From the NCBI RefSeq assembly GCF_022482365.1, contig NZ_JAKVPE010000001.1, positions 2,034,176 to 2,098,175 of the forward strand: a DNA stretch of 64,000 nucleotides, read 5' to 3'. The notes under the pieces are model-generated. The model was not told the DNA's origin and made no database searches. It saw nothing but the letters and a program-made list of their open reading frames with translations. Each line of letters starts with the position of its first letter. Within the stretch, counting starts at the first letter, position 1. The stretch comes from Limosilactobacillus sp. Lineage in GTDB: Bacteria; Bacillota; Bacilli; Lactobacillales; Lactobacillaceae. This document shows positions 1 to 64,000 of this stretch, in pieces. Made by a program: the position numbers and the translations under genes.

Positions 1-584
1 AGGTGGTTGGTCGGTTCGTCCAAGATTAACAGCTGGGGGGCTTGGAGGAGAATCTTAGCCAGGGCCAGCTTCGTCTTTTGTCCCCCGGACAGGGCGTCGA
101 CCGGCGTGTCGTAGTACTCCTCGCCGAAGCCAAAGCCCTTCAGGATTCCCCGCATCCGAGATTCATACTCAAAGCCACCGCGCTTCTTGTAGTCGCTCTG
201 CAGGCGATCGTACTTGTTCATCACCTGCTGGTAGCGCTCGTCGGCAGGGTCAATGTCCGCAAGTTCGGTTTCAAGTTGGTGAATCTCGTCCTCCATGGCG
301 TGGAGGGGTGCGAAAACCAGGTCGAGCTCGGCCCAGATATTGTTTTGGCTGTCGAGCCCCTGGTCCTGGGCCAGGTAGCCGATCGTCAGGTCGCGGACCT
401 TGCTGATCGTGCCTTCGTCGGGGGTAGTGATGCCGGCAATCATCTTCAGCAGGGTGGTCTTCCCGGCACCGTTGCGGCCAACCAGGGCGGTCCGGCCGTG
501 ATCCTGGATCTGCATGTTGATATTGTGAAATAAAACGTCGGCCCCAAAACGGCGCATGACGTCATTGGCTTGTAATAGTATCAT
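1..584 (-). CDS. ABC-F family ATP-binding protein, N-terminal part (gene continues past the window start)
   Basis: Reverse translation from the ATG (complement of 582-584) gives [14 protein letters not shown]...[16 protein letters not shown] (Walker A)...[31 protein letters not shown] (ABC signature and Walker B). It is absent from the ORF track because no stop lies in the window. The listed + ORF 42..533 is its antisense shadow. Confidence 0.85.
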   Translation of the reverse strand, partial: [194 protein letters not shown]

Positions 585-668
585 TGAAGAAACCTCATTA
601 ATATGGATGTAATAAATTCTTATCTATTCTAACAGATTTCAAGAAATTTATAAAAAATGCACTTTTTA

Positions 669-686
669 TTGTGGATCGGTTCACAA
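669..686. promoter_or_regulatory. Rex operator-like palindrome, box 1
   Basis: TTGTGGATCGGTTCACAA matches the Firmicute Rex consensus TTGTGAAnnnnTTCACAA at 13 of 14 defined positions. It overlaps the putative -35 of rex. Confidence 0.6.
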
Positions 687-708
687 AACCGCCGAAGGTT
701 GCTAGAAT
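680..708 (+). promoter_or_regulatory. Putative sigma-A promoter of rex
   Basis: TTCACA (680-685), 17-nt spacer, TAGAAT (703-708), about 100 nt upstream of the rex start. Confidence 0.4.
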
Positions 709-711
709 GTA

Positions 712-731
712 TTGTGATGTGAATTTCACAA
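712..731. promoter_or_regulatory. Rex operator-like box 2 (non-canonical spacing)
   Basis: TTGTGATGTGAATTTCACAA has a perfect right half-site TTCACAA and two overlapping left half-sites (TTGTGAT, TGTGAAT). The core TGTGAATTTCACA is a perfect palindrome. It lies just downstream of the putative -10. Confidence 0.45.
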
Positions 732-811
732 AGTTCTCAAATCGAGCTGGCAATTTGCTCAACAATAAGCGTGAGAGTTAAGAGTAAACGATCAATGATA
801 GGGGGATAATT

Positions 812-1453
812 ATGCCAACTAAGAAAATACCACGTGCAACTGCCCGCCGGCTGCCAATCTACTACCGTTACCTCACCGTTCTGATGAGTGCCAACAAACA
901 GCGGGTTTCTTCGACGGAACTGTCTGAGGCCGTTCAGGTCGACTCGGCCACGATCCGGCGGGACTTTTCCTACTTTGGTGAGTTGGGGAAGCGGGGCTAT
1001 GGTTACGACGTGGCCAGCCTGCTCAAGTTCTTCAAGGGCATCCTGCATCAGGACTCCCTGGTCAGCGTGGCCTTAGTCGGGGTCGGGAGCCTGGGGAGTG
1101 CCTTATTAAACTACAACTTCCACCAGGACACCAACCTGCGGATCAGTGCCGCCTTTGACACCAAGCCGGAGATGGCTAACACGGTCAAGAGCGGGATTCC
1201 GATCTACCCGGCCGAGGAAATGATGACCCAGTTAAAGGAACAGCAGATTGACGTTGTGATCCTGACGGTGCCGGGTGACAAGGCTCAGAAGGTCACCGAC
1301 CAGCTGGTTGAAGCCGGGGTCAAGGGGATCTTAAACTTTACTCCGGTCCGCCTGTCCGTGCCGAAGAACGTTCAGGTGCAAAACATTGACCTGACCAACG
1401 AGCTGCAGACCCTGATCTACTTTATTAAGAACTATTCCGAAGACAACAAATAA
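812..1453 (+). CDS. rex: Redox-sensing transcriptional repressor Rex
   Basis: 213 aa with an N-terminal winged-helix motif [10 protein letters not shown] and a Rossmann motif [19 protein letters not shown] lies upstream. Confidence 0.93.
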
Positions 1454-1462
1454 GAATTGATC

Positions 1463-1499
1463 AACGTCCCGAAAGCCTAGTGCTGACGGGGCGTTTTTT
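1463..1499 (+). terminator. Rho-independent terminator after rex
   Basis: 9-bp stem AACGTCCCG/CGGGGCGTT (one G-U pair) followed by T6. Confidence 0.7.
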
Positions 1500-1514
1500 C
1501 GTTGGTTAAAAAAT

Positions 1515-1531
1515 AGTCAAATTTGGTCAAA
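1515..1531. promoter_or_regulatory. CtsR operator-like direct repeat upstream of groES
   Basis: AGTCAAA-TTT-GGTCAAA fits the heptad direct repeat (A/G)GTCAAA-NNN-(A/G)GTCAAA. It sits immediately upstream of the -35. Confidence 0.55.
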
Positions 1532-1539
1532 CTTTTTTA

Positions 1540-1567
1540 TTGCAATTCGGACAAAAGATGTTATAGT
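1540..1567 (+). promoter_or_regulatory. Putative sigma-A promoter of groES-groEL
   Basis: TTGCAA (1540-1545), 16-nt spacer ending in TGT (extended -10), TATAGT (1562-1567). Confidence 0.6.
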
Positions 1568-1578
1568 AATAACTGTGG

Positions 1579-1605
1579 TTAGCACTTAAGCACAGTGAGT
1601 GCTAA
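1579..1605. promoter_or_regulatory. CIRCE element (HrcA operator)
   Basis: TTAGCACTT-N9-GAGTGCTAA is a near-perfect match to the CIRCE consensus TTAGCACTC-N9-GAGTGCTAA. It lies between the promoter and groES. Confidence 0.92.
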
Positions 1606-1643
1606 AGTGACAAAATTAAATTTAACAAGATGGAGGGATTAAC

Positions 1644-1928
1644 GTGTTAAAACCATTAGGAGACCGCGTTGTTCTAAAAGCTGAAACTGAAGAAGAAAAG
1701 ACGGTTGGTGGAATTGTCCTGGCATCCAACGTCAAGGAAAAGCCAACTACTGGAAAGGTTATTGCCGTTGGTGAAGGTCGGACCTTAGACAACGGACAAA
1801 AGCTTGCTCCAGCTGTTAAGGAAGGCGATCGGGTACTCTTTGACAAGTACGCCGGCAACGAAGTGGAATACGACGGTGAGAAGTACCTGGTCGTTCACGA
1901 AAAGGACTTAGTCGCAGTGCTCGACTAG
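1644..1928 (+). CDS. groES: Co-chaperonin GroES
   Basis: 94 aa beginning [12 protein letters not shown], the typical Cpn10 sequence. RBS GGAGGG lies upstream. Confidence 0.97.
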
Positions 1929-1994
1929 TTCGAACCACGTTGATTAGGAAACTAAAGCTTAAAAATAATTATCGATTCGATGAGGTGACAATAA

Positions 1995-3626
<1,632 letters not shown>

Positions 3627-3659
3627 TCTCTGCCGTTACATAAAATCAAATAAGTAAAA

Positions 3660-3695
3660 ATAGTCGATGGGGAAATTTCCCGTCGGCTATTTTTA
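3660..3695 (+). terminator. Rho-independent terminator after groEL
   Basis: About 12-bp stem ATAGTCGATGGG/CCCGTCGGCTAT (two G-U pairs) followed by TTTTTATTT. Confidence 0.7.
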
Positions 3696-3816
3696 TTTCC
3701 CGGGAAATATCTATCTGGGGAAATTTTGGAAAGCCTTTTCAGCACCGCACGGGTCCGCGGGTGTGGTAAAGTAGACTTTGCAATTATTTTCAATCACCGG
3801 TACAGAAAGGACTAAC

Positions 3817-5412
3817 ATGGAAAAACTAAAAGTACACAAAATTAGCCTCTTTTCCGGGATCATGCTGGCGCTGAATTCACTGATCGGCTCCGGCTGGCTA
3901 TTCGGGGCCGGGACCGCGGCCAAGGTGGCCGGCCCTGCCGCCATCATTTCCTGGATCCTTGGGGCGGTCATTATCATTAGTATCGCAATTACCTACGTTG
4001 AACTGGGGGCGATGTTTCCCGAGAGCGGGGGCATGAGCCGCTACGCCCAGTACAGCCACGGTCAGTTGCTCGGCTTTATTGCGGCCTGGGCCAACTGGAT
4101 TTCGCTCATCACCCTGGTGCCAATGGAAGCGGTGGCCTCGGTTCAGTACATGAGTTCCTGGCCGTGGTCCTGGGCCAACTGGACCCACCACTTTCTCTCT
4201 CACGGCAACGTGACTGCCCAGGGAATGTGGGTGGTTGTGCTCTTCATGCTGATCTTCACTTTAATCAACTTCTGGTCGGTTAAACTGATGACCCGCTTCA
4301 CCAACCTGATCTCGATCTTTAAGATTGTTCTGCCGACCCTGACCATCGTGATGCTGTTGGTCAGCGGCTTCCATCCGGGCAACTTTGGTCACAGCGCGGC
4401 GACCTTCATGCCTTACGGCAGCCGGTCGATCTTTGAAGCGGCGGCCGTCTCCGGGATCATCATGTCCTACGACGCCTTCCAGACGATCATCAACATGGGT
4501 GGCGAGATGGTGAACCCCCGCAAAAACATCGTGCGCGGGGTGCTGATCTCGATGATTATCACCGCGGTGATCTACATCATGCTCCAGGTGGCCTTCATCG
4601 GGGCGGTGGACCCGGCACTGCTGGCCAAAAACGGCTGGCACGGGGTGAACTTCACCTCGCCCTTTGCCGACATTGCCATCCTGCTGGGGATGAACTGGCT
4701 GGCCATCCTGCTCTACATGGACGCCTTTGTCTCGCCGTTCGGAACCGGGGTGGCCTTCGTGGCGACGGCCTCCCGGGCCCTGGCGGCAATGACCCACACC
4801 AAGCACCTGCCACAGTGGTTGGGACGCCTGGCCCGGCGCTACATGATTCCCCGTTTCGCCATGGTGACCGACTTCATTCTGGCCGTGATCCTGGTCAACA
4901 CCTTCCGGAACTGGAGCCTGCTAGCGACGGTCATTACTGGATCGACCCTGATCGCCTACCTGACCGGCCCGGTCACCGTTACGGCCCTGCGCCGGATGCG
5001 GCCCGATCTGAAACGGCCCTTTGCCCCACACTACATGTCCTGGCTGGCCCCGGTTGCCTTTGTCCTCGCCAGCCTGGCGATCTACTGGACGATGTGGCCG
5101 ACGACCATTCAGGTGATTGTGGTGATCGCCCTCGGCCTGCCGATCTACCTTTACTATGAGGTACGCTACCAGCACTCCAAGTGGGGCCAGCAGCTGAAGA
5201 GCTCTGCCTGGCTGATCGCCTACATGGTCTTCATCTCGCTGGTCTCCTATGCCGGCAGCACAGGCTTTGGTGGCCGTGACTGGATCCAGTACCCGTGGGA
5301 TTTTGTGCTCATTATCATCTGCTCGCTCGGCTTCTACTGGTGGGGTGTTCACAGTCACCTGCCGGAGATGGACCCGATCGCCGAAGAAGTCAATGCGCGG
5401 GTCAAACTTTAG
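3817..5412 (+). CDS. APC-superfamily amino acid/polyamine permease
   Basis: Polytopic membrane protein. The start was moved to the ATG at 3817 (MEKLKVHKISLFSG), which has RBS GAAAGGA. It has the glycine-rich TM1 (SLIGSGWLFGAG) typical of APC transporters. Substrate is unknown. Confidence 0.8.
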   Translation: MEKLKVHKISLFSGIMLALNSLIGSGWLFGAGTAAKVAGPAAIISWILGAVIIISIAITYVELGAMFPESGGMSRYAQYSHGQLLGFIAAWANWISLITLVPMEAVASVQYMSSWPWSWANWTHHFLSHGNVTAQGMWVVVLFMLIFTLINFWSVKLMTRFTNLISIFKIVLPTLTIVMLLVSGFHPGNFGHSAATFMPYGSRSIFEAAAVSGIIMSYDAFQTIINMGGEMVNPRKNIVRGVLISMIITAVIYIMLQVAFIGAVDPALLAKNGWHGVNFTSPFADIAILLGMNWLAILLYMDAFVSPFGTGVAFVATASRALAAMTHTKHLPQWLGRLARRYMIPRFAMVTDFILAVILVNTFRNWSLLATVITGSTLIAYLTGPVTVTALRRMRPDLKRPFAPHYMSWLAPVAFVLASLAIYWTMWPTTIQVIVVIALGLPIYLYYEVRYQHSKWGQQLKSSAWLIAYMVFISLVSYAGSTGFGGRDWIQYPWDFVLIIICSLGFYWWGVHSHLPEMDPIAEEVNARVKL

Positions 5413-5574
5413 GCCTAATTTGTCCTAATCGGTGAAAAAAGTCGCAGATTGCTTGTTGCAATGCCGGTGAATAAATTATAATATTGTTCAGTTATCCAAT
5501 CGGGGTAACGATCAAGTTAACAAAATTTCCACAGACTGATTAAAATTCAGCTAAGTTGGGAGGGAGAAAATGAT

Positions 5575-7412
5575 ATGTGGCGTTATCTAAAACGCGTGTT
5601 AATTGGGAAGCCACTGAAGACCCTGGATGAGGGTCAAACCCACTTAACAAAATTCAAGGCGTTAGCGATGCTGTCGTCCGACGCCATCTCGTCAGTCGCC
5701 TATGGTCCTGAGCAGATTACCACCGTCCTGGTAACCCTGTCGGCCGCCGCTATCTGGTACTCGATTCCAATTGCGGCGATCGTCCTGATCCTCTTGCTGG
5801 CGATCACGCTATCGTATCAACAGATTATTCACGCTTACCCCAGTGGTGGGGGTGCCTATGTCGTTGCCACCCGCAACTGGGGGAGCACCGGGGGACTTTT
5901 TGCCGGGGGGTCGCTTCTGGTCGACTACATGCTGACCGTGGCGGTTTCAACAACCTCTGGGGTGGAGGCGATCACCTCCGCCGTCCCAGCGCTTTACCGG
6001 TTCTCCATACCGATTGCCATCATTATCGTTCTGTTGATCATGTTCATGAATCTGCGGGGGATGAGCGAGAGTGCCAACTTCTTGACGGTCCCGGTCTACT
6101 TCTTCGTCGTGATGATCACGATCATGATTATCTGGGGTTTCTACAACGTCGCCACCGGTAACATTCACTACCACGCGGTCGTGGACTATGGGACGCCGGT
6201 TAAGGGCATGTCACTGGTCCTCTTCATTCGGGCCTTTTCTGCCGGTTCTTCATCCCTGACCGGGGTGGAAGCCGTCAGCAACGCGGTGCCGAACTTTAAC
6301 AAACCCAAGGAAAAGAACGCGGCCACGACCCTGGCGATCATGAGCTTGATTTTGGCGACCTTCTTCAGTGCCATCATCTTCTTCAGCTTCTACCTGGGAA
6401 TTATTCCAAACTCCCGGACAACGGTGCTATCGCAGATGGGGCCCAGATCTTTGGCGGTCATGGGGTTGGTTTTTACCTGCTTCAGCTGGCAACGGCCATG
6501 ATCCTGGCGGTTGCCGCCAACACCGGGTTCTCCGCCTTCCCAATCCTGGCCTTCAACATGGCCAAGGATAAGTACATGCCGCACGCCTTCATGGACCGTG
6601 GTGATCGGCTGGGCTATTCCAACGGGATCATCTCACTGGCGGTCGGTGCCATCATCTTGATCCTGATCTTCCATGGTCAGACCAACAACCTGATTCCGCT
6701 GTACGCGGTCGGGGTTTTCGTGCCGTTCACGCTGTCCCAGTCCGGAATGATCATTCACTGGTTCCGTGAACGCCAGGGCTTCTGGCTGGGTAAGGCCTTC
6801 ATCAACCTGGTCGGAGCCTTGATTTCCCTGGTCCTGGTCATCTGCCTGTTTTGGCAGCACTTCGTCAACGTTTGGCCGTACCTGATCATCATGCCGGTCC
6901 TGCTGTGGATCTTCTACGCGATTCACTCGCACTACACCAAGGTGGCCGCACAATTACGGGTGGCCGAGAAGACCAAGGTGCAGCTGCACGATTACGACGG
7001 CTCGACCGTGATCGTCCTGGTCGGCAACGTGACCCGGGTGACCCGGGGTGCGATCAACTACGCGCGGTCAATCGGTGATTACGTCATCGCCATGCACGTT
7101 TCCTTCGACGAGAATCCGGGGAAGGAACACAAGACGGCCAACGAATTCAAGGCCGAGTACCCGGATGTTCGGTTTGTCGACATCCACTCGTCCTACCGGT
7201 CAATCGCCAAGCCGACGTTGCGGTTCGTGGACGTGATTGCCAAGCGGGCCGAGGCACGGAACTACTCGACGACCGTCCTGGTTCCGCAGTTTATCCCGAA
7301 GCACCCGTGGCAGTTAATCCTGCACAACCAGACCAGCGTCCGGCTGCGGGCGGTGCTGAACTCGCGGGAGAACATCATCGTCTCAAGCTACAATTACCAC
7401 CTGCATGAGTAA
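5575..7412 (+). pseudogene. KimA (YdaO)-like APC-family K+/H+ symporter, split by a 1-nt frameshift near 6421-6436
   Basis: ORFs 5575..6501 (308 aa) and 6498..7412 (304 aa) lie in adjacent frames. The frame of the second ORF, read upstream of its ATG, gives ...ADGAQIFGGHGVGFYLLQLATAMILAVAANTGFSAFPILAFNMAKDKYMPH. This continues the permease fold without interruption, so one roughly 610-aa protein is interrupted. Confidence 0.7.
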
Positions 7413-7418
7413 AAAACA

Positions 7419-7456
7419 AATCGGTGCTTCGACATTCTGTCGGCACCGATTTTTTG
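7419..7456 (+). terminator. Rho-independent terminator after the KimA-like gene
   Basis: Stem AATCGGTGC/GCACCGATT followed by T5. It overlaps the 5' part of track ORF 7424..7726, which argues for the later start. Confidence 0.75.
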
Positions 7457-7465
7457 GAGAAGCAC

Positions 7466-7726
7466 ATGAACAAAAAACAGTTGCTATTCGGCGGCCTCTT
7501 CGCCCTCGGCCTGATCTTCACGGCCAGTTACTCGATCGATAACCGGGGCTTTCACTCCGGTGTCTTTGGGATCATCGGCTGCGTCTTGATGCTGGCGTCC
7601 TACGTCGGCTTCAATCAGGAGAAACTAAAAGCCCACGACCACCACACGCGGGTGATCCTGGGCTGGCTGAGCGGCATTCTGGCCTTTCTCGTTATTTTAG
7701 ATATTGCCGAAGTCCTCTTGGCTTAG
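7466..7726 (+). CDS. Small hypothetical membrane protein (86 aa, 3 predicted TM segments)
   Basis: ATG at 7466 (MNKKQLLFGG) preceded by GGAGA. Three hydrophobic stretches are present. No recognisable family. Confidence 0.5.
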   Translation: MNKKQLLFGGLFALGLIFTASYSIDNRGFHSGVFGIIGCVLMLASYVGFNQEKLKAHDHHTRVILGWLSGILAFLVILDIAEVLLA

Positions 7727-8367
7727 GACTGGGCGGCATAGGGCACCTCGTGATTGCGGGGCTGCCCTTTTTTGATTGTCAGCTGGTCGTTGAAGCGGGT
7801 CGTCAAATCGGCAATCAACTGGTCGCAGGCGTCCTGGTCGACGAAGATGGTGACCACGACGTTGACCCCGTACTGTTCGTCGGCGACCGTGATCTGCTTT
7901 TCCTTCAGAAAGTAGAGCAGCTGGTCGTGCTGGGCGTAGGAGGCGGTGATCGCCACGGAAGTCTGGATGACCCGCTGGACCAACCCCGCCTGGTGGACAG
8001 CGTTGGTGGTGACGTTGCTGTAGGCCCGGATCAGGCCACCGGCGCCGAGCTTGATGCCACCGAAGTACCGGGTGACGACGGCCACGACATTGTGCAGTTT
8101 CGCCAGCTGGAGCGACTCGAGGATTGGCACCCCGGCCGTTCCGCTGGGCTCGCCGTTGTCACTTTCCCGCTGAATCTGGTCGTGGTCACCGACCAGGTAG
8201 GCATAACAGTTATGATTGGCCTTGCGATTGTCCCGCTGTACCTGGGCGATGAAATCCTGGGCCTCCTGCTCGCTGTTGATGCGACCGAGCTGGCAGATGA
8301 ACCGTGACTTTTTGATCACCATCTCAAAGGCGGTGTTCTTGGCAATGGTAAGGAATGGTTCTGGCAT
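7723..8367 (-). CDS. yigZ: YigZ/IMPACT family (UPF0029) protein
   Basis: 214 aa with KKSRFI, NHNCYAY and DNGEPSGTAGVPIL motifs typical of the IMPACT N-terminal domain. Confidence 0.85.
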   Translation of the reverse strand: MPEPFLTIAKNTAFEMVIKKSRFICQLGRINSEQEAQDFIAQVQRDNRKANHNCYAYLVGDHDQIQRESDNGEPSGTAGVPILESLQLAKLHNVVAVVTRYFGGIKLGAGGLIRAYSNVTTNAVHQAGLVQRVIQTSVAITASYAQHDQLLYFLKEKQITVADEQYGVNVVVTIFVDQDACDQLIADLTTRFNDQLTIKKGQPRNHEVPYAAQS

Positions 8368-8423
8368 GAAAAAACTTCTTTCGTTAAAAATTGAAAATTT
8401 CCCGTACTTATTAAGTAGGGGGG

Positions 8424-9761
8424 ATGAAAATGAAATTAACAGAGTATTACGGCCGCCGGGTCATAATCGACCGGCCAGAATGGCAGGGAAAACGACCACC
8501 GGCGCCGGTCCAGGTCCTGGAGACCATCGAGCTGGGCCGTCACGAGATATATTGCCAACGCTGTGGGCAAAGAACGGCGAAGAAGGTCGCGGCACTGCCC
8601 AACGGTGAATTCTATTGCCCGCGCTGCATTAACCTGGGCCGGGTGGCCACGCTAAATAAATTTTATCATGTTCCGGAGCCAAATCAATTTGTGGTCAAGG
8701 AACCGGTGCTAACCTGGCAGGGCCACTTATCGCCCCTGCAGCAGGGGGCCGCCAAGCGGGTTGCATCGGGGATGCGCAACCACCAGCACCAGCTGCTCTG
8801 GGCGGTGACCGGGGCCGGCAAGACCGAGATGATGTTTCAGGGAATCGCGGCGGCCCTGCGCCGGGGTGAGCGCTTGGCGGTGGCCTCGCCCCGGGTCGAC
8901 GTTTGCCTGGAGCTTTACCCGCGCCTGCAAGCGGCCTTTGCCAACACGACGATGGTCCTGCTGCACGGCCGCCAAGAGCTGCCCTACCGCTATGCTCAGC
9001 TGACAGTCTGCACGACCCACCAGCTCCTGCGCTTCTACCGGGCTTTTGACAACCTGATCATTGACGAGGTCGACGCCTTTCCCTATGCGGCCAATGCGGC
9101 CCTGCTGTACGTGACCGGACAAGCGGTGAAGAAGACGGGTGGCTGCCTTTATCTGACCGCGACGCCGGGCCCATCGCTGCTGCGCCAGGTCCGTAGAAAA
9201 GAGCTGATGGTCAGCTACCTGCCGCTGCGCTACCACGGCCACCTGCTGCCGGAGATTCGGTTGCGCCTGACGCCCCGCTGGCGTCGGGAGCTGGGCCAAA
9301 AGCGTTTGCCAGCCAGCCTGGTTGCGGAGCTGCGCCGAACGCTCGCGGCCGGGCACCGCTTCCTGTTCTTTGTGCCACACGTTCGCGACTTACCCGGGAT
9401 CGCGACGGCGCTGGAGGAGGCCGGCTTTGAACGACGGATCTTTACGACGGTGCACGCCGCGGATCCCGAGCGCCTAGAGAAGGTCCAGGGGATGCGGGAC
9501 GGCCGATACGATTTTTTGGTGACCACCACAATCATGGAGCGGGGCGTGACCTTTCCGGAGATCGACGTCTTCGTGTTGGGAGCCGATGATCCGGTCTTTT
9601 CCTCCTCGGCCCTGGTACAGATCGCCGGTCGGGCCGGTCGAGCGAGCAGCCGGCCCGAGGGTAAGGTCGTCTTCTGGCTCGGCTGCCCCTGCCGGCAGGT
9701 GCGGGAGGCGGTCCGCCAGATTCACTTCATGAACCGGAAGGGCCAGGCCCTGCAGCGATGA
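8424..9761 (+). CDS. comFA: Competence protein ComFA, DEAD/DEAH-box helicase
   Basis: 445 aa with an N-terminal zinc-ribbon (CQRCG...CPRC), Walker A TGAGKTE, a DEVD box and helicase C motifs (QIAGRAGR). It is followed by comFC with an ATGA overlap. Confidence 0.85.
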   Translation: MKMKLTEYYGRRVIIDRPEWQGKRPPAPVQVLETIELGRHEIYCQRCGQRTAKKVAALPNGEFYCPRCINLGRVATLNKFYHVPEPNQFVVKEPVLTWQGHLSPLQQGAAKRVASGMRNHQHQLLWAVTGAGKTEMMFQGIAAALRRGERLAVASPRVDVCLELYPRLQAAFANTTMVLLHGRQELPYRYAQLTVCTTHQLLRFYRAFDNLIIDEVDAFPYAANAALLYVTGQAVKKTGGCLYLTATPGPSLLRQVRRKELMVSYLPLRYHGHLLPEIRLRLTPRWRRELGQKRLPASLVAELRRTLAAGHRFLFFVPHVRDLPGIATALEEAGFERRIFTTVHAADPERLEKVQGMRDGRYDFLVTTTIMERGVTFPEIDVFVLGADDPVFSSSALVQIAGRAGRASSRPEGKVVFWLGCPCRQVREAVRQIHFMNRKGQALQR

Positions 9762-10435
9762 ATTGCCTGCTTTGCAACGCTCCGCTCACCTACCGCCTCA
9801 CGATTCCCGACCTGGTGCTGCTGCGGCCGATTCAACCACCACTCGTTTGCCAACGGTGCAGCAAGCAGTTCGTACACATCGACCCTTGTACGGCCTGCCC
9901 GGGCTGTGGTCGCCCCAAGAGTGCCGGCCGCCTTTGCCCGGAATGCCAGCGTTGGCATCAGCACTATGGCTGGCACCTGCACCACACGGCCCTCTATACG
10001 TACAACGAAGCGATGCGTGATTTCATGCGTCGCTACAAGTTCCAGGGGGACTACCACCTCCGCCGGGTCTTTCAAAACGAGTTTTTCCGGCATGTGCGAG
10101 AAGCGGGCGCCGACTTAGTGATCCCGATCCCGGTGACGACCACCACCATGGCGACGCGGGGCTTCAACCAGGTGCTGGGTCTACTGGGAATGGAAAAGGA
10201 AGTAGGGCTGCTCGTGCACCGCGCCGGTGATAAGGTTGCCCAGTCACACAAGACCCGTCAGCAACGGCTGCACACGCCCCAGCCGTTTCAGCTGGCCAAT
10301 CCGGCAGCGGTTCGGGGGAAGCGGGTCCTGCTGGTTGACGACGTCTATACGACGGGGCGAACCCTCTACCATGCTGCCAGCCTGATCCATGCGGCTGGTG
10401 GAAGCGAGGTCTGCAGCCTATCTTTGGCACGTTAA
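9758..10435 (+). CDS. comFC: ComFC family phosphoribosyltransferase-like competence protein
   Basis: 225 aa with N-terminal Cys clusters (CLLC, CQRC, CPGCG, CPEC) and the PRT motif VLLVDDVYTTGRT. Confidence 0.85.
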   Translation: MNCLLCNAPLTYRLTIPDLVLLRPIQPPLVCQRCSKQFVHIDPCTACPGCGRPKSAGRLCPECQRWHQHYGWHLHHTALYTYNEAMRDFMRRYKFQGDYHLRRVFQNEFFRHVREAGADLVIPIPVTTTTMATRGFNQVLGLLGMEKEVGLLVHRAGDKVAQSHKTRQQRLHTPQPFQLANPAAVRGKRVLLVDDVYTTGRTLYHAASLIHAAGGSEVCSLSLAR

Positions 10436-10462
10436 GGAAGGTTAAATGATTCTGAAAACGGT

Positions 10463-10491
10463 TTGTTAATTGATCAGAACTACACTATAAT
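10463..10491 (+). promoter_or_regulatory. Putative sigma-A promoter of hpf
   Basis: TTGTTA (10463-10468), 17-nt spacer, TATAAT (10486-10491). Confidence 0.6.
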
Positions 10492-10567
10492 GGAATTAGG
10501 ATATGAGAAGAGTGGTCCTTCTGATATCAGATCAAGCGATTGCTTGGACTGAAAGGAGAGATGTCTG

Positions 10568-11110
10568 ATGTTAAAGTTCAATATTCGTGGTGAAAATGTC
10601 GAAGTTACTGACTCAATCCGTGACTACGTAGTCAAGCGGATCAGCAAGCTTCAAAAGTTCTTTGAAGATAGCGTCGAAGCTAACGCCCACGTGAACTTAA
10701 AGGTATACCCAAACCGGACCTACAAGGTTGAAGTAACGATTCCACTTCCATACCTGACGCTGCGGGCCGAAGAGACCTCCAACGACATGTACGGCAGTGT
10801 GGACCTGGTTACCGATAAGCTTGAACGTCAAATCCGGAAGTACAAGACCAAGGTTAATCGGAAGTCCCGTGAAAAGGGCTTTAAGAACGTTGAATTCGTT
10901 CCGAGCGATGACGATAGTACCAGTACTGACGATTTGAAGATCGTTCGGACCAAGCAAGTTTCCTTGAAGCCAATGGATCCCGAAGAAGCAGTCCTGCAGA
11001 TGGACATGCTGGGACACGACTTCTTCGTCTTCCAAGATGCTGAGACCAACGGCACGAGTATTGTTTACCGTCGTAAGGACGGTCGCTACGGCCTGATCGA
11101 AGCAGAATAA
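10568..11110 (+). CDS. hpf: Ribosome hibernation promoting factor, long form (YvyD-type)
   Basis: 180 aa with an N-terminal S30AE domain (MLKFNIRGENVEVTDSIRDYV) and a C-terminal dimerisation domain (FVFQDAETNGTSIVYRRKDGRYGLIE). It keeps the conserved position upstream of secA. Confidence 0.93.
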   Translation: MLKFNIRGENVEVTDSIRDYVVKRISKLQKFFEDSVEANAHVNLKVYPNRTYKVEVTIPLPYLTLRAEETSNDMYGSVDLVTDKLERQIRKYKTKVNRKSREKGFKNVEFVPSDDDSTSTDDLKIVRTKQVSLKPMDPEEAVLQMDMLGHDFFVFQDAETNGTSIVYRRKDGRYGLIEAE

Positions 11111-11312
11111 ACGGACGCTAACGAGCGTTTCAAAAGGGGATTACGGCAAGTATTTTGCCGTGATCCCTTTTCGTTTTTCCCTTGATCAGTTTGGTTTTCA
11201 AAGCCTGGTGAACGTGGTAAAATACATAAGTTAGATTAAAAATATAATTGGCTTGAGTAGCACTTTTTTAATCGTTCTTAGCTCGAGCTAATGAATTAGG
11301 AAGGACGCTTTT

Positions 11313-13676
11313 ATGGCCAACATTTTAAAAAAATGGATTGAAAGCGACCGTCGTGAACTGCGGCGGATTGATAAAATCGCTGATAAAGTTGAAGCCTATG
11401 CCAAGACCATGGCGGCAATGACTGACGACCAGCTGAAGGCAAAGACGCCAGAGTTCCGCCAGCGCTACCAGAAGGGTGAATCACTCGATCACATGTTGCC
11501 GGAAGCCTTTGCGGTTGCCCGGGAAGGTGCCAAGCGGGTGCTGGGTCTGTACCCATTCCATGTCCAGATCATGGGTGGGATTGTCCTGCACGAGGGGAAC
11601 ATCGCCGAAATGAAAACCGGTGAAGGGAAGACCCTGACCGCCACCATGCCGGTGTACCTGAACGCGCTCTCCGGCAAGGGGGTTCACGTTATCACCGTCA
11701 ACGAGTACCTGTCCAAGCGTGATGCCGTCGAGATGGGTCAGCTTTACAACTGGCTGGGCTGCAGCGTCGGCATCAACAACTCCGAGATGAGCCCCGACCA
11801 GAAGCGGGAAGCCTACAAGGCCGACATCATGTACTCAACCAACAGTGAAATCGGGTTCGACTACCTGCGTGACAACATGGCCGTCTACAAGGAAGACCAG
11901 GTTCAGCGGGGATTGAACTACGCAATCGTCGACGAGGTGGACTCGATCTTAATCGACGAAGCCCGGACGCCACTGATCATTTCCGGACCAGGGACGGGAA
12001 CCTCGAAGCTCTACAAGCAGACGGACCGGTTCGTTAAGCAGCTGAAGAACGAGGTGGACTACAAGGTCGACCTGGAGTCCAAGACCGTTTCCCTGACCGA
12101 CGAGGGAATCCAAAAGGCCGAGAAGTACTTCAACCTGAAGAATCTCTATGATCCCGAGAACACGCCGCTGACCCACCACCTTGACCAGGCGCTGCGGGCC
12201 AACTACATCATGTACCGGGACAAGGACTACGTGGTTTCTGACGGCGAAGTCCTGATCGTTGACTCCTTTACCGGACGGGTCATGCAGGGACGGCGGTTCT
12301 CTGACGGCCTCCACCAGGCGATCGAAGCCAAGGAAGGCGTTGAGATCCAGGAAGAAAACAAGACGATGGCCAACATCACCTACCAGAACCTCTTCCGGAT
12401 GTACAACAAGCTGGCCGGGATGACCGGGACCGCCAAGACCGAACAGGAAGAATTCCGTGAAATTTACAACATGGAGACGATCACGATTCCAACCAACAAG
12501 CCGGTTATTCGAAAGGACGAACCGGATCTGCTCTACCCAACGTTGAAGAGCAAGTTTGCGGCCGTTGTTCGCCGGATCAAGAAGCTCCACGAAAAGGGCC
12601 AACCGATCCTGGTCGGGACCGTGGCCGTTGAGACCTCGGAATACCTGTCGCATTTGCTGGATAAGGAACACATTCCGCACGTGGTCTTGAACGCCAAGAA
12701 CCACGCCAAGGAAGCCGACATCATCAAGAACGCCGGTCAGCGTGGTGCCGTTACGATCGCCACCAACATGGCCGGGCGGGGGACCGACATCAAGCTCGGC
12801 CCCGGCGTTCGTGAACTCGGTGGTCTGGCCGTCATTGGGACCGAACGGCACGAATCGCGGCGGATTGATAACCAGCTGCGTGGTCGTTCCGGTCGGCAGG
12901 GTGACCCGGGCCTGTCCCAGTTCTACCTGTCACTGGAAGATGACCTGATGAAGCGGTTCGGTGGTGACCGGATCAAGAACTTCCTGCAACGGATGAAGGT
13001 TGACGACGAGGATGCCGTGATCAAGAGTCGCTTCCTGACGCGCCAGGTGGAATCCGCCCAGAAGCGGGTTGAAGGGAACAACTACGACTCACGGAAGAAC
13101 GTCCTCCAGTACGATGACGTGATGCGTGAACAGCGTGAGATCATCTACAAGGAACGTCAGCAGATCATCACCGAGGACAAGTCTTTAAAGTGGGTTCTGA
13201 TGCCAATCTTTAAGCGGACAATCGAACGGGAAGTCGAGCAGCACACCCTGGGTGACGAAAAGGAATGGGATCTCAAGGGGATCGTCGACTTTGCTGAAGA
13301 GGTCCTGGTCAAGCCGAATACCATCACGGTCAACGATTTGAAGGGCAAGACCAAGGAAGAAATGGTGGACTACCTGATGGGCTTTGCCAAGGGCGTCTAC
13401 AAGGACAAGCAGCGTCAGCTCTATGATCCAGCCCAGATGCTGGAATTCGAGAAGGTCGTGCTCCTGCGGGTGGTTGACTCCCACTGGACCGACCACATCG
13501 ACGTGATGGACCAGTTCCGGCAGTCTGTCGGTCTGCGGGGCTATGGTCAGTTGAACCCGCTGGTTGAATACCAGACGGCCGGCTACCACATGTTCGAGCA
13601 GATGATTGCCGACATCGAGTACGAGACGACCCGGCTCTTCATGAAGTCCGAGATTCGTCAGAACGTGACCCGGTAA
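11313..13676 (+). CDS. secA: Preprotein translocase ATPase SecA (canonical)
   Basis: 787 aa with MKTGEGKTL (Walker A), [19 protein letters not shown], and a complete set of motor and C-terminal domains. Confidence 0.98.
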
Positions 13677-13710
13677 AATTCAATATGATTGACTACTACT
13701 AGATTTTAGG

Positions 13711-13749
13711 TACGGCAGTAAGGTAACCCATGGCGGTACCGCTGCCGTA
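13711..13749 (+). terminator. Hairpin after secA (possible terminator)
   Basis: TACGGCAG...CTGCCGTA 8-bp stem with a large loop, followed by a T-rich but interrupted tail (TGTTTGT). Confidence 0.4.
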
Positions 13750-13772
13750 TGTTTGTATGTGGAGGTTTTGTT

Positions 13773-14889
13773 GTGGAATTAAGTGAAGCAAAAAAACAAG
13801 TAGAAGCAATGCAACAAGAAGTTGCCCGCTTCGGGAGGTCTCTTTGACCTTGATGCCTTAGACGAGAGCATCGCGGAAAACGAGCAGAAGATGGCCCAGC
13901 CGGACTTCTGGAACGATAACGAAGCGGCTCAGAAGGTCATCGGTGAAAATAACGCGCTCAAGGACAAGCGCGATACCTTTGTCCACCTGCGCGACCAGAT
14001 TGCCAACCTGCAGACCAATATCGAGCTTCTCGAACTGGAGCCTGACCCGGACCTGCAGCAAGAATTTGATACCAGCTTTGCCCAGACGAAGAAGGACCTG
14101 GAGCAGTACCGGCTCAGCCAGCTGCTGGACGGGGAGTACGACTCCAAGAACGCCATCTTGGAAATCCACCCCGGTGCCGGGGGGACCGAAGCCCAGGATT
14201 GGGGATCGATGCTTTTGCGGATGTACGTTCGCTGGGGCGAGCAGCACGGCTTTACCGTCGAAACTGCCAGCTATGAGGCCGGGGACGAGGCCGGCATCAA
14301 GAGCGTGACCCTCCTGATTAAGGGACACAACGCCTTTGGCTACCTGCGCAGCGAAAAGGGGGTTCACCGGCTCGTCCGGATCTCGCCATTTGACGCGGCT
14401 GCTCGGCGGCACACCTCCTTTGCCTCGGTCGACGTCATGCCCGAATTGGACGAGAGCGTTGACATCAAGATTGACCCGTCCGATCTCCGGGTCGACACCT
14501 TCCGTTCCAGCGGGGCCGGTGGTCAGCACATTAACAAGACCGAATCGGCCGTCCGGATTACCCACCTGCCAACCGGGATCGTGACCTCCTCGCAGGCCGA
14601 ACGTTCCCAGCTGCAGAACCGGGTGACCGCGATGAACATGCTGAAGTCGAAGCTGTACGAATTGGAGGAGGAAAAAAAGGCCAAGAAACGGGCCGAGATC
14701 GAAGGGGAACAGCTGGAGATCGGCTGGGGCTCCCAGATTCGCTCCTACGTCTTCCACCCCTACACGATGGTCAAGGATAACCGGAGCGGTTACGAGACTC
14801 ACGATGTCCAGGCGGTGATGGATGGTGACCTCGATCCTTTCATCAATGCCTACCTGCAGTGGAAATTAAGCCAAAAGAACCCGCAATAA
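13773..14889 (+). CDS. prfB: Peptide chain release factor 2, expressed via a programmed +1 frameshift
   Basis: Frame 0 runs from the GTG at 13773 (RBS GGAGG at 13761-13765): [24 protein letters not shown], then an in-frame TGA at 13845-13847. The +1 frame continues DLDALDES... to 14889. It contains SPF and the GGQ motif ([16 protein letters not shown]). Confidence 0.95.
13833..13848 (+). promoter_or_regulatory. prfB +1 frameshift site
   Basis: Internal SD-like GGGAGG, a 3-nt spacer, then CTT TGA C, the canonical RF2 autoregulatory slippery site. Confidence 0.9.
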
Positions 14890-14947
14890 AGAAGATTGCG
14901 GTTAGTTGGAAAAGCAAGTAAGATTAAATTAACAAGGAGTGGTGTTT

Positions 14948-15289
14948 ATGCGCGAAAATCGCAAACGTCGGCTGACCCGCTCGGCGTCCGACCGTATTCT
15001 AGGTGGCGTCTTTGGCGGACTCGGTAAATATCTCCATGTTTCACCGAATTTTTTGCGGGTGATCTACGTGATCCTGACGATCCTGACCGCCGGTATGCCG
15101 GGGGTGATCGTCTACCTAATCCTGCTGATCATTATGCCGCCTGACCCGGAGCATCCCGGCATCATGGGCTTCTTCCAGGCTTTCAACGACCTGAACAAGA
15201 AGATGACTGATTCGGATGACCATTCCCGGTCCCGGCGGCAACTGACCGACGTAGAAGAAAAAGACATTAAAAGAAATGGGCGATCATAA
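14948..15289 (+). CDS. PspC domain-containing membrane protein
   Basis: The start was moved to the ATG at 14948 (MRENRKRRLTRS). It has the PspC motif RILGGVFGGLGKYL followed by a TM segment. Confidence 0.8.
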   Translation: MRENRKRRLTRSASDRILGGVFGGLGKYLHVSPNFLRVIYVILTILTAGMPGVIVYLILLIIMPPDPEHPGIMGFFQAFNDLNKKMTDSDDHSRSRRQLTDVEEKDIKRNGRS

Positions 15290-15648
15290 TGGGATTTTGG
15301 AAAAGAGTATTAATTGATACCATTTTGTTCATTGCCCTGGCCGGCCTCTTTGCCGGAACGGGGATGTTCTACATCAGCAGCGCCTGGATTGCGCTGCTGG
15401 CCAGCTTTGTCTTGGCCATCTTAAACGTCTTGGTCAAGCCAATCCTGGTGATTCTTTCCCTGCCGATCAACGTCTTGACCCTCGGGCTCTTCAGCATCGT
15501 GATTAACGGGGCGATGCTGATGTTGACGTCGGCATTTATTGGTGCGGACTTCTTTCACTTCTCCTCGTTTTGGAGTGCCATGCTGATTGCCATCATCATG
15601 TCGATCTGCAACACCATTATCACTGATCACCAAGAAAATCATTATTAA
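15289..15648 (+). CDS. Phage holin family IV / YvlD-like (DUF360) membrane protein
   Basis: 119 aa with four hydrophobic helices. It keeps the position after the pspC-like gene and before hprK, as in the Bacillus yvlC-yvlD arrangement. Confidence 0.7.
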   Translation: MGFWKRVLIDTILFIALAGLFAGTGMFYISSAWIALLASFVLAILNVLVKPILVILSLPINVLTLGLFSIVINGAMLMLTSAFIGADFFHFSSFWSAMLIAIIMSICNTIITDHQENHY

Positions 15649-15663
15649 AAGGAGTGAAGCATC

Positions 15664-16617
15664 GTGCCAAACCACGTTACCGTTCAAGAATTAGTTGACC
15701 AGGTCCGCTTAAAGGTCCTCCAGGGCAAGGAATACCTCGACCGGCCGATCACCACCAGTGACATCTCCCGGCCAGCCCTGGAATTTGCCGGTTACTTCAA
15801 GCACTATCCAGCCCTGCGGATCCAGCTGCTGGGGATCACCGAAACCTCCTTCTCCAAGGACCTGACCCACGAGAAGATGGAGAAGTACATGACGAAGATG
15901 TGCACGCCCCAGACGCCGTGCTTCGTCATCTCAACGAACCTGCCGATCCCGCCGGAACTGAAGACGGCGGCCGCTAATGCCAACATCCCGATTCTGGGAA
16001 CCCACCTGACCTCGTCACAGATCCTGTCGAACATGACCTCCTACCTGCTGGGCCGTCTGGCACCACGGAAATCAATGCACGGGGTCCTCGTCGACATCAA
16101 CGGGGTTGGGGTTCTGATCACCGGTGACTCTGGGGTCGGTAAGAGTGAAACCGCCCTGGAACTGGTCCGGCGGGGACACCGGCTGGTTGCCGATGACCGG
16201 GTCGAAGTCTACGCCCGGGACGAACAGACCCTGATCGGGACGGCGCCGGCGATCCTAAAGCACCTGATGGAAATTCGGGGAATCGGAATCATCGACGTTT
16301 CCACCCTTTACGGGACCGGGGCGATCATGCCGGATGACAACATCAATCTGATCGTTCACCTGGAGACCTGGACGCCGGACGCCAAGTTTGACCGGCTCGG
16401 CGACCGGGGCGATACCCAGACCATTCAGGGGGTCATCATCCCGAAGGTGTCAGTCCCAGTTAAAACCGGGCGGAACCTGGCGATCATCATTGAATCGGCC
16501 GCGATGAACTACCGGGCCGAAACGATGGGCTACGACGCCACGGAAACCTTCGACCGCAACCTGAACAAGCTGATCAAGGAGAACTCGGCCCGCGATAGCA
16601 AGAGGGTTCAGAAGTAA
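15664..16617 (+). CDS. hprK: HPr kinase/phosphorylase
   Basis: 317 aa from a GTG start, with Walker A GDSGVGKSE and the signature EIRGIGIIDV. Confidence 0.96.
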   Translation: MPNHVTVQELVDQVRLKVLQGKEYLDRPITTSDISRPALEFAGYFKHYPALRIQLLGITETSFSKDLTHEKMEKYMTKMCTPQTPCFVISTNLPIPPELKTAAANANIPILGTHLTSSQILSNMTSYLLGRLAPRKSMHGVLVDINGVGVLITGDSGVGKSETALELVRRGHRLVADDRVEVYARDEQTLIGTAPAILKHLMEIRGIGIIDVSTLYGTGAIMPDDNINLIVHLETWTPDAKFDRLGDRGDTQTIQGVIIPKVSVPVKTGRNLAIIIESAAMNYRAETMGYDATETFDRNLNKLIKENSARDSKRVQK

Positions 16618-17438
16618 TGGGAACCAGGCTAACAGCGGCGCTTAACCCAATCGCCCTTCAATTTGGTCCCTTCACGATTCACTGGTACGGGGTCATCATT
16701 GCGACCGGGGTGGTCCTGGCCCTCTGGCTGTCCGTTCGCGAGGGCAAGCGCCAGGGGATTCCCGAAGACTATTTCTATGATTATCTGCTCTGGGCTTTGC
16801 CGATTGCCATCATCTGTGCCCGGCTCTACTACGTCACCTTCCAGTGGCCGTATTATGCCGCCCATCCCGGCGAGATCATCGCCATCTGGGACGGGGGGAT
16901 CGCCATCTACGGGTCGATTCTCGGGGGCTTTGCCGTCCTCTACTTCTTCTGTCGCGCCCGGCACCTGTCGATGTGGACAATGCTGGACGTGATCGCGCCA
17001 ACGGTTATCCTGGCCCAGGGGATCGGTCGCTGGGGCAATTTCATGAACCAGGAGGCCTTTGGTGTGATTACGACCAGAGCCGCCCTAGTGGCCCAGCACA
17101 TCCCGAATTGGATCATCGCCCAGATGTACATCGGTGGTCATTACCGGGTGCCAACCTTTCTCTACGAATCGCTCTGGGACCTGGCGGGCTTTGCCATCTT
17201 GATGCTTTTGCGGCACCGGCACCACTTCTTCTTGCGTGGGGAGGTCTTCTTATCCTACGTGATGTGGTATGCCTTTGGCCGCTTCTTTATTGAGGGAATG
17301 CGGACCGACAGCCTGATGCTGGGCAGCGTCATCCGGGTTTCCCAGCTGCTGTCACTGGTGTTCTTTGCCGGTGCCCTGGTCTTAATGATCGTGCGGCGGC
17401 GACGGGGGACGGTTCCCTGGTATGATCAATCAAAGTAA
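16617..17438 (+). CDS. lgt: Prolipoprotein diacylglyceryl transferase
   Basis: 273 aa polytopic protein with HWYG and GRWGNFMNQEAFG motifs. Its start overlaps the hprK stop. Confidence 0.95.
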   Translation: MGTRLTAALNPIALQFGPFTIHWYGVIIATGVVLALWLSVREGKRQGIPEDYFYDYLLWALPIAIICARLYYVTFQWPYYAAHPGEIIAIWDGGIAIYGSILGGFAVLYFFCRARHLSMWTMLDVIAPTVILAQGIGRWGNFMNQEAFGVITTRAALVAQHIPNWIIAQMYIGGHYRVPTFLYESLWDLAGFAILMLLRHRHHFFLRGEVFLSYVMWYAFGRFFIEGMRTDSLMLGSVIRVSQLLSLVFFAGALVLMIVRRRRGTVPWYDQSK

Positions 17439-17465
17439 GATGAATTAAGGAAAGAGAGAGATTTT

Positions 17466-18482
17466 ATGACTGAAAAAGTAGCAGTACTCGGCGCGGGCTC
17501 TTGGGGCAGCGTGCTGGCAAACATGTTGGTAGAAAACGGTCACGATGTGCTTCTCTGGTCACGGGACCAGGACCAGGTTGATCAGCTCAACCGGGAGCAC
17601 GTCAACCCGGCCTACATGAAGGATTTTACCTATTCCAGTGATCTTCACGCTACGGCCGACATGAAGGAGGCCGTGGCTGGGGCCGACGTGGTGCTGATCG
17701 TGATCCCGACCAAGGGGATCCGGGAGGTTGCCAAGAAGCTCAACGCCGTCCTGGCCGACCTCGGCCAGCAGTCGCTGATCATGCACGCCACTAAAGGGCT
17801 GGAACAAAACACCTACAAGCGGCCGTCCGAAATGATCAAGGAAGAAATCGCCCCTGAATACCGTCGCGACGTGGTGGTGCTGTCCGGGCCAAGCCATGCC
17901 GAATCCGTGGCCATCAAGGATGTGACCGCCGTCACGGCCGCCTGTGCCAACCTGGCTGATGCTCAAAAGGTACAAAAACTCTTTAGTAACGATTACTTCC
18001 GGGTCTACACCAACGATGACGTGATCGGCGCCGAATTTGGTGCGGCCCTGAAGAACATTATTGCCATTGGTGCCGGGGCCCTGCAGGGATTGGGTTACCA
18101 CGACAACGCTCGTGCCGCCTTGATCACCCGGGGCCTGGCCGAAATCCGCCGGCTGGGCGTGGCCTTTGGCGCCAACCCAATGACCTTCATCGGCCTGTCC
18201 GGGGTGGGGGACCTGATCGTTACCGCCACCAGCAAGAATTCCCGGAATTGGCGTGCCGGCTACCAGCTTGGCCAGGGCCAACAGCTCGACGACGTCATTA
18301 AAAACATGGGGATGGTCATCGAGGGAGTTTACACCACCAAGGCTGCCTATGAGCTTAGTAAAAAACGTCAGGTAAAAATGCCAATAACCGAAGCATTGTA
18401 CCAGGTTTTATACCAGGGCGAGAGCATTAAAACCGCAATTTCTCAGCTAATGAGCCGAGATCTTACGTCAGAGATGGAATAA
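17466..18482 (+). CDS. gpsA: NAD(P)H-dependent glycerol-3-phosphate dehydrogenase
   Basis: 338 aa with the N-terminal motif GAGSWGS and typical GpsA sequence (NVIAIGAG-like block KNIIAIGAGA). Confidence 0.95.
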   Translation: MTEKVAVLGAGSWGSVLANMLVENGHDVLLWSRDQDQVDQLNREHVNPAYMKDFTYSSDLHATADMKEAVAGADVVLIVIPTKGIREVAKKLNAVLADLGQQSLIMHATKGLEQNTYKRPSEMIKEEIAPEYRRDVVVLSGPSHAESVAIKDVTAVTAACANLADAQKVQKLFSNDYFRVYTNDDVIGAEFGAALKNIIAIGAGALQGLGYHDNARAALITRGLAEIRRLGVAFGANPMTFIGLSGVGDLIVTATSKNSRNWRAGYQLGQGQQLDDVIKNMGMVIEGVYTTKAAYELSKKRQVKMPITEALYQVLYQGESIKTAISQLMSRDLTSEME

Positions 18483-18543
18483 TTATGGTAAAATACAACC
18501 GGGTACAATGAGAGATTGAAGTTATGGAAAGGATTTTTTCGTT

Positions 18544-19458
18544 ATGAAACGTGTTAGAAAAGCGATTATTCCGGCAGCCGGGTTGGGGACCCGTTTCCTG
18601 CCTGCTACCAAGGCCTTAGCCAAGGAAATGCTGCCCATTGTTGATAAGCCAACGATCCAGTTTATCGTTGAGGAAGCACGCAAGTCCGGCATCGAAGACA
18701 TCGTTGTCGTTGACGGCAAGAACAAGCGCTCGATCGAGGACCACTTCGATTCCAACCCTGAACTGGAAGACAACCTGCGTGCTAAGCACAAGGATGCCAT
18801 GCTGAAGCTGGTCGAAGAAACGACCGACATCAACATCTACTTCATTCGGCAGTCACACCCACGCGGCCTCGGGGATGCCGTTTTGACCGCCCGCGACTTC
18901 ATCGGCGACGAACCATTCGTGGTCATGCTCGGTGACGATCTGAACAACATCAACAACAACGGTGAACCGCTGACCAAGCAGCTGATCGAAAGCTACGAAC
19001 AGACCGGGGCCTCCACCCTGGCCGTAATGCGAGTACCACACGAGGACACCGCCAAGTACGGCGTTATCAACCCAAGCAAGGAAGTTACGCCGGGCCTGTA
19101 CAACGTGACGAGCTTTGTTGAAAAGCCGGCCCCGAAGGACGCACCAAGCGACCTGGCCATCATTGGTCGCTACGTCTTCACCCCAGAAATTTTTGACGTT
19201 CTGGCCAAGACGAAGCCGGGCAAGGGCAACGAAATTCAGCTGACGGATGCCATCGACACCCTGAACCAAACGCAACGGGTCTTCGCTCGTGAATACAAGG
19301 GCGACCGTTACGACGTTGGTAACAAGTTCGGCTGGGTTAAGACCAACATTGAATACGGTCTGCAGCACCCACAAGTTAAGGATGAGCTGCGTGCCTACAT
19401 CAAGGATCTCGGCGCCAAGCTGGCGGCTGAGGACAAGAAGTCCAGCGCAAAGAAGTAA
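18544..19458 (+). CDS. galU: UTP-glucose-1-phosphate uridylyltransferase
   Basis: 304 aa with [31 protein letters not shown], the canonical GalU N-terminus. Confidence 0.96.
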
Positions 19459-19470
19459 TTTAAACAATCA

Positions 19471-19502
19471 AGAAGTTGAGTTAATTCCCAACTTCTTTTT
19501 TT
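19471..19502 (+). terminator. Rho-independent terminator after galU
   Basis: 8-bp stem AGAAGTTG/CAACTTCT followed by T7. Confidence 0.75.
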
Positions 19503-19595
19503 ACACTTGTGCTTATAAAAAGTAAGCAAAACGATGGACATTTGGATCCGCGGCCAGTATGATATAGTCAAGAATTTATTTGTGGAGGAATCAAA

Positions 19596-20528
19596 ATGGC
19601 AGAAGAAAAGCACTATGATGTTGTGGTGATCGGTGCGGGTCCCGGTGGCCTGACCACCGCCATGTATGCTTCCCGGGCCAACCTGTCCGTCGTGATGCTT
19701 GACCGGGGGATCTACGGTGGCAATCTGAACAATACCGCCACAATTGAAAACTACACCGGCTTCAAGAGCGTCAAGGGGCCGGACCTGGCCAAGGACATGT
19801 ACGAGAGTGCCACCCAGTTTGGCGCCGAATACGCCTACGGGACGGTCACCAAGGTTGAGGACCAGGGCGCAACCAAGAAGATCACGACCGACATGGGCGA
19901 CACTTACATCGCCAAGGCAGTCGTCATCGCCACTGGTTCTGGCCAGCGCCACCTGGACGTGCCGGGCGAAGAGGAGTTTGGCGGCCGGGGCGTTTCCTAC
20001 TGCGCGGTCTGCGACGGGGCCTTTTTCAAGGGACTGAACTTGGCCGTAGTCGGTGGCGGGGATTCCGCAGTCGAAGAGGGAATCTACCTGACCCAGCTAG
20101 CCAAGAAGGTGACCGTCCTGGTCCGTGGCGACCACCTGAAGGCCCAGCCAATGCTACAGGACGAGGCCGCTAAGAACGACAAGCTGGACTTTGTCTACAA
20201 CACCAGCGTGACTGAGATCACGGGCGACGACGTTAAGGTTCGTGGCGTCAAGACCCACAACAACCAAACCGGTGAGGACGGCGAGATGCCAGTCGACGGG
20301 GTCTTCATTTACGTCGGGGCCTACCCGATGACCGCTCCCTTTGCCAACCTGGGAATCCTCGACGACCAGGGCTGGGTCAAGACCGATAACGAGATGAAGA
20401 CCAGCCTTCCCGGGATCTTTGCGATCGGGGATGTCCGCGAGACGCCGCTGCGTCAGATCGCAACGGCGGTCGGCGACGGTGCCATTGCCGGCCAGCAGGT
20501 TTATAAGTACATCAGTAGTTTGAACTAA
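19596..20528 (+). CDS. trxB: Thioredoxin-disulfide reductase
   Basis: 310 aa with the FAD motif GAGPGG, the redox centre CAVCDG and the NADPH motif GGGDSAVEE. Confidence 0.96.
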   Translation: MAEEKHYDVVVIGAGPGGLTTAMYASRANLSVVMLDRGIYGGNLNNTATIENYTGFKSVKGPDLAKDMYESATQFGAEYAYGTVTKVEDQGATKKITTDMGDTYIAKAVVIATGSGQRHLDVPGEEEFGGRGVSYCAVCDGAFFKGLNLAVVGGGDSAVEEGIYLTQLAKKVTVLVRGDHLKAQPMLQDEAAKNDKLDFVYNTSVTEITGDDVKVRGVKTHNNQTGEDGEMPVDGVFIYVGAYPMTAPFANLGILDDQGWVKTDNEMKTSLPGIFAIGDVRETPLRQIATAVGDGAIAGQQVYKYISSLN

Positions 20529-20669
20529 GATTAAGGGTCGTGCCTGTATCGCAGCACGTCTCTTTTTTGGTACACAAGTAAAACTTTAGTAAACTTTGCT
20601 GGGAGGGCGGCAGGTCGGTGCAGAATGCGGTATACTAGTGGCAGAGAAAAATGTAAAGGGGACATCACT

Positions 20670-22397
20670 GTGAGCTGGAAAGATACTTACCAAGTATGGA
20701 AGAAACAAACTGATCTCGATCCAAAGCTGAAGCAAGAATTGGACGAATTAAGCGATGATAAGGAAATCGAAGACGCCTTTTACGGTCCGCTGTCATTTGG
20801 GACGGCCGGCATGCGGGGCTTGATGGGTCCCGGGATCAACCGGATGAACATCTACACGGTTCGGCAGGCAACTGAGGGCCTGGCAACCCTGATGGAATCA
20901 CTGGGTGACGACATCAAGGCCCGGGGTGTGGCGATCGGCTACGACTCTCGTCACAATTCCTATCAGTTTGCCCACGACTCTGCCCGGGTCCTGGGTGCTC
21001 ACGGCATTAAGGTTTACATCTACGACAACGTTCGGCCAACCCCTGAACTGTCATTTGCCGTTCGTCACAACCACACCTACGCCGGAATCATGATTACGGC
21101 GAGCCACAACCCGAAGGAATACAACGGCTACAAGATCTACGGTGAAGATGGTGGTCAGATGCCACCGAAGGAATCCGACATGATGACCGGCTACATCCGG
21201 GGCATCAAAGACATTTTCGACATCAAGCTGGCTGATGAACAAGAAATGCTCAACAGCGGCCTGGAGACGGTCATGGGTGAAGATGTCGACCACGCCTACC
21301 TGCAATTAGCCAAGGAAGTCACGGTCAACCCTGAACTGGCTAAGGAATACGGCAAGGACATGAAGTTCGTCTTCACGCCACTATGCGGGACTGGTCGGAT
21401 GCTGGGTGAACGGGCCCTGCGCCAGGCCGGCTTTACCAACTTCACGATTGAACCAACCGAAGCCCAACCAAACGGTGACTTCCCAGGTCTGGAACACCCG
21501 AACCCGGAATTCCCCGAAGCCTTTGTTCGCTCCATCAAGCTTGGCAAGCAGATCGACGCCGACGTGCTGATCGCCACCGACCCCGATGCCGACCGGCTGG
21601 GCTGCGCCGTTCGTCAGCCAAACGGTGAATACCAACTGCTGACCGGGAACCAGATCGCATCGATCATGCTTCACTACATCCTGGAAGCCCACAAGCAGGC
21701 GGGTACCCTGCCGAAGAACGCGGCGGCCGTTAAGTCGATCGTTTCCACCAACTTCGCGGCCAAGATCGCTGCGGACTACGGTGTCAAGATGATCAACGTC
21801 CTGACCGGCTTCAAGTGGATTGCCGACCAGATTCACCAGTACGAGACTGGCAAGGCTGACCACACCTTCATGTTTGGCTTCGAGGAAAGCTACGGCTACC
21901 TGATCAAGCCATTCGTTCGGGACAAGGATGCCATCCAGTCCCTGACCCTGCTGGCCGAAGTAGCGGCCTACTACCGGAGTCGCAACATGACCCTGTACGA
22001 TGGCCTGCAAGAACTCTTCAAGAAGTACGGTTACTTCCGTGAAAAGACGATTGCTAACACCTACGCCGGGGTTGACGGTCCAGCCAAGATCCAGGGCCTG
22101 ATGAAGAAGTTCCGGGAAGAGGCACCAAAGGACTTCGCTGGTCACCAGGTTGTCGTTACCGAGGACTTCTCCAAGGGCACCAAGACGACCGCCGATGGCA
22201 AGGTCAGCGAATTGGGCATTCCAGAATCCAACGTGCTGCGTTACGTTCTGGATGACGAGACCTGGATTGCCATTCGTCCATCCGGCACTGAACCAAAGCT
22301 GAAGTTCTACATCGGCACGAGCGCTGATTCCCTCGACGCCGCCAATGCCAAGCTGGCCGACTTTGAAAAGGCCCTGCAGGCATTCGCTGAAGAATAA
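20670..22397 (+). CDS. pgm: Phosphoglucomutase (alpha-D-phosphohexomutase family)
   Basis: It has the catalytic Ser loop TASHNPKEYNGYK and the Mg loop DPDADR. The start was moved to the GTG at 20670 (VSWKDTYQVW), preceded by AAAGGGGA. The upstream ATG at 20625 adds an unlikely extension. Confidence 0.9.
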   Translation: MSWKDTYQVWKKQTDLDPKLKQELDELSDDKEIEDAFYGPLSFGTAGMRGLMGPGINRMNIYTVRQATEGLATLMESLGDDIKARGVAIGYDSRHNSYQFAHDSARVLGAHGIKVYIYDNVRPTPELSFAVRHNHTYAGIMITASHNPKEYNGYKIYGEDGGQMPPKESDMMTGYIRGIKDIFDIKLADEQEMLNSGLETVMGEDVDHAYLQLAKEVTVNPELAKEYGKDMKFVFTPLCGTGRMLGERALRQAGFTNFTIEPTEAQPNGDFPGLEHPNPEFPEAFVRSIKLGKQIDADVLIATDPDADRLGCAVRQPNGEYQLLTGNQIASIMLHYILEAHKQAGTLPKNAAAVKSIVSTNFAAKIAADYGVKMINVLTGFKWIADQIHQYETGKADHTFMFGFEESYGYLIKPFVRDKDAIQSLTLLAEVAAYYRSRNMTLYDGLQELFKKYGYFREKTIANTYAGVDGPAKIQGLMKKFREEAPKDFAGHQVVVTEDFSKGTKTTADGKVSELGIPESNVLRYVLDDETWIAIRPSGTEPKLKFYIGTSADSLDAANAKLADFEKALQAFAEE

Positions 22398-22425
22398 ACG
22401 GCGACACTAATTTAAAGTCAAAATA

Positions 22426-22468
22426 AAATTTCCACCACGATCCTGAGTGATTGTGGTGGAAATTTTTG
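22426..22468. terminator. Bidirectional terminator between pgm (+) and the GT2 gene (-)
   Basis: Stem AAATTTCCACCAC/GTGGTGGAAATTT with A/T runs on both sides. Confidence 0.75.
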
Positions 22469-22502
22469 TTAATGCTCGAAATGATTTAGTGGATGTAAGC
22501 CG

Positions 22503-23453
22503 TCAATCATCGCTGCTCGTTGTCGACTGGGACGGTGATTGTTCATCGTTGGCTTTCAAATCGCTAATCGGGGTCCAGTGGAGCTGCTTCAAAAGCAGTG
22601 GCTGCTTAAACTTAGTGTCCTGGTCGGCGAAGAGATTGTTTTGGGACAGGGCATCCCGGTTGGTGTTCATCACGTCATTGAGGTATTGATCGGCGAAGTA
22701 GTGAATGGGAACGCCAAGGATGCTGAGCAGGGAAATGACCGGCTCGATGTATTCGTAGGGGTGGGCGATTGTCGTGGCTGACGAGCGACTCTGCGAATCG
22801 AGGTGGACCTCGAACTGGTAGAGGTTGGCGTTGACGAAGGTGATCCGCTTGGCGTTAAAGTAGGGCTTCCACATCGTGTAGACATCGTCAACCACCTGAT
22901 TCTCCGGGAAGCGAACGTGATCAAAGACCCGCGTGCGAAAAAGCTTGACGCAAGGGGTCCAAAAGACCTGCCGGATGTGGGGGAAGAGGTCGCCGAACCA
23001 TTCCTTGGGGGTGTACCAGGGTTTGATTTTCACCTTGTCGATATTCTTGCTGCCAAAGTCGTAGTAGTGATCGTGGTCGGAGTTATAGCCATGAACGTAG
23101 CCGACCGCGATGTCGCTGTTCGTCTCCTGCATTCGCTGGTAGAGGGTGGTCAGGAAAATTGACTCGAACTGGTCATCACCGTCCAGAAAGGTAAACAGGG
23201 ACGTGTCGACCAGGTCCAGGGCGGAGTTGCGGTTGGCGGAGATGCCACGGTGGGGGAAGCGGAAGTATTTAATTCGTTTGTCCCTGGCCGCGTAGAATTT
23301 GCAAATTGCCGGGGACTCGTCCGTCGAGCTGTCGTCCACTAGCAGGAGTCGCCAATTCGTGTAGGTCTGCTTAATCACCGATTCAATGCACTTGGCCAGG
23401 TACTTGGCCTCGTTGTAGAAGGGCACGACAACGGTGATGGTTTCATCATTCAT
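22503..23453 (-). CDS. Family 2 glycosyltransferase
   Basis: The start was moved to MNDETITVVVPFYNE (ATG is the complement of 23451-23453). It has DDSSTD and DGDD motifs. The start overlaps the upstream GT2 stop by 8 nt (ATGAATGA). Confidence 0.85.
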   Translation of the reverse strand: MNDETITVVVPFYNEAKYLAKCIESVIKQTYTNWRLLLVDDSSTDESPAICKFYAARDKRIKYFRFPHRGISANRNSALDLVDTSLFTFLDGDDQFESIFLTTLYQRMQETNSDIAVGYVHGYNSDHDHYYDFGSKNIDKVKIKPWYTPKEWFGDLFPHIRQVFWTPCVKLFRTRVFDHVRFPENQVVDDVYTMWKPYFNAKRITFVNANLYQFEVHLDSQSRSSATTIAHPYEYIEPVISLLSILGVPIHYFADQYLNDVMNTNRDALSQNNLFADQDTKFKQPLLLKQLHWTPISDLKANDEQSPSQSTTSSDD

Positions 23454-24333
23454 CGGCGTCCCCCTCTTCAAGCCGGTCCAGAATGCTCAGCTTCTCGACG
23501 GCATCCTGGTAGGCCCAGAGTTGGTTGCCATCCAGGGCGTGATCCTTGATGAACTGCAGCTGCTGACGGTAGCAATTGGCAATCGCCTGGGTATCGGCAC
23601 CGAGAATGTTCAGAATTGCCAGGGCCGCTTCCAGACCGGTTACGGACAGGTTGAACACCTTCTTTTGCTGGAGACTGCCGGGCCGGTTAATACGGCGGCA
23701 GTACAGTGGGTCCGTCAAGTAGGCGATGCGCTGGGCGTTCAGGTAGAGCTTCCAGACGGTCATATCGTCCGGGAAGTTGTTGTCCGGGAACATGACGCTA
23801 TCGAAGACGGCCCGCCGATAGAGCTTGCCGGTTGAAGTCCGGTGGAGCTGATTGATCCAGTTGGGCTCATAGTCGGCGTACCGGAACCATTCCAGGGGAG
23901 TATGGGTTCCCGCCAGTGAGTTTTCGACCGTCGTGTCATGGTAAAGGGTGGCCTGGCGCGGATCGTCGAACTGGGTGAAGTTGGTAATGGCGATATTCGC
24001 CTGGTCGTCCTCAAGCGCCCGGGTCGTTTGCGCCAGAAAATCTGGGTCGAGGAGATCATCGCCGTGCACGAAGGTAATCAGATCGCCGGTTGCCAGCTGC
24101 AGGCCGAGGTTGTAAGCCGCCCCGAGCCCAGCGTGATGCTGGCTGATGAAGCGAACCCGGTGGTCGGCCAGGGCGTAACGAGCAGCCACCGCCAGCGTGC
24201 CGTCGGTGGACTGGTCATCGACGACGATTACTTCGAGGTTGTGATAGGACTGGTTAAGGATGCTATCGAGGCAGGTTGCCAGGTAGTCCTTGAGGTTATA
24301 TGCGGGAACAATTACAGAAACTTTTTCAGACAT
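23446..24333 (-). CDS. Family 2 glycosyltransferase
   Basis: The start was moved to MSEKVSVIVPAYN (complement of 24331-24333), with RBS AAGGAAGG. It has DDQSTD and HGDD motifs. It is a paralogue of the downstream GT2 and shares its C-terminal region architecture. Confidence 0.85.
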   Translation of the reverse strand: MSEKVSVIVPAYNLKDYLATCLDSILNQSYHNLEVIVVDDQSTDGTLAVAARYALADHRVRFISQHHAGLGAAYNLGLQLATGDLITFVHGDDLLDPDFLAQTTRALEDDQANIAITNFTQFDDPRQATLYHDTTVENSLAGTHTPLEWFRYADYEPNWINQLHRTSTGKLYRRAVFDSVMFPDNNFPDDMTVWKLYLNAQRIAYLTDPLYCRRINRPGSLQQKKVFNLSVTGLEAALAILNILGADTQAIANCYRQQLQFIKDHALDGNQLWAYQDAVEKLSILDRLEEGDADE

Positions 24334-24554
24334 GCGCTTTTCCTTCCTTGCTTGATAAAAACGAGATAATTTATCTGGTGATTTATAAAACGACAATGAA
24401 GCACTATTTGATGACACCCAGGAGTTAATGCTCCCGGCAACAAATTGCCACCTCCCTCACTTTAATTTGATTTTACAACATTTATTAGCAAAATTGCGCT
24501 CAATTATTAAAACACTTATAATTAAATTAAATCTCAACTAGAGGGGGTGGCAAA

Positions 24555-25541
24555 ATGGCGTTTTATATCACACAGATATACGGTGGTGGCAGCCGGGATG
24601 ACCAGCTGCAGGCCCGCGTCGCGCAGGCGGCCGCGTCCATTGGGATTTCGACAATCGGCATTCGTCAGTGTCAGCAGGAGCGGCTTGCAACTGAGCTGTT
24701 AGCTGCTCTGCGACCACTCAGTGCGGGGGATGGGCTGATTGTGCAGCTGCCGCTGGCGAGCGATCAGGTTGTCGGCGAGACTCTGCTGGCCGTCCTCGAC
24801 AGCCTTGACAAAGACCAAGCGAGTATCCCCCTGGTGCTTTTCCTGCACCGGTTGCTGTTTAGCCGGCCGGGCCTGCTGGAACAAAGTCGTGCCTTGCTTA
24901 AGCGCTCGAATGCCGTGATTGTCCCTGACTCGCCGGCTGGCAGACGCGTGGCCCAGCTGGACGTAACTGACCGGCCAGTCATCACTTGCCAGCTCCTGGA
25001 TGCCGTCAGCAACTTGAGCTTTTCCCAGCTTCCGACATTTAGTCGGCACCTCAACGTCTGTGATCCACCGACGCCAGCGGCCCTTAATTCTTGGGCAGTT
25101 GCCGCAGTGCCAGAGCATGTTTACAATGCGGGCTTTGCGGTTGATAACCCGGCTTGCATTGACCGGGGACAGGCGGAGAACGACGCCCTTATCCTTGCCC
25201 TGCATCAGGAGGGTGGCTTTGGCCTGCTGCTGGATGACGATGCCTTGCAAATGAATCTGGGGAGTTTTGTTGCCGCTAGCTTGCCCCTGGTGGTTGCCAA
25301 ATCAAATCCCCAGTCGGCCTGGGTTTACCGCTATGGCCTGGGTCACGTTGTTGAATCGCCTGCTGGTGCCGCCCGGTGCATTCGGCAAACGCCGGCGGCC
25401 ATTTACGAGGCGATGGCCCGTCGCGTTGAGCAGTTTGGTCGATTGAGCCGCCGGGGTTATTTCCTACGGCGCGCCCTGCTTGAGGGGGAATACCGGGCAC
25501 TATTAGATGGACAAGGCCTTGCGAAGGGGGCGGAGCAATGA
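24555..25541 (+). CDS. Divergent Gtf3/GtfC (Nss)-like protein, possibly non-catalytic
   Basis: 328 aa, collinear with the next ORF. Shared blocks are MxxxIT at the N-terminus, GDGLIVQLPL vs GDVVIIQSPLW, EGGFGLLL vs LGGYGLLW, LGSFVAASLPLVV vs LGAYLSAGLPVIA, and GYFLRRALLE vs GLFSKRVLTA. The conserved FVHDVEPLEF block is replaced by FLHRLLFS. The protein is rich in Ala, Leu and Arg. Confidence 0.6.
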   Translation: MAFYITQIYGGGSRDDQLQARVAQAAASIGISTIGIRQCQQERLATELLAALRPLSAGDGLIVQLPLASDQVVGETLLAVLDSLDKDQASIPLVLFLHRLLFSRPGLLEQSRALLKRSNAVIVPDSPAGRRVAQLDVTDRPVITCQLLDAVSNLSFSQLPTFSRHLNVCDPPTPAALNSWAVAAVPEHVYNAGFAVDNPACIDRGQAENDALILALHQEGGFGLLLDDDALQMNLGSFVAASLPLVVAKSNPQSAWVYRYGLGHVVESPAGAARCIRQTPAAIYEAMARRVEQFGRLSRRGYFLRRALLEGEYRALLDGQGLAKGAEQ

Positions 25542-26551
25542 CCGTTTGGATAACGAGCATGAAGGGGATGGCGGGAGCAGCCCAATTGGGTCAAGATCTT
25601 GAAGCGCAGGTTGGCCGTGAGCTTGGCTTTCGTGAGCTGAGCTTCCCGGTGAGCTTTGAAGACGTTAAGGCCGATGGTCAGGAAGAGCTCCGGTCAATAT
25701 CCGCCAAGGTCCACGCTGGGGACGTGGTGATTATTCAGTCCCCGCTGTGGTTTCAATTTGCGTTTGAACAGTCCTTGGTTCGCCTTTTGAAAAAGCAAGG
25801 GGTTAGAATCGTCTATTTTGTCCACGACGTCGAGCCACTTGAATTTGGCGCGACCGAGCAAAAGGAGCTGACAACCTGGATTCATCTTTATAATCAGGCG
25901 ACCGTAATGATTTTGCCCAACCGCCACACGGCAAAATGCCTCCGCGGTTATGGGCTGATCATTCCGTCAAGCCAGATTGTTTACCAGGAGGTTTGGGACA
26001 ACCGGGTTGAGTTTGACCGGCTGGACCAACCAATTAGCAAGTACACGCCGATTATCCAGTTCGCCGGTGACCGGGACAAGTTCGATTTTATCGATACCTG
26101 GCCGAGCGCTGAGGTGCCCCTGGTGAACTATTCCCGGACGCGGGTTCGGAGCAAGAATGTTTTTAACGGCAATTTTTTGCCCAACGATATTCTAGTGCTG
26201 AAGATGCATAACCTTGGGGGCTACGGCCTTTTGTGGGAAGCCGACGAGCGCTGGTATAACTACATGAAAATCAACACCTCCTTCAAGTTGGGGGCCTACC
26301 TCAGCGCAGGGTTGCCGGTGATCGCGCATCGAGGAGTTGCGCAGGAAAAACTGATCACCCGTGAACACCTGGGCATCGTGGCGGATTCAATTAGCGATGC
26401 GATTGATCAGGTGATGAAATTGCCGCCGCAGCAGTACTTCCGTTTAGCCCAAAACGCCTGGCGCTTAGGGCGGCTGACGCGTCAGGGACTCTTTTCAAAG
26501 CGGGTCCTCACCGCAGCTGTTTTCCGTGCGCTGGCACCGTGGACAGTCTGA
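25538..26551 (+). CDS. gtfC: Accessory Sec system glycosyltransferase, Gtf3/GtfC (Nss) family
   Basis: 337 aa. Its block pattern (GDVVIIQSPLW, FVHDVEPLEF, GGYGLLW, FKLGAYLSAGLPVI, GLFSKRVLTAAVF) matches what I recall of streptococcal Gtf3. It has an ATGA overlap with the upstream paralogue. Confidence 0.75.
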   Translation: MTVWITSMKGMAGAAQLGQDLEAQVGRELGFRELSFPVSFEDVKADGQEELRSISAKVHAGDVVIIQSPLWFQFAFEQSLVRLLKKQGVRIVYFVHDVEPLEFGATEQKELTTWIHLYNQATVMILPNRHTAKCLRGYGLIIPSSQIVYQEVWDNRVEFDRLDQPISKYTPIIQFAGDRDKFDFIDTWPSAEVPLVNYSRTRVRSKNVFNGNFLPNDILVLKMHNLGGYGLLWEADERWYNYMKINTSFKLGAYLSAGLPVIAHRGVAQEKLITREHLGIVADSISDAIDQVMKLPPQQYFRLAQNAWRLGRLTRQGLFSKRVLTAAVFRALAPWTV

Positions 26552-26661
26552 CAAGTCATGGGATTAGTGTCAAAAACATTTAGAAAAGTGTACGCTGGCT
26601 ACGGAAAATAGGATACAATGTTATTAAGAATAGAAAATAATTTATATTTGGGGTGAGGGGT

Positions 26662-27878
26662 ATGAAAAAAATAATAGTACTTTCGACCGACATGACCTTT
26701 CTCATGCCAGCGGAAACGCTGATCAAGTCCATCGCTTGTCACAATGACAATGTTAAAATCTACGTCCTGAACGAGGACCTTCCACAAGAATGGTTTGCCA
26801 ATATTAATCGGCGTCTGCACTTCTTGGACATCCAGGTCGTTGACGTGAAGTACGACCCGACGCTCCTGGACAACGTGGTGGTCTCCAATCAGTTCCTTAC
26901 CAAGATGACGTTCGGTCGTTTTCTGATCCCCAAGCTCATCCCAGAAGACGGGTCATCTACATGGATGTCGACATGGTTGTCGACGGGTCCCTGGACGGAC
27001 TCTATCAGTACCCGCTCCATGGTCACACCCTTGGTGCCGTCCTGACCCCGATGGATCCGAACGTCTTTAACGCGGGCCTTTTACTGATAGATAATACCCG
27101 ATTGCGGGCCACTAACTTCACGGCTGAAATGCTGGAGAAGGGAACGGTTAGCCACAAGAAGGACGACCAGTCAATTCTCAACGAGGTCTTCAAGGACGAC
27201 TTCGAAAAATTACCCGGGAAATATAATGTCCAAATCGGTGACGACCTTTCCGTGGTCTACAATAACGAATACGACCGTTTCTCGAAGAACCTAGAGGAGT
27301 CGCGCCCCTTTACGATCATTCATTACACGGGGGTCAACAAGCCCTGGTGGCTGATGAGCGCAATGCGGCTCCGTGAAAAGTGGTGGGAATACCGTAACCT
27401 TGATTATCCCGAACTCATCGCTCAGCGGCGGGTAGCGATGCTCAGAAAGCAGGCCACCCAGCGCCCGCAGTTTTTCACCTTTACCTATACCCAGGATCTC
27501 AGTCAATTGGAAGCACTGGTGAAGGCCTTTCCAGACTGTGACTTCAATATTGCCGCCCCGACAATGGTGGGCCCGGTCCTGCAGGTGATGCTGCGCTACC
27601 CGAACGTGAGAATCCACGAGCAGGTTAACAAGTACATCTTAAAGGAAAACATCGACAAGACGACGATTTACCTGGACATCAATGCACAGCCGCGCGATAA
27701 ACAAAACATGGAGATCATGCAAGAAATGCTCAATCGCCAGGTGCCGATCCTGACCTTTGCCGATGTCAAGACGGATATGCTTGAGAGCGAACCGGACTAC
27801 ACGGTTATTCCGGCGGGGGACGTTGATAAGATGGTCGCTACCATTCGACAGCTTTTGGCGGCCAGACCAAATGATTAG
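26662..27878 (+). pseudogene. Family 8 glycosyltransferase (Gly-like), interrupted by a 1-nt frameshift near 26949-26951
   Basis: ORF 26653..27045 reads ...FGRFLIPKLIPED and then goes out of frame. The next frame continues RVIYMDVDMVVDGSLDGLY (GT8 DxD motif) ...FNAGLLLIDN...HYTGVNKPWW through 27878. The gacgggtc context implies one missing nucleotide. Confidence 0.75.
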
Positions 27879-27886
27879 CTTCGATC

Positions 27887-27918
27887 AAAAGAGGCGGGGG
27901 ACAACCCAGCCTCTTTTT
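27887..27918 (+). terminator. Rho-independent terminator after the GT8 gene
   Basis: Stem AAAAGAGGC/GCCTCTTTT with a T-run. Confidence 0.7.
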
Positions 27919-28153
27919 AACTATCAATCGATAAGAAAAAAACTGCAAATGGCCATTTTCCAGAGCAAAGTATGGAAGGGCGACTGTGATTGCAATGCAA
28001 TAAATTAACCGCGCACGGCGGGCAAAAATGTTCATGAATGTTTCGATAATACTGAATTATAAGAATATAAGTGCTAAAATGAATTTGTTTATAAGCTTAA
28101 AAGTTTTTAACGGTTTAAGCTGAATGAAAATTGATGTTGGGGGAGAATAAGCA

Positions 28154-29347
28154 ATGAAAAAGCCCTATCAACTAAATATTCTCCGCGACCGCGTGGCCTT
28201 CAGCCTCTTTGTGCTGCTGATATATATCTTGGGAAGCAGTATTCCCCTGCCCTTTGTCCGGATGACGGAAATGTACCGGAACATGCTGGCTAAGACCCCA
28301 ATCGGCCTGATGAGTTTCATGGGCGGGGCCAACTTGCAGACGCTCTCGCTGTTTTCCGTGGGACTGAACCCGTTGATGATCGCGATGATGATTGTCCAGC
28401 TGATGTCGATGACCAAGCTCTTCTGGACCGATTCGCTCTCCCAGCACCAGACGATGATCGTGCAGCAGTGGCTGATGCTGATCCTGGCGACCGTGCAGGC
28501 GATTGCGATCACCCTGACCTTCCATTTGACCGCCAACTATCGGCAGGCGACCGCGGTGGTGATCATCCTGGTGGCCGGCAGTATGTTGGTGGTTTGGCTG
28601 GGCTTCATGAACATGCAGTTTGGCATCGGGGGAACGATGACCCTGATCCTGTTCAACATGATTTCCGGTTCAATCCAGCCGCTGGTGCGCTCGATCAAAC
28701 GAATGCAGGTCATTCCACACGCTGAGGTCTGGCTGGCGATGCTGATTCTGGTTGGCCTGGTGGAGATTATCTTCTGGGTTGGCTTCAACCGGGCCTACTA
28801 CCGGGCCTCGATGATTGACGTCACCCTCAAGAGTTCGGTGAAACCGCTGGCCTTTCCAATCGCACTTAACCTCGGTGGGATGATGACCTACATGATGGGG
28901 ATGGCCATCCTGACTTTGCCAATGATCCTGGCCCAGACGACGAGTTGGCGGGAAAAGATCAACGATTGGCACTTTCAGGTCGTCTTCTGTATGGTAGTTA
29001 CTTTTCTGTTGTTCTACTTCTTTGCCTATCTGCAGCTCAACCCTAAGGACCAGGCAAAGGAACTGCGAAACAAGAACAACTATATCCTCGACGTCCGGCC
29101 CGGGAAGCCGACGTCCCGCTTTATTCGCAATCACCTGCTATGGCTCAGTCTGCCCGGCGCCCTGCTCAACGGTGCCCAGCTGACCCTCGGCCTGGTGGGT
29201 TCGCAATTCTTGGGGCGGTACACGGCCTTTGCGCTGATTCCGCTGGACGTGGTGATGATCGTGATGTTCATGAACCTGATTAAGGACCAGCTTCTGGTAC
29301 TGGTGATTCCGCATCGCTACGAGAAATTGATGAAAAAAGAGGGGTAG
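28154..29347 (+). CDS. secY2: Accessory Sec system translocase SecY2
   Basis: 397 aa with about 10 TM segments and a SecY-like N-terminus (LFVLLIYILGSSIPLPFV). It is followed by asp1-asp2-asp3-secA2 in the canonical order. Confidence 0.85.
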   Translation: MKKPYQLNILRDRVAFSLFVLLIYILGSSIPLPFVRMTEMYRNMLAKTPIGLMSFMGGANLQTLSLFSVGLNPLMIAMMIVQLMSMTKLFWTDSLSQHQTMIVQQWLMLILATVQAIAITLTFHLTANYRQATAVVIILVAGSMLVVWLGFMNMQFGIGGTMTLILFNMISGSIQPLVRSIKRMQVIPHAEVWLAMLILVGLVEIIFWVGFNRAYYRASMIDVTLKSSVKPLAFPIALNLGGMMTYMMGMAILTLPMILAQTTSWREKINDWHFQVVFCMVVTFLLFYFFAYLQLNPKDQAKELRNKNNYILDVRPGKPTSRFIRNHLLWLSLPGALLNGAQLTLGLVGSQFLGRYTAFALIPLDVVMIVMFMNLIKDQLLVLVIPHRYEKLMKKEG

Positions 29348-29350
29348 AGC

Positions 29351-30871
29351 ATGGATTACATGGTGCCAGCATGGCATGAGTTATTTATTGATTGGGCATA
29401 CAACGTTCCACACCTTGATTTTGATGACGCGACGGGCCAACTCCGGCTGCTTCAGGATAACAAGCAGCCAGTGGGCCTTTTTCTGCTTAATTACCAGCCC
29501 AATTTATTGGAGCGCCTGGGGCAGATGGCCCTGAGCCCGAATTCCATTTTGTCGGTATTTGACTACATTCAAGACGTCCATCACCAGGAGGGGCAGAGCC
29601 TGAGCTACAAGGACTTTGCATGGCCAGCTGGAGCCTACCTCAAGTTTTCCTCCTTCCACATTCAGGTAATAGTCAACAAGAAGATGTACGCCCAGGTGAT
29701 CTTTAGCGTGTCCGGTCGAATCATCCTGGTGCAATATTACGACGAAAATGAGCAGCTAACTAAGCAGCTGCGCATCGATAGCCGGGGCTTCATTTCACGG
29801 GAGGAAGACTTCCGCGGCGACAAGGAGACCCAGCACATTTACTTTGACGAGCAGGGTAACTGGCGGATCAACCATAACCTGGAAAGCGATCAGGTAATCG
29901 TCAACCCGATGTTCAAGGACCAGTTTGCCCACGGCGAGTACGACCACCTGGATGAGCTGATCAGGGAGGTGGCCTTAACCGACCTGATGCCGCAGGTTTA
30001 TAAGGACGGCGGGCGCATGGTCATCGCATTGGATGACAAAATGCCAGTGGCCCCGGACCTCTTTAGCACCGTGCCGACGGTCTACTCAATCAGCCAGTGG
30101 CACCCGTGCAAGAAGATCTTAGCCGGCCTGCAAAATCCAGATCTGGTAACAATGGTGGCGGACCGTGAGAAGACGGCCGAGAGCGTTCAGGAGCTTCTCC
30201 ACCTCGATAAGCCAGTCACCACCATTCCGATCTTTTATTCTCAGTTTCGGCTGGGGCACAGTCAGCGGATCGCGCAGCAGCGGATCGCCATTTTTAACGA
30301 AAACATGACGGGCCAGGAGCTGATGGACCTGGTCAATCGGCTCTACAGCCGCCTATTAAAAAACTACAAGAAGGAGCAGCTCCTCTTCCTAAACTACAGC
30401 CAGGAAAAGGAGCTGGAGGCCAAGCAGATTATCAACCAACTGTGTGCCGACCATCCCGGCGAATTCCGGCTGCATAAGGACCATCCTGCCATGATCGAGG
30501 TTGATCTCGAGGGAGCCAAGAAACTGCCGGAGCTCTACCTCAAGTCAGTCCGGCTGCCCAGCGTGGGGGATGCGATGACGGTGCTTGATAAGGTGCGGTT
30601 GATGATCGACCTTGGTGAAGAGCCGGACGAATTCCTGCAGATGGCGTCCGTCAGCACCGGGATTCCCCGTCTGCAGCGCCACGCCACGGAGGAGGTTCAT
30701 GACCATCAAAACGGACTGGTGGTTACCGACAATGACCAGGTGCTGGCGGGGATCAGCTACTACCTGGATCACTTAAAGCACTGGAATGAGGCCCTAGCTA
30801 GTGACGTTCAAATCATGAACACCCACTCCAGCCAGCGGCTCTTCCAAAAATGGCAAGAACTATGGAAGTAA
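29351..30871 (+). CDS. asp1: Accessory Sec system protein Asp1
   Basis: 506 aa. Its N-terminus MDYMVPAWHE resembles the conserved Asp1 start (M.YFIPAWY). Its position is directly after secY2. Confidence 0.75.
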   Translation: MDYMVPAWHELFIDWAYNVPHLDFDDATGQLRLLQDNKQPVGLFLLNYQPNLLERLGQMALSPNSILSVFDYIQDVHHQEGQSLSYKDFAWPAGAYLKFSSFHIQVIVNKKMYAQVIFSVSGRIILVQYYDENEQLTKQLRIDSRGFISREEDFRGDKETQHIYFDEQGNWRINHNLESDQVIVNPMFKDQFAHGEYDHLDELIREVALTDLMPQVYKDGGRMVIALDDKMPVAPDLFSTVPTVYSISQWHPCKKILAGLQNPDLVTMVADREKTAESVQELLHLDKPVTTIPIFYSQFRLGHSQRIAQQRIAIFNENMTGQELMDLVNRLYSRLLKNYKKEQLLFLNYSQEKELEAKQIINQLCADHPGEFRLHKDHPAMIEVDLEGAKKLPELYLKSVRLPSVGDAMTVLDKVRLMIDLGEEPDEFLQMASVSTGIPRLQRHATEEVHDHQNGLVVTDNDQVLAGISYYLDHLKHWNEALASDVQIMNTHSSQRLFQKWQELWK

Positions 30872-30883
30872 GGTGAGAAGACG

Positions 30884-32392
30884 ATGGCAACCAACGTTTT
30901 ACAATTGGGCGGCCGTGATGATTGGTCGGAAAAGTACAAGATGTCCGATGAGATTACCTGGAACTATAATAATTTTCCGCCCAAGAAGCCGGCAATCTAC
31001 TCGGTCGTAATCATTGACGGGGCGGTTAACCTGACACCAAAAAACTGGGAAAAATTGATTTGGGCTTCCACCCCCTATGCGGTCTTCTACCGTCCCGGAA
31101 CGGAAAAGCAACTGGGAGCGGCCGGTCAGCGCTTCATCAAGCTGGATGCCGGCAAGCCATTCACCTGCTCACCGGAACAGATGATTAAGGACATCTCGGA
31201 CAAGTACTACTTCGGCCAGACCGGGATCCGGGTCTTGCCCAACAACATCAACCTCAACCAGGAGCTGTTTGACGAACTGAACTACCCGGACGGCGGTCAC
31301 CTGCAGCTGAGCGTGGATAGTGACGAATGGCAGACCTTTGGCCACTACCGCAACCAGCTCTATGTTGACCCCTACCGGCGGCTGCGGATCTGGCTGGAGG
31401 CGAGCCGGGAGCCCGGCGTCGAGCTCCGAATCGTGGTCAATGAACTGGTTGTTGGCGATCGTCAGTGGACCTTTCCGGTGACGACTAAGGACGCTGAGGA
31501 AATCATTCCCACCAAGCTGCAAACGGAGGGCCAGTTCGTCAGCGTCAGCCTGCAGATGCGGGGACACGGCAAGTTTACCCTAGGGCCTTTCCACTACAGT
31601 TGGGCACGATACGGGGCCGGTATCTTTATCGTCGGCGCCAAGCGGCTGATCGAGCCGCACAACGGCGAGCAGGTGGCCTACTACCTTAATCCCGGCAACC
31701 TCAAGCCGCCATTAAACGTCTACTTTTCCGGTGCCCGGAGTGCCGAGGGTTTTGAAGCCTACCCACTTTTTCGGAGCTTCAAGGCGCCGAGCCTGCTCTT
31801 TACGGATCCGCGGCTCGAAATCGGCCAGTTCTACACCGGTGACTACATGGAGCCGGCCATCAAGCGGGTCATCATGCGTTCCCTGCTCAAGCTCGGGATG
31901 ACCACTGACGACCTGGTTATGTGCGGAGTGTCAATGGGGACTTACCCGGCCATCAAGCTCGGCAGCGAATTAGGAGCACACGCCATCGTGGTAGCCAAGG
32001 CGCTGACCAACCTCGGCTACCTGGCCGAGCGGGGAAGGCTGCAGCGGCCAGACGAATTCGAGACCATCTTCGATATCGACCGGCAGCTAACCCAGACGGA
32101 CTTTCCGAAAGGCCTCCACGAGATTGACCAAAAGTTCTGGCGCCAGTTCGATGAGGACAACCTGGCCCGGACCCGGCTCTTTATCACCCACATGTACCAG
32201 GATGACTACGATGACCGGGCGGTTGCCAAGATTAAATCCTCAAACGCCATCCAGCACGTCAAGGAGTTTGCCACCAAGGGCTATCCCGGCCACCACAACG
32301 ACAACACCGATGGCACGGTTAGCTGGATGATCTACCGGATCCGTCAGGTGATGCGTGATGACTTTGGCAATTACCAGGAGGATGATCAATAA
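30884..32392 (+). CDS. asp2: Accessory Sec system protein Asp2 (esterase/acetyltransferase-type GxSxG)
   Basis: 502 aa. The C-terminal alpha/beta-hydrolase-like region has the nucleophile motif GVSMGT. Its position is between asp1 and asp3. Confidence 0.75.
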   Translation: MATNVLQLGGRDDWSEKYKMSDEITWNYNNFPPKKPAIYSVVIIDGAVNLTPKNWEKLIWASTPYAVFYRPGTEKQLGAAGQRFIKLDAGKPFTCSPEQMIKDISDKYYFGQTGIRVLPNNINLNQELFDELNYPDGGHLQLSVDSDEWQTFGHYRNQLYVDPYRRLRIWLEASREPGVELRIVVNELVVGDRQWTFPVTTKDAEEIIPTKLQTEGQFVSVSLQMRGHGKFTLGPFHYSWARYGAGIFIVGAKRLIEPHNGEQVAYYLNPGNLKPPLNVYFSGARSAEGFEAYPLFRSFKAPSLLFTDPRLEIGQFYTGDYMEPAIKRVIMRSLLKLGMTTDDLVMCGVSMGTYPAIKLGSELGAHAIVVAKALTNLGYLAERGRLQRPDEFETIFDIDRQLTQTDFPKGLHEIDQKFWRQFDEDNLARTRLFITHMYQDDYDDRAVAKIKSSNAIQHVKEFATKGYPGHHNDNTDGTVSWMIYRIRQVMRDDFGNYQEDDQ

Positions 32393-33297
32393 TGAAGCAA
32401 AACATTATTAACCAAATCTACTGGGGCCCCGGATATCAGGATGGCTATCACTTTGGCTCCCGGATTAAGATCCGAAAAAATGGCCACGTCAGCTTTGACA
32501 ATAAGCTAATGGCGTCCGGAAAGATCATCATGTCCTGGCAGTCGAAGCTTAACTACCAGTTTTCCAAAATGGTGCCCCAGCTCCCGGTACTTGCCGTTGG
32601 TCGGCGGTATCGGCTCTACCTCAAGGGACAGGAAAAACCGGCCGGGACGATGATTACCCGACTGATCTTTCGCAACATTCAGGGGGACGAGATTAAGCAG
32701 CTTAACCTGGAGGGCCACGACAACGAGTTTGTCTTTCCTGAAGGGACGGTGGATTACGAGCTGCAACTGATTAACGCTGGCTGCACCCACCTGGAGTTTG
32801 ACCGGATTGAAATCTGCACGGCCGACCTGCCCAAGGACGTCCACGATGATCTCTGGCTGCAAGACCCAATTACCGACTACCCGGACAAACCGGTCCACCT
32901 GCTGGTAATGTCGGCGGGGAAGCGGGCCAAACGTGACTTTCCGTGGCTCAAGCGCTTGGCGGGTGACCTGGCAGTGCAGATCATGCTGGTTTCCTGGCAG
33001 CACCGTGACGACGTCGGTCAGGACATTACCGATCTGCTGAAGGAAAACCGGGCCTACAACACCCACATTATTTCCTGTGAGCCGCGCTTTGATCGGGCGG
33101 TCATCGATGCCTGCAACTCGTTTCCGGCCTTCCAGGGGTTGGTAACCAACCGCGCCTACTTGGCGGATCGGCCACAGAACATTTACCGTTACGTTTGGCG
33201 GCCGAACGTGCACCAGCTGAAGGAAGCCGTCTCGGAACCGGACTGGGTCAGCCTGTTTTCGGTTATTCATGCCATCTGGGGAGGTGATCAAGGATGA
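32392..33297 (+). CDS. asp3: Accessory Sec system protein Asp3 with a C-terminal extension of about 150 aa
   Basis: 301 aa. It overlaps the asp2 stop by 1 nt and the secA2 start by 4 nt (ATGA). Its size and position suggest the N-terminal half is the Asp3 module. The C-terminal half (from about VHLLVMSAGKRAKRDF) has no family I recognise. Confidence 0.6.
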   Translation: MKQNIINQIYWGPGYQDGYHFGSRIKIRKNGHVSFDNKLMASGKIIMSWQSKLNYQFSKMVPQLPVLAVGRRYRLYLKGQEKPAGTMITRLIFRNIQGDEIKQLNLEGHDNEFVFPEGTVDYELQLINAGCTHLEFDRIEICTADLPKDVHDDLWLQDPITDYPDKPVHLLVMSAGKRAKRDFPWLKRLAGDLAVQIMLVSWQHRDDVGQDITDLLKENRAYNTHIISCEPRFDRAVIDACNSFPAFQGLVTNRAYLADRPQNIYRYVWRPNVHQLKEAVSEPDWVSLFSVIHAIWGGDQG

Positions 33298-33869
33298 TTC
33301 TTGATAAAGTTGACCTCCACCATGTCCGGGCGATCCTGGGAAAGGTCAATGCCTGGGCACCCAAGATGCGGAAGATGTCAGATGCGGAGCTGCGCAACCA
33401 AACCAACCTTTTGCGTGACCAGCTCAAAGGCGGCAAGACCGTCGACGACGTGCTTCCGCAGGCCTTCGCCACGATTCGGGAAGCCGATTACCGGATTCTG
33501 GGAATGTTTCCCTACGACGTTCAGGTAATGGGCGCAATTATCCTCAACCAGGGCTACATTGCCGAGATGAAGACCGGGGAGGGGAAGACCCTGATGGCGA
33601 CCATGGCGATCTACTTAAACGCCCTGGAAGGCAAGGGCTCGATGCTGGTGACGCCAAACGGCTACCTGGCATCCCGGGATGAGGCCCAGCTGGCCCCGGT
33701 CTACGAATGGCTGGGGATGACGGTGAGCCTCGGTTTCGACGAGAAGATCAAGCACCCGAAGCCGGCCCTGAAACGCAAGTGGTACAACGCGGACATCACC
33801 TATACCACCGCCAGTACCCTGGCCTTTGACTACCTGTTCAACAACCTGGCGGATAGCCTGGAGGGCTAG
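33294..33869 (+). pseudogene. secA2: secA2 remnant: only the N-terminal 191 codons of the accessory Sec ATPase
   Basis: The sequence MILDKVDLHHVRAILGKVN...[24 protein letters not shown] (Walker A)...TASTLAFDYLFNNLADSLEG stops at a TAG. Full-length SecA proteins such as the 787-aa SecA at 11313 continue for about 600 more residues. No frame downstream continues the homology. Confidence 0.8.
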
Positions 33870-33960
33870 TTAAACAAGGTCTCTTCTATCGAATGATTTA
33901 TCAAATATCAGAAACTCAACCGGACAAAATGGCAATTGCGTGAAAGCGCTAAAATTTGGT

Positions 33961-33970
33961 GGGGGGGGGG
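33961..33970. repeat. G10 homopolymer tract
   Basis: Ten consecutive G residues in an AT-rich intergenic region, 206 nt upstream of the adhesin TTG start. Confidence 0.95.
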
Positions 33971-34101
33971 TAGAAAGCCACCCCTAAGCGAGTTTGTTTT
34001 ATAAAATTTTATGTAAAAAATATAATTTAAAATATAAAACTTTAAATTAAAAATTGTTTATATCATTGTGAAACAATGTTCGGGTTTGGCCATGCTAGCT
34101 C

Positions 34102-34130
34102 TTGCTCAATGCGGTTTTGCTCAATAAAAT
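34102..34130 (+). promoter_or_regulatory. Putative sigma-A promoter of the adhesin gene
   Basis: TTGCTC (34102-34107), 17-nt spacer, TAAAAT (34125-34130), preceded by a very AT-rich tract. Confidence 0.4.
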
Positions 34131-34175
34131 ATGATAATTGTAAAACGAATTATCATTGATAAAGGAGCAAGAACA

Positions 34176-36338
34176 TTGGAAAAGATTGACGAAATAAAAC
34201 ATTATAAGTTGTACAAAGCCGGTAAATTGTGGCTTACCATGGCGATTGCGACGTTCTCACTCGGGGTAATGGTTTCGTCAGTCAACGCTGACCAAGTAAG
34301 TGCTAATAGTAGTGCAAGTGCTGTTAGTGAACGGGTTGTATCGAGCAGTGCCGCTGTAAATTCGTCCGCAGCCGTTCCAGCAACTTCTGCTGGATCAAAG
34401 AGCACAACACAACAAAGTCTAGCACCCGACCAGCCAGGTGCTTCACAGGCCACTACTAGTGCACAATCAGCAGCTAAGGTTGACAGTTCAGCTGCTAAAT
34501 CATCCGCTAACCAAGCTACTAAAGATAATACGAAGGCTAACAGCAGTACGAAAAAGGAAGCAGCCCTTCCAGCACTGCCTGACTTGGATAACAATCTGTT
34601 GTCCAAGGCCGGATCATTCCATATTTTTGCAAATGAGGTTCAAATTGGCGCTGATGTTAACGGTAACATTGCCACCCAGCATTACATCAGCGGTAACGAA
34701 TTTGGAACACGAAATGAGTCTCACAACTACACCAAGGGAGACGTTTACTACATTGAAACTGTTGACCAAATGGGTTCCAACGCCTTTCGAAACAGTGAAA
34801 ACTATGTTGTCTTTGGCGAAGACACAAAAGTTGAAATAAAAAATGGTCAGGTTTTTGTAAATGGGACCCGAATGGATCACCTGAAGGCTAGTGCTGTTTA
34901 TAAGAAGAGTGGCTACATTGATTTTCAAAAAGAATTCGACAACCTGACATCTCTGGCCAATTATTATGCACGGCAGAAACAGACTGATGGTGTGAAGGTC
35001 AACTTTGAGAATAACAATAATAATTATATTGATGTAAGTAATGTTGCTGCTGGTACAAAGATTATCTACGTTACTGTGCCGACTGGTTGTTTGACATCCT
35101 CCCAGCCACTGACTATCAAGGGGTTAAGTTCTTCAGAAGACGGTCCTGTTGTGGTTATGAATGTCAATGGTTCCGTTAATTTTAATACTCAAACAAAGCT
35201 GGAGTATGATGATGGCCAAACCATTTCTCCAAATGAAGGACATAGTAAGCCAAACCATGTGCTTTGGAACTTTGGTGCTAATGGTGGAACGTTAAATATT
35301 AACAGTGGCTATCTTTTAGGCAGTGTTCTGAATCCTCAGGGTGAAGTAAACGCAAACGTTAACGTCGATGGAAATTTGATTGCCAACCGGGTTAACATTA
35401 GCGGTGGTGAATCTCACCGTTGGGACCTCCGGGGTGGAACGTATGTAGATATCCACCAACCAAGTACACCAAGCCAGAGCAGTCAAGTAACACAGCCAAG
35501 TCAAACTAGTCAAACGACGCAGCCAACACAGCCAAGTCAAACCAGTCAAACGACGCAGCCAACACAGCCGAGTCAGACTAGTCAAACGACGCAGCCAACG
35601 CAGCCGAGTCAAACTAGTCAAACGACGCAGCCAACACAGCCGAGTCAGACTAGTCAAACGACGCAGCCAACACAGCCGAGTCAGACTAGTCAAACGACGC
35701 AGCCAACACAGCCAAGTCAAACTAGTCAAACGACGCAGCCAACGCAGCCAAGTCAAACCAGTCAAACGACGCAGCCAACGCAGCCGAGTCAGACTAGTCA
35801 AACGACGCAGCCAACACAGCCGAGTCAAACTAGTCAAACGACGCAGCCAACACAGCCGAGTCAGACTAGTCAAACGACGCAGCCAACACAGCCGAGTCAG
35901 ACTAGTCAAACGACGCAGCCAACACAGCCAAGTCAAACCAGTCAAACGACGCAGTCAACGTCACCTGCTTACCCGGTAATCCCAGATAATCCGAAGTCAA
36001 GCACGCCAACGCAACCAAACCAGACGCAGCCGACCTCAATTCAGTCGACGACTCCTGCTCAATCACAGCAGCCGACTGAACCAGCAACGTCTGAAACGAA
36101 CCAGCCAACCCAACCGGTTCACCAAACTGACCAGCAGCAACCAAGCTCACCAGTTGAGACCCAAGCGGTGAAGACCACTCCTGCCCAGTCACAGCAAGCA
36201 CAAAGTCAGTCTGCTACCGCTACTGCTGCTGGACTGCCACAGACCGGTAACCAGAACGAAACTGCAGTAACCGTTCTTGGCCTCCTTACCGCCAGTTTCG
36301 GAATGCTTTTCGGCCTGAAGAAGCGTCATTTTGAATAA
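34176..36338 (+). CDS. LPXTG-anchored surface adhesin with a KxYKxGKxW signal peptide and SRRP-like modular layout
   Basis: TTG start at 34176, 8 nt after AAAGGAG. The signal region is KHYKLYKAGKLW...VNA/DQVSA. It is followed by about 100 aa rich in Ser and Ala. A non-repeat region of about 300 aa then follows (IFANEVQIGADVNGNIATQHY, possibly beta-solenoid or choice-of-anchor-A-like). Next come 13 copies of QPSQTSQTTQPT and a Q/P/S/T-rich stalk. The C-terminus is LPQTG plus a hydrophobic segment plus KKRHFE. Confidence 0.85.
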   Translation: MEKIDEIKHYKLYKAGKLWLTMAIATFSLGVMVSSVNADQVSANSSASAVSERVVSSSAAVNSSAAVPATSAGSKSTTQQSLAPDQPGASQATTSAQSAAKVDSSAAKSSANQATKDNTKANSSTKKEAALPALPDLDNNLLSKAGSFHIFANEVQIGADVNGNIATQHYISGNEFGTRNESHNYTKGDVYYIETVDQMGSNAFRNSENYVVFGEDTKVEIKNGQVFVNGTRMDHLKASAVYKKSGYIDFQKEFDNLTSLANYYARQKQTDGVKVNFENNNNNYIDVSNVAAGTKIIYVTVPTGCLTSSQPLTIKGLSSSEDGPVVVMNVNGSVNFNTQTKLEYDDGQTISPNEGHSKPNHVLWNFGANGGTLNINSGYLLGSVLNPQGEVNANVNVDGNLIANRVNISGGESHRWDLRGGTYVDIHQPSTPSQSSQVTQPSQTSQTTQPTQPSQTSQTTQPTQPSQTSQTTQPTQPSQTSQTTQPTQPSQTSQTTQPTQPSQTSQTTQPTQPSQTSQTTQPTQPSQTSQTTQPTQPSQTSQTTQPTQPSQTSQTTQPTQPSQTSQTTQPTQPSQTSQTTQPTQPSQTSQTTQSTSPAYPVIPDNPKSSTPTQPNQTQPTSIQSTTPAQSQQPTEPATSETNQPTQPVHQTDQQQPSSPVETQAVKTTPAQSQQAQSQSATATAAGLPQTGNQNETAVTVLGLLTASFGMLFGLKKRHFE
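35493..35960 (+). repeat. Coding tandem repeat, 13 x 36 bp (QPSQTSQTTQPT)
   Basis: 468 bp is exactly 13 units of cagccaagtcaaactagtcaaacgacgcagccaaca. Units differ only at synonymous positions (ccaagt/ccgagt, caaact/caaacc/cagact, ccaaca/ccaacg). The last unit is degenerate (QST). Confidence 0.95.
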
Positions 36339-36356
36339 TTTTAGCTAGCCCGAAAA

Positions 36357-36383
36357 AGTCGCAATTACCGTTGCGGCTTTTTC
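36357..36383 (+). terminator. Rho-independent terminator after the adhesin gene
   Basis: Stem AGTCGCAA/TTGCGGCT (one G-U pair) followed by T5. Confidence 0.75.
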
Positions 36384-36454
36384 CTTTTCCGGTGTGCCAA
36401 TCAATAGACGAATGCATGTTTGGGTGATAAACTAAATTGTAATTAAATAAAAGG

Positions 36455-36614
36455 CTGGGAATTAACCCGGCCTTTTTGCTGTCGTATAGTTAAAAATGCT
36501 ACAGCGCGGTAGCTGGCTGGATCCTGAACGTTGATAAATCAACGCCCAGGACGCTTAGCCAGCCTCGCGGGGGTGGGAAGACGAACTCGCAAGCGAGTTC
36601 TGTCCCACCGCCTT
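36455..36614 (+). repeat. Structured intergenic repeat element, copy A (candidate ncRNA or REP-like element)
   Basis: 160 nt, 146/160 identical by hand alignment with no indels to 55588-55747 in the same orientation. Four hairpins are predicted. See findings. Confidence 0.85.
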
Positions 36615-36647
36615 GCTTGTATACGGAAAAATAAGGGGGATTTGTCA

Positions 36648-38690
36648 TTGATTTATCGACAACCTGATCGAAAATTTGACCTTGTTTCTGACTATCAGCC
36701 GACCGGTGATCAGCCGGAAGCCATCGCCCAGCTCACCAAGGGAATCCAGGATGGCGAGAAGGCCCAGATCCTGTTGGGGGCAACCGGGACCGGGAAGACC
36801 TTCACGATTTCCAACGTGATCGCCAACGTCAACAAGCCGACGCTGATCCTCTCCCATAACAAGACCCTGGCCGGCCAGCTCTACGGCGAAATGAAGAAGT
36901 TCTTCCCGAACAACGCGGTCGAATATTTCGTTTCCTATTATGACTATTACCAGCCGGAAGCCTACGTGCCGTCTAGCGATACCTACATTGAAAAGGACGC
37001 TTCAATCAACGACGAGATCGATAAGCTGCGGAACGCCGCCACCACGGCATTGCTGGAACGCAACGACGTGATCGTGGTCGCCTCGGTTTCCAGCATCTTC
37101 GGCCTGGGGAATCCGAACGAATACCAGAACAGCGTGATTTCCCTCCATGTCGGCCAACAGATCGAGCGCGACTACCTTCTGCGCCAGCTGGTGACGATCC
37201 AGTATGACCGCAACGACATTGACTTCCAGCGGGGCCGCTTCCGGGTTCACGGCGACGTGGTCGAGATTTTCCCGGCTTCACACGGTGAGACGGCGCTGCG
37301 GATTGAATTCTTCGGTGACGAGATCGACCGGATCCGGGAGGTCGACGCGTTGACGGGGGAGGTCAAGGGCGACCGCCAGGAGGTTTCGATCTTCCCGGCA
37401 ACTCACTTTATGACCAACGAGGACATCATGGACCTGGCCCTGCCGGAAATTGAGGCCGACATGAAAAAGCAGGTCAAGAAGTTCACTGACGAGGGCAAGC
37501 TGCTGGAGGCGGAACGAATTCAGCAGCGGACGACCTTTGACATCGAGATGATGCGCGAGGTCGGCTACGTCAACGGGATTGAAAACTATTCTCGCTACAT
37601 GGATCGGCGCAAACCGGGGGAGCCGCCGTACACCCTGCTGGACTTCTTCCCAAAGGACTTCCTGCTGGTGGTCGACGAGTCCCACCAGACAATGCCTCAG
37701 GTACGGGGGATGTACAACGGTGACCGCGCCCGCAAGCAGATGCTGATCGACTACGGTTTCCGGCTGCCGAGCGCCCTCGACAACCGGCCGCTGAAGCTCA
37801 AGGAGTTTGAACAGCACGTCAACCAGGTCGTTTACATGTCCGCCACGCCGGGCCCGTACGAAATGGAACAGACCGATCACGTCGTCCAACAGATCATTCG
37901 GCCAACCGGCCTGCTTGACCCGACAATTGAGGTGCGGCCGGTAATGGGCCAGATCGATGACCTGGTCGGTGAGATTAACAAGCGGATCGAGCGTCACGAG
38001 CGGGTCTTCGTGACGACACTGACCAAGAAGATGTCCGAGGACCTGACCGACTATCTGAAGGACCTCGGGCTGAAGGTGAAGTACCTCCACTCCGACATCA
38101 AGACCCTGGAGCGGACCCAGATCATCCGGGACCTGCGCTTAGGCAAGTTCGACGTCCTGGTCGGGATCAACCTCCTGCGGGAGGGTCTGGACGTGCCAGA
38201 GGTCTCCCTGGTGGCCATTCTCGATGCCGACAAGGAAGGCTTCCTGCGTAACGAGCGCTCGCTGATCCAGACGATTGGTCGGGCCGCCCGGAACGAACAC
38301 GGGGCAGTCATCATGTACGCCGACACGGTCACGGAATCGATGCAAAAGGCGATCGACGAGACCAAGCGGCGGCGGGCCATCCAGATGAAGTACAACCAGG
38401 ATCACGGGATTACCCCGAAGACGATCATCAAGCCGATCCAGGAGGCGATCACGGCCACTACCAAGACGGAGGATACTGGCGAACAAGAGGACGCAAGCGA
38501 GTTTACGACCAAGGACTTCGCCAAGCTGTCGAAGAGTGCTCAACAGAACATGATCGACGAGCTGACCGAGCAGATGCAGGCGGCGGCCAAGCGGCTTGAT
38601 TTCGAACAGGCGGCCACGCTACGTGATACTGTCATGGAGCTCAAGGCCCAGATGAGCGGCAAAAAGACGAAAAAAGTTGGCAATAAATAG
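36648..38690 (+). CDS. uvrB: Excinuclease ABC subunit B
   Basis: The start was moved to the TTG at 36648 (RBS AAGGGGGA 7 nt upstream), giving (M)[25 protein letters not shown], which matches the UvrB N-terminus. It has Walker [10 protein letters not shown] and a C-terminal UVR domain. The longer track ORF from 36531 would translate the repeat element. Confidence 0.95.
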
Positions 38691-38701
38691 AGGGGGATAG
38701 C

Positions 38702-41584
38702 ATGGCAAACGATAAAATTGTGATTCACGGAGCTCGCGCCCATAACCTAAAGAACATCGACGTGACGATTCCGAAGAACAAGCTGGTGGTGATCACCGGG
38801 CTTTCGGGTTCGGGAAAGAGCTCCCTGGCCTTTGACACCCTCTATGCCGAGGGGCAACGGCGGTACGTGGAGAGCCTCTCCGCCTATGCCCGTCAGTTCC
38901 TGGGCCAGATGGACAAGCCCGACGTCGATTCGATCGACGGCCTCTCCCCGGCGATTTCGATCGACCAGAAGACGACCTCACATAACCCGCGGTCGACGGT
39001 CGGCACGGTCACCGAGATCAACGACTTTCTGCGGCTGCTCTGGGCGCGGGCGGGGACGCCAATTTGTCCCAACGACCACATCCCGATCACCAGCCAGTCC
39101 CCGGACCAGATGGTGGACCGAATCCTAAAACTGCCGGAACGGACGCGGCTCCAAGTGCTATCACCGATCGTCCGCGACAAGAAGGGGACCCAGAAGAAGG
39201 TCTTCGACAAGGTCAAGCGGGAGGGCTTCGTCCGGGTTCAGGTCGACGGTGAGACCTATGACCTGGATGAGGTTCCGGAGCTGGACAAGAACAAGAAGCA
39301 CACCGTCAACGTCGTCATCGACCGGATCATCGTCAAGGATGGCATCCGCTCCCGGTTGTTTGAATCCTTCGAGGCAGCGCTGCGTTTGAGCGACGGGTAC
39401 GCCATTGCCGACGTGATTGGCGGCGAGTCAATTCCGTTCTCCGAGAAGTACGCCTGTCCGATCTGTGGCTTTACGGTCGGCGAACTCGAGCCGCGGCTCT
39501 TCTCCTTCAACGCCCCGATTGGTGCCTGCCCGGCCTGCGAGGGCCTCGGCTCCAAGCTCGAGGTCGACGTTGATCTGGTGGTTCCGGACCGGACGAAGAC
39601 CCTGCGTGAGGGAGCCATGGCACCGTGGAACCCAATTTCCTCCCAGTACTACCCGGAGCTGTTGGAACAGTTCTGCCAGTCGGTAGGAATCGACATGGAC
39701 ACGCCGTTCAACAAGCTGCCGAAGAAGCAGCAACAGCAGGTCCTCTACGGCAACGGCGACACGACCTTCCACTTCCACTACGAGAACGACTTCGGTGGCG
39801 TCCGGGACGTCGACGTACCCTTTGAGGGGGTCGTCAACAACATCAGTCGGCGCTATCGGGAGACCAATTCGGACTTCACCCGCGAGCAGATGCGCAAGTA
39901 CATGACCGAGCTGCCCTGCCCAGTCTGCCACGGTTACCGGCTCAACCAGCGGGCCCTGGCGGTCAAGATTGACGGCGAAAACATCGGCGAAGTCTCTGAG
40001 CTGCCGATCAGTAAGGCAATTGAATTCTTCAAGAACGTCAAATTGTCGGAGCAAAACGAGCAGATTGCCCGGCCAATCCTTAAGGAAATCCTCGACCGGC
40101 TGACCTTCATGCAAAACGTCGGGGTCGACTACCTGACGCTCAGCCGGTCGGCCCGGACTCTGTCTGGTGGGGAGGCCCAGCGGATTCGCCTGGCCACCCA
40201 GATCGGTTCGAACCTGTCCGGGGTCATGTACGTCCTGGATGAACCGTCGATCGGGCTGCACCAGCGGGACAACGATCGCCTGATTTCCTCACTGAAGGCG
40301 ATGCGCGACCTTGGCAACACCCTGATCGTCGTCGAGCACGACGAGGACACGATGCGGGCGGCCGACTACATCATCGACATCGGCCCGGGCGCCGGTGAGA
40401 ACGGTGGTAAGGTGATGGCGGCCGGGACGCCAAAGCAGATCATGCGCTCTCGGAAGTCGCTGACCGGGCAGTACCTTTCCGGCAAGAAGATGATCGAGGT
40501 GCCGACTGAGCGGCGGGCCGGCAACGGCAAGCACATCATCCTGAAGGGGGCGGCGGCCAACAATCTCAAGGACATTGACGTCGACTTCCCACTCGGTAAG
40601 TTCATCTGCGTCACCGGGGTTTCCGGCTCCGGCAAGTCGACCCTGGTCAACATGATTCTCAAGCGGGTCCTGGCACAGAAGCTGAACAACAACTCCGCCA
40701 AGCCAGGCAAGTACCGGTCGATCTCGGGCGTGAAGAACATCGAAAAGGTGATCAACATCGACCAGTCACCGATCGGCCGGACGCCGCGGAGCAACCCGGC
40801 CACCTACACCGGGGTCTTCGATGACATCCGGGAGCTCTTCGCCCAGACGAATCAGGCCAAGATGCGCGGCTACACCAAGGGACGGTTTAGTTTCAACGTC
40901 AAGGGCGGTCGCTGCGAGGCCTGTCACGGGGACGGGATCATCAAGATCGAGATGAATTTCCTGCCTGACGTCTACGTGCCGTGCGAGGTTTGTCACGGCA
41001 CCCGCTACAACTCCGAGACCCTAGAGGTTGAATACAAGGGCAAGAACATCGCCGACGTGCTCAACATGACGGTGTCCGAGGCCCTGAAGTTCTTCCACGC
41101 CATCCCAAAGATCCGGCGCAAGCTTCAGACGATTGAGGATGTCGGCCTTGGCTACGTTCACCTGGGCCAGCCGGCGACGACCCTGTCCGGTGGGGAGGCC
41201 CAGCGGATGAAGCTGGCGGCCGAATTACACCGGCAGTCCCACGGCAAGTCCTTCTACATTCTGGACGAACCGACGACCGGGCTGCACATGGACGACATTA
41301 AGCGCCTGCTGGCTGTTCTGCAACGCCTGGTCGACGCCGGGAACACGGTTCTAGTGATTGAGCACGAACTCGACGTGGTCAAATCAGCGGACTGGCTGAT
41401 CGACCTCGGTCCCGAGGGCGGTGAAGGCGGTGGCCAGGTAGTCGCCACCGGGACGCCAGAAGAGGTTGCCCAGGTAAAGGGCAGCTACACTGGCAAGTAC
41501 CTCAAGGAAATGCTGGAACGTGACGAGAAGCGAATGGCTGAGCACGCGGCTAAGAAGGCCAAGCGGTCACGCAAGAAAAAGTAG
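38702..41584 (+). CDS. uvrA: Excinuclease ABC subunit A
   Basis: 960 aa with two ABC modules ([18 protein letters not shown]; LSGGEAQR twice) and zinc-finger Cys clusters. Confidence 0.98.
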
Positions 41585-41595
41585 GGTAAATAAAA

Positions 41596-41629
41596 AGGAG
41601 ATCAGTGGAATTTCTCATTGGTCTCCTTT
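41596..41629 (+). terminator. Probable terminator after uvrA
   Basis: Stem AGGAGATCA/TGGTCTCCT (one G-U pair) with a short T-tail (TTTA). Confidence 0.5.
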
Positions 41630-41719
41630 AGTGATTTAAAGAGAATTTGCGATTAGTATTGTTATTTGACGATAATGCTTCCAAATAAAGCGTATGCTAG
41701 ATAGCAAGGAAGTGATCGA

Positions 41720-42229
41720 ATGATTTTACTGAGTGCTTGCCTCGCGGGCTTCAACGTTCGCTACGACGGTGGCAACGCCAAGAATGACCTGGCGGCGCAA
41801 CTGGTGGCCCTGGGCCAGGCGGTGACGATCTGCCCCGAGGTAATGGGTGGCATGAGCACGCCCCGGGACCCGGCGGAAATTCAAGGTGGCAACGGTGAGG
41901 ACGTCATTGCCGGCCGGGCCCGGGTGATTAACTGTCGCGGTGTGGACGTTACCAAACAATATCTTCAGGGCGCCCAGCTGGCCCTGTGGATTGCCCGGCG
42001 TTACCACGTTCAGGCGGCCTTTTTGAAGCAGAAAAGCCCAGCCTGCGGAACCCAGCTGATATACGATGGGAGTTTTTCCGGAAATAAGATCGCCGGGGTG
42101 GGCGTGGCAGCGGCCCTCTTGCGACAAGGCGGTATCCAGGTCTTCGGTGAAACGGAGCTCAGTCGTGAACGGGTCCGTCCCTGGGTAGATCCAACGGTTT
42201 GGCCACTGCTGGTAGAAAAGACAAAATAA
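41720..42229 (+). CDS. DUF523 domain protein (TudS/YbbK-like, 2-thiouracil desulfurase family)
   Basis: 169 aa with the SACLAG N-terminus, CPEVMGGMSTPRDPAE and KSPACG motifs typical of DUF523. Confidence 0.75.
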   Translation: MILLSACLAGFNVRYDGGNAKNDLAAQLVALGQAVTICPEVMGGMSTPRDPAEIQGGNGEDVIAGRARVINCRGVDVTKQYLQGAQLALWIARRYHVQAAFLKQKSPACGTQLIYDGSFSGNKIAGVGVAAALLRQGGIQVFGETELSRERVRPWVDPTVWPLLVEKTK

Positions 42230-42293
42230 AGACACACCCGGCTTGATGTGTTACAATACTTGGGTAGTCCTGATAGAGAAGAGAGGAAAATAA

Positions 42294-43163
42294 ATGGCTG
42301 ATTCTATGCAGGTAGTGATTATTACGGGGATGAGCGGGGCCGGTAAGACCGTGGCCGTTCACAGTTTTGAGGACCTTGGCTACTTCGTGATTGACAACAT
42401 GCTACCAAACCTGGCGGAGAAATTCGTCGACGTAATTAAAGATTCGGGCGAGTTCGATAAGGTCGCCATGGTGATGGATCTGCGTTCGCGGGGCTTCCAC
42501 GAGCAGGTCCTGCCGAGCTTAATGAAGCTGCGCCAGCGCAAAGACCTGAGCGTGCGGGTGCTGTTCTTGGACGCGGACAACGTTACCCTGATTTCTCGTT
42601 ACAAAGAAACCCGGCGTTCCCACCCGTTGGCACCGCAGGGACGCCTGCTGGACGGGGTGGAACTCGAACGCAAGCTGCTGACCGAATTAAAGAGCCGGGC
42701 CGACGTGATTATTGATACCACCAAGCTGACGCCGCGCAACCTGAAACTACGGATTAACAAGCTCTTTGGCCACGGCGAGGGCAGCAACTTCTACATTGAA
42801 GTGATGTCCTTTGGCTTCAAGTATGGGTTGCCACTGGATGCCGACATCGTGATGGACGTCCGCTTCCTGCCAAACCCGTTCTACGTTCCAGAATTAAAGC
42901 ACCGGACCGGCAACGATAAGCCAGTCCAGGATTACGTGATGAAGAGCCCGATTGCTCAGGACTTTTACCGGCACCTGATCGCCCTGCTCAAGAGCGCCAT
43001 GCCTGGCTACATCAAGGAAGGCAAGAGCAGTCTGACCGTTGCCATCGGCTGTACCGGTGGGCAGCACCGTTCGGTTACCATTGCTAACCGACTGGCGGGC
43101 GATCTTAAGGAGGCCGGCTACCAGGTTAACCTGGTTCACCGGGACGTGGACAAGGCAAAGTAG
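42294..43163 (+). CDS. rapZ: RNase adapter protein RapZ (YvcJ)
   Basis: 289 aa with Walker A GMSGAGKT and the C-terminal motif [11 protein letters not shown]. Confidence 0.95.
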
Positions 43164-43178
43164 GAAGGAAGAAGTTTA

Positions 43179-44165
43179 ATGTTTCGAAAACCAAAGATTG
43201 TTGTGATCGGCGGTGGAACCGGCCTGCCAGTCATTTTGCGGGGCCTGCGTGACAAGGACGTCGATGTCACTGCCGTGGTCACGGTTGCTGATGACGGGGG
43301 TTCTTCAGGGATCCTGCGCAACTACATCAACGTGGTGCCACCTGGTGATATTCGAAACGGTCTGGTAGCCCTGTCAGAGCTGCCTAAGCTGGAGCTTGAT
43401 GTCTTCCAGTACCGCTTTAACAGCAACGACCAATTCTTCGCGGGACACGCGATCGGCAACCTGATCATCTCGGCACTTTCGGAGATGCGGGGCGGAATCT
43501 TCACCGCCGTCCAGGAGCTGTCGGAGATGATGAAGATCCGCGGTCACATCTATCCGGTGGCTAACGAGCCACTGACGCTGAATGCCGAATTCATGGACGG
43601 CACCACCCTGAGCGGCGAGTCTGAAATCACGGCGGCTCACAAGCAGATCAAACGGGTCTGGGTGACCCCGACCCACGATGGGGATGGGCACACCACCAAG
43701 CCGGTTCCGGAAGTGATCCAGGCGATCAAAGAGGCCGACCAGATCGTGCTCGGGCCCGGAAGCCTCTTCACCAGTATCCTGCCGAACCTGATGATCAAAG
43801 AGGTCGGCCAAGCCGTCTGCGAGAGCAAGGCCGAGGTCGTCTACATCTGCAACATCATGACGCAGAAGGGCGAGACCGACCACTTCACCGATGCCGACCA
43901 CGTCCGGGTGCTCAACCAGCACCTCGGCCACAACTTTATTGACACGGTCCTGGTCAACATCCGGCCGGTGCCGAAAAACTATATTGACTTTCAGGAATGG
44001 AACGAAATTTCCCAGCCGGTCGGCCATGATTTTCAGGGCTTACGCGACCAGGGCTGCCGGGTGATCAGTTCCAACTTCCTGCGCCTCAAGGATAATGGGG
44101 CCTTTCACGATCGCGATCTGGTAGTGGCGGAGTTGATTAACCGCCTGCACCAGGTCCATGACTAG
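43179..44165 (+). CDS. yvcK: YvcK/GlmR family gluconeogenesis factor (CofD-like, UPF0052)
   Basis: 328 aa with [10 protein letters not shown] and [11 protein letters not shown] motifs. It sits between rapZ and whiA. Confidence 0.93.
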
Positions 44166-44176
44166 GAGGGATTTTT

Positions 44177-45115
44177 GTGTCGTACGCGAGTGATGTCAAA
44201 AAGGAATTAACCGCCATCAAGGTTCACCAAGACAATGCCAAGGCGGAACTGATGGCCCTGATCCGGATGAACGGGAGCATTGGCCTGGGAAATGGGGGAC
44301 TCGTCCTCAACATTCAAACCGAAAACCCAGCCATCGCCCGGCGGATCTATTCCCTGCTCAAGGAGTTCTACCACGTCGAGAGTGAGATCGTGGTGCGGCG
44401 CAAGATGAAGCTGAAGAAGAACAACCAGTACATCGTTCGGCTGCGCAATTCGGCCCAGCACGTCCTCGACGACCTGGGGATCTTACAGAATCTCCAGATC
44501 AAGGAACGGGTGCCGCTGGAACTGCTAAAGGACGAGTGGATGGTCCGCTCCTACCTGCGGGGGGCTTTCTTGGCCGGTGGTTCGGTCAATAATCCGGAAA
44601 CGTCGCGCTACCATCTCGAGATCTATTCCCTGTACGAGGAACACAATGAGATGATTGCCCAGATGATGAACAAATTCGGCCTCAACGCTCAGACGACGGC
44701 CCGGCGCAGTGGCTTCATCGTCTACCTGAAGGAGGCCGAGAAGATCGCCGACTTTATGTCGCTGATCGGGGCGACGAACTCGATGCTTCAGTTTGAAAAT
44801 GTCCGGATCGTTCGCGACATGCGTAATTCGGTCAACCGGCTGGTCAACTGCGAGAATGCCAACATGAACAAGATCGCCAACGCTTCGACCAGGCAGATCG
44901 AAAACATCCGCCTGATTGAATCGCGGGTTGGCCTGCAAAGCCTGCCTGATAAGCTGCGGGAGATCGCTGAGACCCGGCTGGCCCACCAAGAGGTCAGCCT
45001 CAAGGAACTTGGTGAATTGGTTCCGGGCGGGCCAATCTCGAAGTCGGGGGTCAACCACCGCCTGCGCAAGCTCAACGCCTACGCCGACGAGCTGCGAATG
45101 GGCAAAGCTGAATAA
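44177..45115 (+). CDS. whiA: DNA-binding protein WhiA
   Basis: 312 aa from a GTG start. It begins [10 protein letters not shown], has a LAGLIDADG-like middle domain and a C-terminal HTH ([22 protein letters not shown]). Confidence 0.94.
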
Positions 45116-45120
45116 ACTAA

Positions 45121-45153
45121 AAGGGTGCAACCGTTGCTGGCTGCACCTTTTTT
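45121..45153 (+). terminator. Rho-independent terminator after whiA
   Basis: Stem GGTGCA/TGCACC, extended by flanking pairs, followed by T6. Confidence 0.65.
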
Positions 45154-45157
45154 GATA

Positions 45158-45196
45158 GAAAAAAAGCGTTTCGACTCGCTAAGGAATCGAAACGCT
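45158..45196 (-). terminator. Rho-independent terminator after clpP
   Basis: On the minus strand, the stem AGCGTTTCGA/TCGAAACGCT is followed by T7. Confidence 0.8.
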
Positions 45197-45211
45197 TTTC
45201 ATTGATAGTGA

Positions 45212-45805
45212 TTACTTCAGCTTGGAGTTGTTTTCCATTACTCCGTCAAGCAGGCCGTAATCAACGGCTTCCTGAGCGGTGAAGTAGTGGTCACGCTCCG
45301 TATCGTGCTGAATCTGCTCCAGGGATTGTCCAGAATTCTTGGCAAGGATGCCGTTCAGCATCTTCCGCGTCTTCAGGATTTCCGTGGCAGCAATTTCAAT
45401 TTCGGTTTGTTGACCCTGAGCACCACCAGATGGCTGGTGAATCAGAACCTGGGAGTGTGGCAGACCGAACCGCTTGCCCTTGGTACCGGATGATACCAGG
45501 ACACTGGCCATTGATGCGGCCATCCCGATTACGATCGTCTGCACGTCGGACTTGATGAAGTTCATCGTGTCGTAGATCGCCATCCCAGAGGTAACAACAC
45601 CACCAGGAGAGTTAATGTATAAGTAAATGTCTTTGGTTGAGTCTTGCGCATCCAAGAATAACAGTTGCGCAACAATGGAATTAGCCATGTCGTCATTGAT
45701 TGGACCAGACAGCATAATGATCCGGTCCTTCAGAAGCCGTGAGTAAATGTCGTAAGCACGTTCGCCACGTGATGACTGCTCGACGACTGTTGGAACTAAG
45801 TTCAT
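45212..45805 (-). CDS. clpP: ATP-dependent Clp protease proteolytic subunit
   Basis: 197 aa beginning [25 protein letters not shown], with catalytic Ser (GMAASMAS) and His (IHQPSGG) blocks. Confidence 0.98.
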
Positions 45806-45864
45806 AGTGTGGCCTCCTTACTTAAATTAGCACACGTTAGCTGGTATTGCTAACGGATATTAAT

Positions 45865-45893
45865 ACTATAACCGATTGGTCAAAAAAGGTCAA
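45865..45893 (-). promoter_or_regulatory. Putative sigma-A promoter of clpP
   Basis: Minus strand: TTGACC, 17-nt spacer, TATAGT. The -35 and spacer are covered by the CtsR box. Confidence 0.65.
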
Positions 45894-45894
45894 A
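45878..45894. promoter_or_regulatory. CtsR operator
   Basis: GGTCAAA-AAA-GGTCAAA is a perfect heptad direct repeat matching the CtsR box, and it overlaps the clpP promoter. Confidence 0.88.
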
Positions 45895-45914
45895 TGATTT
45901 ATCTCTTTTAAATT

Positions 45915-45952
45915 AAAAAACAGCAACGACCGGGAATTGCCGATCGCTGCTG
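45915..45952 (-). terminator. Rho-independent terminator after the 38-aa ORF
   Basis: The minus-strand RNA forms a 13-bp stem, CAGCAGCGATCGG/CCGGTCGTTGCTG (two G-U pairs that exist only on the minus-strand transcript), followed by T6. Confidence 0.7.
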
Positions 45953-45985
45953 GGGGAGTAGTCAGAAGTTGTCAAGATAAGAGAT

Positions 45986-46102
45986 TTACTTTTCGTTCAG
46001 GTTTTCGGCGAGCATGTCCAGCTCAGCGGCAGCGCTCTGCTGGTCCAGTTCCTTCCAATCTGCAGCGGTCTTGAATACGTTTAATTTACTAGTGTCTTCC
46101 AT
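45986..46102 (-). CDS. Small acidic hypothetical protein (38 aa)
   Basis: MEDTSKLNVFKTAADWKELDQQSAAAELDMLAENLNEK. AGGAGG lies 8 nt upstream of the ATG and its own terminator lies downstream. It falls below the 60-aa ORF-track cutoff. Confidence 0.5.
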   Translation of the reverse strand: MEDTSKLNVFKTAADWKELDQQSAAAELDMLAENLNEK

Positions 46103-46395
46103 GATGAATACCTCCTGTGATAGATGTTAGCTTTTATTTTTTATAAATTAATTAGTAGCTCCTTAGGACACTTATAATGTACCGCATATTGGTCTGATTT
46201 GCAAGTGCCTATTTAACAATATTTGTAAAGGGTTTTCATAAATTGGTCTAGTCAGGAACCCTGAGAACACGACTGGGGCGATTGGTAACGTTTATCAATT
46301 TGAAGTAAAAAGTAAAAATAAATTTGCTTTTTTACCTATTGAAAAGTTGGTAACGAGCGCCCAATTAAATTCGCGGGGCGAAATTTAGCCAAGGC

Positions 46396-46424
46396 TTGCT
46401 TTTTGGGACGGGGCCCGGTATAAT
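46396..46424 (+). promoter_or_regulatory. Putative sigma-A promoter of the 43-aa ORF
   Basis: TTGCTT (46396-46401), 17-nt spacer, TATAAT (46419-46424). Confidence 0.55.
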
Positions 46425-46471
46425 TGGAACGTTAATTATTTTACGTTTGATATTAAAGGAGGCATAGATTC

Positions 46472-46603
46472 ATGCGTAAAGCACACCCATACGGCGTTCA
46501 AGGCCGTCGCCCAGTTGCTCCTAAGTACAAGCGAGCATTAAAAGAAAAGAAGATCGAAGCTATTCGTAAGTGGGCTAAGGAAAAGCCAGCAGACGAAAAG
46601 TAA
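46472..46603 (+). CDS. Small basic hypothetical protein (43 aa)
   Basis: MRKAHPYGVQGRRPVAPKYKRALKEKKIEAIRKWAKEKPADEK. AAAGGAGG lies upstream and a strong terminator follows immediately. It falls below the ORF-track cutoff. Confidence 0.55.
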   Translation: MRKAHPYGVQGRRPVAPKYKRALKEKKIEAIRKWAKEKPADEK

Positions 46604-46616
46604 TTCGTTAATGAAA

Positions 46617-46648
46617 GAGAGCTGCCAGCGATTGGCAGCTCTTTTTTT
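46617..46648 (+). terminator. Rho-independent terminator after the 43-aa ORF
   Basis: Stem GAGCTGCCA/TGGCAGCTC followed by T7. It lies inside the 5' part of track ORF 46611..47213, which argues for the later start at 46668. Confidence 0.8.
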
Positions 46649-46667
46649 ACAGAGAAGGACGATAACA

Positions 46668-47213
46668 ATGGAAGCTTTGATGAAAAGGGCGACAACCTGG
46701 TCGGGGATTGGCCTGCTTATGTTGACGATTCTCTACCTGATTTTCCCTCAAAAAATTTTGTTGAGCCTCGTGCTGACCTTTTTGGTAACATTCTATCAAC
46801 TAGGGATGCGGCTGGTTGTTGGCAACGTAATTGAACCACGATTAAAGCTTGATCAGGATTGTCGCTGGTTCAGGGTGACGGCGGGCGAGCAGCGTCTTTA
46901 CCGCTTGCTGAAAGTAAGGAAGTGGAAAAGCTTTCTGCCAACCTATTCGCCAGAAAAATACGACCTGCGCCGGCGTTCACTGCCTCAGCTTATCCAAACG
47001 ATGATCGCCGCGGAGTTTGACCACGAATTGATGTTTATCTTAACCTATTTGCCCCTGATCCTGATTGTACCGTTTGGTGATCCGGCAATCTTTATCAGCA
47101 CGTCCGTCATCGTGAGCCTGATTGAACTGCCCTTCATCATTCTCCAGCGCTATAATCGAGCACGGCTGCAGAGGCTGCTTCGGCGCCGGGAGCGGCGTCA
47201 GCGGATGAAATGA
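46668..47213 (+). CDS. Hypothetical membrane protein (about 181 aa, 4 TM segments; faint resemblance to glycosyl-diaponeurosporenoate acyltransferase-type proteins)
   Basis: ATG at 46668 (MEALMKRATTW) after AGAAGGA. It has hydrophobic helices and a KVRKWKSFLP motif. The family assignment is tentative. Confidence 0.5.
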   Translation: MEALMKRATTWSGIGLLMLTILYLIFPQKILLSLVLTFLVTFYQLGMRLVVGNVIEPRLKLDQDCRWFRVTAGEQRLYRLLKVRKWKSFLPTYSPEKYDLRRRSLPQLIQTMIAAEFDHELMFILTYLPLILIVPFGDPAIFISTSVIVSLIELPFIILQRYNRARLQRLLRRRERRQRMK

Positions 47214-47267
47214 AAATCAAAAAACGCAAAGGCCTAGTTTTCACCGGCCTTTGCGTTTTTAATTCTA

Positions 47268-48032
47268 TTATTTGTAAATCAATCCGCCATCAACGACAAT
47301 CGCCTGACCATTTACGTAATTGGCTTTGTCACTTGCCAAGAATGAGACCACGTTGGCGATGTCTTCCGGTTGGGCAGGACGCCGCAGAGCAACTTCAGCG
47401 CTCTTTTGCTTCTCCAGCTCATCCGGCGAGATATGAAGCTGTTGGCTGTAATTCTTCACGATTTGCTTCATCATCGGTGTCATCGTGTAGCCTGGGCAAT
47501 AGCAATTAGTCGTGATGCCGTATTTGCCAAATTCACGGGCCGCTGCTTGGGTTAGCGAACGAACGGCGAATTTAGTGGCGGAATAGCCACCGTGGTTTGG
47601 AGAAACCTTGTAGCCACCGACTGATGAGGCGTTGATGATCTTGCCGGGAGTTCCCTGCTTAATGTACTGCGTTGCCGCTGCCTGGATGCCAAAGAGGACC
47701 CCCTTCATGTTGACGGCAATCAACTGATCAAATTCTTCCGCCGTCATTTCGAGCAGAGGGTATTCTTTCGAGATCCCGGCATTATTGATCATTACATCCA
47801 GCTGGCCGAACTCACCAACGGTTTGACTAACTAAACTATCGACGTCCTCTTTTTTGGAAACGTCCGCTTGAAAAGCTTTAACCTGATTGTCGGCAAATTG
47901 ACTAGCGAATTGTTCTGCGTCCGCCAAGTTATAATCGCCAATTGCAACTTGAAATCCGTCAGCCACTAATTGACGAACAATTGAAGCACCAATGCCCTTG
48001 GCACCGCCAGTAACGATTGCAACTTTCTTCAT
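47268..48032 (-). CDS. SDR-family oxidoreductase, acetoin/diacetyl reductase-like
   Basis: The start was moved to MKKVAIVTGGAKGIG (cofactor motif TGxxxGIG). It has NNAG and the catalytic YSATK. Confidence 0.85.
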   Translation of the reverse strand: MKKVAIVTGGAKGIGASIVRQLVADGFQVAIGDYNLADAEQFASQFADNQVKAFQADVSKKEDVDSLVSQTVGEFGQLDVMINNAGISKEYPLLEMTAEEFDQLIAVNMKGVLFGIQAAATQYIKQGTPGKIINASSVGGYKVSPNHGGYSATKFAVRSLTQAAAREFGKYGITTNCYCPGYTMTPMMKQIVKNYSQQLHISPDELEKQKSAEVALRRPAQPEDIANVVSFLASDKANYVNGQAIVVDGGLIYK

Positions 48033-48118
48033 GAAAATCATCCCTTCATCATTTGATGACTTAATCGTAGCCAAAAGATAAAGAGAGGGCGTTACAACTT
48101 TGGCTCTAACTGTAACCC

Positions 48119-48685
48119 TCAGAGGGCGGCGATGATTCTTCCGAGCTGGCGGTCGTAGTGGTCGGCCTGTTCGAGCGTAATTGGGGTGTTGTTGGCAAGC
48201 GTGTAGGTAAAGACCGTGATCAGGTAGCTAGCAATGATCTCGAGGTCCAGATCGGAAAAATAGTGTTCGCGGAAATAATGGTACTTGATACTGACCTTGT
48301 ACTTGTGAATAAAGGTGGGGGAGGGGTTAGTAACCAAAAAGGCCTTAAATGTTTCCCGGTTGGCCTGCAAAAAATTCCGCATCTTCTTTAGGTAGTGGGG
48401 ATAGGAGGGATTAGCAAAGTCAAAGAACTTGAGCTGATAGCTTACGTGAAGCAAGTTGGCAACAAAATTGCTCTCCAAAACCTCCTTAATTTCCCACGTA
48501 TTACTAAAGTAGCGGTAGAAAGTGGGCCGAGAAACCTGAGCGTGCCGGCAAATCGCGGTGATCGAAATATGCTCAAAGTCCATTCGCTGGTACAAGTAGA
48601 GGAAAGACTTGCTGATGGCCTGCTCAGTTGAATTGAGGGGAACAGCATGACACAGCTGGGATTGGTAAGGATTGTTCATCGCCAT
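48119..48685 (-). CDS. TetR/AcrR family transcriptional regulator
   Basis: 188 aa with an N-terminal HTH (ISITAICRHAQVSRPTFYRYFSN). Confidence 0.8.
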   Translation of the reverse strand: MAMNNPYQSQLCHAVPLNSTEQAISKSFLYLYQRMDFEHISITAICRHAQVSRPTFYRYFSNTWEIKEVLESNFVANLLHVSYQLKFFDFANPSYPHYLKKMRNFLQANRETFKAFLVTNPSPTFIHKYKVSIKYHYFREHYFSDLDLEIIASYLITVFTYTLANNTPITLEQADHYDRQLGRIIAAL

Positions 48686-48761
48686 GAATGCCTCCTAAAT
48701 GCTTATAAAAAAATAAACAGGGCACTGGACAAACCTGTCACAGCACCCTGCAAATAAAAAA

Positions 48762-48833
48762 TGCGCCCCCCGGGAGTCGAACCCGGATCTCGAGAACCGG
48801 AATCTCACGTGCGATCCATTACACTAAGGGCGC
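48762..48833 (-). tRNA. tRNA-Arg (anticodon CCG)
   Basis: The reverse complement GCGCCCTTAGTGTAATGGATCGCACGTGAGATTCCGGTTCTCGAGATCCGGGTTCGACTCCCGGGGGGCGCA folds as a cloverleaf. It has a 7-bp acceptor stem, a GTGT/GCAC D stem, anticodon loop TTCCGGT and T arm CCGGG-TTCGACT-CCCGG. CCA is not encoded. Confidence 0.9.
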
Positions 48834-49146
48834 AGAGCTGATTTACTTTGTGTTGAATCAATCAACGTCTATTATAATATCCTAATTCTTGCCCTAATGC
48901 AACTATTATTTGAACTTTTTAATCAAGATAACGTTTTCACAAGAAAATGCAAAATTTCTAGGGCGATTGAATAGACTTTTGCCCGCAAGGTGAGTATTAT
49001 AAGACTCGTAAGGTTTGTATCTTGCTTAGACTTACCAGATTGTTCTGGCCAGTTAGAACCAGTCTAATTGATTGGCGCAAAAGCCGGAATGTGATAAACT
49101 AAGCATGTGCACTAACTATGTTTTTCCTAAAGGAGGAAATTGCAGT

Positions 49147-50160
49147 ATGACTGTAAAGATTGGTATTAATGGTTTCGGCCGTATTGGTCGTTTGGCATTC
49201 CGTCGTATTCACGAACTCAACACTGATGACATCGAAGTTGTTGCTATCAACGACTTGACTTCACCAGAAATGTTGGCTTACTTACTGAAGTACGACTCCA
49301 CCCAGGGTCGTTTTGATGCTGAAGTTTCATCAAACGACAAGGGCATCGTCGTTGACGGTAAGGAATACCCTGTATACGCAGAACGTGACGCACGTAACAT
49401 TCCTTGGGTAAAGAACGACGGTGTCGACTTTGTTCTTGAATGTACTGGTTTCTACACTTCTGCTGAAAAGTCACAAGCTCACCTGGACGCTGGCGCAAAG
49501 CGTGTCCTGATTTCCGCACCTGCCGGCAACATCCCAACTGTTGTTCCTGGTGTTAACCTGGACACTCTGAAGGCTGACGACAAGATCGTTTCCGCCGGTT
49601 CATGCACCACGAGCTGCCTGGCACCAATGGCATACTTCCTGAACAAGAACTTCGGTATCAAGGTTGGTACCATGACTACTGTTCACGCCTACACTGGTTC
49701 CCAAGCCGTTCTTGACCAACCACGGGGCAAGAAGTTCCGTAACAACCGTGCTGCCGCTGTGAACACTATTCCTCACTCTTCAGGTGCTGCTAAGGCTATT
49801 GGCCTGGTTATCCCTGAACTGAACGGTAAGCTTTCCGGTCACGCACAACGTGTTGCCGTTCCTACTGGTTCATTAACTGAACTTGTTACTGTTATGGACA
49901 AGAAGGTTACGGTCGACGAAGTTAACGACGTTATGAAGAAGGCTGCTGAAAACAACCCAGCATATGGTTACACTGAAGACCCAATCGTTTCATCCGACAT
50001 CATCGGCTCAACCTTTGGTTCTGTCTTTGACCCATCCCAGACTGAAATCATGGAAGGCGAAGACGGCACTCAATTAGTTAAGACCGTTGCTTGGTACGAC
50101 AACGAAAACGGCTTCACTTGCAACATGATTCGGACTCTGCTTCACTTTGCAAATCTGTAA
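49147..50160 (+). CDS. gap: Glyceraldehyde-3-phosphate dehydrogenase
   Basis: The start was moved to [18 protein letters not shown] after AAAGGAGGA. It has the catalytic SCTTSCLAP. Confidence 0.97.
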
Positions 50161-50249
50161 TCTGATTGCTTAAATAAGCTTTTTCAAAAGGTGGGAGGAG
50201 GAGACTCCAACCACCTTTTTTCTTAACAGAGAAGGAGGAAACATAATTC

Positions 50250-51461
50250 ATGGCTAAGTTAACTGTTGAAGACCTGCCTTTAGAGGGCAAGAAGGTATTA
50301 ATGCGGGTGGACTTCAATGTCCCGATTAGTGACGACGGTACAAAGGTTGAAGACGACAACCGGATCGTTGCTGCTCTGCCAACTATCAAGTACGTAATTG
50401 AGCACAACGGTAAGGCAATCCTGTTCTCCCACCTTGGCCGGATCAAGAAGGAAGAAGACAAGCCTGCTAAGTCATTGAAGGCCGTTGCAGAACGCCTGTC
50501 CAACCTGCTGAACAAGCCAGTTACCTTTGTTCCAGTAACGGAAGGCAAGCAGCTGGAAGATGCCATCAACGCAATGAACGATGGTGACGTTCTGCTGGTT
50601 CAAAACACCCGTTACGAAGACGTTAAGGATGGCGAATACGTCAAGCGTGAATCCGGCAACGACCCTGAACTGGGCAAGTACTGGGCTTCCCTTGGTGATG
50701 TCTTTATCAACGACGCCTTCGGTACTGCTCACCGGAAGCACGCTTCCAACGTCGGCATCGCTACTAACATGCCAGGCAAGGCTGCCGCTGGTTACCTGAT
50801 GCAAAAGGAAATTAAGTTCTTGGGTAACGCCGTTGACAACCCAGAACGTCCATTCGTTGCCATTCTGGGTGGTGCTAAGGTTTCCGACAAGATCGGTGTG
50901 ATTGATCACCTGCTGGAAAAGGCTGACAAGATCATCATCGGTGGTGGGATGGCCTACACCTTCTACGCTGCCAAGGGCATCAAGACTGGTGACTCCCTGG
51001 TTGAAAAGGACAAGATCGATGTTGCCAAGCAAATCCTTGACAAGGCCGGTGACAAGCTGGTTCTGCCAATCGACAACGTGGTCGCTGACAAGTTCGACAA
51101 CGACGCCAACACCAAGGTTGTGGAAGGCGACATTGACGATGGCTGGATGGCATTAGACATCGGTCCAAAGTCCATTGCTGAATTCGAAAACGTTCTGAAG
51201 GACGCCAAGACGGTTGTTTGGAACGGCCCAATGGGTGTCTTTGAAAAGCCAAACTTTGCCAAGGGAACCCTTGAAATTGGTAAGTTCCTTGGTACCCTGA
51301 AGGATGCAACCACGATCGTCGGTGGTGGTGACTCCACGGCCGCTGTTAAGCAATTAGGCGTTGCTGACAAGCTGACCCACATCTCCACTGGTGGTGGTGC
51401 TTCACTGACCTACCTTGAAGGGAAGACTTTGCCAGGAATTGCTGCAATTTCTGATAAGTAA
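50250..51461 (+). CDS. pgk: Phosphoglycerate kinase
   Basis: 403 aa with RVDFNVP, SHLGR and GGGDS/GGGAS motifs. Confidence 0.97.
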
Positions 51462-51530
51462 TTTAAATCATTATTAAGCGGAACATGCCAAACGGTATCG
51501 TTCCGCTTTTTTACAAAGGAGGAGAGCGCG

Positions 51531-52283
51531 ATGCGGGTTCCGATGATTGCCGGAAACTGGAAAATGAACAAGACGGTCGATGAGGCGGTCAGCTTTGTCA
51601 ACCAGATTAAAGACCAATTGCTGCCAGCCAATCAACAGGAGACGGCGCTGGCGGCACCGACCCTGTCTCTGGTGCCAATGGTGCAGGCGGCCGCGGGTTC
51701 GCCCCTGAAGGTGATGGCGGAGAACTGTTACTACCAGGACGCGGGAGCCTTTACCGGGGAGACCAGCCCCCGGGCCCTGTATGCCGCCGGAATCCACCAC
51801 GTCATTCTCGGCCACTCGGAGCGCCGGACCTACTTTCATGAGACCGACGAACTGATCAATAAGAAGGTCAAGGCGGCGCTGGGCAACGGTCTGTGTCCAA
51901 TTGTCTGCTGTGACGACACGATGGGCCGGCGGGTGGCCAACGACCAGAAGATTCACTGGGTGGTCAACCGGATCTTGGAGGACGTCAAGGATCTCAGCCA
52001 GAACGAGGTGGCCAAGGTAACGATCGCCTACGAACCGAGCTGGGCAATCGGCACCGGCCAGAGTGCCGATCCGAGCCAGGCGGAGGAGGGCTGCTACCTG
52101 ATCCGCCAGACCATCGCCGACATGTATGGCGAGCAGATTGCAAACGAGGTCCGGATTCTTTATGGCGGCAGCGTTACGACCAAGAACGTCAACGCGTTGA
52201 TGGCCAAACCGGATATCGACGGGGCCCTGGTCGGAATCGCCAGTCTCGATCCGCAAACCTTTTTGCAAATCGTCAATCATTAG
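51531..52283 (+). CDS. tpiA: Triosephosphate isomerase
   Basis: 250 aa with AGNWKMN and AYEPSWAIGTG motifs. Confidence 0.97.
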   Translation: MRVPMIAGNWKMNKTVDEAVSFVNQIKDQLLPANQQETALAAPTLSLVPMVQAAAGSPLKVMAENCYYQDAGAFTGETSPRALYAAGIHHVILGHSERRTYFHETDELINKKVKAALGNGLCPIVCCDDTMGRRVANDQKIHWVVNRILEDVKDLSQNEVAKVTIAYEPSWAIGTGQSADPSQAEEGCYLIRQTIADMYGEQIANEVRILYGGSVTTKNVNALMAKPDIDGALVGIASLDPQTFLQIVNH

Positions 52284-52351
52284 TGGCGAAAAGCTTGTTT
52301 TTAGTTGTGCAAGATAATACAATATTAAAGTGGAATGTATCCAAATAATAA

Positions 52352-53695
<1,344 letters not shown>

Positions 53696-53714
53696 TTTAT
53701 TAGCGATTGACGAA

Positions 53715-53746
53715 AGAGCTGTGGCATTTTGCCGCGGCTCTTTTTT
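53715..53746 (+). terminator. Rho-independent terminator after eno
   Basis: Stem AGAGCTGTGGC/GCCGCGGCTCT (two G-U pairs) followed by T6. Confidence 0.75.
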
Positions 53747-53849
53747 GTTTCTCGAGTTTTGATAACGCTTGCGTCAAAGATGTTATAATACCAAAAGAGT
53801 GCATTTGCCCAGCAGCACCAGCAGGTACACGGAGTAAGGGGGAAATAAC

Positions 53850-55577
53850 ATGTCTCAAGACATTCAGGGAATTGCAGCCAGTGACGGCATCGGCATTGCG
53901 CCGGTCTATTTGCTGACGCCGCCCGACTTATCGTATCAGAAGCGGCGGATTGATGATCCCGTGCAGGAGTATCAGCGGGTCAAGCAGGCCTTCGCGGACT
54001 CCATCGAAGATCTTCAGCAGATCAAGGAGAACGCCAAGCAGCGGCTCAGCGACAAGGAGTTGGATGTCTTTGACGCCCACATCACGATTCTGTCGGACCC
54101 GGAAATGCTCGGGCAAATCCAAAACGAAATCAACGATCTGCGAGTCAACGCGGAGGAGGCCGTCTCTAAGGTGACGGGCAACTTTGCCAACATGCTGGCG
54201 GCGATGCGGGACAATAAGTATATGCAGGAACGGGCGACCGACGTGCGGGACATTGCCCAGCGGACCCTTAGCCACCTGCTAGGCAAGAAGCTGCCGAATC
54301 TCGCTGCCATTACCGAGCCGGTGATCGTGGTGGCCCACGAGCTGACCCCTTCGGATACCTCCCAGATGGATCCGCGGCTGATTAAGGGGATCGTCACCGA
54401 CACCGGCGGCCGGACTAGCCATGCTGCCATCATGTCGCGGACCCTGCGTATTCCGGCGGTGGTTGGCACCAACGTCATCACTGAGCAGGTCAAGAACGGC
54501 CAGCGGATGGTGGTCGACGGCTTGAGCGGTCACGTGATTGTCGATCCTTCGAATACCGAAATCAATGCGTACCGGCAAAAGGCGGCCGGTTACAGCGAAC
54601 AGAGTGCCGAGTGGGCGCAGCTGGTTGACGCTCCATCCGTTTCCAAGGATGGCAAGCGATTCCACATTACTGCCAACATCGGGACCCCGGATGATGTCAA
54701 CGACGTGATCAAGCAGGGGGCCGAGGGAATTGGCCTTTTCCGCTCCGAGTTTCTCTATATGGGTAGCGACCACCTGCCGACCGAGGACGAGCAGTTCGAG
54801 GCCTACCGGCGGGTGATCGTCAACATGCAGGGAAAGCGAGTCGTTGTTCGAACCCTGGACATCGGTGGCGACAAGCCCCTGCCGTTTTTGCCCCTGCCAC
54901 GGGAAATGAATCCCTTCCTTGGCTACCGGGCCATCCGGATTTGCCTGGACCATCCCGAAATTTTCAAGCCCCAGCTGCGGGCCCTGATTCGCGCCTCCCA
55001 GTACGGGCCGTTATCGATCATGTTTCCGATGATCGCCACGATCCAGGAGTTGCGCAAGGCCAAGCGGATCTTTAACGATTGCAAGCAGGAGCTGCAGATG
55101 AAGCAGCCCGGCATTGGGGACGACATCCGTCTCGGAATGATGATTGAAATTCCGCTGGCGGCGGTCAATGCTGAGAAAATGGCCCGGGAGGTCGATTTCT
55201 TCAGCATCGGCACCAACGATCTCATCCAGTACAGCTTCGCGGCCGACCGGGGCAGCGACGCCGTATCCTACCTCTACCAGCCGCTGAATCCAGCCTTCTT
55301 GAACCTGGTGCGTCACATTATCCTTGCCGGTCACAAGTACAACATTCCGGTGGCGATGTGCGGCGAGATGGCCGGCGACAAGTGGGCGCTGCCACTTTTG
55401 ATGGGGATGGACCTGGATAACTACTCGATGTCCTCATCCGGCGTGCTGCGGACCCGGAGCATGATGAAGCACCTCGATACGACGGAGTGCCGCCACGTGG
55501 TCAATGACGCCATCACCAATTGTTCCACCAGCCAGGAGGTCAAGTCCCTGGTGCGTAATAGTTTGAATATCAAGTAA
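53850..55577 (+). CDS. ptsI: Phosphoenolpyruvate-protein phosphotransferase (PTS Enzyme I)
   Basis: 575 aa with the active-site His block GGRTSHAAIMSR and a C-terminal PEP-utilising domain (GTNDLIQY, CGEMAGD). Confidence 0.96.
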   Translation: MSQDIQGIAASDGIGIAPVYLLTPPDLSYQKRRIDDPVQEYQRVKQAFADSIEDLQQIKENAKQRLSDKELDVFDAHITILSDPEMLGQIQNEINDLRVNAEEAVSKVTGNFANMLAAMRDNKYMQERATDVRDIAQRTLSHLLGKKLPNLAAITEPVIVVAHELTPSDTSQMDPRLIKGIVTDTGGRTSHAAIMSRTLRIPAVVGTNVITEQVKNGQRMVVDGLSGHVIVDPSNTEINAYRQKAAGYSEQSAEWAQLVDAPSVSKDGKRFHITANIGTPDDVNDVIKQGAEGIGLFRSEFLYMGSDHLPTEDEQFEAYRRVIVNMQGKRVVVRTLDIGGDKPLPFLPLPREMNPFLGYRAIRICLDHPEIFKPQLRALIRASQYGPLSIMFPMIATIQELRKAKRIFNDCKQELQMKQPGIGDDIRLGMMIEIPLAAVNAEKMAREVDFFSIGTNDLIQYSFAADRGSDAVSYLYQPLNPAFLNLVRHIILAGHKYNIPVAMCGEMAGDKWALPLLMGMDLDNYSMSSSGVLRTRSMMKHLDTTECRHVVNDAITNCSTSQEVKSLVRNSLNIK

Positions 55578-55587
55578 GTGAAGGAGA

Positions 55588-55747
55588 CTGGGAATTAACC
55601 CAGCCTCTTTGCTGTTATATAGCCATAAATGCTGCAACGCGGTAGCTGGCTGGATTCCGAACGTTGATAAATCAACGCCCGGAACGCCTAGCCAGCCTCG
55701 CGGGGGTGGGAAGACGAACTCGCAAGCGAGTTCTGTCCCACCGCCTT
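55588..55747 (+). repeat. Structured intergenic repeat element, copy B
   Basis: Same 160-nt element as 36455-36614, in the same orientation. It starts 11 nt after the ptsI stop and ends 86 nt before the permease start. Confidence 0.85.
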
Positions 55748-55833
55748 TTATCTCCTGATAAGAAAAAACATGGAATTTGTGTCAGAAATGTCCTATAATC
55801 TGGAAAGCAAATAGGGAAAGGAATCTGATAACA

Positions 55834-57219
55834 ATGAAAGATACTGCGCCAAAGCTCCGGCGGTCGATGACGGCGGGGCAGATGGAGATGATTTCTCTTG
55901 GTGGTGCGATCGGGGTTGGCCTCTTCATGGGGGCAACCTCGACAATCAAGTGGACTGGGCCGTCAGTCCTTTTGGCCTACGCCTTCGTCGGCCTGATCCT
56001 CTACATCGTAATGCGAGCCCTCGGGGAGATGATTTACATCAACCCGGGAACGGGGTCGTTCGCGGATTACGCGACCGAATACGTCCATCCGCTGGCCGGT
56101 TACCTGGCTAAGTGGGCCAACGTTTTCGAATACATTGTGGTCGGCATGTCCGAAGTGGTGGCGGCGACCGAGTATCTGAAGTACTGGTGGCCTCACATGC
56201 ACACCTGGGTGGCCGGAATCGTGATCATCGTCTTCTTGGTCCTCGCTAACCTGGCAAGTGCTAAGGCCTATGGCTCCCTGGAGTTCTGGTTTGCGATGAT
56301 CAAGGTCGTCACGATCATCTTCATGATCCTGCTGGGCTTCATGGTGATCTTCTTCGGCTTCGGCAACGGCGGGCGCCCAACCGGCTTTTCCAATCTCTGG
56401 GCTCACGGTGGTTTCTTCACCGGCGGGGTCTCCGGCTTCTTCTTCTCAATGTCGATCATTGTCGGCTCCTATGAGGGAATCGAGCTGCTCGGCATTTCCG
56501 CCGGGGAGGTGGCGGATCCGCAAAAGGCGATCGTCAAGTCGGTCAAGTCGGTGCTTTTCCGGATCCTGATCTTCTACGTCGGGGCGATCTTTGTCATCGT
56601 CACGATCTACCCGTGGAATAAGCTGAGCAGCGTTGGTTCGCCCTTCGTTTCGACCTTCGCCAAGGTGGGAATCACGGCGGCCGCCTCAATCATTAACTTC
56701 GTCGTGCTGACCGCGGCCCTGTCCGGCGCCAACTCCGGAATTTACAGTTCCAGCCGGATGCTCTTCAAGCTGGCCCACGAGGGGGATGCGCCGAAGATCT
56801 TCGGTCGACTCTCCAAGCGGGTGGTTCCTGACGCGGCGATCCTGGGTATCTCCGGCGGGATTCTGCTGGGCTTTATCATCGACATGGTGGCCTCAATTTA
56901 CAGCAAGTCGACGGCCGACATGTTCGTGGTCGTCTTCTCGTCCTCTGTTTTGCCGGGGATGATCCCGTGGTTCGTGATTCTGCTGGCGGAGATGCGGTTC
57001 CGGCGCAACAATCCGGACCTGATGACCGACCACCCGTTTAAGCTGCCGCTTTACCCGTTTTCAAACTACTTCGCCTTCCTGATGCTGATCGTGATTGTGA
57101 TCTTCATGTTCATCAACCCGGATACCCGGGTTTCGGTCATCGTCGGGGCGGCGGTACTGATCGTGGCCACCCTGGTTTACCTGGTGCGGCACCACGGTCA
57201 ATTGCAAACTAAATCCTAA
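55834..57219 (+). CDS. Amino acid permease (AAT family, LysP/AroP-like)
   Basis: The start was moved to MKDTAPKLRRSMTAGQMEMISLGGAIGVGLFMG, the typical AAT-family N-terminus. It has 12 TM segments. Confidence 0.85.
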   Translation: MKDTAPKLRRSMTAGQMEMISLGGAIGVGLFMGATSTIKWTGPSVLLAYAFVGLILYIVMRALGEMIYINPGTGSFADYATEYVHPLAGYLAKWANVFEYIVVGMSEVVAATEYLKYWWPHMHTWVAGIVIIVFLVLANLASAKAYGSLEFWFAMIKVVTIIFMILLGFMVIFFGFGNGGRPTGFSNLWAHGGFFTGGVSGFFFSMSIIVGSYEGIELLGISAGEVADPQKAIVKSVKSVLFRILIFYVGAIFVIVTIYPWNKLSSVGSPFVSTFAKVGITAAASIINFVVLTAALSGANSGIYSSSRMLFKLAHEGDAPKIFGRLSKRVVPDAAILGISGGILLGFIIDMVASIYSKSTADMFVVVFSSSVLPGMIPWFVILLAEMRFRRNNPDLMTDHPFKLPLYPFSNYFAFLMLIVIVIFMFINPDTRVSVIVGAAVLIVATLVYLVRHHGQLQTKS

Positions 57220-57308
57220 AACCTACCTGTCCGGTCCGCGAAAATTTTTCGCGCGCCGGACATTTTTGGTATAGAATGGTTTGGTCAAGTAATTTGAGGG
57301 AGAATGAT

Positions 57309-58841
57309 ATGCAGAAAATTCAGCACGACAGTCAAACTAAACAGCTTTTCCGCGCCATTCTGATTGGCCTCCTGGCGGGAATCGTGGTCAGCCTCTTTCG
57401 CCTCGCAATCCAGCACCTGCTGGAATTCGTTGGCCACAGCTTCCAGTACTTCCACACCCACCCAGTCTGGTTGATTCCCTGGGCGCTCGGCTCGGTCGTC
57501 CTGGCACTAGCCCTCGGGATCATGGCCCAGCGCAACCCCAACATCAAGGGCTCCGGGATTCCCCAGGTGGAGGGCCAGCTGACCAGCCAGTTCGATGAAA
57601 AATGGTGGCCGGTGCTCTGGCGTAAATTTGTCGGCGGAATCCTGGCAATCGGTTCCGGCCTCTATCTGGGACGGGAAGGACCGTCAATCCAGCTCGGTGC
57701 CACCGTCGGCCAGGGGGTGGCGGAAACAATGCACGCCAACCAATTGGATCGACAGGTTGGAATCGCCAGCGGTGCCGCGGCCGGGCTTTCAGCGGCCTTC
57801 AACGCGCCGATTGCCTCGACGATCTTCATCTTAGAGGAGGTCTACCATAACTTCTCGCCGGTGATTTGGCTGGCAACCTTCGTCTCGGCCCTCTGCTCCA
57901 ACTTGGTCTCGATGGTCTTCTTCGGCCTGCACCCGGTCCTCGACGTACCCTATAACCACATGCTGCCAACCAGGTACTACTGGCACCTGATCGTCCTCGG
58001 CCTCTTGCTCGGCCTGTTGGGGCGCTTCTACCAGGTCGTGATTTTGCGATTGGGCAAGTGGACCGCTAAGCTGAAGTGGCTGCCGCCGTTTGCCTACCCG
58101 GTCATCCCCTTCCTGCTGGTGATGCCGATCGCCTGGTATTGGCCGCAGACCCTTGGCGGGGGGAACCAGCTGATCGGGCTTTTGCACCAGCTGCCGATTT
58201 CCCTCTGGCTCTTTATCGGCCTCTTCGTGCTGCGCTTTGTCTTTTCAATGATTAGCTACGCCTCACAGCTGCCCGGCGGGATCTTCCTGCCCATTCTGAC
58301 CCTAGGGGCGGTCCTCGGGGCGGTTTACTGCGCCCTGATGGTTCAATTGGGCCTCCTGCCGGCCCGCTACCTGCCGAACTTTGTCATTTACGCGATGGCC
58401 GGTTACTTTGCCTGCATCAGCAAGGCGCCCTTTACCGCCATCCTGCTGATCACCGAAATGGTCGGCTCCCTGGCCCACCTGATGCCGCTGGCGACGGTTG
58501 CCGTGACTGCCTACTTAGTTGTGGATTCGCTGCACGGGGAACCGGTCTACACGGCGATGTTCAACGCCTTTATCGGCAAGCACCCGCAGCGCTGTGAGCA
58601 TAGTGCGACCGTGCCGGTGACGATTTACAAGGGGGCCGCACTGGATGGCCGCTTGATCAAGGACTTTGATTGGCCGGCCAACAGCATCGTGACCCTAATC
58701 TATCGCGGGGAGGATAAGCTGATTCCCAACGGGAAAACGAAGCTAATGGCCGGGGACACGATTCTGGTCCGGGCCAACTTCGCACCCGATAAGCGGGCCT
58801 ACCGTCAGATTATGAATGCGGCCCACCGAGCGGACGTATAG
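57309..58841 (+). CDS. ClC-family chloride channel/antiporter with a C-terminal TrkA-C (RCK_C) domain
   Basis: The start was moved to MQKIQHD after GAGGGAG. It has the selectivity motifs GSGIP, GREGP and GGIFLP, and a C-terminal soluble domain (VTIYKGAALDGRLIKDF...GDTILV). Confidence 0.88.
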   Translation: MQKIQHDSQTKQLFRAILIGLLAGIVVSLFRLAIQHLLEFVGHSFQYFHTHPVWLIPWALGSVVLALALGIMAQRNPNIKGSGIPQVEGQLTSQFDEKWWPVLWRKFVGGILAIGSGLYLGREGPSIQLGATVGQGVAETMHANQLDRQVGIASGAAAGLSAAFNAPIASTIFILEEVYHNFSPVIWLATFVSALCSNLVSMVFFGLHPVLDVPYNHMLPTRYYWHLIVLGLLLGLLGRFYQVVILRLGKWTAKLKWLPPFAYPVIPFLLVMPIAWYWPQTLGGGNQLIGLLHQLPISLWLFIGLFVLRFVFSMISYASQLPGGIFLPILTLGAVLGAVYCALMVQLGLLPARYLPNFVIYAMAGYFACISKAPFTAILLITEMVGSLAHLMPLATVAVTAYLVVDSLHGEPVYTAMFNAFIGKHPQRCEHSATVPVTIYKGAALDGRLIKDFDWPANSIVTLIYRGEDKLIPNGKTKLMAGDTILVRANFAPDKRAYRQIMNAAHRADV

Positions 58842-58906
58842 CAATCGCTGCTTGGTTATGTTATGATATTAAAGATATAGTGGGTAAGTATTAGGAGGAA
58901 GATTCC

Positions 58907-59146
58907 TTGTATAACACATTAATGACTTTATTTTTAATCGATTGCGTTGTGCTAATTGCCTGTGTCATGATGCAGCCAGCAAAGAACGATAACGATGCAA
59001 TGTCTGCCCTGACCGGTGGTGCCGGTGACCTGTTCTCCCGGCGCAAGGCTCGGGGCTTTGAAGCGGTCATGCAAATTGTGACGACAATCTGTGGGGCGCT
59101 CTTCTTCATCCTGGCGTTGGCATTAGTTTACGTATCATCACATTAG
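58907..59146 (+). CDS. secG: Preprotein translocase subunit SecG
   Basis: 79 aa from a TTG start, with two TM helices flanking a Gly-rich loop (LTGGAGDLFS). It keeps the conserved secG-est-rnr-smpB order. Confidence 0.85.
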   Translation: MYNTLMTLFLIDCVVLIACVMMQPAKNDNDAMSALTGGAGDLFSRRKARGFEAVMQIVTTICGALFFILALALVYVSSH

Positions 59147-59209
59147 ACTTTCAGTTGTGTGCCCCCTGACCAGTTCCAGGGGGCTTTTTTCGTGAAGGGA
59201 TGACTTAAG

Positions 59210-59977
59210 ATGGAAACCTATGCGGGAGACTCTTTTTATTTCCGGGGCGGCCGGCAAGCCGTAGTGCTGCTCCATGCCTACTCGGGCAATACCAACGACG
59301 TTCGGATGCTCGGTCGGGAATTGCAACGCCACGGCTACACGGTGCTGGGGCCGCTATTTAGCGGTCACGGTGGCGATCCGGTCCGGATTTTGCAAAAGGG
59401 CAGTCCGGATGACTGGTGGGCGGACACGCAGCTGGCCATCCGTCGGTTGCGCGACAACGGCTTTAGCCAAATCGCCGTTTTCGGCCTGTCCTTAGGCGGA
59501 TTGCTGGCAACCCGGGCGCTGGAAAACGATTCGCAGCTGGCCGGTGGGGGCGTCTTTGCCTCGCCGATTACAACCTGGGGCGAATCCAACGTGCCGGAAT
59601 ACTTTCCGCGCTTGGCCGACGACTACTACCGGCGGGTTAGAATGCCCGCAGATGAGGAGAAAGCCAAGCTGGCCTGGATTGACCAGCACCTGCCGGCCCA
59701 GTTAGCGCAGATTCAGCAAATGGCCCATGATCTGGCCATCAACTTGGAAAAAATCAAGCAGCCGTTTTTCATTGGTCAGGGTGGTCAAGACGAGATGATC
59801 GACTCCGCTTCTGGTGAGCAGCTGGCACAGCAGTTGCGTGCGCAGGGCACTCCAGTCGATTACCATTTCTACCCAACGGCCACGCATCTCTTAACGGTTA
59901 ACTCGGCCCACCGTCAGCTCTTTGCGGACGTTACTAATTATCTACAAAAATTATTCGAGGTATCAAATGAACAATAA
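59210..59977 (+). CDS. Carboxylesterase (alpha/beta hydrolase, YvaK/Est-like)
   Basis: 255 aa with the nucleophile elbow GLSLGG and the conserved position between secG and rnr. Confidence 0.85.
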   Translation: METYAGDSFYFRGGRQAVVLLHAYSGNTNDVRMLGRELQRHGYTVLGPLFSGHGGDPVRILQKGSPDDWWADTQLAIRRLRDNGFSQIAVFGLSLGGLLATRALENDSQLAGGGVFASPITTWGESNVPEYFPRLADDYYRRVRMPADEEKAKLAWIDQHLPAQLAQIQQMAHDLAINLEKIKQPFFIGQGGQDEMIDSASGEQLAQQLRAQGTPVDYHFYPTATHLLTVNSAHRQLFADVTNYLQKLFEVSNEQ

Positions 59978-62333
59978 AGCAGATTTAGCAGAACAGATAT
60001 TAAAATATTTACGCGACAACGCGGGGGTGAGCTACTCCGCCGAGCGGATCGCCTACCACTTTGGGATGGACAATGGCGACCAGTTCACGCCGGTGGTCCA
60101 GACGTTGGCAAAGCTGGAACGGGAGAAGAAGGTCCAGGTTACCGACCGGGGCGAGTTTGAGGCCATCATTAAGCAGGAGCCATTGGTCGGCACCTTCCAC
60201 GGCAACGACAAGGGCTTTGGCTTTGTTGACTATGATCCGGACCTGCCGGACATGTACATCAATCCCGACCACACCATGCACGCCCTAAACGGCGACCAGG
60301 TGGCAGTCAAGGTCCTGCGGCCGGGCAAGCCGGGCAGCGACCAGGGGCCCGAGGGTCAGGTCACCGAGATCGTTGAGCACAATTACGAGCGGGTCGTCGG
60401 CGAATTCAAGCAGGAGACCATCGGCAACTACATCGGTGAGATCCTGCTCAAGGACAAGAAGCTCAACACCTACCGCTTCTTCGTTTCCGACCAGGGCCTG
60501 AAGCCGCTGGATGGTCAAGTGGTTACGGCGACCGTCGCCACCTACCCGGACGACGAATCCCCGAAGATCCTGACCGGGGCGGTTACCGAGGTCATCGGTG
60601 ACAAGGACGAGCCCGGCATCGACATCATGTCGGTCATCTACGCCCACGACGTTCCCCACGAATTTCCGCAGGAGGCGATCGACCAGGCCAACAAGATCCC
60701 AATGCACGTCCTGCCGGAAGAACGGAAAGGGCGCAAGGACATCACCGATCAGCCGCTGGTTACGATCGATGCCATTGAATCCAAGGACTTGGATGACGCT
60801 GTCGTTGCCTGGAAGATGGACAATGATCACTACCACCTGGGGGTCCACATTGCCGACGTCAGCCACTACGTCAAGCCGGGAACGCCGCTGGACAAGGAGG
60901 CCTTCAAGCGGGGGACCTCGGTTTACCTGACCGACCGAGTAGTTCCAATGCTGCCGAAGCGCCTGTCAAATGGGATTTGCTCCCTGAACCCGGGCGAGGA
61001 CCGGCTGGCAATGAGTTGTGAGATGGAAATCGACGAAAACGGGAAGATCGTTAACCATAAGATTTTCCCAAGCGTGATGCGTTCCCACGCCCGGATGACC
61101 TACAAGGCGGTCAACCGGATCCTCGAGGCTCACGACCAGAAGACGATTGACGAGTACAAGGACCTCGTCCCGATGTTTGAAACGATGGGTGAACTCCATC
61201 GGATCCTGCTGAAGAACCGGCACCGTCGCGGGGCAATCGACTTTGATGCACCGGAGGCCAAGATCATCGTTGACGACAAGGGTCACACGATTGACATCCA
61301 ATTGCGGGAACGGGGCCTGGCCGAGCGGATGATTGAGTCATTTATGCTGGCGGCCAATGAAACCGTTGCCGAGCACTACTTCAAGGAGAAGGTGCCCTTC
61401 CTCTACCGGATTCACGAAAAGCCGGATGAGGACCGGATCAAGTCCTTCGTTGACTTCCTGAGCGTCTTTGGGATCACCGTCCACGGTGATGTTCACAACG
61501 TTAAGCCGAAGATGCTGCAGAACGTTCTGAAGCAGGTTGCGGGCAAGCCCGAGGAACAGATGGTTCAGGTCATGATGCTGCGGAGTATGCAGCAGGCCAA
61601 GTACTCCGACGAAGAGGTCGGGCACTTCGGTCTGGGTGCCCCGTACTACACCCACTTCACCTCACCGATTCGGCGTTATCCTGACGACACGGTGCACCGC
61701 CTGATCAAGTGGTACCACGAGCACGGCAAGGGTGAAAAGGCCAAGGCTCACTGGCGCGACAAGCTGCCGGTAATCGCCGAGCACACCTCGGTCACCGAAC
61801 GACGGGGCATTGACACCGAGCGGGACGTCGACAGCATGAAGAAGGCAGAGTACATGGAGGATCACATTGGCGAAACCTTTGACGCCGTGGTCAGCTCCGT
61901 GATGAAGTTCGGCCTCTTCGTTGAATTGCCAAACACCGTCGAGGGCCTGATCCATATCAGCGTGATGGATGACGATTACTACGAATACTCCGAAAAGCAC
62001 ATGGCCCTGATCGGCCGCAAGACCCACCGGATTTTCCAGATCGGCCAGCCAATCCAGGTCAAGCTGATCCGGGTAGATAAGGACCTGCGCGAGGTCGACT
62101 TCAAGCTGGTTCACCCGGAAAACACGCCAACCACTAAAATTCGGATCCCGCATGATGATCACCGCGGCGGTCGGCGGCGTGGTGGCAATAACCGCGGCCA
62201 CAATAATAATCGTCGTGACGGCGGGGCCCACAACGGTCACGTCAACAACCGGCAGATCAACCGGGGCCAAAGTCGCCACCACAATAACTCCCGGGATCAC
62301 CACCAGGAGGGACGGCGGAACCGGCGTCACTAA
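59967..62333 (+). CDS. rnr: Ribonuclease R
   Basis: The start was moved to MNNKADLAEQIL (ATG 59967, overlapping the est stop). It has cold-shock-like domains, an RNB domain (DLDDAV, HFGL...YTHFTSPIRRYPD), an S1 domain and a basic R/G/N/H-rich tail. Confidence 0.95.
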   Translation: MNNKADLAEQILKYLRDNAGVSYSAERIAYHFGMDNGDQFTPVVQTLAKLEREKKVQVTDRGEFEAIIKQEPLVGTFHGNDKGFGFVDYDPDLPDMYINPDHTMHALNGDQVAVKVLRPGKPGSDQGPEGQVTEIVEHNYERVVGEFKQETIGNYIGEILLKDKKLNTYRFFVSDQGLKPLDGQVVTATVATYPDDESPKILTGAVTEVIGDKDEPGIDIMSVIYAHDVPHEFPQEAIDQANKIPMHVLPEERKGRKDITDQPLVTIDAIESKDLDDAVVAWKMDNDHYHLGVHIADVSHYVKPGTPLDKEAFKRGTSVYLTDRVVPMLPKRLSNGICSLNPGEDRLAMSCEMEIDENGKIVNHKIFPSVMRSHARMTYKAVNRILEAHDQKTIDEYKDLVPMFETMGELHRILLKNRHRRGAIDFDAPEAKIIVDDKGHTIDIQLRERGLAERMIESFMLAANETVAEHYFKEKVPFLYRIHEKPDEDRIKSFVDFLSVFGITVHGDVHNVKPKMLQNVLKQVAGKPEEQMVQVMMLRSMQQAKYSDEEVGHFGLGAPYYTHFTSPIRRYPDDTVHRLIKWYHEHGKGEKAKAHWRDKLPVIAEHTSVTERRGIDTERDVDSMKKAEYMEDHIGETFDAVVSSVMKFGLFVELPNTVEGLIHISVMDDDYYEYSEKHMALIGRKTHRIFQIGQPIQVKLIRVDKDLREVDFKLVHPENTPTTKIRIPHDDHRGGRRRGGNNRGHNNNRRDGGAHNGHVNNRQINRGQSRHHNNSRDHHQEGRRNRRH

Positions 62334-62350
62334 AATAATGGAGGGATAAA

Positions 62351-62824
62351 ATGGCAAAGAAATCCCAACAAAAGAACAACGATAATTTAATTGCCCAAAA
62401 TAAAAAGGCCCGCCACGATTACTTCGTGACGGACACCTACGAGGCGGGACTGGTGCTGACCGGGACCGAGATCAAGTCGGTCCGGGCGCACCGGGTCAAC
62501 CTCAAGGATGGTTTTGCTCAGGTCAGGAATGGCGAGGCCTGGCTGATGAACGTTCACATCAGCGAGTACGACAACGGGACCTACTTCAACCAGGACCCGT
62601 TGCGCAATCGCAAGCTGCTCCTGCACAAAAAGGAGATTCACAAGCTGACCGGTGAGCTGCAGAACAAGGGGGTTACCCTGGTTCCGCTGAAGATGTACAT
62701 CAAGCACGGCTACGCCAAAGTCCTACTGGGGGTTGCCAAGGGGAAGCACCAGTACGACAAGCGCGAGGACATCAAGCGCCGCGAGCAGAACCGTGAGATC
62801 GAACGGGTAATGAAACATTATTAA
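62351..62824 (+). CDS. smpB: SsrA-binding protein SmpB
   Basis: 157 aa with [12 protein letters not shown] and LLLHKKEI motifs. Confidence 0.97.
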
Positions 62825-62837
62825 TTAAGGACAAATC

Positions 62838-62875
62838 AAAAAAGGATCAAGCACGAAAAATGCTTGATCCTTTTG
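62838..62875. terminator. Bidirectional terminator between smpB (+) and the yxjI-like gene (-)
   Basis: 13-bp stem AAAGGATCAAGCA/TGCTTGATCCTTT with A and T runs on either side. Confidence 0.8.
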
Positions 62876-62877
62876 CT

Positions 62878-63447
62878 TTAATATAAAACGTCCGAATGGC
62901 TTCGCCGCAGGGTGATACCCATGCCGAGATCACCGCACGTTTGCGGGTTGCGGAAACGGAGCCGACCGGGTTCACGCTGCCCACGGCGGGCCCAGTGGTC
63001 GAGAACGCTGGCGACGAGGATCGCCAGCGGCTCCTCCTCCTGGTGCTCAATCGTTAGCTCATGGTAGTAATTAGAGGTTAGTTCGACGGGTTGGATGGAG
63101 AAGACCTTGTGACCCCCCTGGAAGACCCGGTAGCGACCGGCGAGTGGCGAGCCAACGATGATCCAATTGAGGCCCCGAATGTAGATCACCTGGCGAACAA
63201 AGCCGAGGGACTTGCCGACGGTACCGACCTTTTCCCGGTTAACGTAGAGGGAGAACTTGGGAAGGAGACCGAGCGACTGCTGCTTGACCTCGGCGAGCAA
63301 TTCTCCGTTAATGGCATAAAGGGAGAGGACGTCGAGGCGCATCCCCCACTTACCAACCAGCAGGTAGCACGACCGTCCCTGGTGGTCGCGGATGACGGTC
63401 GTGCCGTGGAGATCCGTGGCGTGATCACGAAGATAAAGTTTGCGCAT
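62878..63447 (-). CDS. LURP-one-related / YxjI-like (tubby C-terminal-like fold) protein
   Basis: The start was moved to MRKLYLRDHATDLHGTTVIRD. The repetitive beta-strand pattern and size resemble the YxjI family. The assignment is from memory of the family and is tentative. Confidence 0.55.
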   Translation of the reverse strand: MRKLYLRDHATDLHGTTVIRDHQGRSCYLLVGKWGMRLDVLSLYAINGELLAEVKQQSLGLLPKFSLYVNREKVGTVGKSLGFVRQVIYIRGLNWIIVGSPLAGRYRVFQGGHKVFSIQPVELTSNYYHELTIEHQEEEPLAILVASVLDHWARRGQREPGRLRFRNPQTCGDLGMGITLRRSHSDVLY

Positions 63448-63582
63448 AATTTCACCACCATTCTGCCTATTCAATAACATTTTACCAGTTTATTGAAGAA
63501 ATGCCTACTAACAAAGCGTTTTCATTTTGGTGAGCAGAGCCTTAACAGATATGCTAAAATAGGAAACGAGGTGCTGATAGTC

Positions 63583-64000
63583 ATGAAACAACTAATTCAT
63601 AATGACTGGTGGGGTGTTCTAGAACCACAGTTTGAGAGTGCATATTATGCGCAGCTACGCCAGTTCCTGAAGGAAGAATATTCGCATTACACGGTTTATC
63701 CGGAGATGCACCACATCTTTGAGGCCTTCGAGTGGACGCCGTTTCATAAGGTTAAGGTCGTTATTCTCGGCCAAGATCCTTATCATGGTCCCCACCAGGC
63801 CCACGGCTGCAGCTTTTCAGTGCTGCCCGGGGTACCGGTGCCGCCGTCTTTGCAGAATATTTATAAGGAATTGCAGAGCGATGTTGGCTGCACGCCCGTT
63901 AACCACGGCTACCTGAAGAAGTGGGCTGACCAGGGAGTGCTGCTTTTGAACTCGGTTCTGACGGTCCGCGATGGCCAGGCCTTTTCCCATAAGGGTCACG
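63583..64000 (+). CDS. ung: Uracil-DNA glycosylase (family 1), N-terminal part; continues past the window end
   Basis: Translation from the ATG at 63583 gives [17 protein letters not shown]...[17 protein letters not shown]...[11 protein letters not shown], which includes the GQDPYH catalytic water-activating loop. No stop lies in the window, so it is absent from the ORF track. Confidence 0.9.

Follow-up and report, generated by a model that had tools for sequence, protein, structure and literature searches.

The closest described relatives of the locus analyzed here are the SecA2/SecY2-SRRP clusters of Limosilactobacillus reuteri 100-23 and ATCC 53608, which belongs to the same genus (PMC6291802, PMC5866549). 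These clusters share secY2, asp1-3, secA2, gtfA, gtfB and genes for enzymes of the GtfC/Gtf3 type with the island treated in this work and, likewise, are located adjacent to a gene for an LPXTG adhesin with a KxYKxGKxW signal. Mutants of L. reuteri in asp2 and gtfB lose the SRRP band (PMC6291802) and adhesion is lost in secA2 mutants (PMC6973325). The GspB/Hsa system of Streptococcus gordonii serves as the reference model. Its core genes follow the same order as in the present system (secY2-asp1-asp2-asp3-secA2-gtfA-gtfB) and its Asp2, as is the case here, bears the GxSxG motif of an esterase/acetyltransferase. Incomplete accessory Sec (aSec) clusters and pseudo-SRRPs have been encountered in L. 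gasseri, L. rhamnosus, L. murinus, L. nagelii and L. mucosae, where they were read as decay (PMC6973325).

The window, that is the complete stretch of 64 kb analyzed in this study, originates from a gut Limosilactobacillus sp. close to L. kribbianus, with the UvrB proteins of the two sharing 99% amino acid identity. The interval between its core genes pgm and uvrB very probably represents an allele of a complete accessory Sec (SecA2/SecY2) glycoprotein-export island that has lost its function through a deletion. The loss is ordinary strain-level gene decay in a known kind of system.

Results

Gene content of the pgm-uvrB interval

Genes for two GT2 glycosyltransferases, two Gtf3-like proteins and a frameshifted GT8 enzyme are followed by secY2, asp1, asp2, asp3, a secA2 stub and an adhesin gene (Table 1). 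Profile searches recovered every gene named in a preliminary description of the region at the place given there; the adhesin gene, although located within the same coordinates, had gone unmentioned, and a genome-wide search for serine-rich repeat proteins had been suggested there instead. The description had also stated that the island is not flanked by an integrase or an IS element and, in fact, not a single transposase or integrase ORF is present between pgm and uvrB. The features of an IS- or integrase-borne island are thus absent, the microhomology at the deletion junction described below amounting to just 1 nt. An Rfam scan of the window returned a tRNA at 48762-48833 as the sole match.

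Table 1. Coordinates of the features discussed in the text, given as positions in the window. L006 is a contig with the intact allele.
Feature	Position	Strand	Evidence or remark
canonical secA, 787 aa, intact, outside the island	11313..13676	+	gene call; all SecA domains present
pgm (phosphoglucomutase), core gene, left island edge	20625..22397	+	PF02878, PF02879, PF02880, PF00408
GT2 glycosyltransferase, intact	22503..23471	-	PF00535, 126 bits; identical to intact alleles
GT2 glycosyltransferase, intact, with missense SNP	23446..24417	-	PF00535, 129 bits
Gtf3/GtfC-like, more divergent copy	24555..25541	+	NF007325, 81.6 bits, below cut-off; PF26334/PF26337
Gtf3/GtfC-like	25538..26551	+	NF007325, 235 bits, below equivalog cut-off; PF26334/PF26337
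GT8 pseudogene	26662..27878	+	PF01501 split over ORFs 26653-27045 and 26961-27878
secY2, intact	28154..29347	+	TIGR02920, 275.6 bits (cut-off 249.6)
asp1, intact	29351..30871	+	TIGR03713, 343.6 bits (cut-off 136.1)
asp2, intact	30884..32392	+	TIGR03712, 403.2 bits (cut-off 210.75)
asp3, intact, 301 aa	32392..33297	+	TIGR03711, 120.7 bits (cut-off 67.25)
secA2 remnant	33294..33869	+	PF07517, positions 11-189 of 290
deletion junction	33863..33865		missing: L006 11474-20514, 9,041 bp; BLAST, both breakpoints read directly
poly-G tract upstream of the adhesin promoter-like site	33961..33970		10 G in the window, 9 G in one other contig
promoter-like site preceding the adhesin gene, retained in both alleles (TTTATA, 17 nt, TATAAT)	33998..34026	+	consensus match only
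adhesin, 735 aa, likely aSec substrate	34131..36338	+	PF19258, 47.9 bits; PF00746, 25.7 bits (cut-off 20)
13 tandem 36-bp units, Thr/Gln/Ser/Pro-rich stalk	35489..35959	+	Tandem Repeats Finder: period 36, 13.1 copies, 94% matches
uvrB, core gene, right island edge	36642..38690	+	gene call; Pfam domains

The accessory Sec components SecY2, Asp1, Asp2 and Asp3 all pass the curated cut-offs of their families, in agreement with the preliminary description, in which the four genes were regarded as intact. SecY2 is 100% identical to the protein encoded by an intact-allele contig (L009), and the GxSxG motif of Asp2 takes the form GVSMG at residue 348. The Asp3 model covers residues 7-141 only; the 160-aa C-terminal extension of the protein had no Pfam match and belongs to no family, and a 307-aa Asp3 homologue is encoded on a further contig (L110).

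The domain assignments of both Gtf3-like proteins (PF26334/PF26337, Gtf3_N/C) were taken from precomputed annotation. A haplotype-linked missense SNP at position 23640 results in an A260T exchange in the second GT2 enzyme. The frameshift in the GT8 gene, already recognized in the preliminary description, is due to the deletion of a single base pair at position 26950, where intact alleles read GACCGGG and the window reads GACGGG. It is located upstream of the DxD motif. In sister strains, the intact gene encodes a protein of 405 aa. The C-terminal third of the GT8 protein resembles the C-terminal part of GtfB (TIGR02919 positions 276-410).

The secA2 stub consists of 190 native codons followed by a Gly codon and a TAG stop codon, both created by the deletion junction, which accounts for the 191 codons counted previously. 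Over its native part, the encoded polypeptide matches the first 190 residues of the 785-aa SecA2 protein of sister strains with 100% identity. It retains Walker A, while Walker B (VIDEVD), which lies just past the breakpoint in full-length SecA2, and all later domains are gone, and a search for homologues of the 191-aa stub returned short fragments only, with no full-length relative among them. Full-length SecA2 and the GtfA/GtfB O-GlcNAc priming pair are not encoded in the window: tblastn searches across the 64 kb for gtfA, gtfB and a second secA2 were negative, as had been claimed for gtfA and gtfB, and the only other match was canonical secA, the product of which shares 42% identity with SecA2.

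The intact allele and the 9,041-bp deletion

The intact ancestral locus, for which the preliminary description had proposed to compare the pgm-uvrB interval across strains, was located in conspecific sister contigs through an exact look-up of Asp3. It encodes SecA2 (785 aa; TIGR03714, 996 bits, cut-off 930), GtfA (509 aa; TIGR02918, 685 bits, cut-off 575), GtfB (443 aa; TIGR02919, 475 bits, cut-off 338) and the uninterrupted GT8 protein. The intact island spans about 23 kb from pgm to uvrB and continues after asp3 with secA2, gtfA, gtfB, an ORF for a 64-aa membrane protein, a Gtf3 gene, a GNAT gene, a 239-aa ORF, a gene for an SdgA/B-like GT4 and the gene for the LPQTG adhesin. The small single-pass membrane ORF did not match any family in profile scans; it directly follows gtfB, the position of asp4 in the S. 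gordonii locus.

The window and the intact allele are 99.98% identical over 11.5 kb. BLAST comparison of 11,473 bp revealed one mismatch and one gap, plus a single 9,041-bp gap with an overlap of 1 nt, such that the differences add up to one 9,041-bp deletion, the 1-bp deletion in the GT8 gene and the missense SNP. The large deletion encompasses secA2 codons 191-785, gtfA and gtfB as well as the 64-aa membrane ORF, a third Gtf3-like gene, the GNAT gene, the 239-aa ORF and the gene for the SdgA/B-like GT4 (506 aa). The preliminary description was therefore correct with regard to the truncation of secA2, the absence of gtfA and gtfB and the GT8 frameshift but understated the loss by these five further genes. 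At the junction, secA2 codon 190 is fused to sequence that begins 267 bp ahead of the adhesin ORF, resulting in an immediate stop codon. The core flanks differ from those of the intact allele by one SNP in 12.8 kb upstream and by none in 12.3 kb downstream. An enrichment of mutations within the island was considered, but two small changes in 11.5 kb as opposed to one in 25 kb of core flanks are numbers too small to claim it.

The same junction string is present in four contigs (L001, L002, L003 and L112) from four independent samples (JGI 3300051650, SRR35183702, SRR16484666 and SRR16484662), of which one gave a JGI contig of 2.3 Mb and the other three are represented by independent Logan assemblies, each of a different run. 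Junction, GT8 frameshift and SNP occur together wherever a contig covers them and in no intact contig, and the deletion has a single origin. Asp3 and the adhesin are numbered consecutively among the protein accessions of NCBI metagenome-assembled genomes (MAGs). Several samples, and also the longest assemblies, contain the deletion haplotype. A frameshift in asp3 of L003 was considered as a sign of continued decay but probably constitutes a read error, as L112 from the same run series exhibits six scattered 1-bp G/C deletions; there is as yet no solid evidence for continuing decay inside the deletion haplotype.

When species-representative genomes were scanned with Asp2, no close copy of the island was found in any of them. 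The nearest named species, represented by L. kribbianus YH-lim2214, has different, eroded content at the pgm-uvrB site. In L. antri and L. oris, pgm is about 160 bp away from uvrB without an island in between, and related species show other states of erosion, including fragmented adhesin orthologues. Both L. pontis and a related MAG have an ISL3 remnant at this site, which the window lacks. In L. kribbianus, L. pontis and a Limosilactobacillus MAG, the pgm-uvrB interval harbors genes for homologues of the deleted GT4 next to those for other surface proteins.

The adhesin

Directly downstream of the system, both alleles encode an adhesin that combines a KxYKxGKxW signal with Ser/Thr-rich regions and an LPQTG motif. 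The ORF begins with an ATG codon at 34131, the probable start being a TTG codon at 34176 that is preceded by an AAAGGAG site. The signal peptide, a segment rich in Ser and Ala, a beta-helical binding region, PTQPSQTSQTTQ repeats and the LPQTG anchor follow each other in this order. The signal peptide is of the KxYKxGKxW type typical of SRRPs (TIGR03715, 35.1 bits), short (about 40 aa) and has a single Gly in its hydrophobic core. Residues 41-140 consist of 23% Ser and 23% Ala, resembling an SRR1 region. The stalk is built from 13 copies of PTQPSQTSQTTQ, composed of 32% Thr, 32% Gln, 18% Ser and 16% Pro, and not from Ser-X dipeptides. The adhesin occurs in lengths of 735, 723 and 699 aa, and an intact-locus contig (L108) encodes the same adhesin less one repeat unit. 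The C-terminus, with LPQTG, a hydrophobic tail and KKRHFE, has the makeup of an LPXTG anchor.

Between the repeats lies a non-repeat region of 300 aa, a putative binding region, that was modelled as a beta-helix (AF2: pLDDT 89, pTM 0.89). The nearest solved folds according to Foldseek are DUF3494 ice-binding proteins (probability 1.0, TM 0.35-0.48). Pfam and NCBIfam scans of the adhesin and of the binding region alone did not reveal a match to PF20597/choice-of-anchor A; the domain PF20597 is present in homologues with 41-64% identity (E 1e-51 to 1e-92), which have been given the names choice-of-anchor A or collagen-binding protein. Homologues of the binding region that possess KxYKxGKxW signals are found in Leuconostoc, Pediococcus and L. 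helveticus. A PDB sequence search with the adhesin produced low-complexity repeat matches only and no link to the binding region of L. reuteri SRRP. Judged from its sequence features and gene neighborhood, the adhesin is likely a substrate of the accessory Sec system. Orthologues are encoded at the same site also in species without aSec genes, where they are fragmented.

Discussion

The findings can be integrated into a scenario in which one event of illegitimate recombination at 1-nt microhomology removed the 9,041 bp in the lineage of the window, with the 1-bp deletion in the GT8 gene and the missense SNP riding on the same haplotype. Without GtfA and GtfB, priming GlcNAc would not be attached to the adhesin, and the surviving extension glycosyltransferases would therefore be left without an acceptor. 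As the secA2 remnant comprises Walker A but neither Walker B nor the preprotein cross-linking domain (PPXD), the second nucleotide-binding domain (NBD2) and the helical scaffold, nothing would drive SecY2 and Asp1-3. With motor and priming pair both missing, the island would thus no longer serve either export or glycosylation. No change has occurred in the adhesin gene, which has kept its own promoter-like site, and its product may either be lost or leak out unglycosylated via the general Sec pathway. The preliminary description had put forward very recent decay, an idea that is borne out by a single clean deletion relative to a conspecific allele at 99.98% identity. The genes secY2 to asp3 are presumably still intact because the deletion is too recent for further mutations to have followed.

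It could be argued, as in the preliminary description, that a second set of secA2, gtfA and gtfB elsewhere in the genome keeps SecY2, Asp1-3 and the glycosyltransferases working. Two aSec clusters do occur in some bacteria (PMC6973325) and the intactness of secY2 to asp3 would be in line with such complementation in trans, but the young age of the deletion, evident from flanks that are 99.98% identical, accounts in full for this intactness, and the linked GT8 frameshift fits loss of function better than continued use. Furthermore, a paralogue of gtfA, gtfB or secA2 is absent from the 64 kb, and none was flagged among the 120 closest SecA2 homologues (at least 54% identity), a weak argument as one sequence is described per cluster. 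We consider this explanation very improbable. Even less credit must be given to the idea, likewise put forward in the preliminary description, that canonical SecA drives SecY2 and Asp1-3 and thereby exports unglycosylated adhesin through the accessory channel. All the proteins needed are intact; on the other hand, the systems studied lose aSec transport upon deletion of secA2 despite the presence of SecA (PMC5578698; PMC6973325), the two motors are just 42% identical and we found no precedent. An assembly artefact at position 33870, named in the preliminary description as the finding that would overturn the truncation, might be suspected since the junction adjoins a stretch that is rich in AT, contains poly-G and coincides with breaks in other assemblies. 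Its probability is negligible: the truncation cannot stem from misassembly because the identical junction, always linked to the same GT8 indel, recurs in all four independent samples.

A further possibility is that the loss is adaptive, such that the haplotype would be kept since the unglycosylated adhesin exits via general Sec, or since non-display is itself of advantage, with two surface morphs existing in the gut population. This appears unlikely. Not only are the adhesin gene and its promoter-like site untouched, but the signal peptide is short with one Gly in its hydrophobic core, and homologous binding regions combined with KxYKxGKxW signals are present in Leuconostoc, Pediococcus and L. 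helveticus. Canonical Sec export is reportedly inhibited by glycosylation, and GspB is redirected into general Sec export when Gly residues of its signal peptide are changed (PMC6973325; PMC5578698). Both haplotypes are found in several samples, and one metagenome contig, L012 from JGI 3300044537, stops exactly at the left breakpoint, as is expected when both alleles co-exist in this sample. The deletion haplotype is not obviously being purged and could be neutral or even favored. Related species lacking aSec genes, however, have an adhesin orthologue that is broken by stop codons or frameshifts, which argues that the adhesin is not useful without the system. A standing polymorphism, in which the deletion would switch the adhesin from glycosylation and aSec export to a naked state with export by general Sec, or to no display at all, is rated as quite doubtful. 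If it existed, two surface morphs of a single near-clonal gut symbiont would be present within communities, a natural counterpart of engineered GspB rerouting, and recurrent selection against glycoprotein display would lie behind the repeated erosion of the island in the clade of L. kribbianus and L. pontis.

Decay by deletion, the explanation preferred here, bears on annotation and on the choice of strains, as strains of this Limosilactobacillus sp. that appear aSec-positive by their secY2 and asp content are in fact devoid of motor and priming enzymes. Since the intact and the deleted haplotype are three events apart on a near-identical background, they constitute a ready-made natural isogenic pair. 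It could serve to test the contribution of aSec glycosylation and export to adhesion and gut colonization, and also whether an unglycosylated SRRP-like adhesin can take the general Sec route.

Compared with the L. reuteri clusters, the window allele lacks secA2 codons 191-785, gtfA and gtfB, and the island as such has additional genes for GT2, GT8, GNAT and SdgA/B-like GT4 proteins. SecA2 of L. reuteri is about 62% identical to SecA2 of the intact allele. The adhesins differ more substantially: the beta-helix in the protein studied here is predicted to be DUF3494/ice-binding-like and not a PelC-like solenoid as in L. reuteri SRRP (5NXK; Foldseek E ~1.4), and its C-terminal stalk is made of PTQPSQTSQTTQ units instead of Ser-X dipeptides. 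Relative to S. gordonii, the length of Asp3 is doubled, the signal peptide comprises about 40 and not about 90 aa, and the genes for motor and priming are deleted in the window. The deleted 506-aa GT4 aligns end to end with the models for SdgB and SdgA (217 and 214 bits), the staphylococcal glycosyltransferases for SD-repeat adhesins, but is not an equivalog of either because these scores are far below the 800-bit cut-offs. Partial gene sets such as the one described here have their parallel in the incomplete aSec clusters of gut lactobacilli (PMC6973325). In contrast to those cases, the adhesin gene is still whole and the progenitor allele is at hand at 99.98% identity, and it is for this reason that the loss can be resolved to three events, namely a deletion of 9,041 bp, another of 1 bp and a SNP.

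Gene content of the island

The accessory Sec (aSec) island was annotated by ORF mapping and family scans, with curated NCBIfam cut-offs for secY2 and the asp genes, and all genes that a preliminary description had named between pgm and uvrB from the sequence alone were recovered. The reported frameshift in GT8 corresponds to one C missing at 26950, which on reading of the DNA lies immediately before the DxD motif. The stop in secA2 after 191 codons was likewise found; in the stub, Walker A (MKTGEGKT) survives and nothing past it does. secY2, asp1, asp2 and asp3 are intact as described, the GxSxG motif of Asp2 being GVSMG at residue 348. The absence of a gtfA/gtfB pair also held: when SecA2, GtfA and GtfB of the intact allele described below served as tblastn queries, no gtfA, gtfB or second secA2 was detected in the 64-kb window, and the sole other match was the canonical secA (42% identical).

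The C-terminal part of GT8 matches the GtfB model TIGR02919, which suggests that a GtfB-like substrate-binding module may be joined to a GT8 catalytic domain. Asp3 (301 aa) is covered by the 135-position Asp3 model at residues 7-141 only; the 160-aa C-terminal extension also occurs in a homologue (307 aa, 47% identical) on L110 (ENA GAOR21-1 scaffold_238), a contig from a lineage with a 76%-identical SecA2.

Features of the window and of compared loci (window coordinates unless a contig is named)
Feature	Location	Remarks
Canonical secA	11313-13676	
pgm	20625-22397	left edge of island
GT2, two genes		minus strand
Gtf3/GtfC-like, two genes		after GT2 pair
GT8		split over two ORFs
GT8 C-terminal ~140 residues	27440-27878	match TIGR02919 positions 276-410, 49 bits
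secY2, asp1, asp2, asp3		each above curated NCBIfam cut-off
Asp3 residues 142-301	32815-33297	no Pfam match
secA2 remnant		191-codon ORF; matches only first 189 positions of SecA DEAD domain
10-G run	33961-33970	9 G in intact-locus contig L009
Promoter-like site	33998-34026	TTTATA, 17 nt, TATAAT
Adhesin	34131-36338	735 aa
uvrB	36642-38690	right edge of island
tRNA gene	48762-48833 (-)	single Rfam match in window
64-aa ORF, intact allele	L006 16134-16328	single-pass membrane protein
239-aa ORF, intact allele	L006 17967-18686	N-terminal membrane helices, Ser-rich tail
Fusion ORF, L. kribbianus YH-lim2214	L014 2826-4847	673 aa, upstream of uvrB
Adhesin orthologue, L. pontis DSM 8475	L088 7768-9835	ISL3 transposase remnant beside gene
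Adhesin orthologue, L. galli	L022 337-2154	
Adhesin orthologue, uncultured Limosilactobacillus	L104 9050-11117	ISL3 transposase remnant beside gene
HTH/SocA_Panacea gene and 161-aa ORF	L110 36-2484	where secY2-asp1-asp2 would stand

The intact allele and the deletion

Exact look-up of the Asp3 protein across public assemblies yielded 22 contigs, several of which carry the complete locus, spanned as a whole by one of them (L108). Its order is pgm, GT2, GT2, Gtf3, Gtf3, GT8 (405 aa, unbroken), secY2, asp1, asp2, asp3, secA2 (785 aa), gtfA (509 aa), gtfB (443 aa), a 64-aa ORF, a third Gtf3-like gene (336 aa), a GNAT acetyltransferase (142 aa), a 239-aa ORF, a 506-aa GT4, the adhesin and uvrB. SecA2, GtfA and GtfB of this allele exceed the equivalog cut-offs of TIGR03714, TIGR02918 and TIGR02919. 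The 64-aa and 239-aa proteins are conserved and belong to no family; the former, 56% identical in L110, directly follows gtfB and, going only by position and size, would occupy the place of asp4 in streptococcal loci.

Over an alignment of 11,473 bp the window and the intact contigs differ by a single mismatch (A260T in the second GT2) and a single gap (the GT8 frameshift); a clean 9,041-bp gap follows (L006 11474-20514), beyond which identity resumes. A single nucleotide is common to both breakpoints, and at the junction L-E-D-Q becomes L-E-G-stop. Since the window lacks these 9,041 bp, the deletion took three quarters of secA2, gtfA, gtfB, the 64-aa membrane ORF, the third Gtf3, the GNAT, the 239-aa ORF and the SdgA/B-like GT4.

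Origin and age of the deletion

A misassembly at 33870, considered possible beforehand, is excluded by the recurrence of the identical junction string in four independent samples (JGI 3300051650, SRR35183702, SRR16484666 and SRR16484662), accompanied by the GT8 indel and the SNP described above wherever the contig extends far enough. None of these three changes is present in any intact contig, and six contigs encode a product identical to the 191-aa stub. The deletion is of single origin. The consecutive accessions of the Asp3 and adhesin proteins in two NCBI MAGs are compatible with annotation of the secA2 remnant without a protein entry.

The preliminary description had proposed either very recent decay or retained parts that function with components encoded elsewhere. 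secY2 through asp3 are 100% identical between the haplotypes, the 12.8 kb upstream of the island differ by one SNP between an intact-allele contig and the window, and 12.3 kb downstream are identical to a contig from an intact-locus sample. These near-identical haplotypes and the single clean deletion support very recent decay. secY2-asp3 are intact because there has been no time to change, so a functional explanation is unnecessary. Trans-complementation by a second locus elsewhere in the genome has no positive evidence in its favor, and the required genes did not appear within the 64 kb; a canonical SecA that drives SecY2 would be without precedent.

The 111-kb metagenome contig L012 (JGI 3300044537, Ga0455766_000099) breaks off precisely at the left breakpoint (locus end 11473, window 33864), an assembly-graph branch point being expected there if intact and deleted alleles co-exist in the sample. 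One junction contig, L003 (SRR16484666), has an extra 1-bp deletion in asp3 (window 32882). Continued decay was dropped as a reading of this frameshift, as six scattered single G/C deletions in L112 (SRR16484662), from the same run series, point to read error; the single-base deletions of both contigs are probably homopolymer errors. Because of them, genes appear wrongly split in public protein sets (P0277-P0281, P0284). A 189-aa SecA2 fragment (P0001, 81% identical) on a 711-bp contig labelled 'Bartonella sp. CL63NXGY' in NCBI most likely reflects contamination or mislabelling, with a Lactobacillaceae source.

The pgm-uvrB site in related species

The intact locus is present in near-identical contigs and not in species representatives, among which the pgm-uvrB interval is variable. 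Several of them, including L. antri, L. oris and L. panis, have nothing between the two genes, and in no case is the interval occupied by secY2 or asp genes. L. kribbianus YH-lim2214, whose UvrB is 99% identical to that of the window (uvrB-uvrA DNA only 93.3%), has no secY2, asp, secA2 or gtfA between pgm and uvrB. Its fusion ORF combines an unrelated adhesin-like N-terminal half, including a signal peptide, with ~330 C-terminal residues homologous to GtfB (56% identical), and is followed by a Gtf3-like gene and a GT4 90% identical to the one deleted from the window; the same island seems to have eroded independently here. L. pontis UMB0683 has kept the GT4 alone. Only an adhesin orthologue, directly upstream of uvrB, is left in L. 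pontis DSM 8475, L. galli and an uncultured Limosilactobacillus, and in each case in-frame stops or frameshifts split it into three ORFs. L110 has the order asp3-secA2-gtfA-gtfB-63aa-Gtf3-GNAT-243aa; its export genes may lie elsewhere or be lost, the contig ending 2.4 kb upstream. We infer that the window represents an early stage of an erosion repeated in this clade, with loss, as opposed to gain gene by gene, as the presumed direction.

Predicted functional consequences and the adhesin

In the aSec systems studied, the priming GlcNAc is added by GtfA/GtfB and extended by other transferases, and SecA2, SecY2 and Asp1-3 are each needed for export. Because those systems need GtfA/GtfB and SecA2, the island of the window would be unable to glycosylate or export its own adhesin. 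In L. reuteri, asp2 and gtfB mutants lost the SRRP glycoprotein band (PMC6291802), and adhesion is lost in secA2 mutants (PMC6973325). Since glycosylation reportedly hinders canonical Sec export (PMC6973325) and glycine changes in the signal peptide reroute GspB to the general pathway (PMC5578698), the unglycosylated adhesin with its short, Gly-poor signal might leak out via SecA/SecYEG. The broken orthologues in relatives lacking aSec argue that without this system it is not useful for long.

Incomplete aSec clusters in lactobacilli have been recorded previously (PMC6973325). The locus described here is an aSec/SRRP-type island caught just after a loss-of-function deletion, and its usefulness lies in a natural near-isogenic haplotype pair, intact versus deleted.

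The adhesin gene lies within the region assigned to the island in the preliminary description, yet was not mentioned there. It encodes a KxYKxGKxW signal peptide, a Ser/Ala-rich segment, a 300-aa non-repeat region, a stalk of 13 tandem 36-bp units, each encoding PTQPSQTSQTTQ, and an LPQTG anchor, and is common to both haplotypes apart from repeat number (735, 723 and 699 aa). Its promoter-like site, downstream of the deletion, is kept. The poly-G run 28 bp upstream of the -35 hexamer may be phase-variable, or it may have arisen as a sequencing artefact. Lactobacillus, Leuconostoc, Pediococcus and Limosilactobacillus have homologues of the non-repeat region (41-64% identical) under the names choice-of-anchor A or collagen-binding protein; the window adhesin itself, scanned directly against Pfam and NCBIfam, gave no match for this domain. 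The AlphaFold model of the region, built from 24 sequences, has high confidence (pLDDT 89, pTM 0.89) and is grouped by Foldseek with DUF3494 ice-binding-protein beta-helices. The adhesin is thus SRRP-like in architecture and atypical in its binding fold, short signal and Thr/Gln-rich stalk, the model being unlike the PelC-like solenoid of the L. reuteri SRRP binding region (5NXK; Foldseek E about 1.4).

Follow-up and report, generated by a model that had tools for sequence, protein, structure and literature searches.

A structured interspersed repeat of Limosilactobacillus found in the place of intrinsic terminator stem-loops

Results

Two copies of a structured element beside uvrB and ptsI

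The window, the whole 64,000-nt stretch of Limosilactobacillus DNA analysed here, carries uvrB on the + strand (36648..38690, TTG start), preceded by a promoter at 36405..36433 (+; TAGACG, 17 nt, TGaTAAACT) that a pattern check recognised together with a LexA (Cheo)-like box, CGAATGCATGTTTG, at 36409-36422. Between this promoter and the start codon, within the 5'UTR of uvrB, lies a 160-nt element (copy A, 36453..36612, +; GGCTGGG...CCCACCGCC), located downstream of the LexA-like box and ending 35 nt from uvrB. Its limits were taken from alignment with a second copy and from the match to the family profile (nhmmer, E = 1e-48). The second copy (copy B, 55586..55745, +), whose sub-parts have the coordinates of copy A plus 19133, is flanked by the genes for PtsI and an amino-acid permease; it begins 9 nt beyond the stop codon of ptsI (55575-55577), with TTTT directly after its end. 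The original prediction had paired the two as blocks of equal length, and the alignment of 36455-36614 with 55588-55747 bore this out, with identity at 146 of the 160 positions, no indels, 14 difference positions as described and a final 59 nt shared exactly. BLAST and an nhmmer profile search found no third copy in the 64-kb window. The genes flanking the two copies are 84-92% identical to those of L. kribbianus, and the nearest family members are also L. kribbianus copies (85-94% identity). The host of the window is a Limosilactobacillus related to that species.

In copy A (all parts on the + strand), the hairpin H1 (36449..36477) has arms at 36453-36459 and 36466-36472 around the loop AATTAA and is followed by T5; with four upstream A it makes an 11-bp hairpin of the bidirectional-terminator type (fold, -16.9 kcal/mol). 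An AT-rich linker follows (CTCTTTACTATTTTAAAG...AATGC, 36473..36504), conserved family-wide in an alignment of 44 copies. RNAalifold and pair counts then defined a core (36505..36569) with the helices Pa (36505-36509 with 36565-36569) and Pb (36512-36515 with 36556-36559) and the hairpin H3 (36521-36552, conserved loop uGAUAAAUCa). The terminal hairpin H4 (36570..36612; fold, -28.9 kcal/mol; covarying pairs) consists of an outer stem (36570-36578/36603-36612, one bulge) and an inner stem GAACTCG/CGAGTTC closed by the loop CAAG, and the T-tract 3' of it is degraded (TTGCTTGT). H1 of copy B, with an A.C mismatch in its extended stem, was scored terminator-like in a terminator consensus scan. Copy B would be the 3' terminator region of ptsI, and the permease gene 3' of it has space for its own promoter.

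Both copies were more stable than shuffled sequences (-85.2 kcal/mol, z = -7.8, for copy A; -73.6 kcal/mol, z = -5.4, for copy B), and the reverse strand also folded better than its shuffles (z = -7.3). The two double compensatory changes that had been claimed for H3 were real, a C-G to U-A and a U-A to C-G exchange at 36523/36550 and 36525/36548.

Distribution of the repeat family

The genomes of 185,579 species, one per species, were scanned with a 23-nt pattern of the most conserved block (TAGCCANCCTNGCGGNGGTGGGA), which detected 47 loci in at least 13 species, all of them Limosilactobacillus; no Streptococcus genome matched. The carriers were kribbianus, lineages of reuteri, oris, antri, coleohominis, balticus, rudii, agrestimuris, caecicola and several MAG species. 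By this first pattern, L. kribbianus had 12 copies, UW_DM_LIMLAC4_1 eight and the other carriers one to four each. A second pattern, independent of H4, gave 112 matches in metagenomes; 51 were discarded as an unrelated coding gene or chance, and about 60 additional copies were obtained. They included a subfamily ending in a different 3' hairpin, H4', which is invisible to the first pattern, and the first-pattern counts are therefore lower bounds. These BLAST, nhmmer and pattern scans, which counted copies and contexts as the original prediction had proposed, revealed not an RNA specific to the uvrB/adhesin locus but a dispersed repeat located at former terminators beside unrelated genes.

The element is non-coding, GC-rich and 160-210 nt long, its copies are dispersed, and its subfamilies are genome-specific. 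BLAST against plasmids gave two L. reuteri matches, and one plasmid copy was almost identical to copies in another species; no copy was found in a phage collection or in viral contigs. A profile search of 465 kb comprising the loci and their flanks added no further copies. A longer relative containing an ORF was absent from the plasmid, phage, genome, profile and metagenome scans. Solo H1 hairpins, which might have been a mobile terminator family of their own, were found at just two sites. Short-read assemblies break at the repeat, and two L. kribbianus copies (L024 and L030) are cut at equivalent points by a second repeat of 121 nt, possibly an insertion sequence, perhaps of the IS110 type.

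As had been predicted, no known RNA family was recognised. At the gathering thresholds, the sole match of Rfam 15 in the 64-kb window was a tRNA at 48762-48833; at E <= 10, the region 36300-36700 gave only weak matches resting on the H1 terminator, and no match overlapped the element at 18 related loci. In the literature, no named Limosilactobacillus repeat or small RNA matched it. The family is so far undescribed, and is a small structured interspersed repeat and not a new class of regulatory RNA.

Consensus structure and covariation

The consensus of 44 distinct aligned copies, derived with RNAalifold and supplemented with pair counts, supported H1, Pa, H3 and H4, and gave the layout H1, AT-rich linker, core (Pa, Pb and a three-tier H3) and a terminal H4 or H4'. 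Pairing was canonical in 96.6% of the cells. Double-sided changes occurred in 17 of the 42 pairs (180 cells), none of 500 shuffles reached the observed pairing and covariation, and controls with slid partners paired in only 39-50%. Depending on the covarying pair considered, the copies fall into at least five different partitions, and the changes therefore reflect several independent events. These data support the view, already put forward for the two window copies, that the element is a selected single-strand structure and not a decaying duplicate.

H1 is a GC-rich hairpin with a conserved U-tract behind it, and six of its seven pairs covary. Pa joins CGCRG to YYGCG with a perfect A-U/G-C switch; its fourth pair (112-208) is AU in 22 copies, GC in 20 and GU in two. 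The hairpin H2 (GCTAC/GTAGC) drawn in the original prediction is found only in L. kribbianus-type copies and must be given up for the family, in which the 5' strand CGCRG pairs with YYGCG instead. H3 was retained as a hairpin with compensation; most copies have one of two compensated stems (GATTCCGAACGTTGA... or CAGTTCAAACGCTGA...) around the fixed loop UGAUAAAUCA, with two or three compensated states at each pair. Its proposed 7-bp bottom tier (GCTGGCT/AGCCAGC) proved to be lineage-specific and is contradicted by three kinds of variants; only the short 4-bp helix GCUG/UAGC, Pb, fits the family. H4 covaries in its outer and inner stems (pairs 213-255, 225-244, 228-241 and 231-239). H4' has its own U6 tract and covaries strongly, for example at ACCGAAAATC/GATTTTCGGT, GGCTAAAATC/GATTTTAGCC and GTCCCAAATC/GATTTGGGAC.

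The core contains strongly conserved unpaired stretches in addition to the fixed loop. H3 has been lost, with H1 and H4 kept, in the copy at the atpC site of four L. reuteri lineages and in the Ca. L. merdipullorum copy (L029), both long-retained, as would be expected if the host selected for nothing but the terminal hairpins. The statement that the element lacks terminal inverted repeats was only partly true, as the termini GAGRCTGGGA...TCCCACTCYC are complementary in most members (about 9 of 10 positions), because H1 and H4 are similar. In its topology, the entire element therefore amounts to a single large hairpin that stands where a small one was.

The functional strand

The original prediction had held the structure to be valid only on the + strand. 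The + strand structure contained 184 G.U and 26 A.C cells, the structure itself being derived from that strand. G.U pairs at three conserved positions favoured the + strand, and were offset by conserved A.C mismatches in H3 (144-165 in 23, 145-164 in 13 and 146-163 in 16 copies), which are G.U on the minus strand. The minus strand folded as well or better, with core alifold energies of -40.8 kcal/mol (minus) against -34.9 kcal/mol (plus) and mean MFEs of -61.8 against -58.6 kcal/mol. With wobble and energy evidence split, and tandem gaps of the metagenome set divided 11 to 10, the + strand was rejected as the sole functional strand; pairing cannot assign one. A tie between orientation and replication was likewise rejected, since the GC skew was positive in the element orientation at just 34 of 53 loci.

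Location at gene 3' ends

Approximately 100 copies had unrelated genes as neighbours, with the element mostly 3' of a gene and frequently flanked by two convergent ones; convergent gaps outnumbered divergent ones by 35 to 5 in the genome and metagenome sets. In the genome set, the element usually started 5-50 nt past the stop codon of a co-oriented gene, and gaps between tandem genes held about 17 sense and 3 antisense copies after removal of orthologous duplicates. As the metagenome set (11 sense, 10 antisense) did not reproduce this bias, the sense bias is weak at best (28 to 13 combined, in which some redundancy may remain), and a strict sense orientation to genes was rejected. The robust signal of context is the preference for gene 3' ends.

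Structure-conserved hairpins also bring to mind integron attC-like sites, imperfect palindromes that lie downstream of cassette genes near an integron integrase; the genes beside the element are of the housekeeping type. Upstream genes included rpsA, rpsD, a gpmA-like gene, eno, ptsI and atpC, along with the C-terminal part of adhE, a gene of the D-lactate dehydrogenase type, trxA, nrdH, galE and gcvH, a set that seems, by eye and without a genome-wide background, to be enriched in highly expressed genes. At least four T were present within 6 nt of the right flank in 24 of the 44 copies. The left flanks varied, with AAA, GGG, TTT, GGT and others before GAGG.

Comparison of filled and empty sites

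Six comparisons of filled and empty sites placed the element exactly where the other allele has an intrinsic terminator stem-loop, with the A-tract of that terminator on one side and the T-tract on the other, and revealed neither target-site duplication nor a remnant of the old hairpin. The cleanest pair was located between convergent ltrA and lacS-like genes in the L. reuteri group, with flanks 92% identical. The empty allele (L058-L060) reads ...ttaaaaaa GGAACTGCTCTGATTTGAGCAGTTCC tttttaatc..., a hairpin between A6 and T5, and the filled alleles (L061 and the long form L010) read ...ttaaaaaa GAGGCTGG...CCCACTCCC ttttaatc... In the outgroup L067, a more distant relative, A7 and T6 enclose a different simple hairpin, and the element is therefore the derived state.

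The same pattern was seen in L017 versus L013 and in L007 versus L028. Two further empty sites lie in the window itself. An ordinary terminator hairpin with U-tract at 45915..45952 (- strand, -22.5 kcal/mol) is filled in L. kribbianus (L040, 5103-5266), and the terminator AAAGAGCTGTGGC...GCCGCGGCTCTTTTTT after the enolase gene at 53712..53747 (+ strand, -23 kcal/mol) is filled in L046 (1735-1912). The sixth pair consists of a hairpin in the uvrB 5'UTR of L029 and copy A. The folded empty-site hairpins had energies of -18 to -31 kcal/mol and were followed by U-runs; the hairpins of L007 and L067 were read off the sequence. The six pairs, compared as sequences, showed the element to stand in for a terminator stem-loop and to inherit its A-tract and T-tract. 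Gene 3' ends almost always bear a terminator, and a two-step history, with insertion nearby and later loss of the hairpin, is convincingly excluded only in the case with 92% identity.

Copy A in the uvrB leader

The uvrB promoter of the window is homologous to that of Ca. L. merdipullorum (L029, 276-305), where an element is also present, upstream of the promoter and outside the leader. Because the two copies are on opposite sides of a homologous promoter, orthology between them was rejected and the two insertions are independent. The site of copy A corresponds to a small terminator-like hairpin in the L029 uvrB leader. The adhesin island lies, by comparison with L029, between the upstream gene (end 22397) and the uvrB promoter, and is unconnected with the element.

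Copy A contains a sigma-70-like site (TTAACC at 36462-36467, 17 nt, TATAGT at 36485-36490). Such a site inside H1 or the linker was present in only 3 of the 44 copies, copy A among them, so that a conserved internal promoter was rejected; another of the three (L030a) sits 6 nt upstream of a gene. Copy A interrupts the uvrB leader, and its acquired promoter-like site may drive uvrB, which we infer to be transcribed now through, or from within, copy A. The insertion separates uvrB from its SOS promoter, and the regulation of the gene by DNA damage may change.

Discussion

A probable model of terminator exchange

No enzyme or autonomous partner of the element was found, so that presence or absence at given sites and non-orthologous positions are the sole grounds on which we regard it as mobile. 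We consider it probable that the family is a mobile module, restricted to Limosilactobacillus, that swaps out terminators and still terminates transcription in both directions. New copies appear exactly where a resident intrinsic terminator had its stem-loop. Insertion at terminators would therefore bring the element to gene 3' ends and, above all, between convergent genes; an occasional target would be a terminator-like hairpin in a 5'UTR, such as that upstream of uvrB. H1 against the A-tract and H4 against the T-tract are predicted to terminate in both directions: on the opposite strand, the complement of H1 would precede that of the A-tract, and H4 borrows the T-tract of the replaced terminator. 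The sequence features of intrinsic terminators are found in H1, in H4 plus flanking T-tract in 24 of the 44 copies and in H4', as predicted from sequence. If termination is kept both ways, as we suppose, swaps would therefore be tolerated, or even useful, at the ends of essential and highly expressed genes.

The helices would be held by compensatory substitution because single-stranded folding matters, H1 and H4 being selected as RNA folds, namely as terminators, and the core being a cis-acting structure for copying the element into new sites. We think it more likely that the core, as a folded single strand, serves the propagation of the element than that it is a trans-acting RNA, because intact copies conserve it, terminators lie on either side of it and 41 of the 44 copies have no promoter. 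Some observations count against the model. The core is highly conserved even though H1 should halt most sense transcripts before reaching it, and the low copy number (1-12 per genome by the first pattern) fits a host-selected RNA too.

Copying might proceed, as a guess, by template switching at folded hairpins or by a hairpin-specific enzyme, which we favour over a classical transposase. Several copies bear traces that would suit the former. An insert of 22-23 nt looks like a further complement of the Pa/Pb 5' strand, better than the existing one; two copies at a single site differ in having or lacking it (L010 versus L061), and it was found at two different positions and once (L044) as an exact reverse complement on the opposite arm. 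An 'ancestral' form with the 22-nt insert on both arms had no match in the metagenomes. In L048, the loop is inverted with one mismatch 'corrected', and two species differ in the subtype present at an orthologous site (L018 and L036). On account of these traces, we regard copy-choice between folded hairpins as plausible; the agent could instead be an enzyme dedicated to hairpin binding or an RNA intermediate. We tentatively raise the possibility of an undescribed kind of movement, in which a module swaps the stem-loop of a terminator, the agent is a hairpin-recognising enzyme, a template switch coupled to transcription or replication, or an RNA intermediate, and the core is the recognition structure. 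If true, terminators would be a general landing pad, and the spread of SPRITE-like repeats in other Firmicutes would gain a mechanism.

Alternative explanations

The core with H4 could instead be a small RNA encoded in many copies, which is either transcribed from a promoter of its own or released from the 3'UTR of the upstream gene, and which acts in trans or binds a protein, with H1 as an insulator. The conserved unpaired stretches and fixed loop of the core, the covariation of its helices and the resemblance of H4 or H4' plus U-tract to a small-RNA terminator would all suit such an RNA, and read-through from rpsA, rpsD, eno, ptsI and atpC, behind which many copies lie, would make it abundant. 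Against this stand the scarcity of the sigma-70-like site (3 of 44 copies), the H1 hairpin and conserved U-tract that should stop sense transcription ahead of the core, the even division of metagenome tandem gaps (11 sense, 10 antisense), the deletion of H3 in the two long-retained copies and the wobble evidence that favours neither strand. We therefore hold a small RNA to be unlikely.

A conventional non-autonomous transposon without a host role, either a MITE moved by a DDE enzyme or a palindromic element of the IS200/IS605 type moved by a Y1 enzyme, appears quite improbable, although dispersed copies, genome-specific subfamilies, termini complementary at about 9 of 10 positions and the plasmid copy nearly identical to those of another species are what a transposon would leave. 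The target-site duplication that is a criterion for MITEs was not seen: the filled/empty pairs show the A-tract on the left, the T-tract on the right and no direct repeat, and ordinary DDE transposition is excluded because of this lack of duplication. IS200/IS605 elements have no classical terminal inverted repeats and make no target-site duplication; their two ends carry like hairpins on one strand, of which the left one in IS200 also acts as a transcription terminator, and the end hairpins of our element are similarly alike in direct orientation. Insertion of IS200/IS605 elements takes place 3' of a fixed tetra- or pentanucleotide and does not alter the target, whereas our element has no such conserved motif 5' of its left end and its target hairpin was removed, not kept; insertion of this type therefore does not fit. 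The ORF-bearing longer relative that a transposon might have was absent from all scans, an insertion sequence with element-like ends was not seen in the BLAST and profile searches, and tblastn with an approximate IS200 TnpA query, a weak test, gave no match in the 465 kb.

A cis-regulatory leader of uvrB (riboswitch, attenuator or protein-binding), with the second copy regulating the gene after ptsI, would account for the highly structured copy A between the LexA-box promoter and the uvrB start, and is extremely unlikely in view of the approximately 100 copies beside unrelated genes, mostly on their 3' side and often between convergent ones, the position of the Ca. L. merdipullorum element upstream of the uvrB promoter and the lack of any Rfam match to a leader or riboswitch.

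Comparison with known repeats

Terminator exchange, which remains our preferred account, bears on a wider group of repeats: BOX, SPRITE and bcr repeats are common in Gram-positives, and to our knowledge their means of spread is mostly unknown. The filled/empty pairs give a testable model for the harmless colonisation of gene 3' ends, and the copies are predicted to supply bidirectional terminator cassettes of natural origin for the engineered probiotic Limosilactobacillus reuteri.

REPs are extragenic palindromes of 20-40 nt at gene 3' ends, present in hundreds of copies and linked to a RAYT gene; they have a GTAG tetranucleotide at the hairpin foot and are targets of other insertion sequences. 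The Limosilactobacillus element resembles REP/BIME in having GTAG at a hairpin foot (GTAG-CTGGCTGG) and in being the target of another repeat, and differs from REP/RAYT in its length (160-210 nt) and copy number (1-12 per genome by the first pattern). Class C group II introns, domain V-containing ribozymes longer than 600 nt, select intrinsic terminators, insert after them and keep them. Our element shares the use of intrinsic terminators as insertion sites, but it has no Rfam intron match and the terminator is replaced.

SPRITE of S. pneumoniae is a terminator-like small repeat enriched near gene 3' ends and was proposed to be a co-opted terminator; it is AT-rich and about 105 nt long, with a single 18-bp duplex and a U-rich tract, has AAAA...TTTT bounds and reaches about 30 copies per genome (PMC3049150). 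Our element is like SPRITE in kind, being dispersed, folding into hairpins with a U-tract and being enriched just downstream of coding sequences. It differs in being GC-rich, 160-210 nt long and composed of two terminal hairpins and a multi-helix core, and has no sequence similarity to SPRITE. The authors of the SPRITE study saw no target-site duplication and lacked an empty site for comparison (PMC3049150), whereas empty sites exist for our element and show that a resident hairpin was replaced. The bcr1 repeat of the Bacillus cereus group is about 155 nt long and lineage-restricted, with positions not conserved between strains; it forms two independent stem-loops with compensatory changes, is flanked by 5-bp direct repeats and is transcribed (PMC3184786). 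The Limosilactobacillus element, which is more elaborate than either SPRITE or bcr1, is unrelated to the latter in sequence, lacks the direct repeats and is known from sequence alone, and replacement of terminators has not been reported for bcr1. SPRITE and bcr1 are nevertheless the closest known analogues of the Limosilactobacillus element.

Genomic context of the two copies

The uvrB promoter, which carries a LexA (Cheo)-like box (CGAATGCATGTTTG), lies at window positions 36405-36433, and its homologue in Ca. L. merdipullorum is at L029 276-305. In the window, uvrB is separated from this promoter by copy A, located in the uvrB 5'UTR. The accessory-Sec/adhesin island at 22400-36400 was missing from the syntenic locus of Ca. 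L. merdipullorum, where an element copy and uvrB came immediately after the counterpart of the gene that ends at 22397. Terminators belonging to the island itself lie at 22430-22470 and 36344-36383.

At copy B, six independent short-read Logan contigs containing the PtsI of the window (L052-L057) stopped inside H1, the left hairpin, 31-40 nt past the ptsI stop codon, as examples of assemblies broken by the element repeat. The sole Rfam match within the window was a tRNA gene on the minus strand (48762-48833).

Sequence variation and proposed mobility

An insert of 22-23 nt (..AGGCTAGCTTCGCGTCG), confined to this element, was detected at L010 2510-2531, at L044 4691-4705, and in L120, L130, L155 and L163 (after GCGGAGGT). 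Two different positions are known for this insert, which in one case was found as the reverse complement on the opposite arm, and it was both present and absent at one orthologous site. The 5' strand of the core helices Pa/Pb is a possible pairing partner of the insert. In L048 (5805-5854), the TAAA loop of the core hairpin H3 was inverted to TTTA along with a C-to-T change perfecting the H3 stem, and neither change was present in three L. reuteri orthologues of this copy. The pair of changes has the appearance of a template-switch mutation at a quasi-palindrome.

Two L. kribbianus contigs opened with an identical 121-nt sequence (...AATGTCAATAGCTTAACTTAATGACATT; L024 1-121 and L030 1-121), and a truncated element copy abutted it in each. 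The cuts fell at the equivalent point of two similar arms, one being GAGGCT|GGGAA in H1 and the other the complement of the 3' arm of the right hairpin H4. The 121-nt sequence appears to be another repeat or an IS that targets the element site-specifically.

A copy truncated at its right end was located on the L. reuteri plasmid NZ_CP139476.1 (L001 2997-3151), and was near-identical to copies of Limosilactobacillus sp. UW_DM_LIMLAC4_1. At a distance of approximately 2 kb from this plasmid copy were RatA/rli28-type RNAs (L001 5055-5403), together with a Pycsar defence system and a gene for a holin-like toxin.

Relation to ordinary terminators

The 38-codon ORF (MEDTSKLNVFKTAADWKELDQQSAAAELDMLAENLNEK) on the minus strand at window 45986-46102 is conserved with L. 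kribbianus, in which an element copy replaced the terminator of this ORF (L040). The stems of ordinary bidirectional terminators in L. reuteri (L009 2141-2172 and L017 1951-1984) begin with GAGACTGGGAA or GAGACTAGG, resembling H1. These terminators may be the source of H1 or H1 remnants, or the resemblance may be a coincidence.
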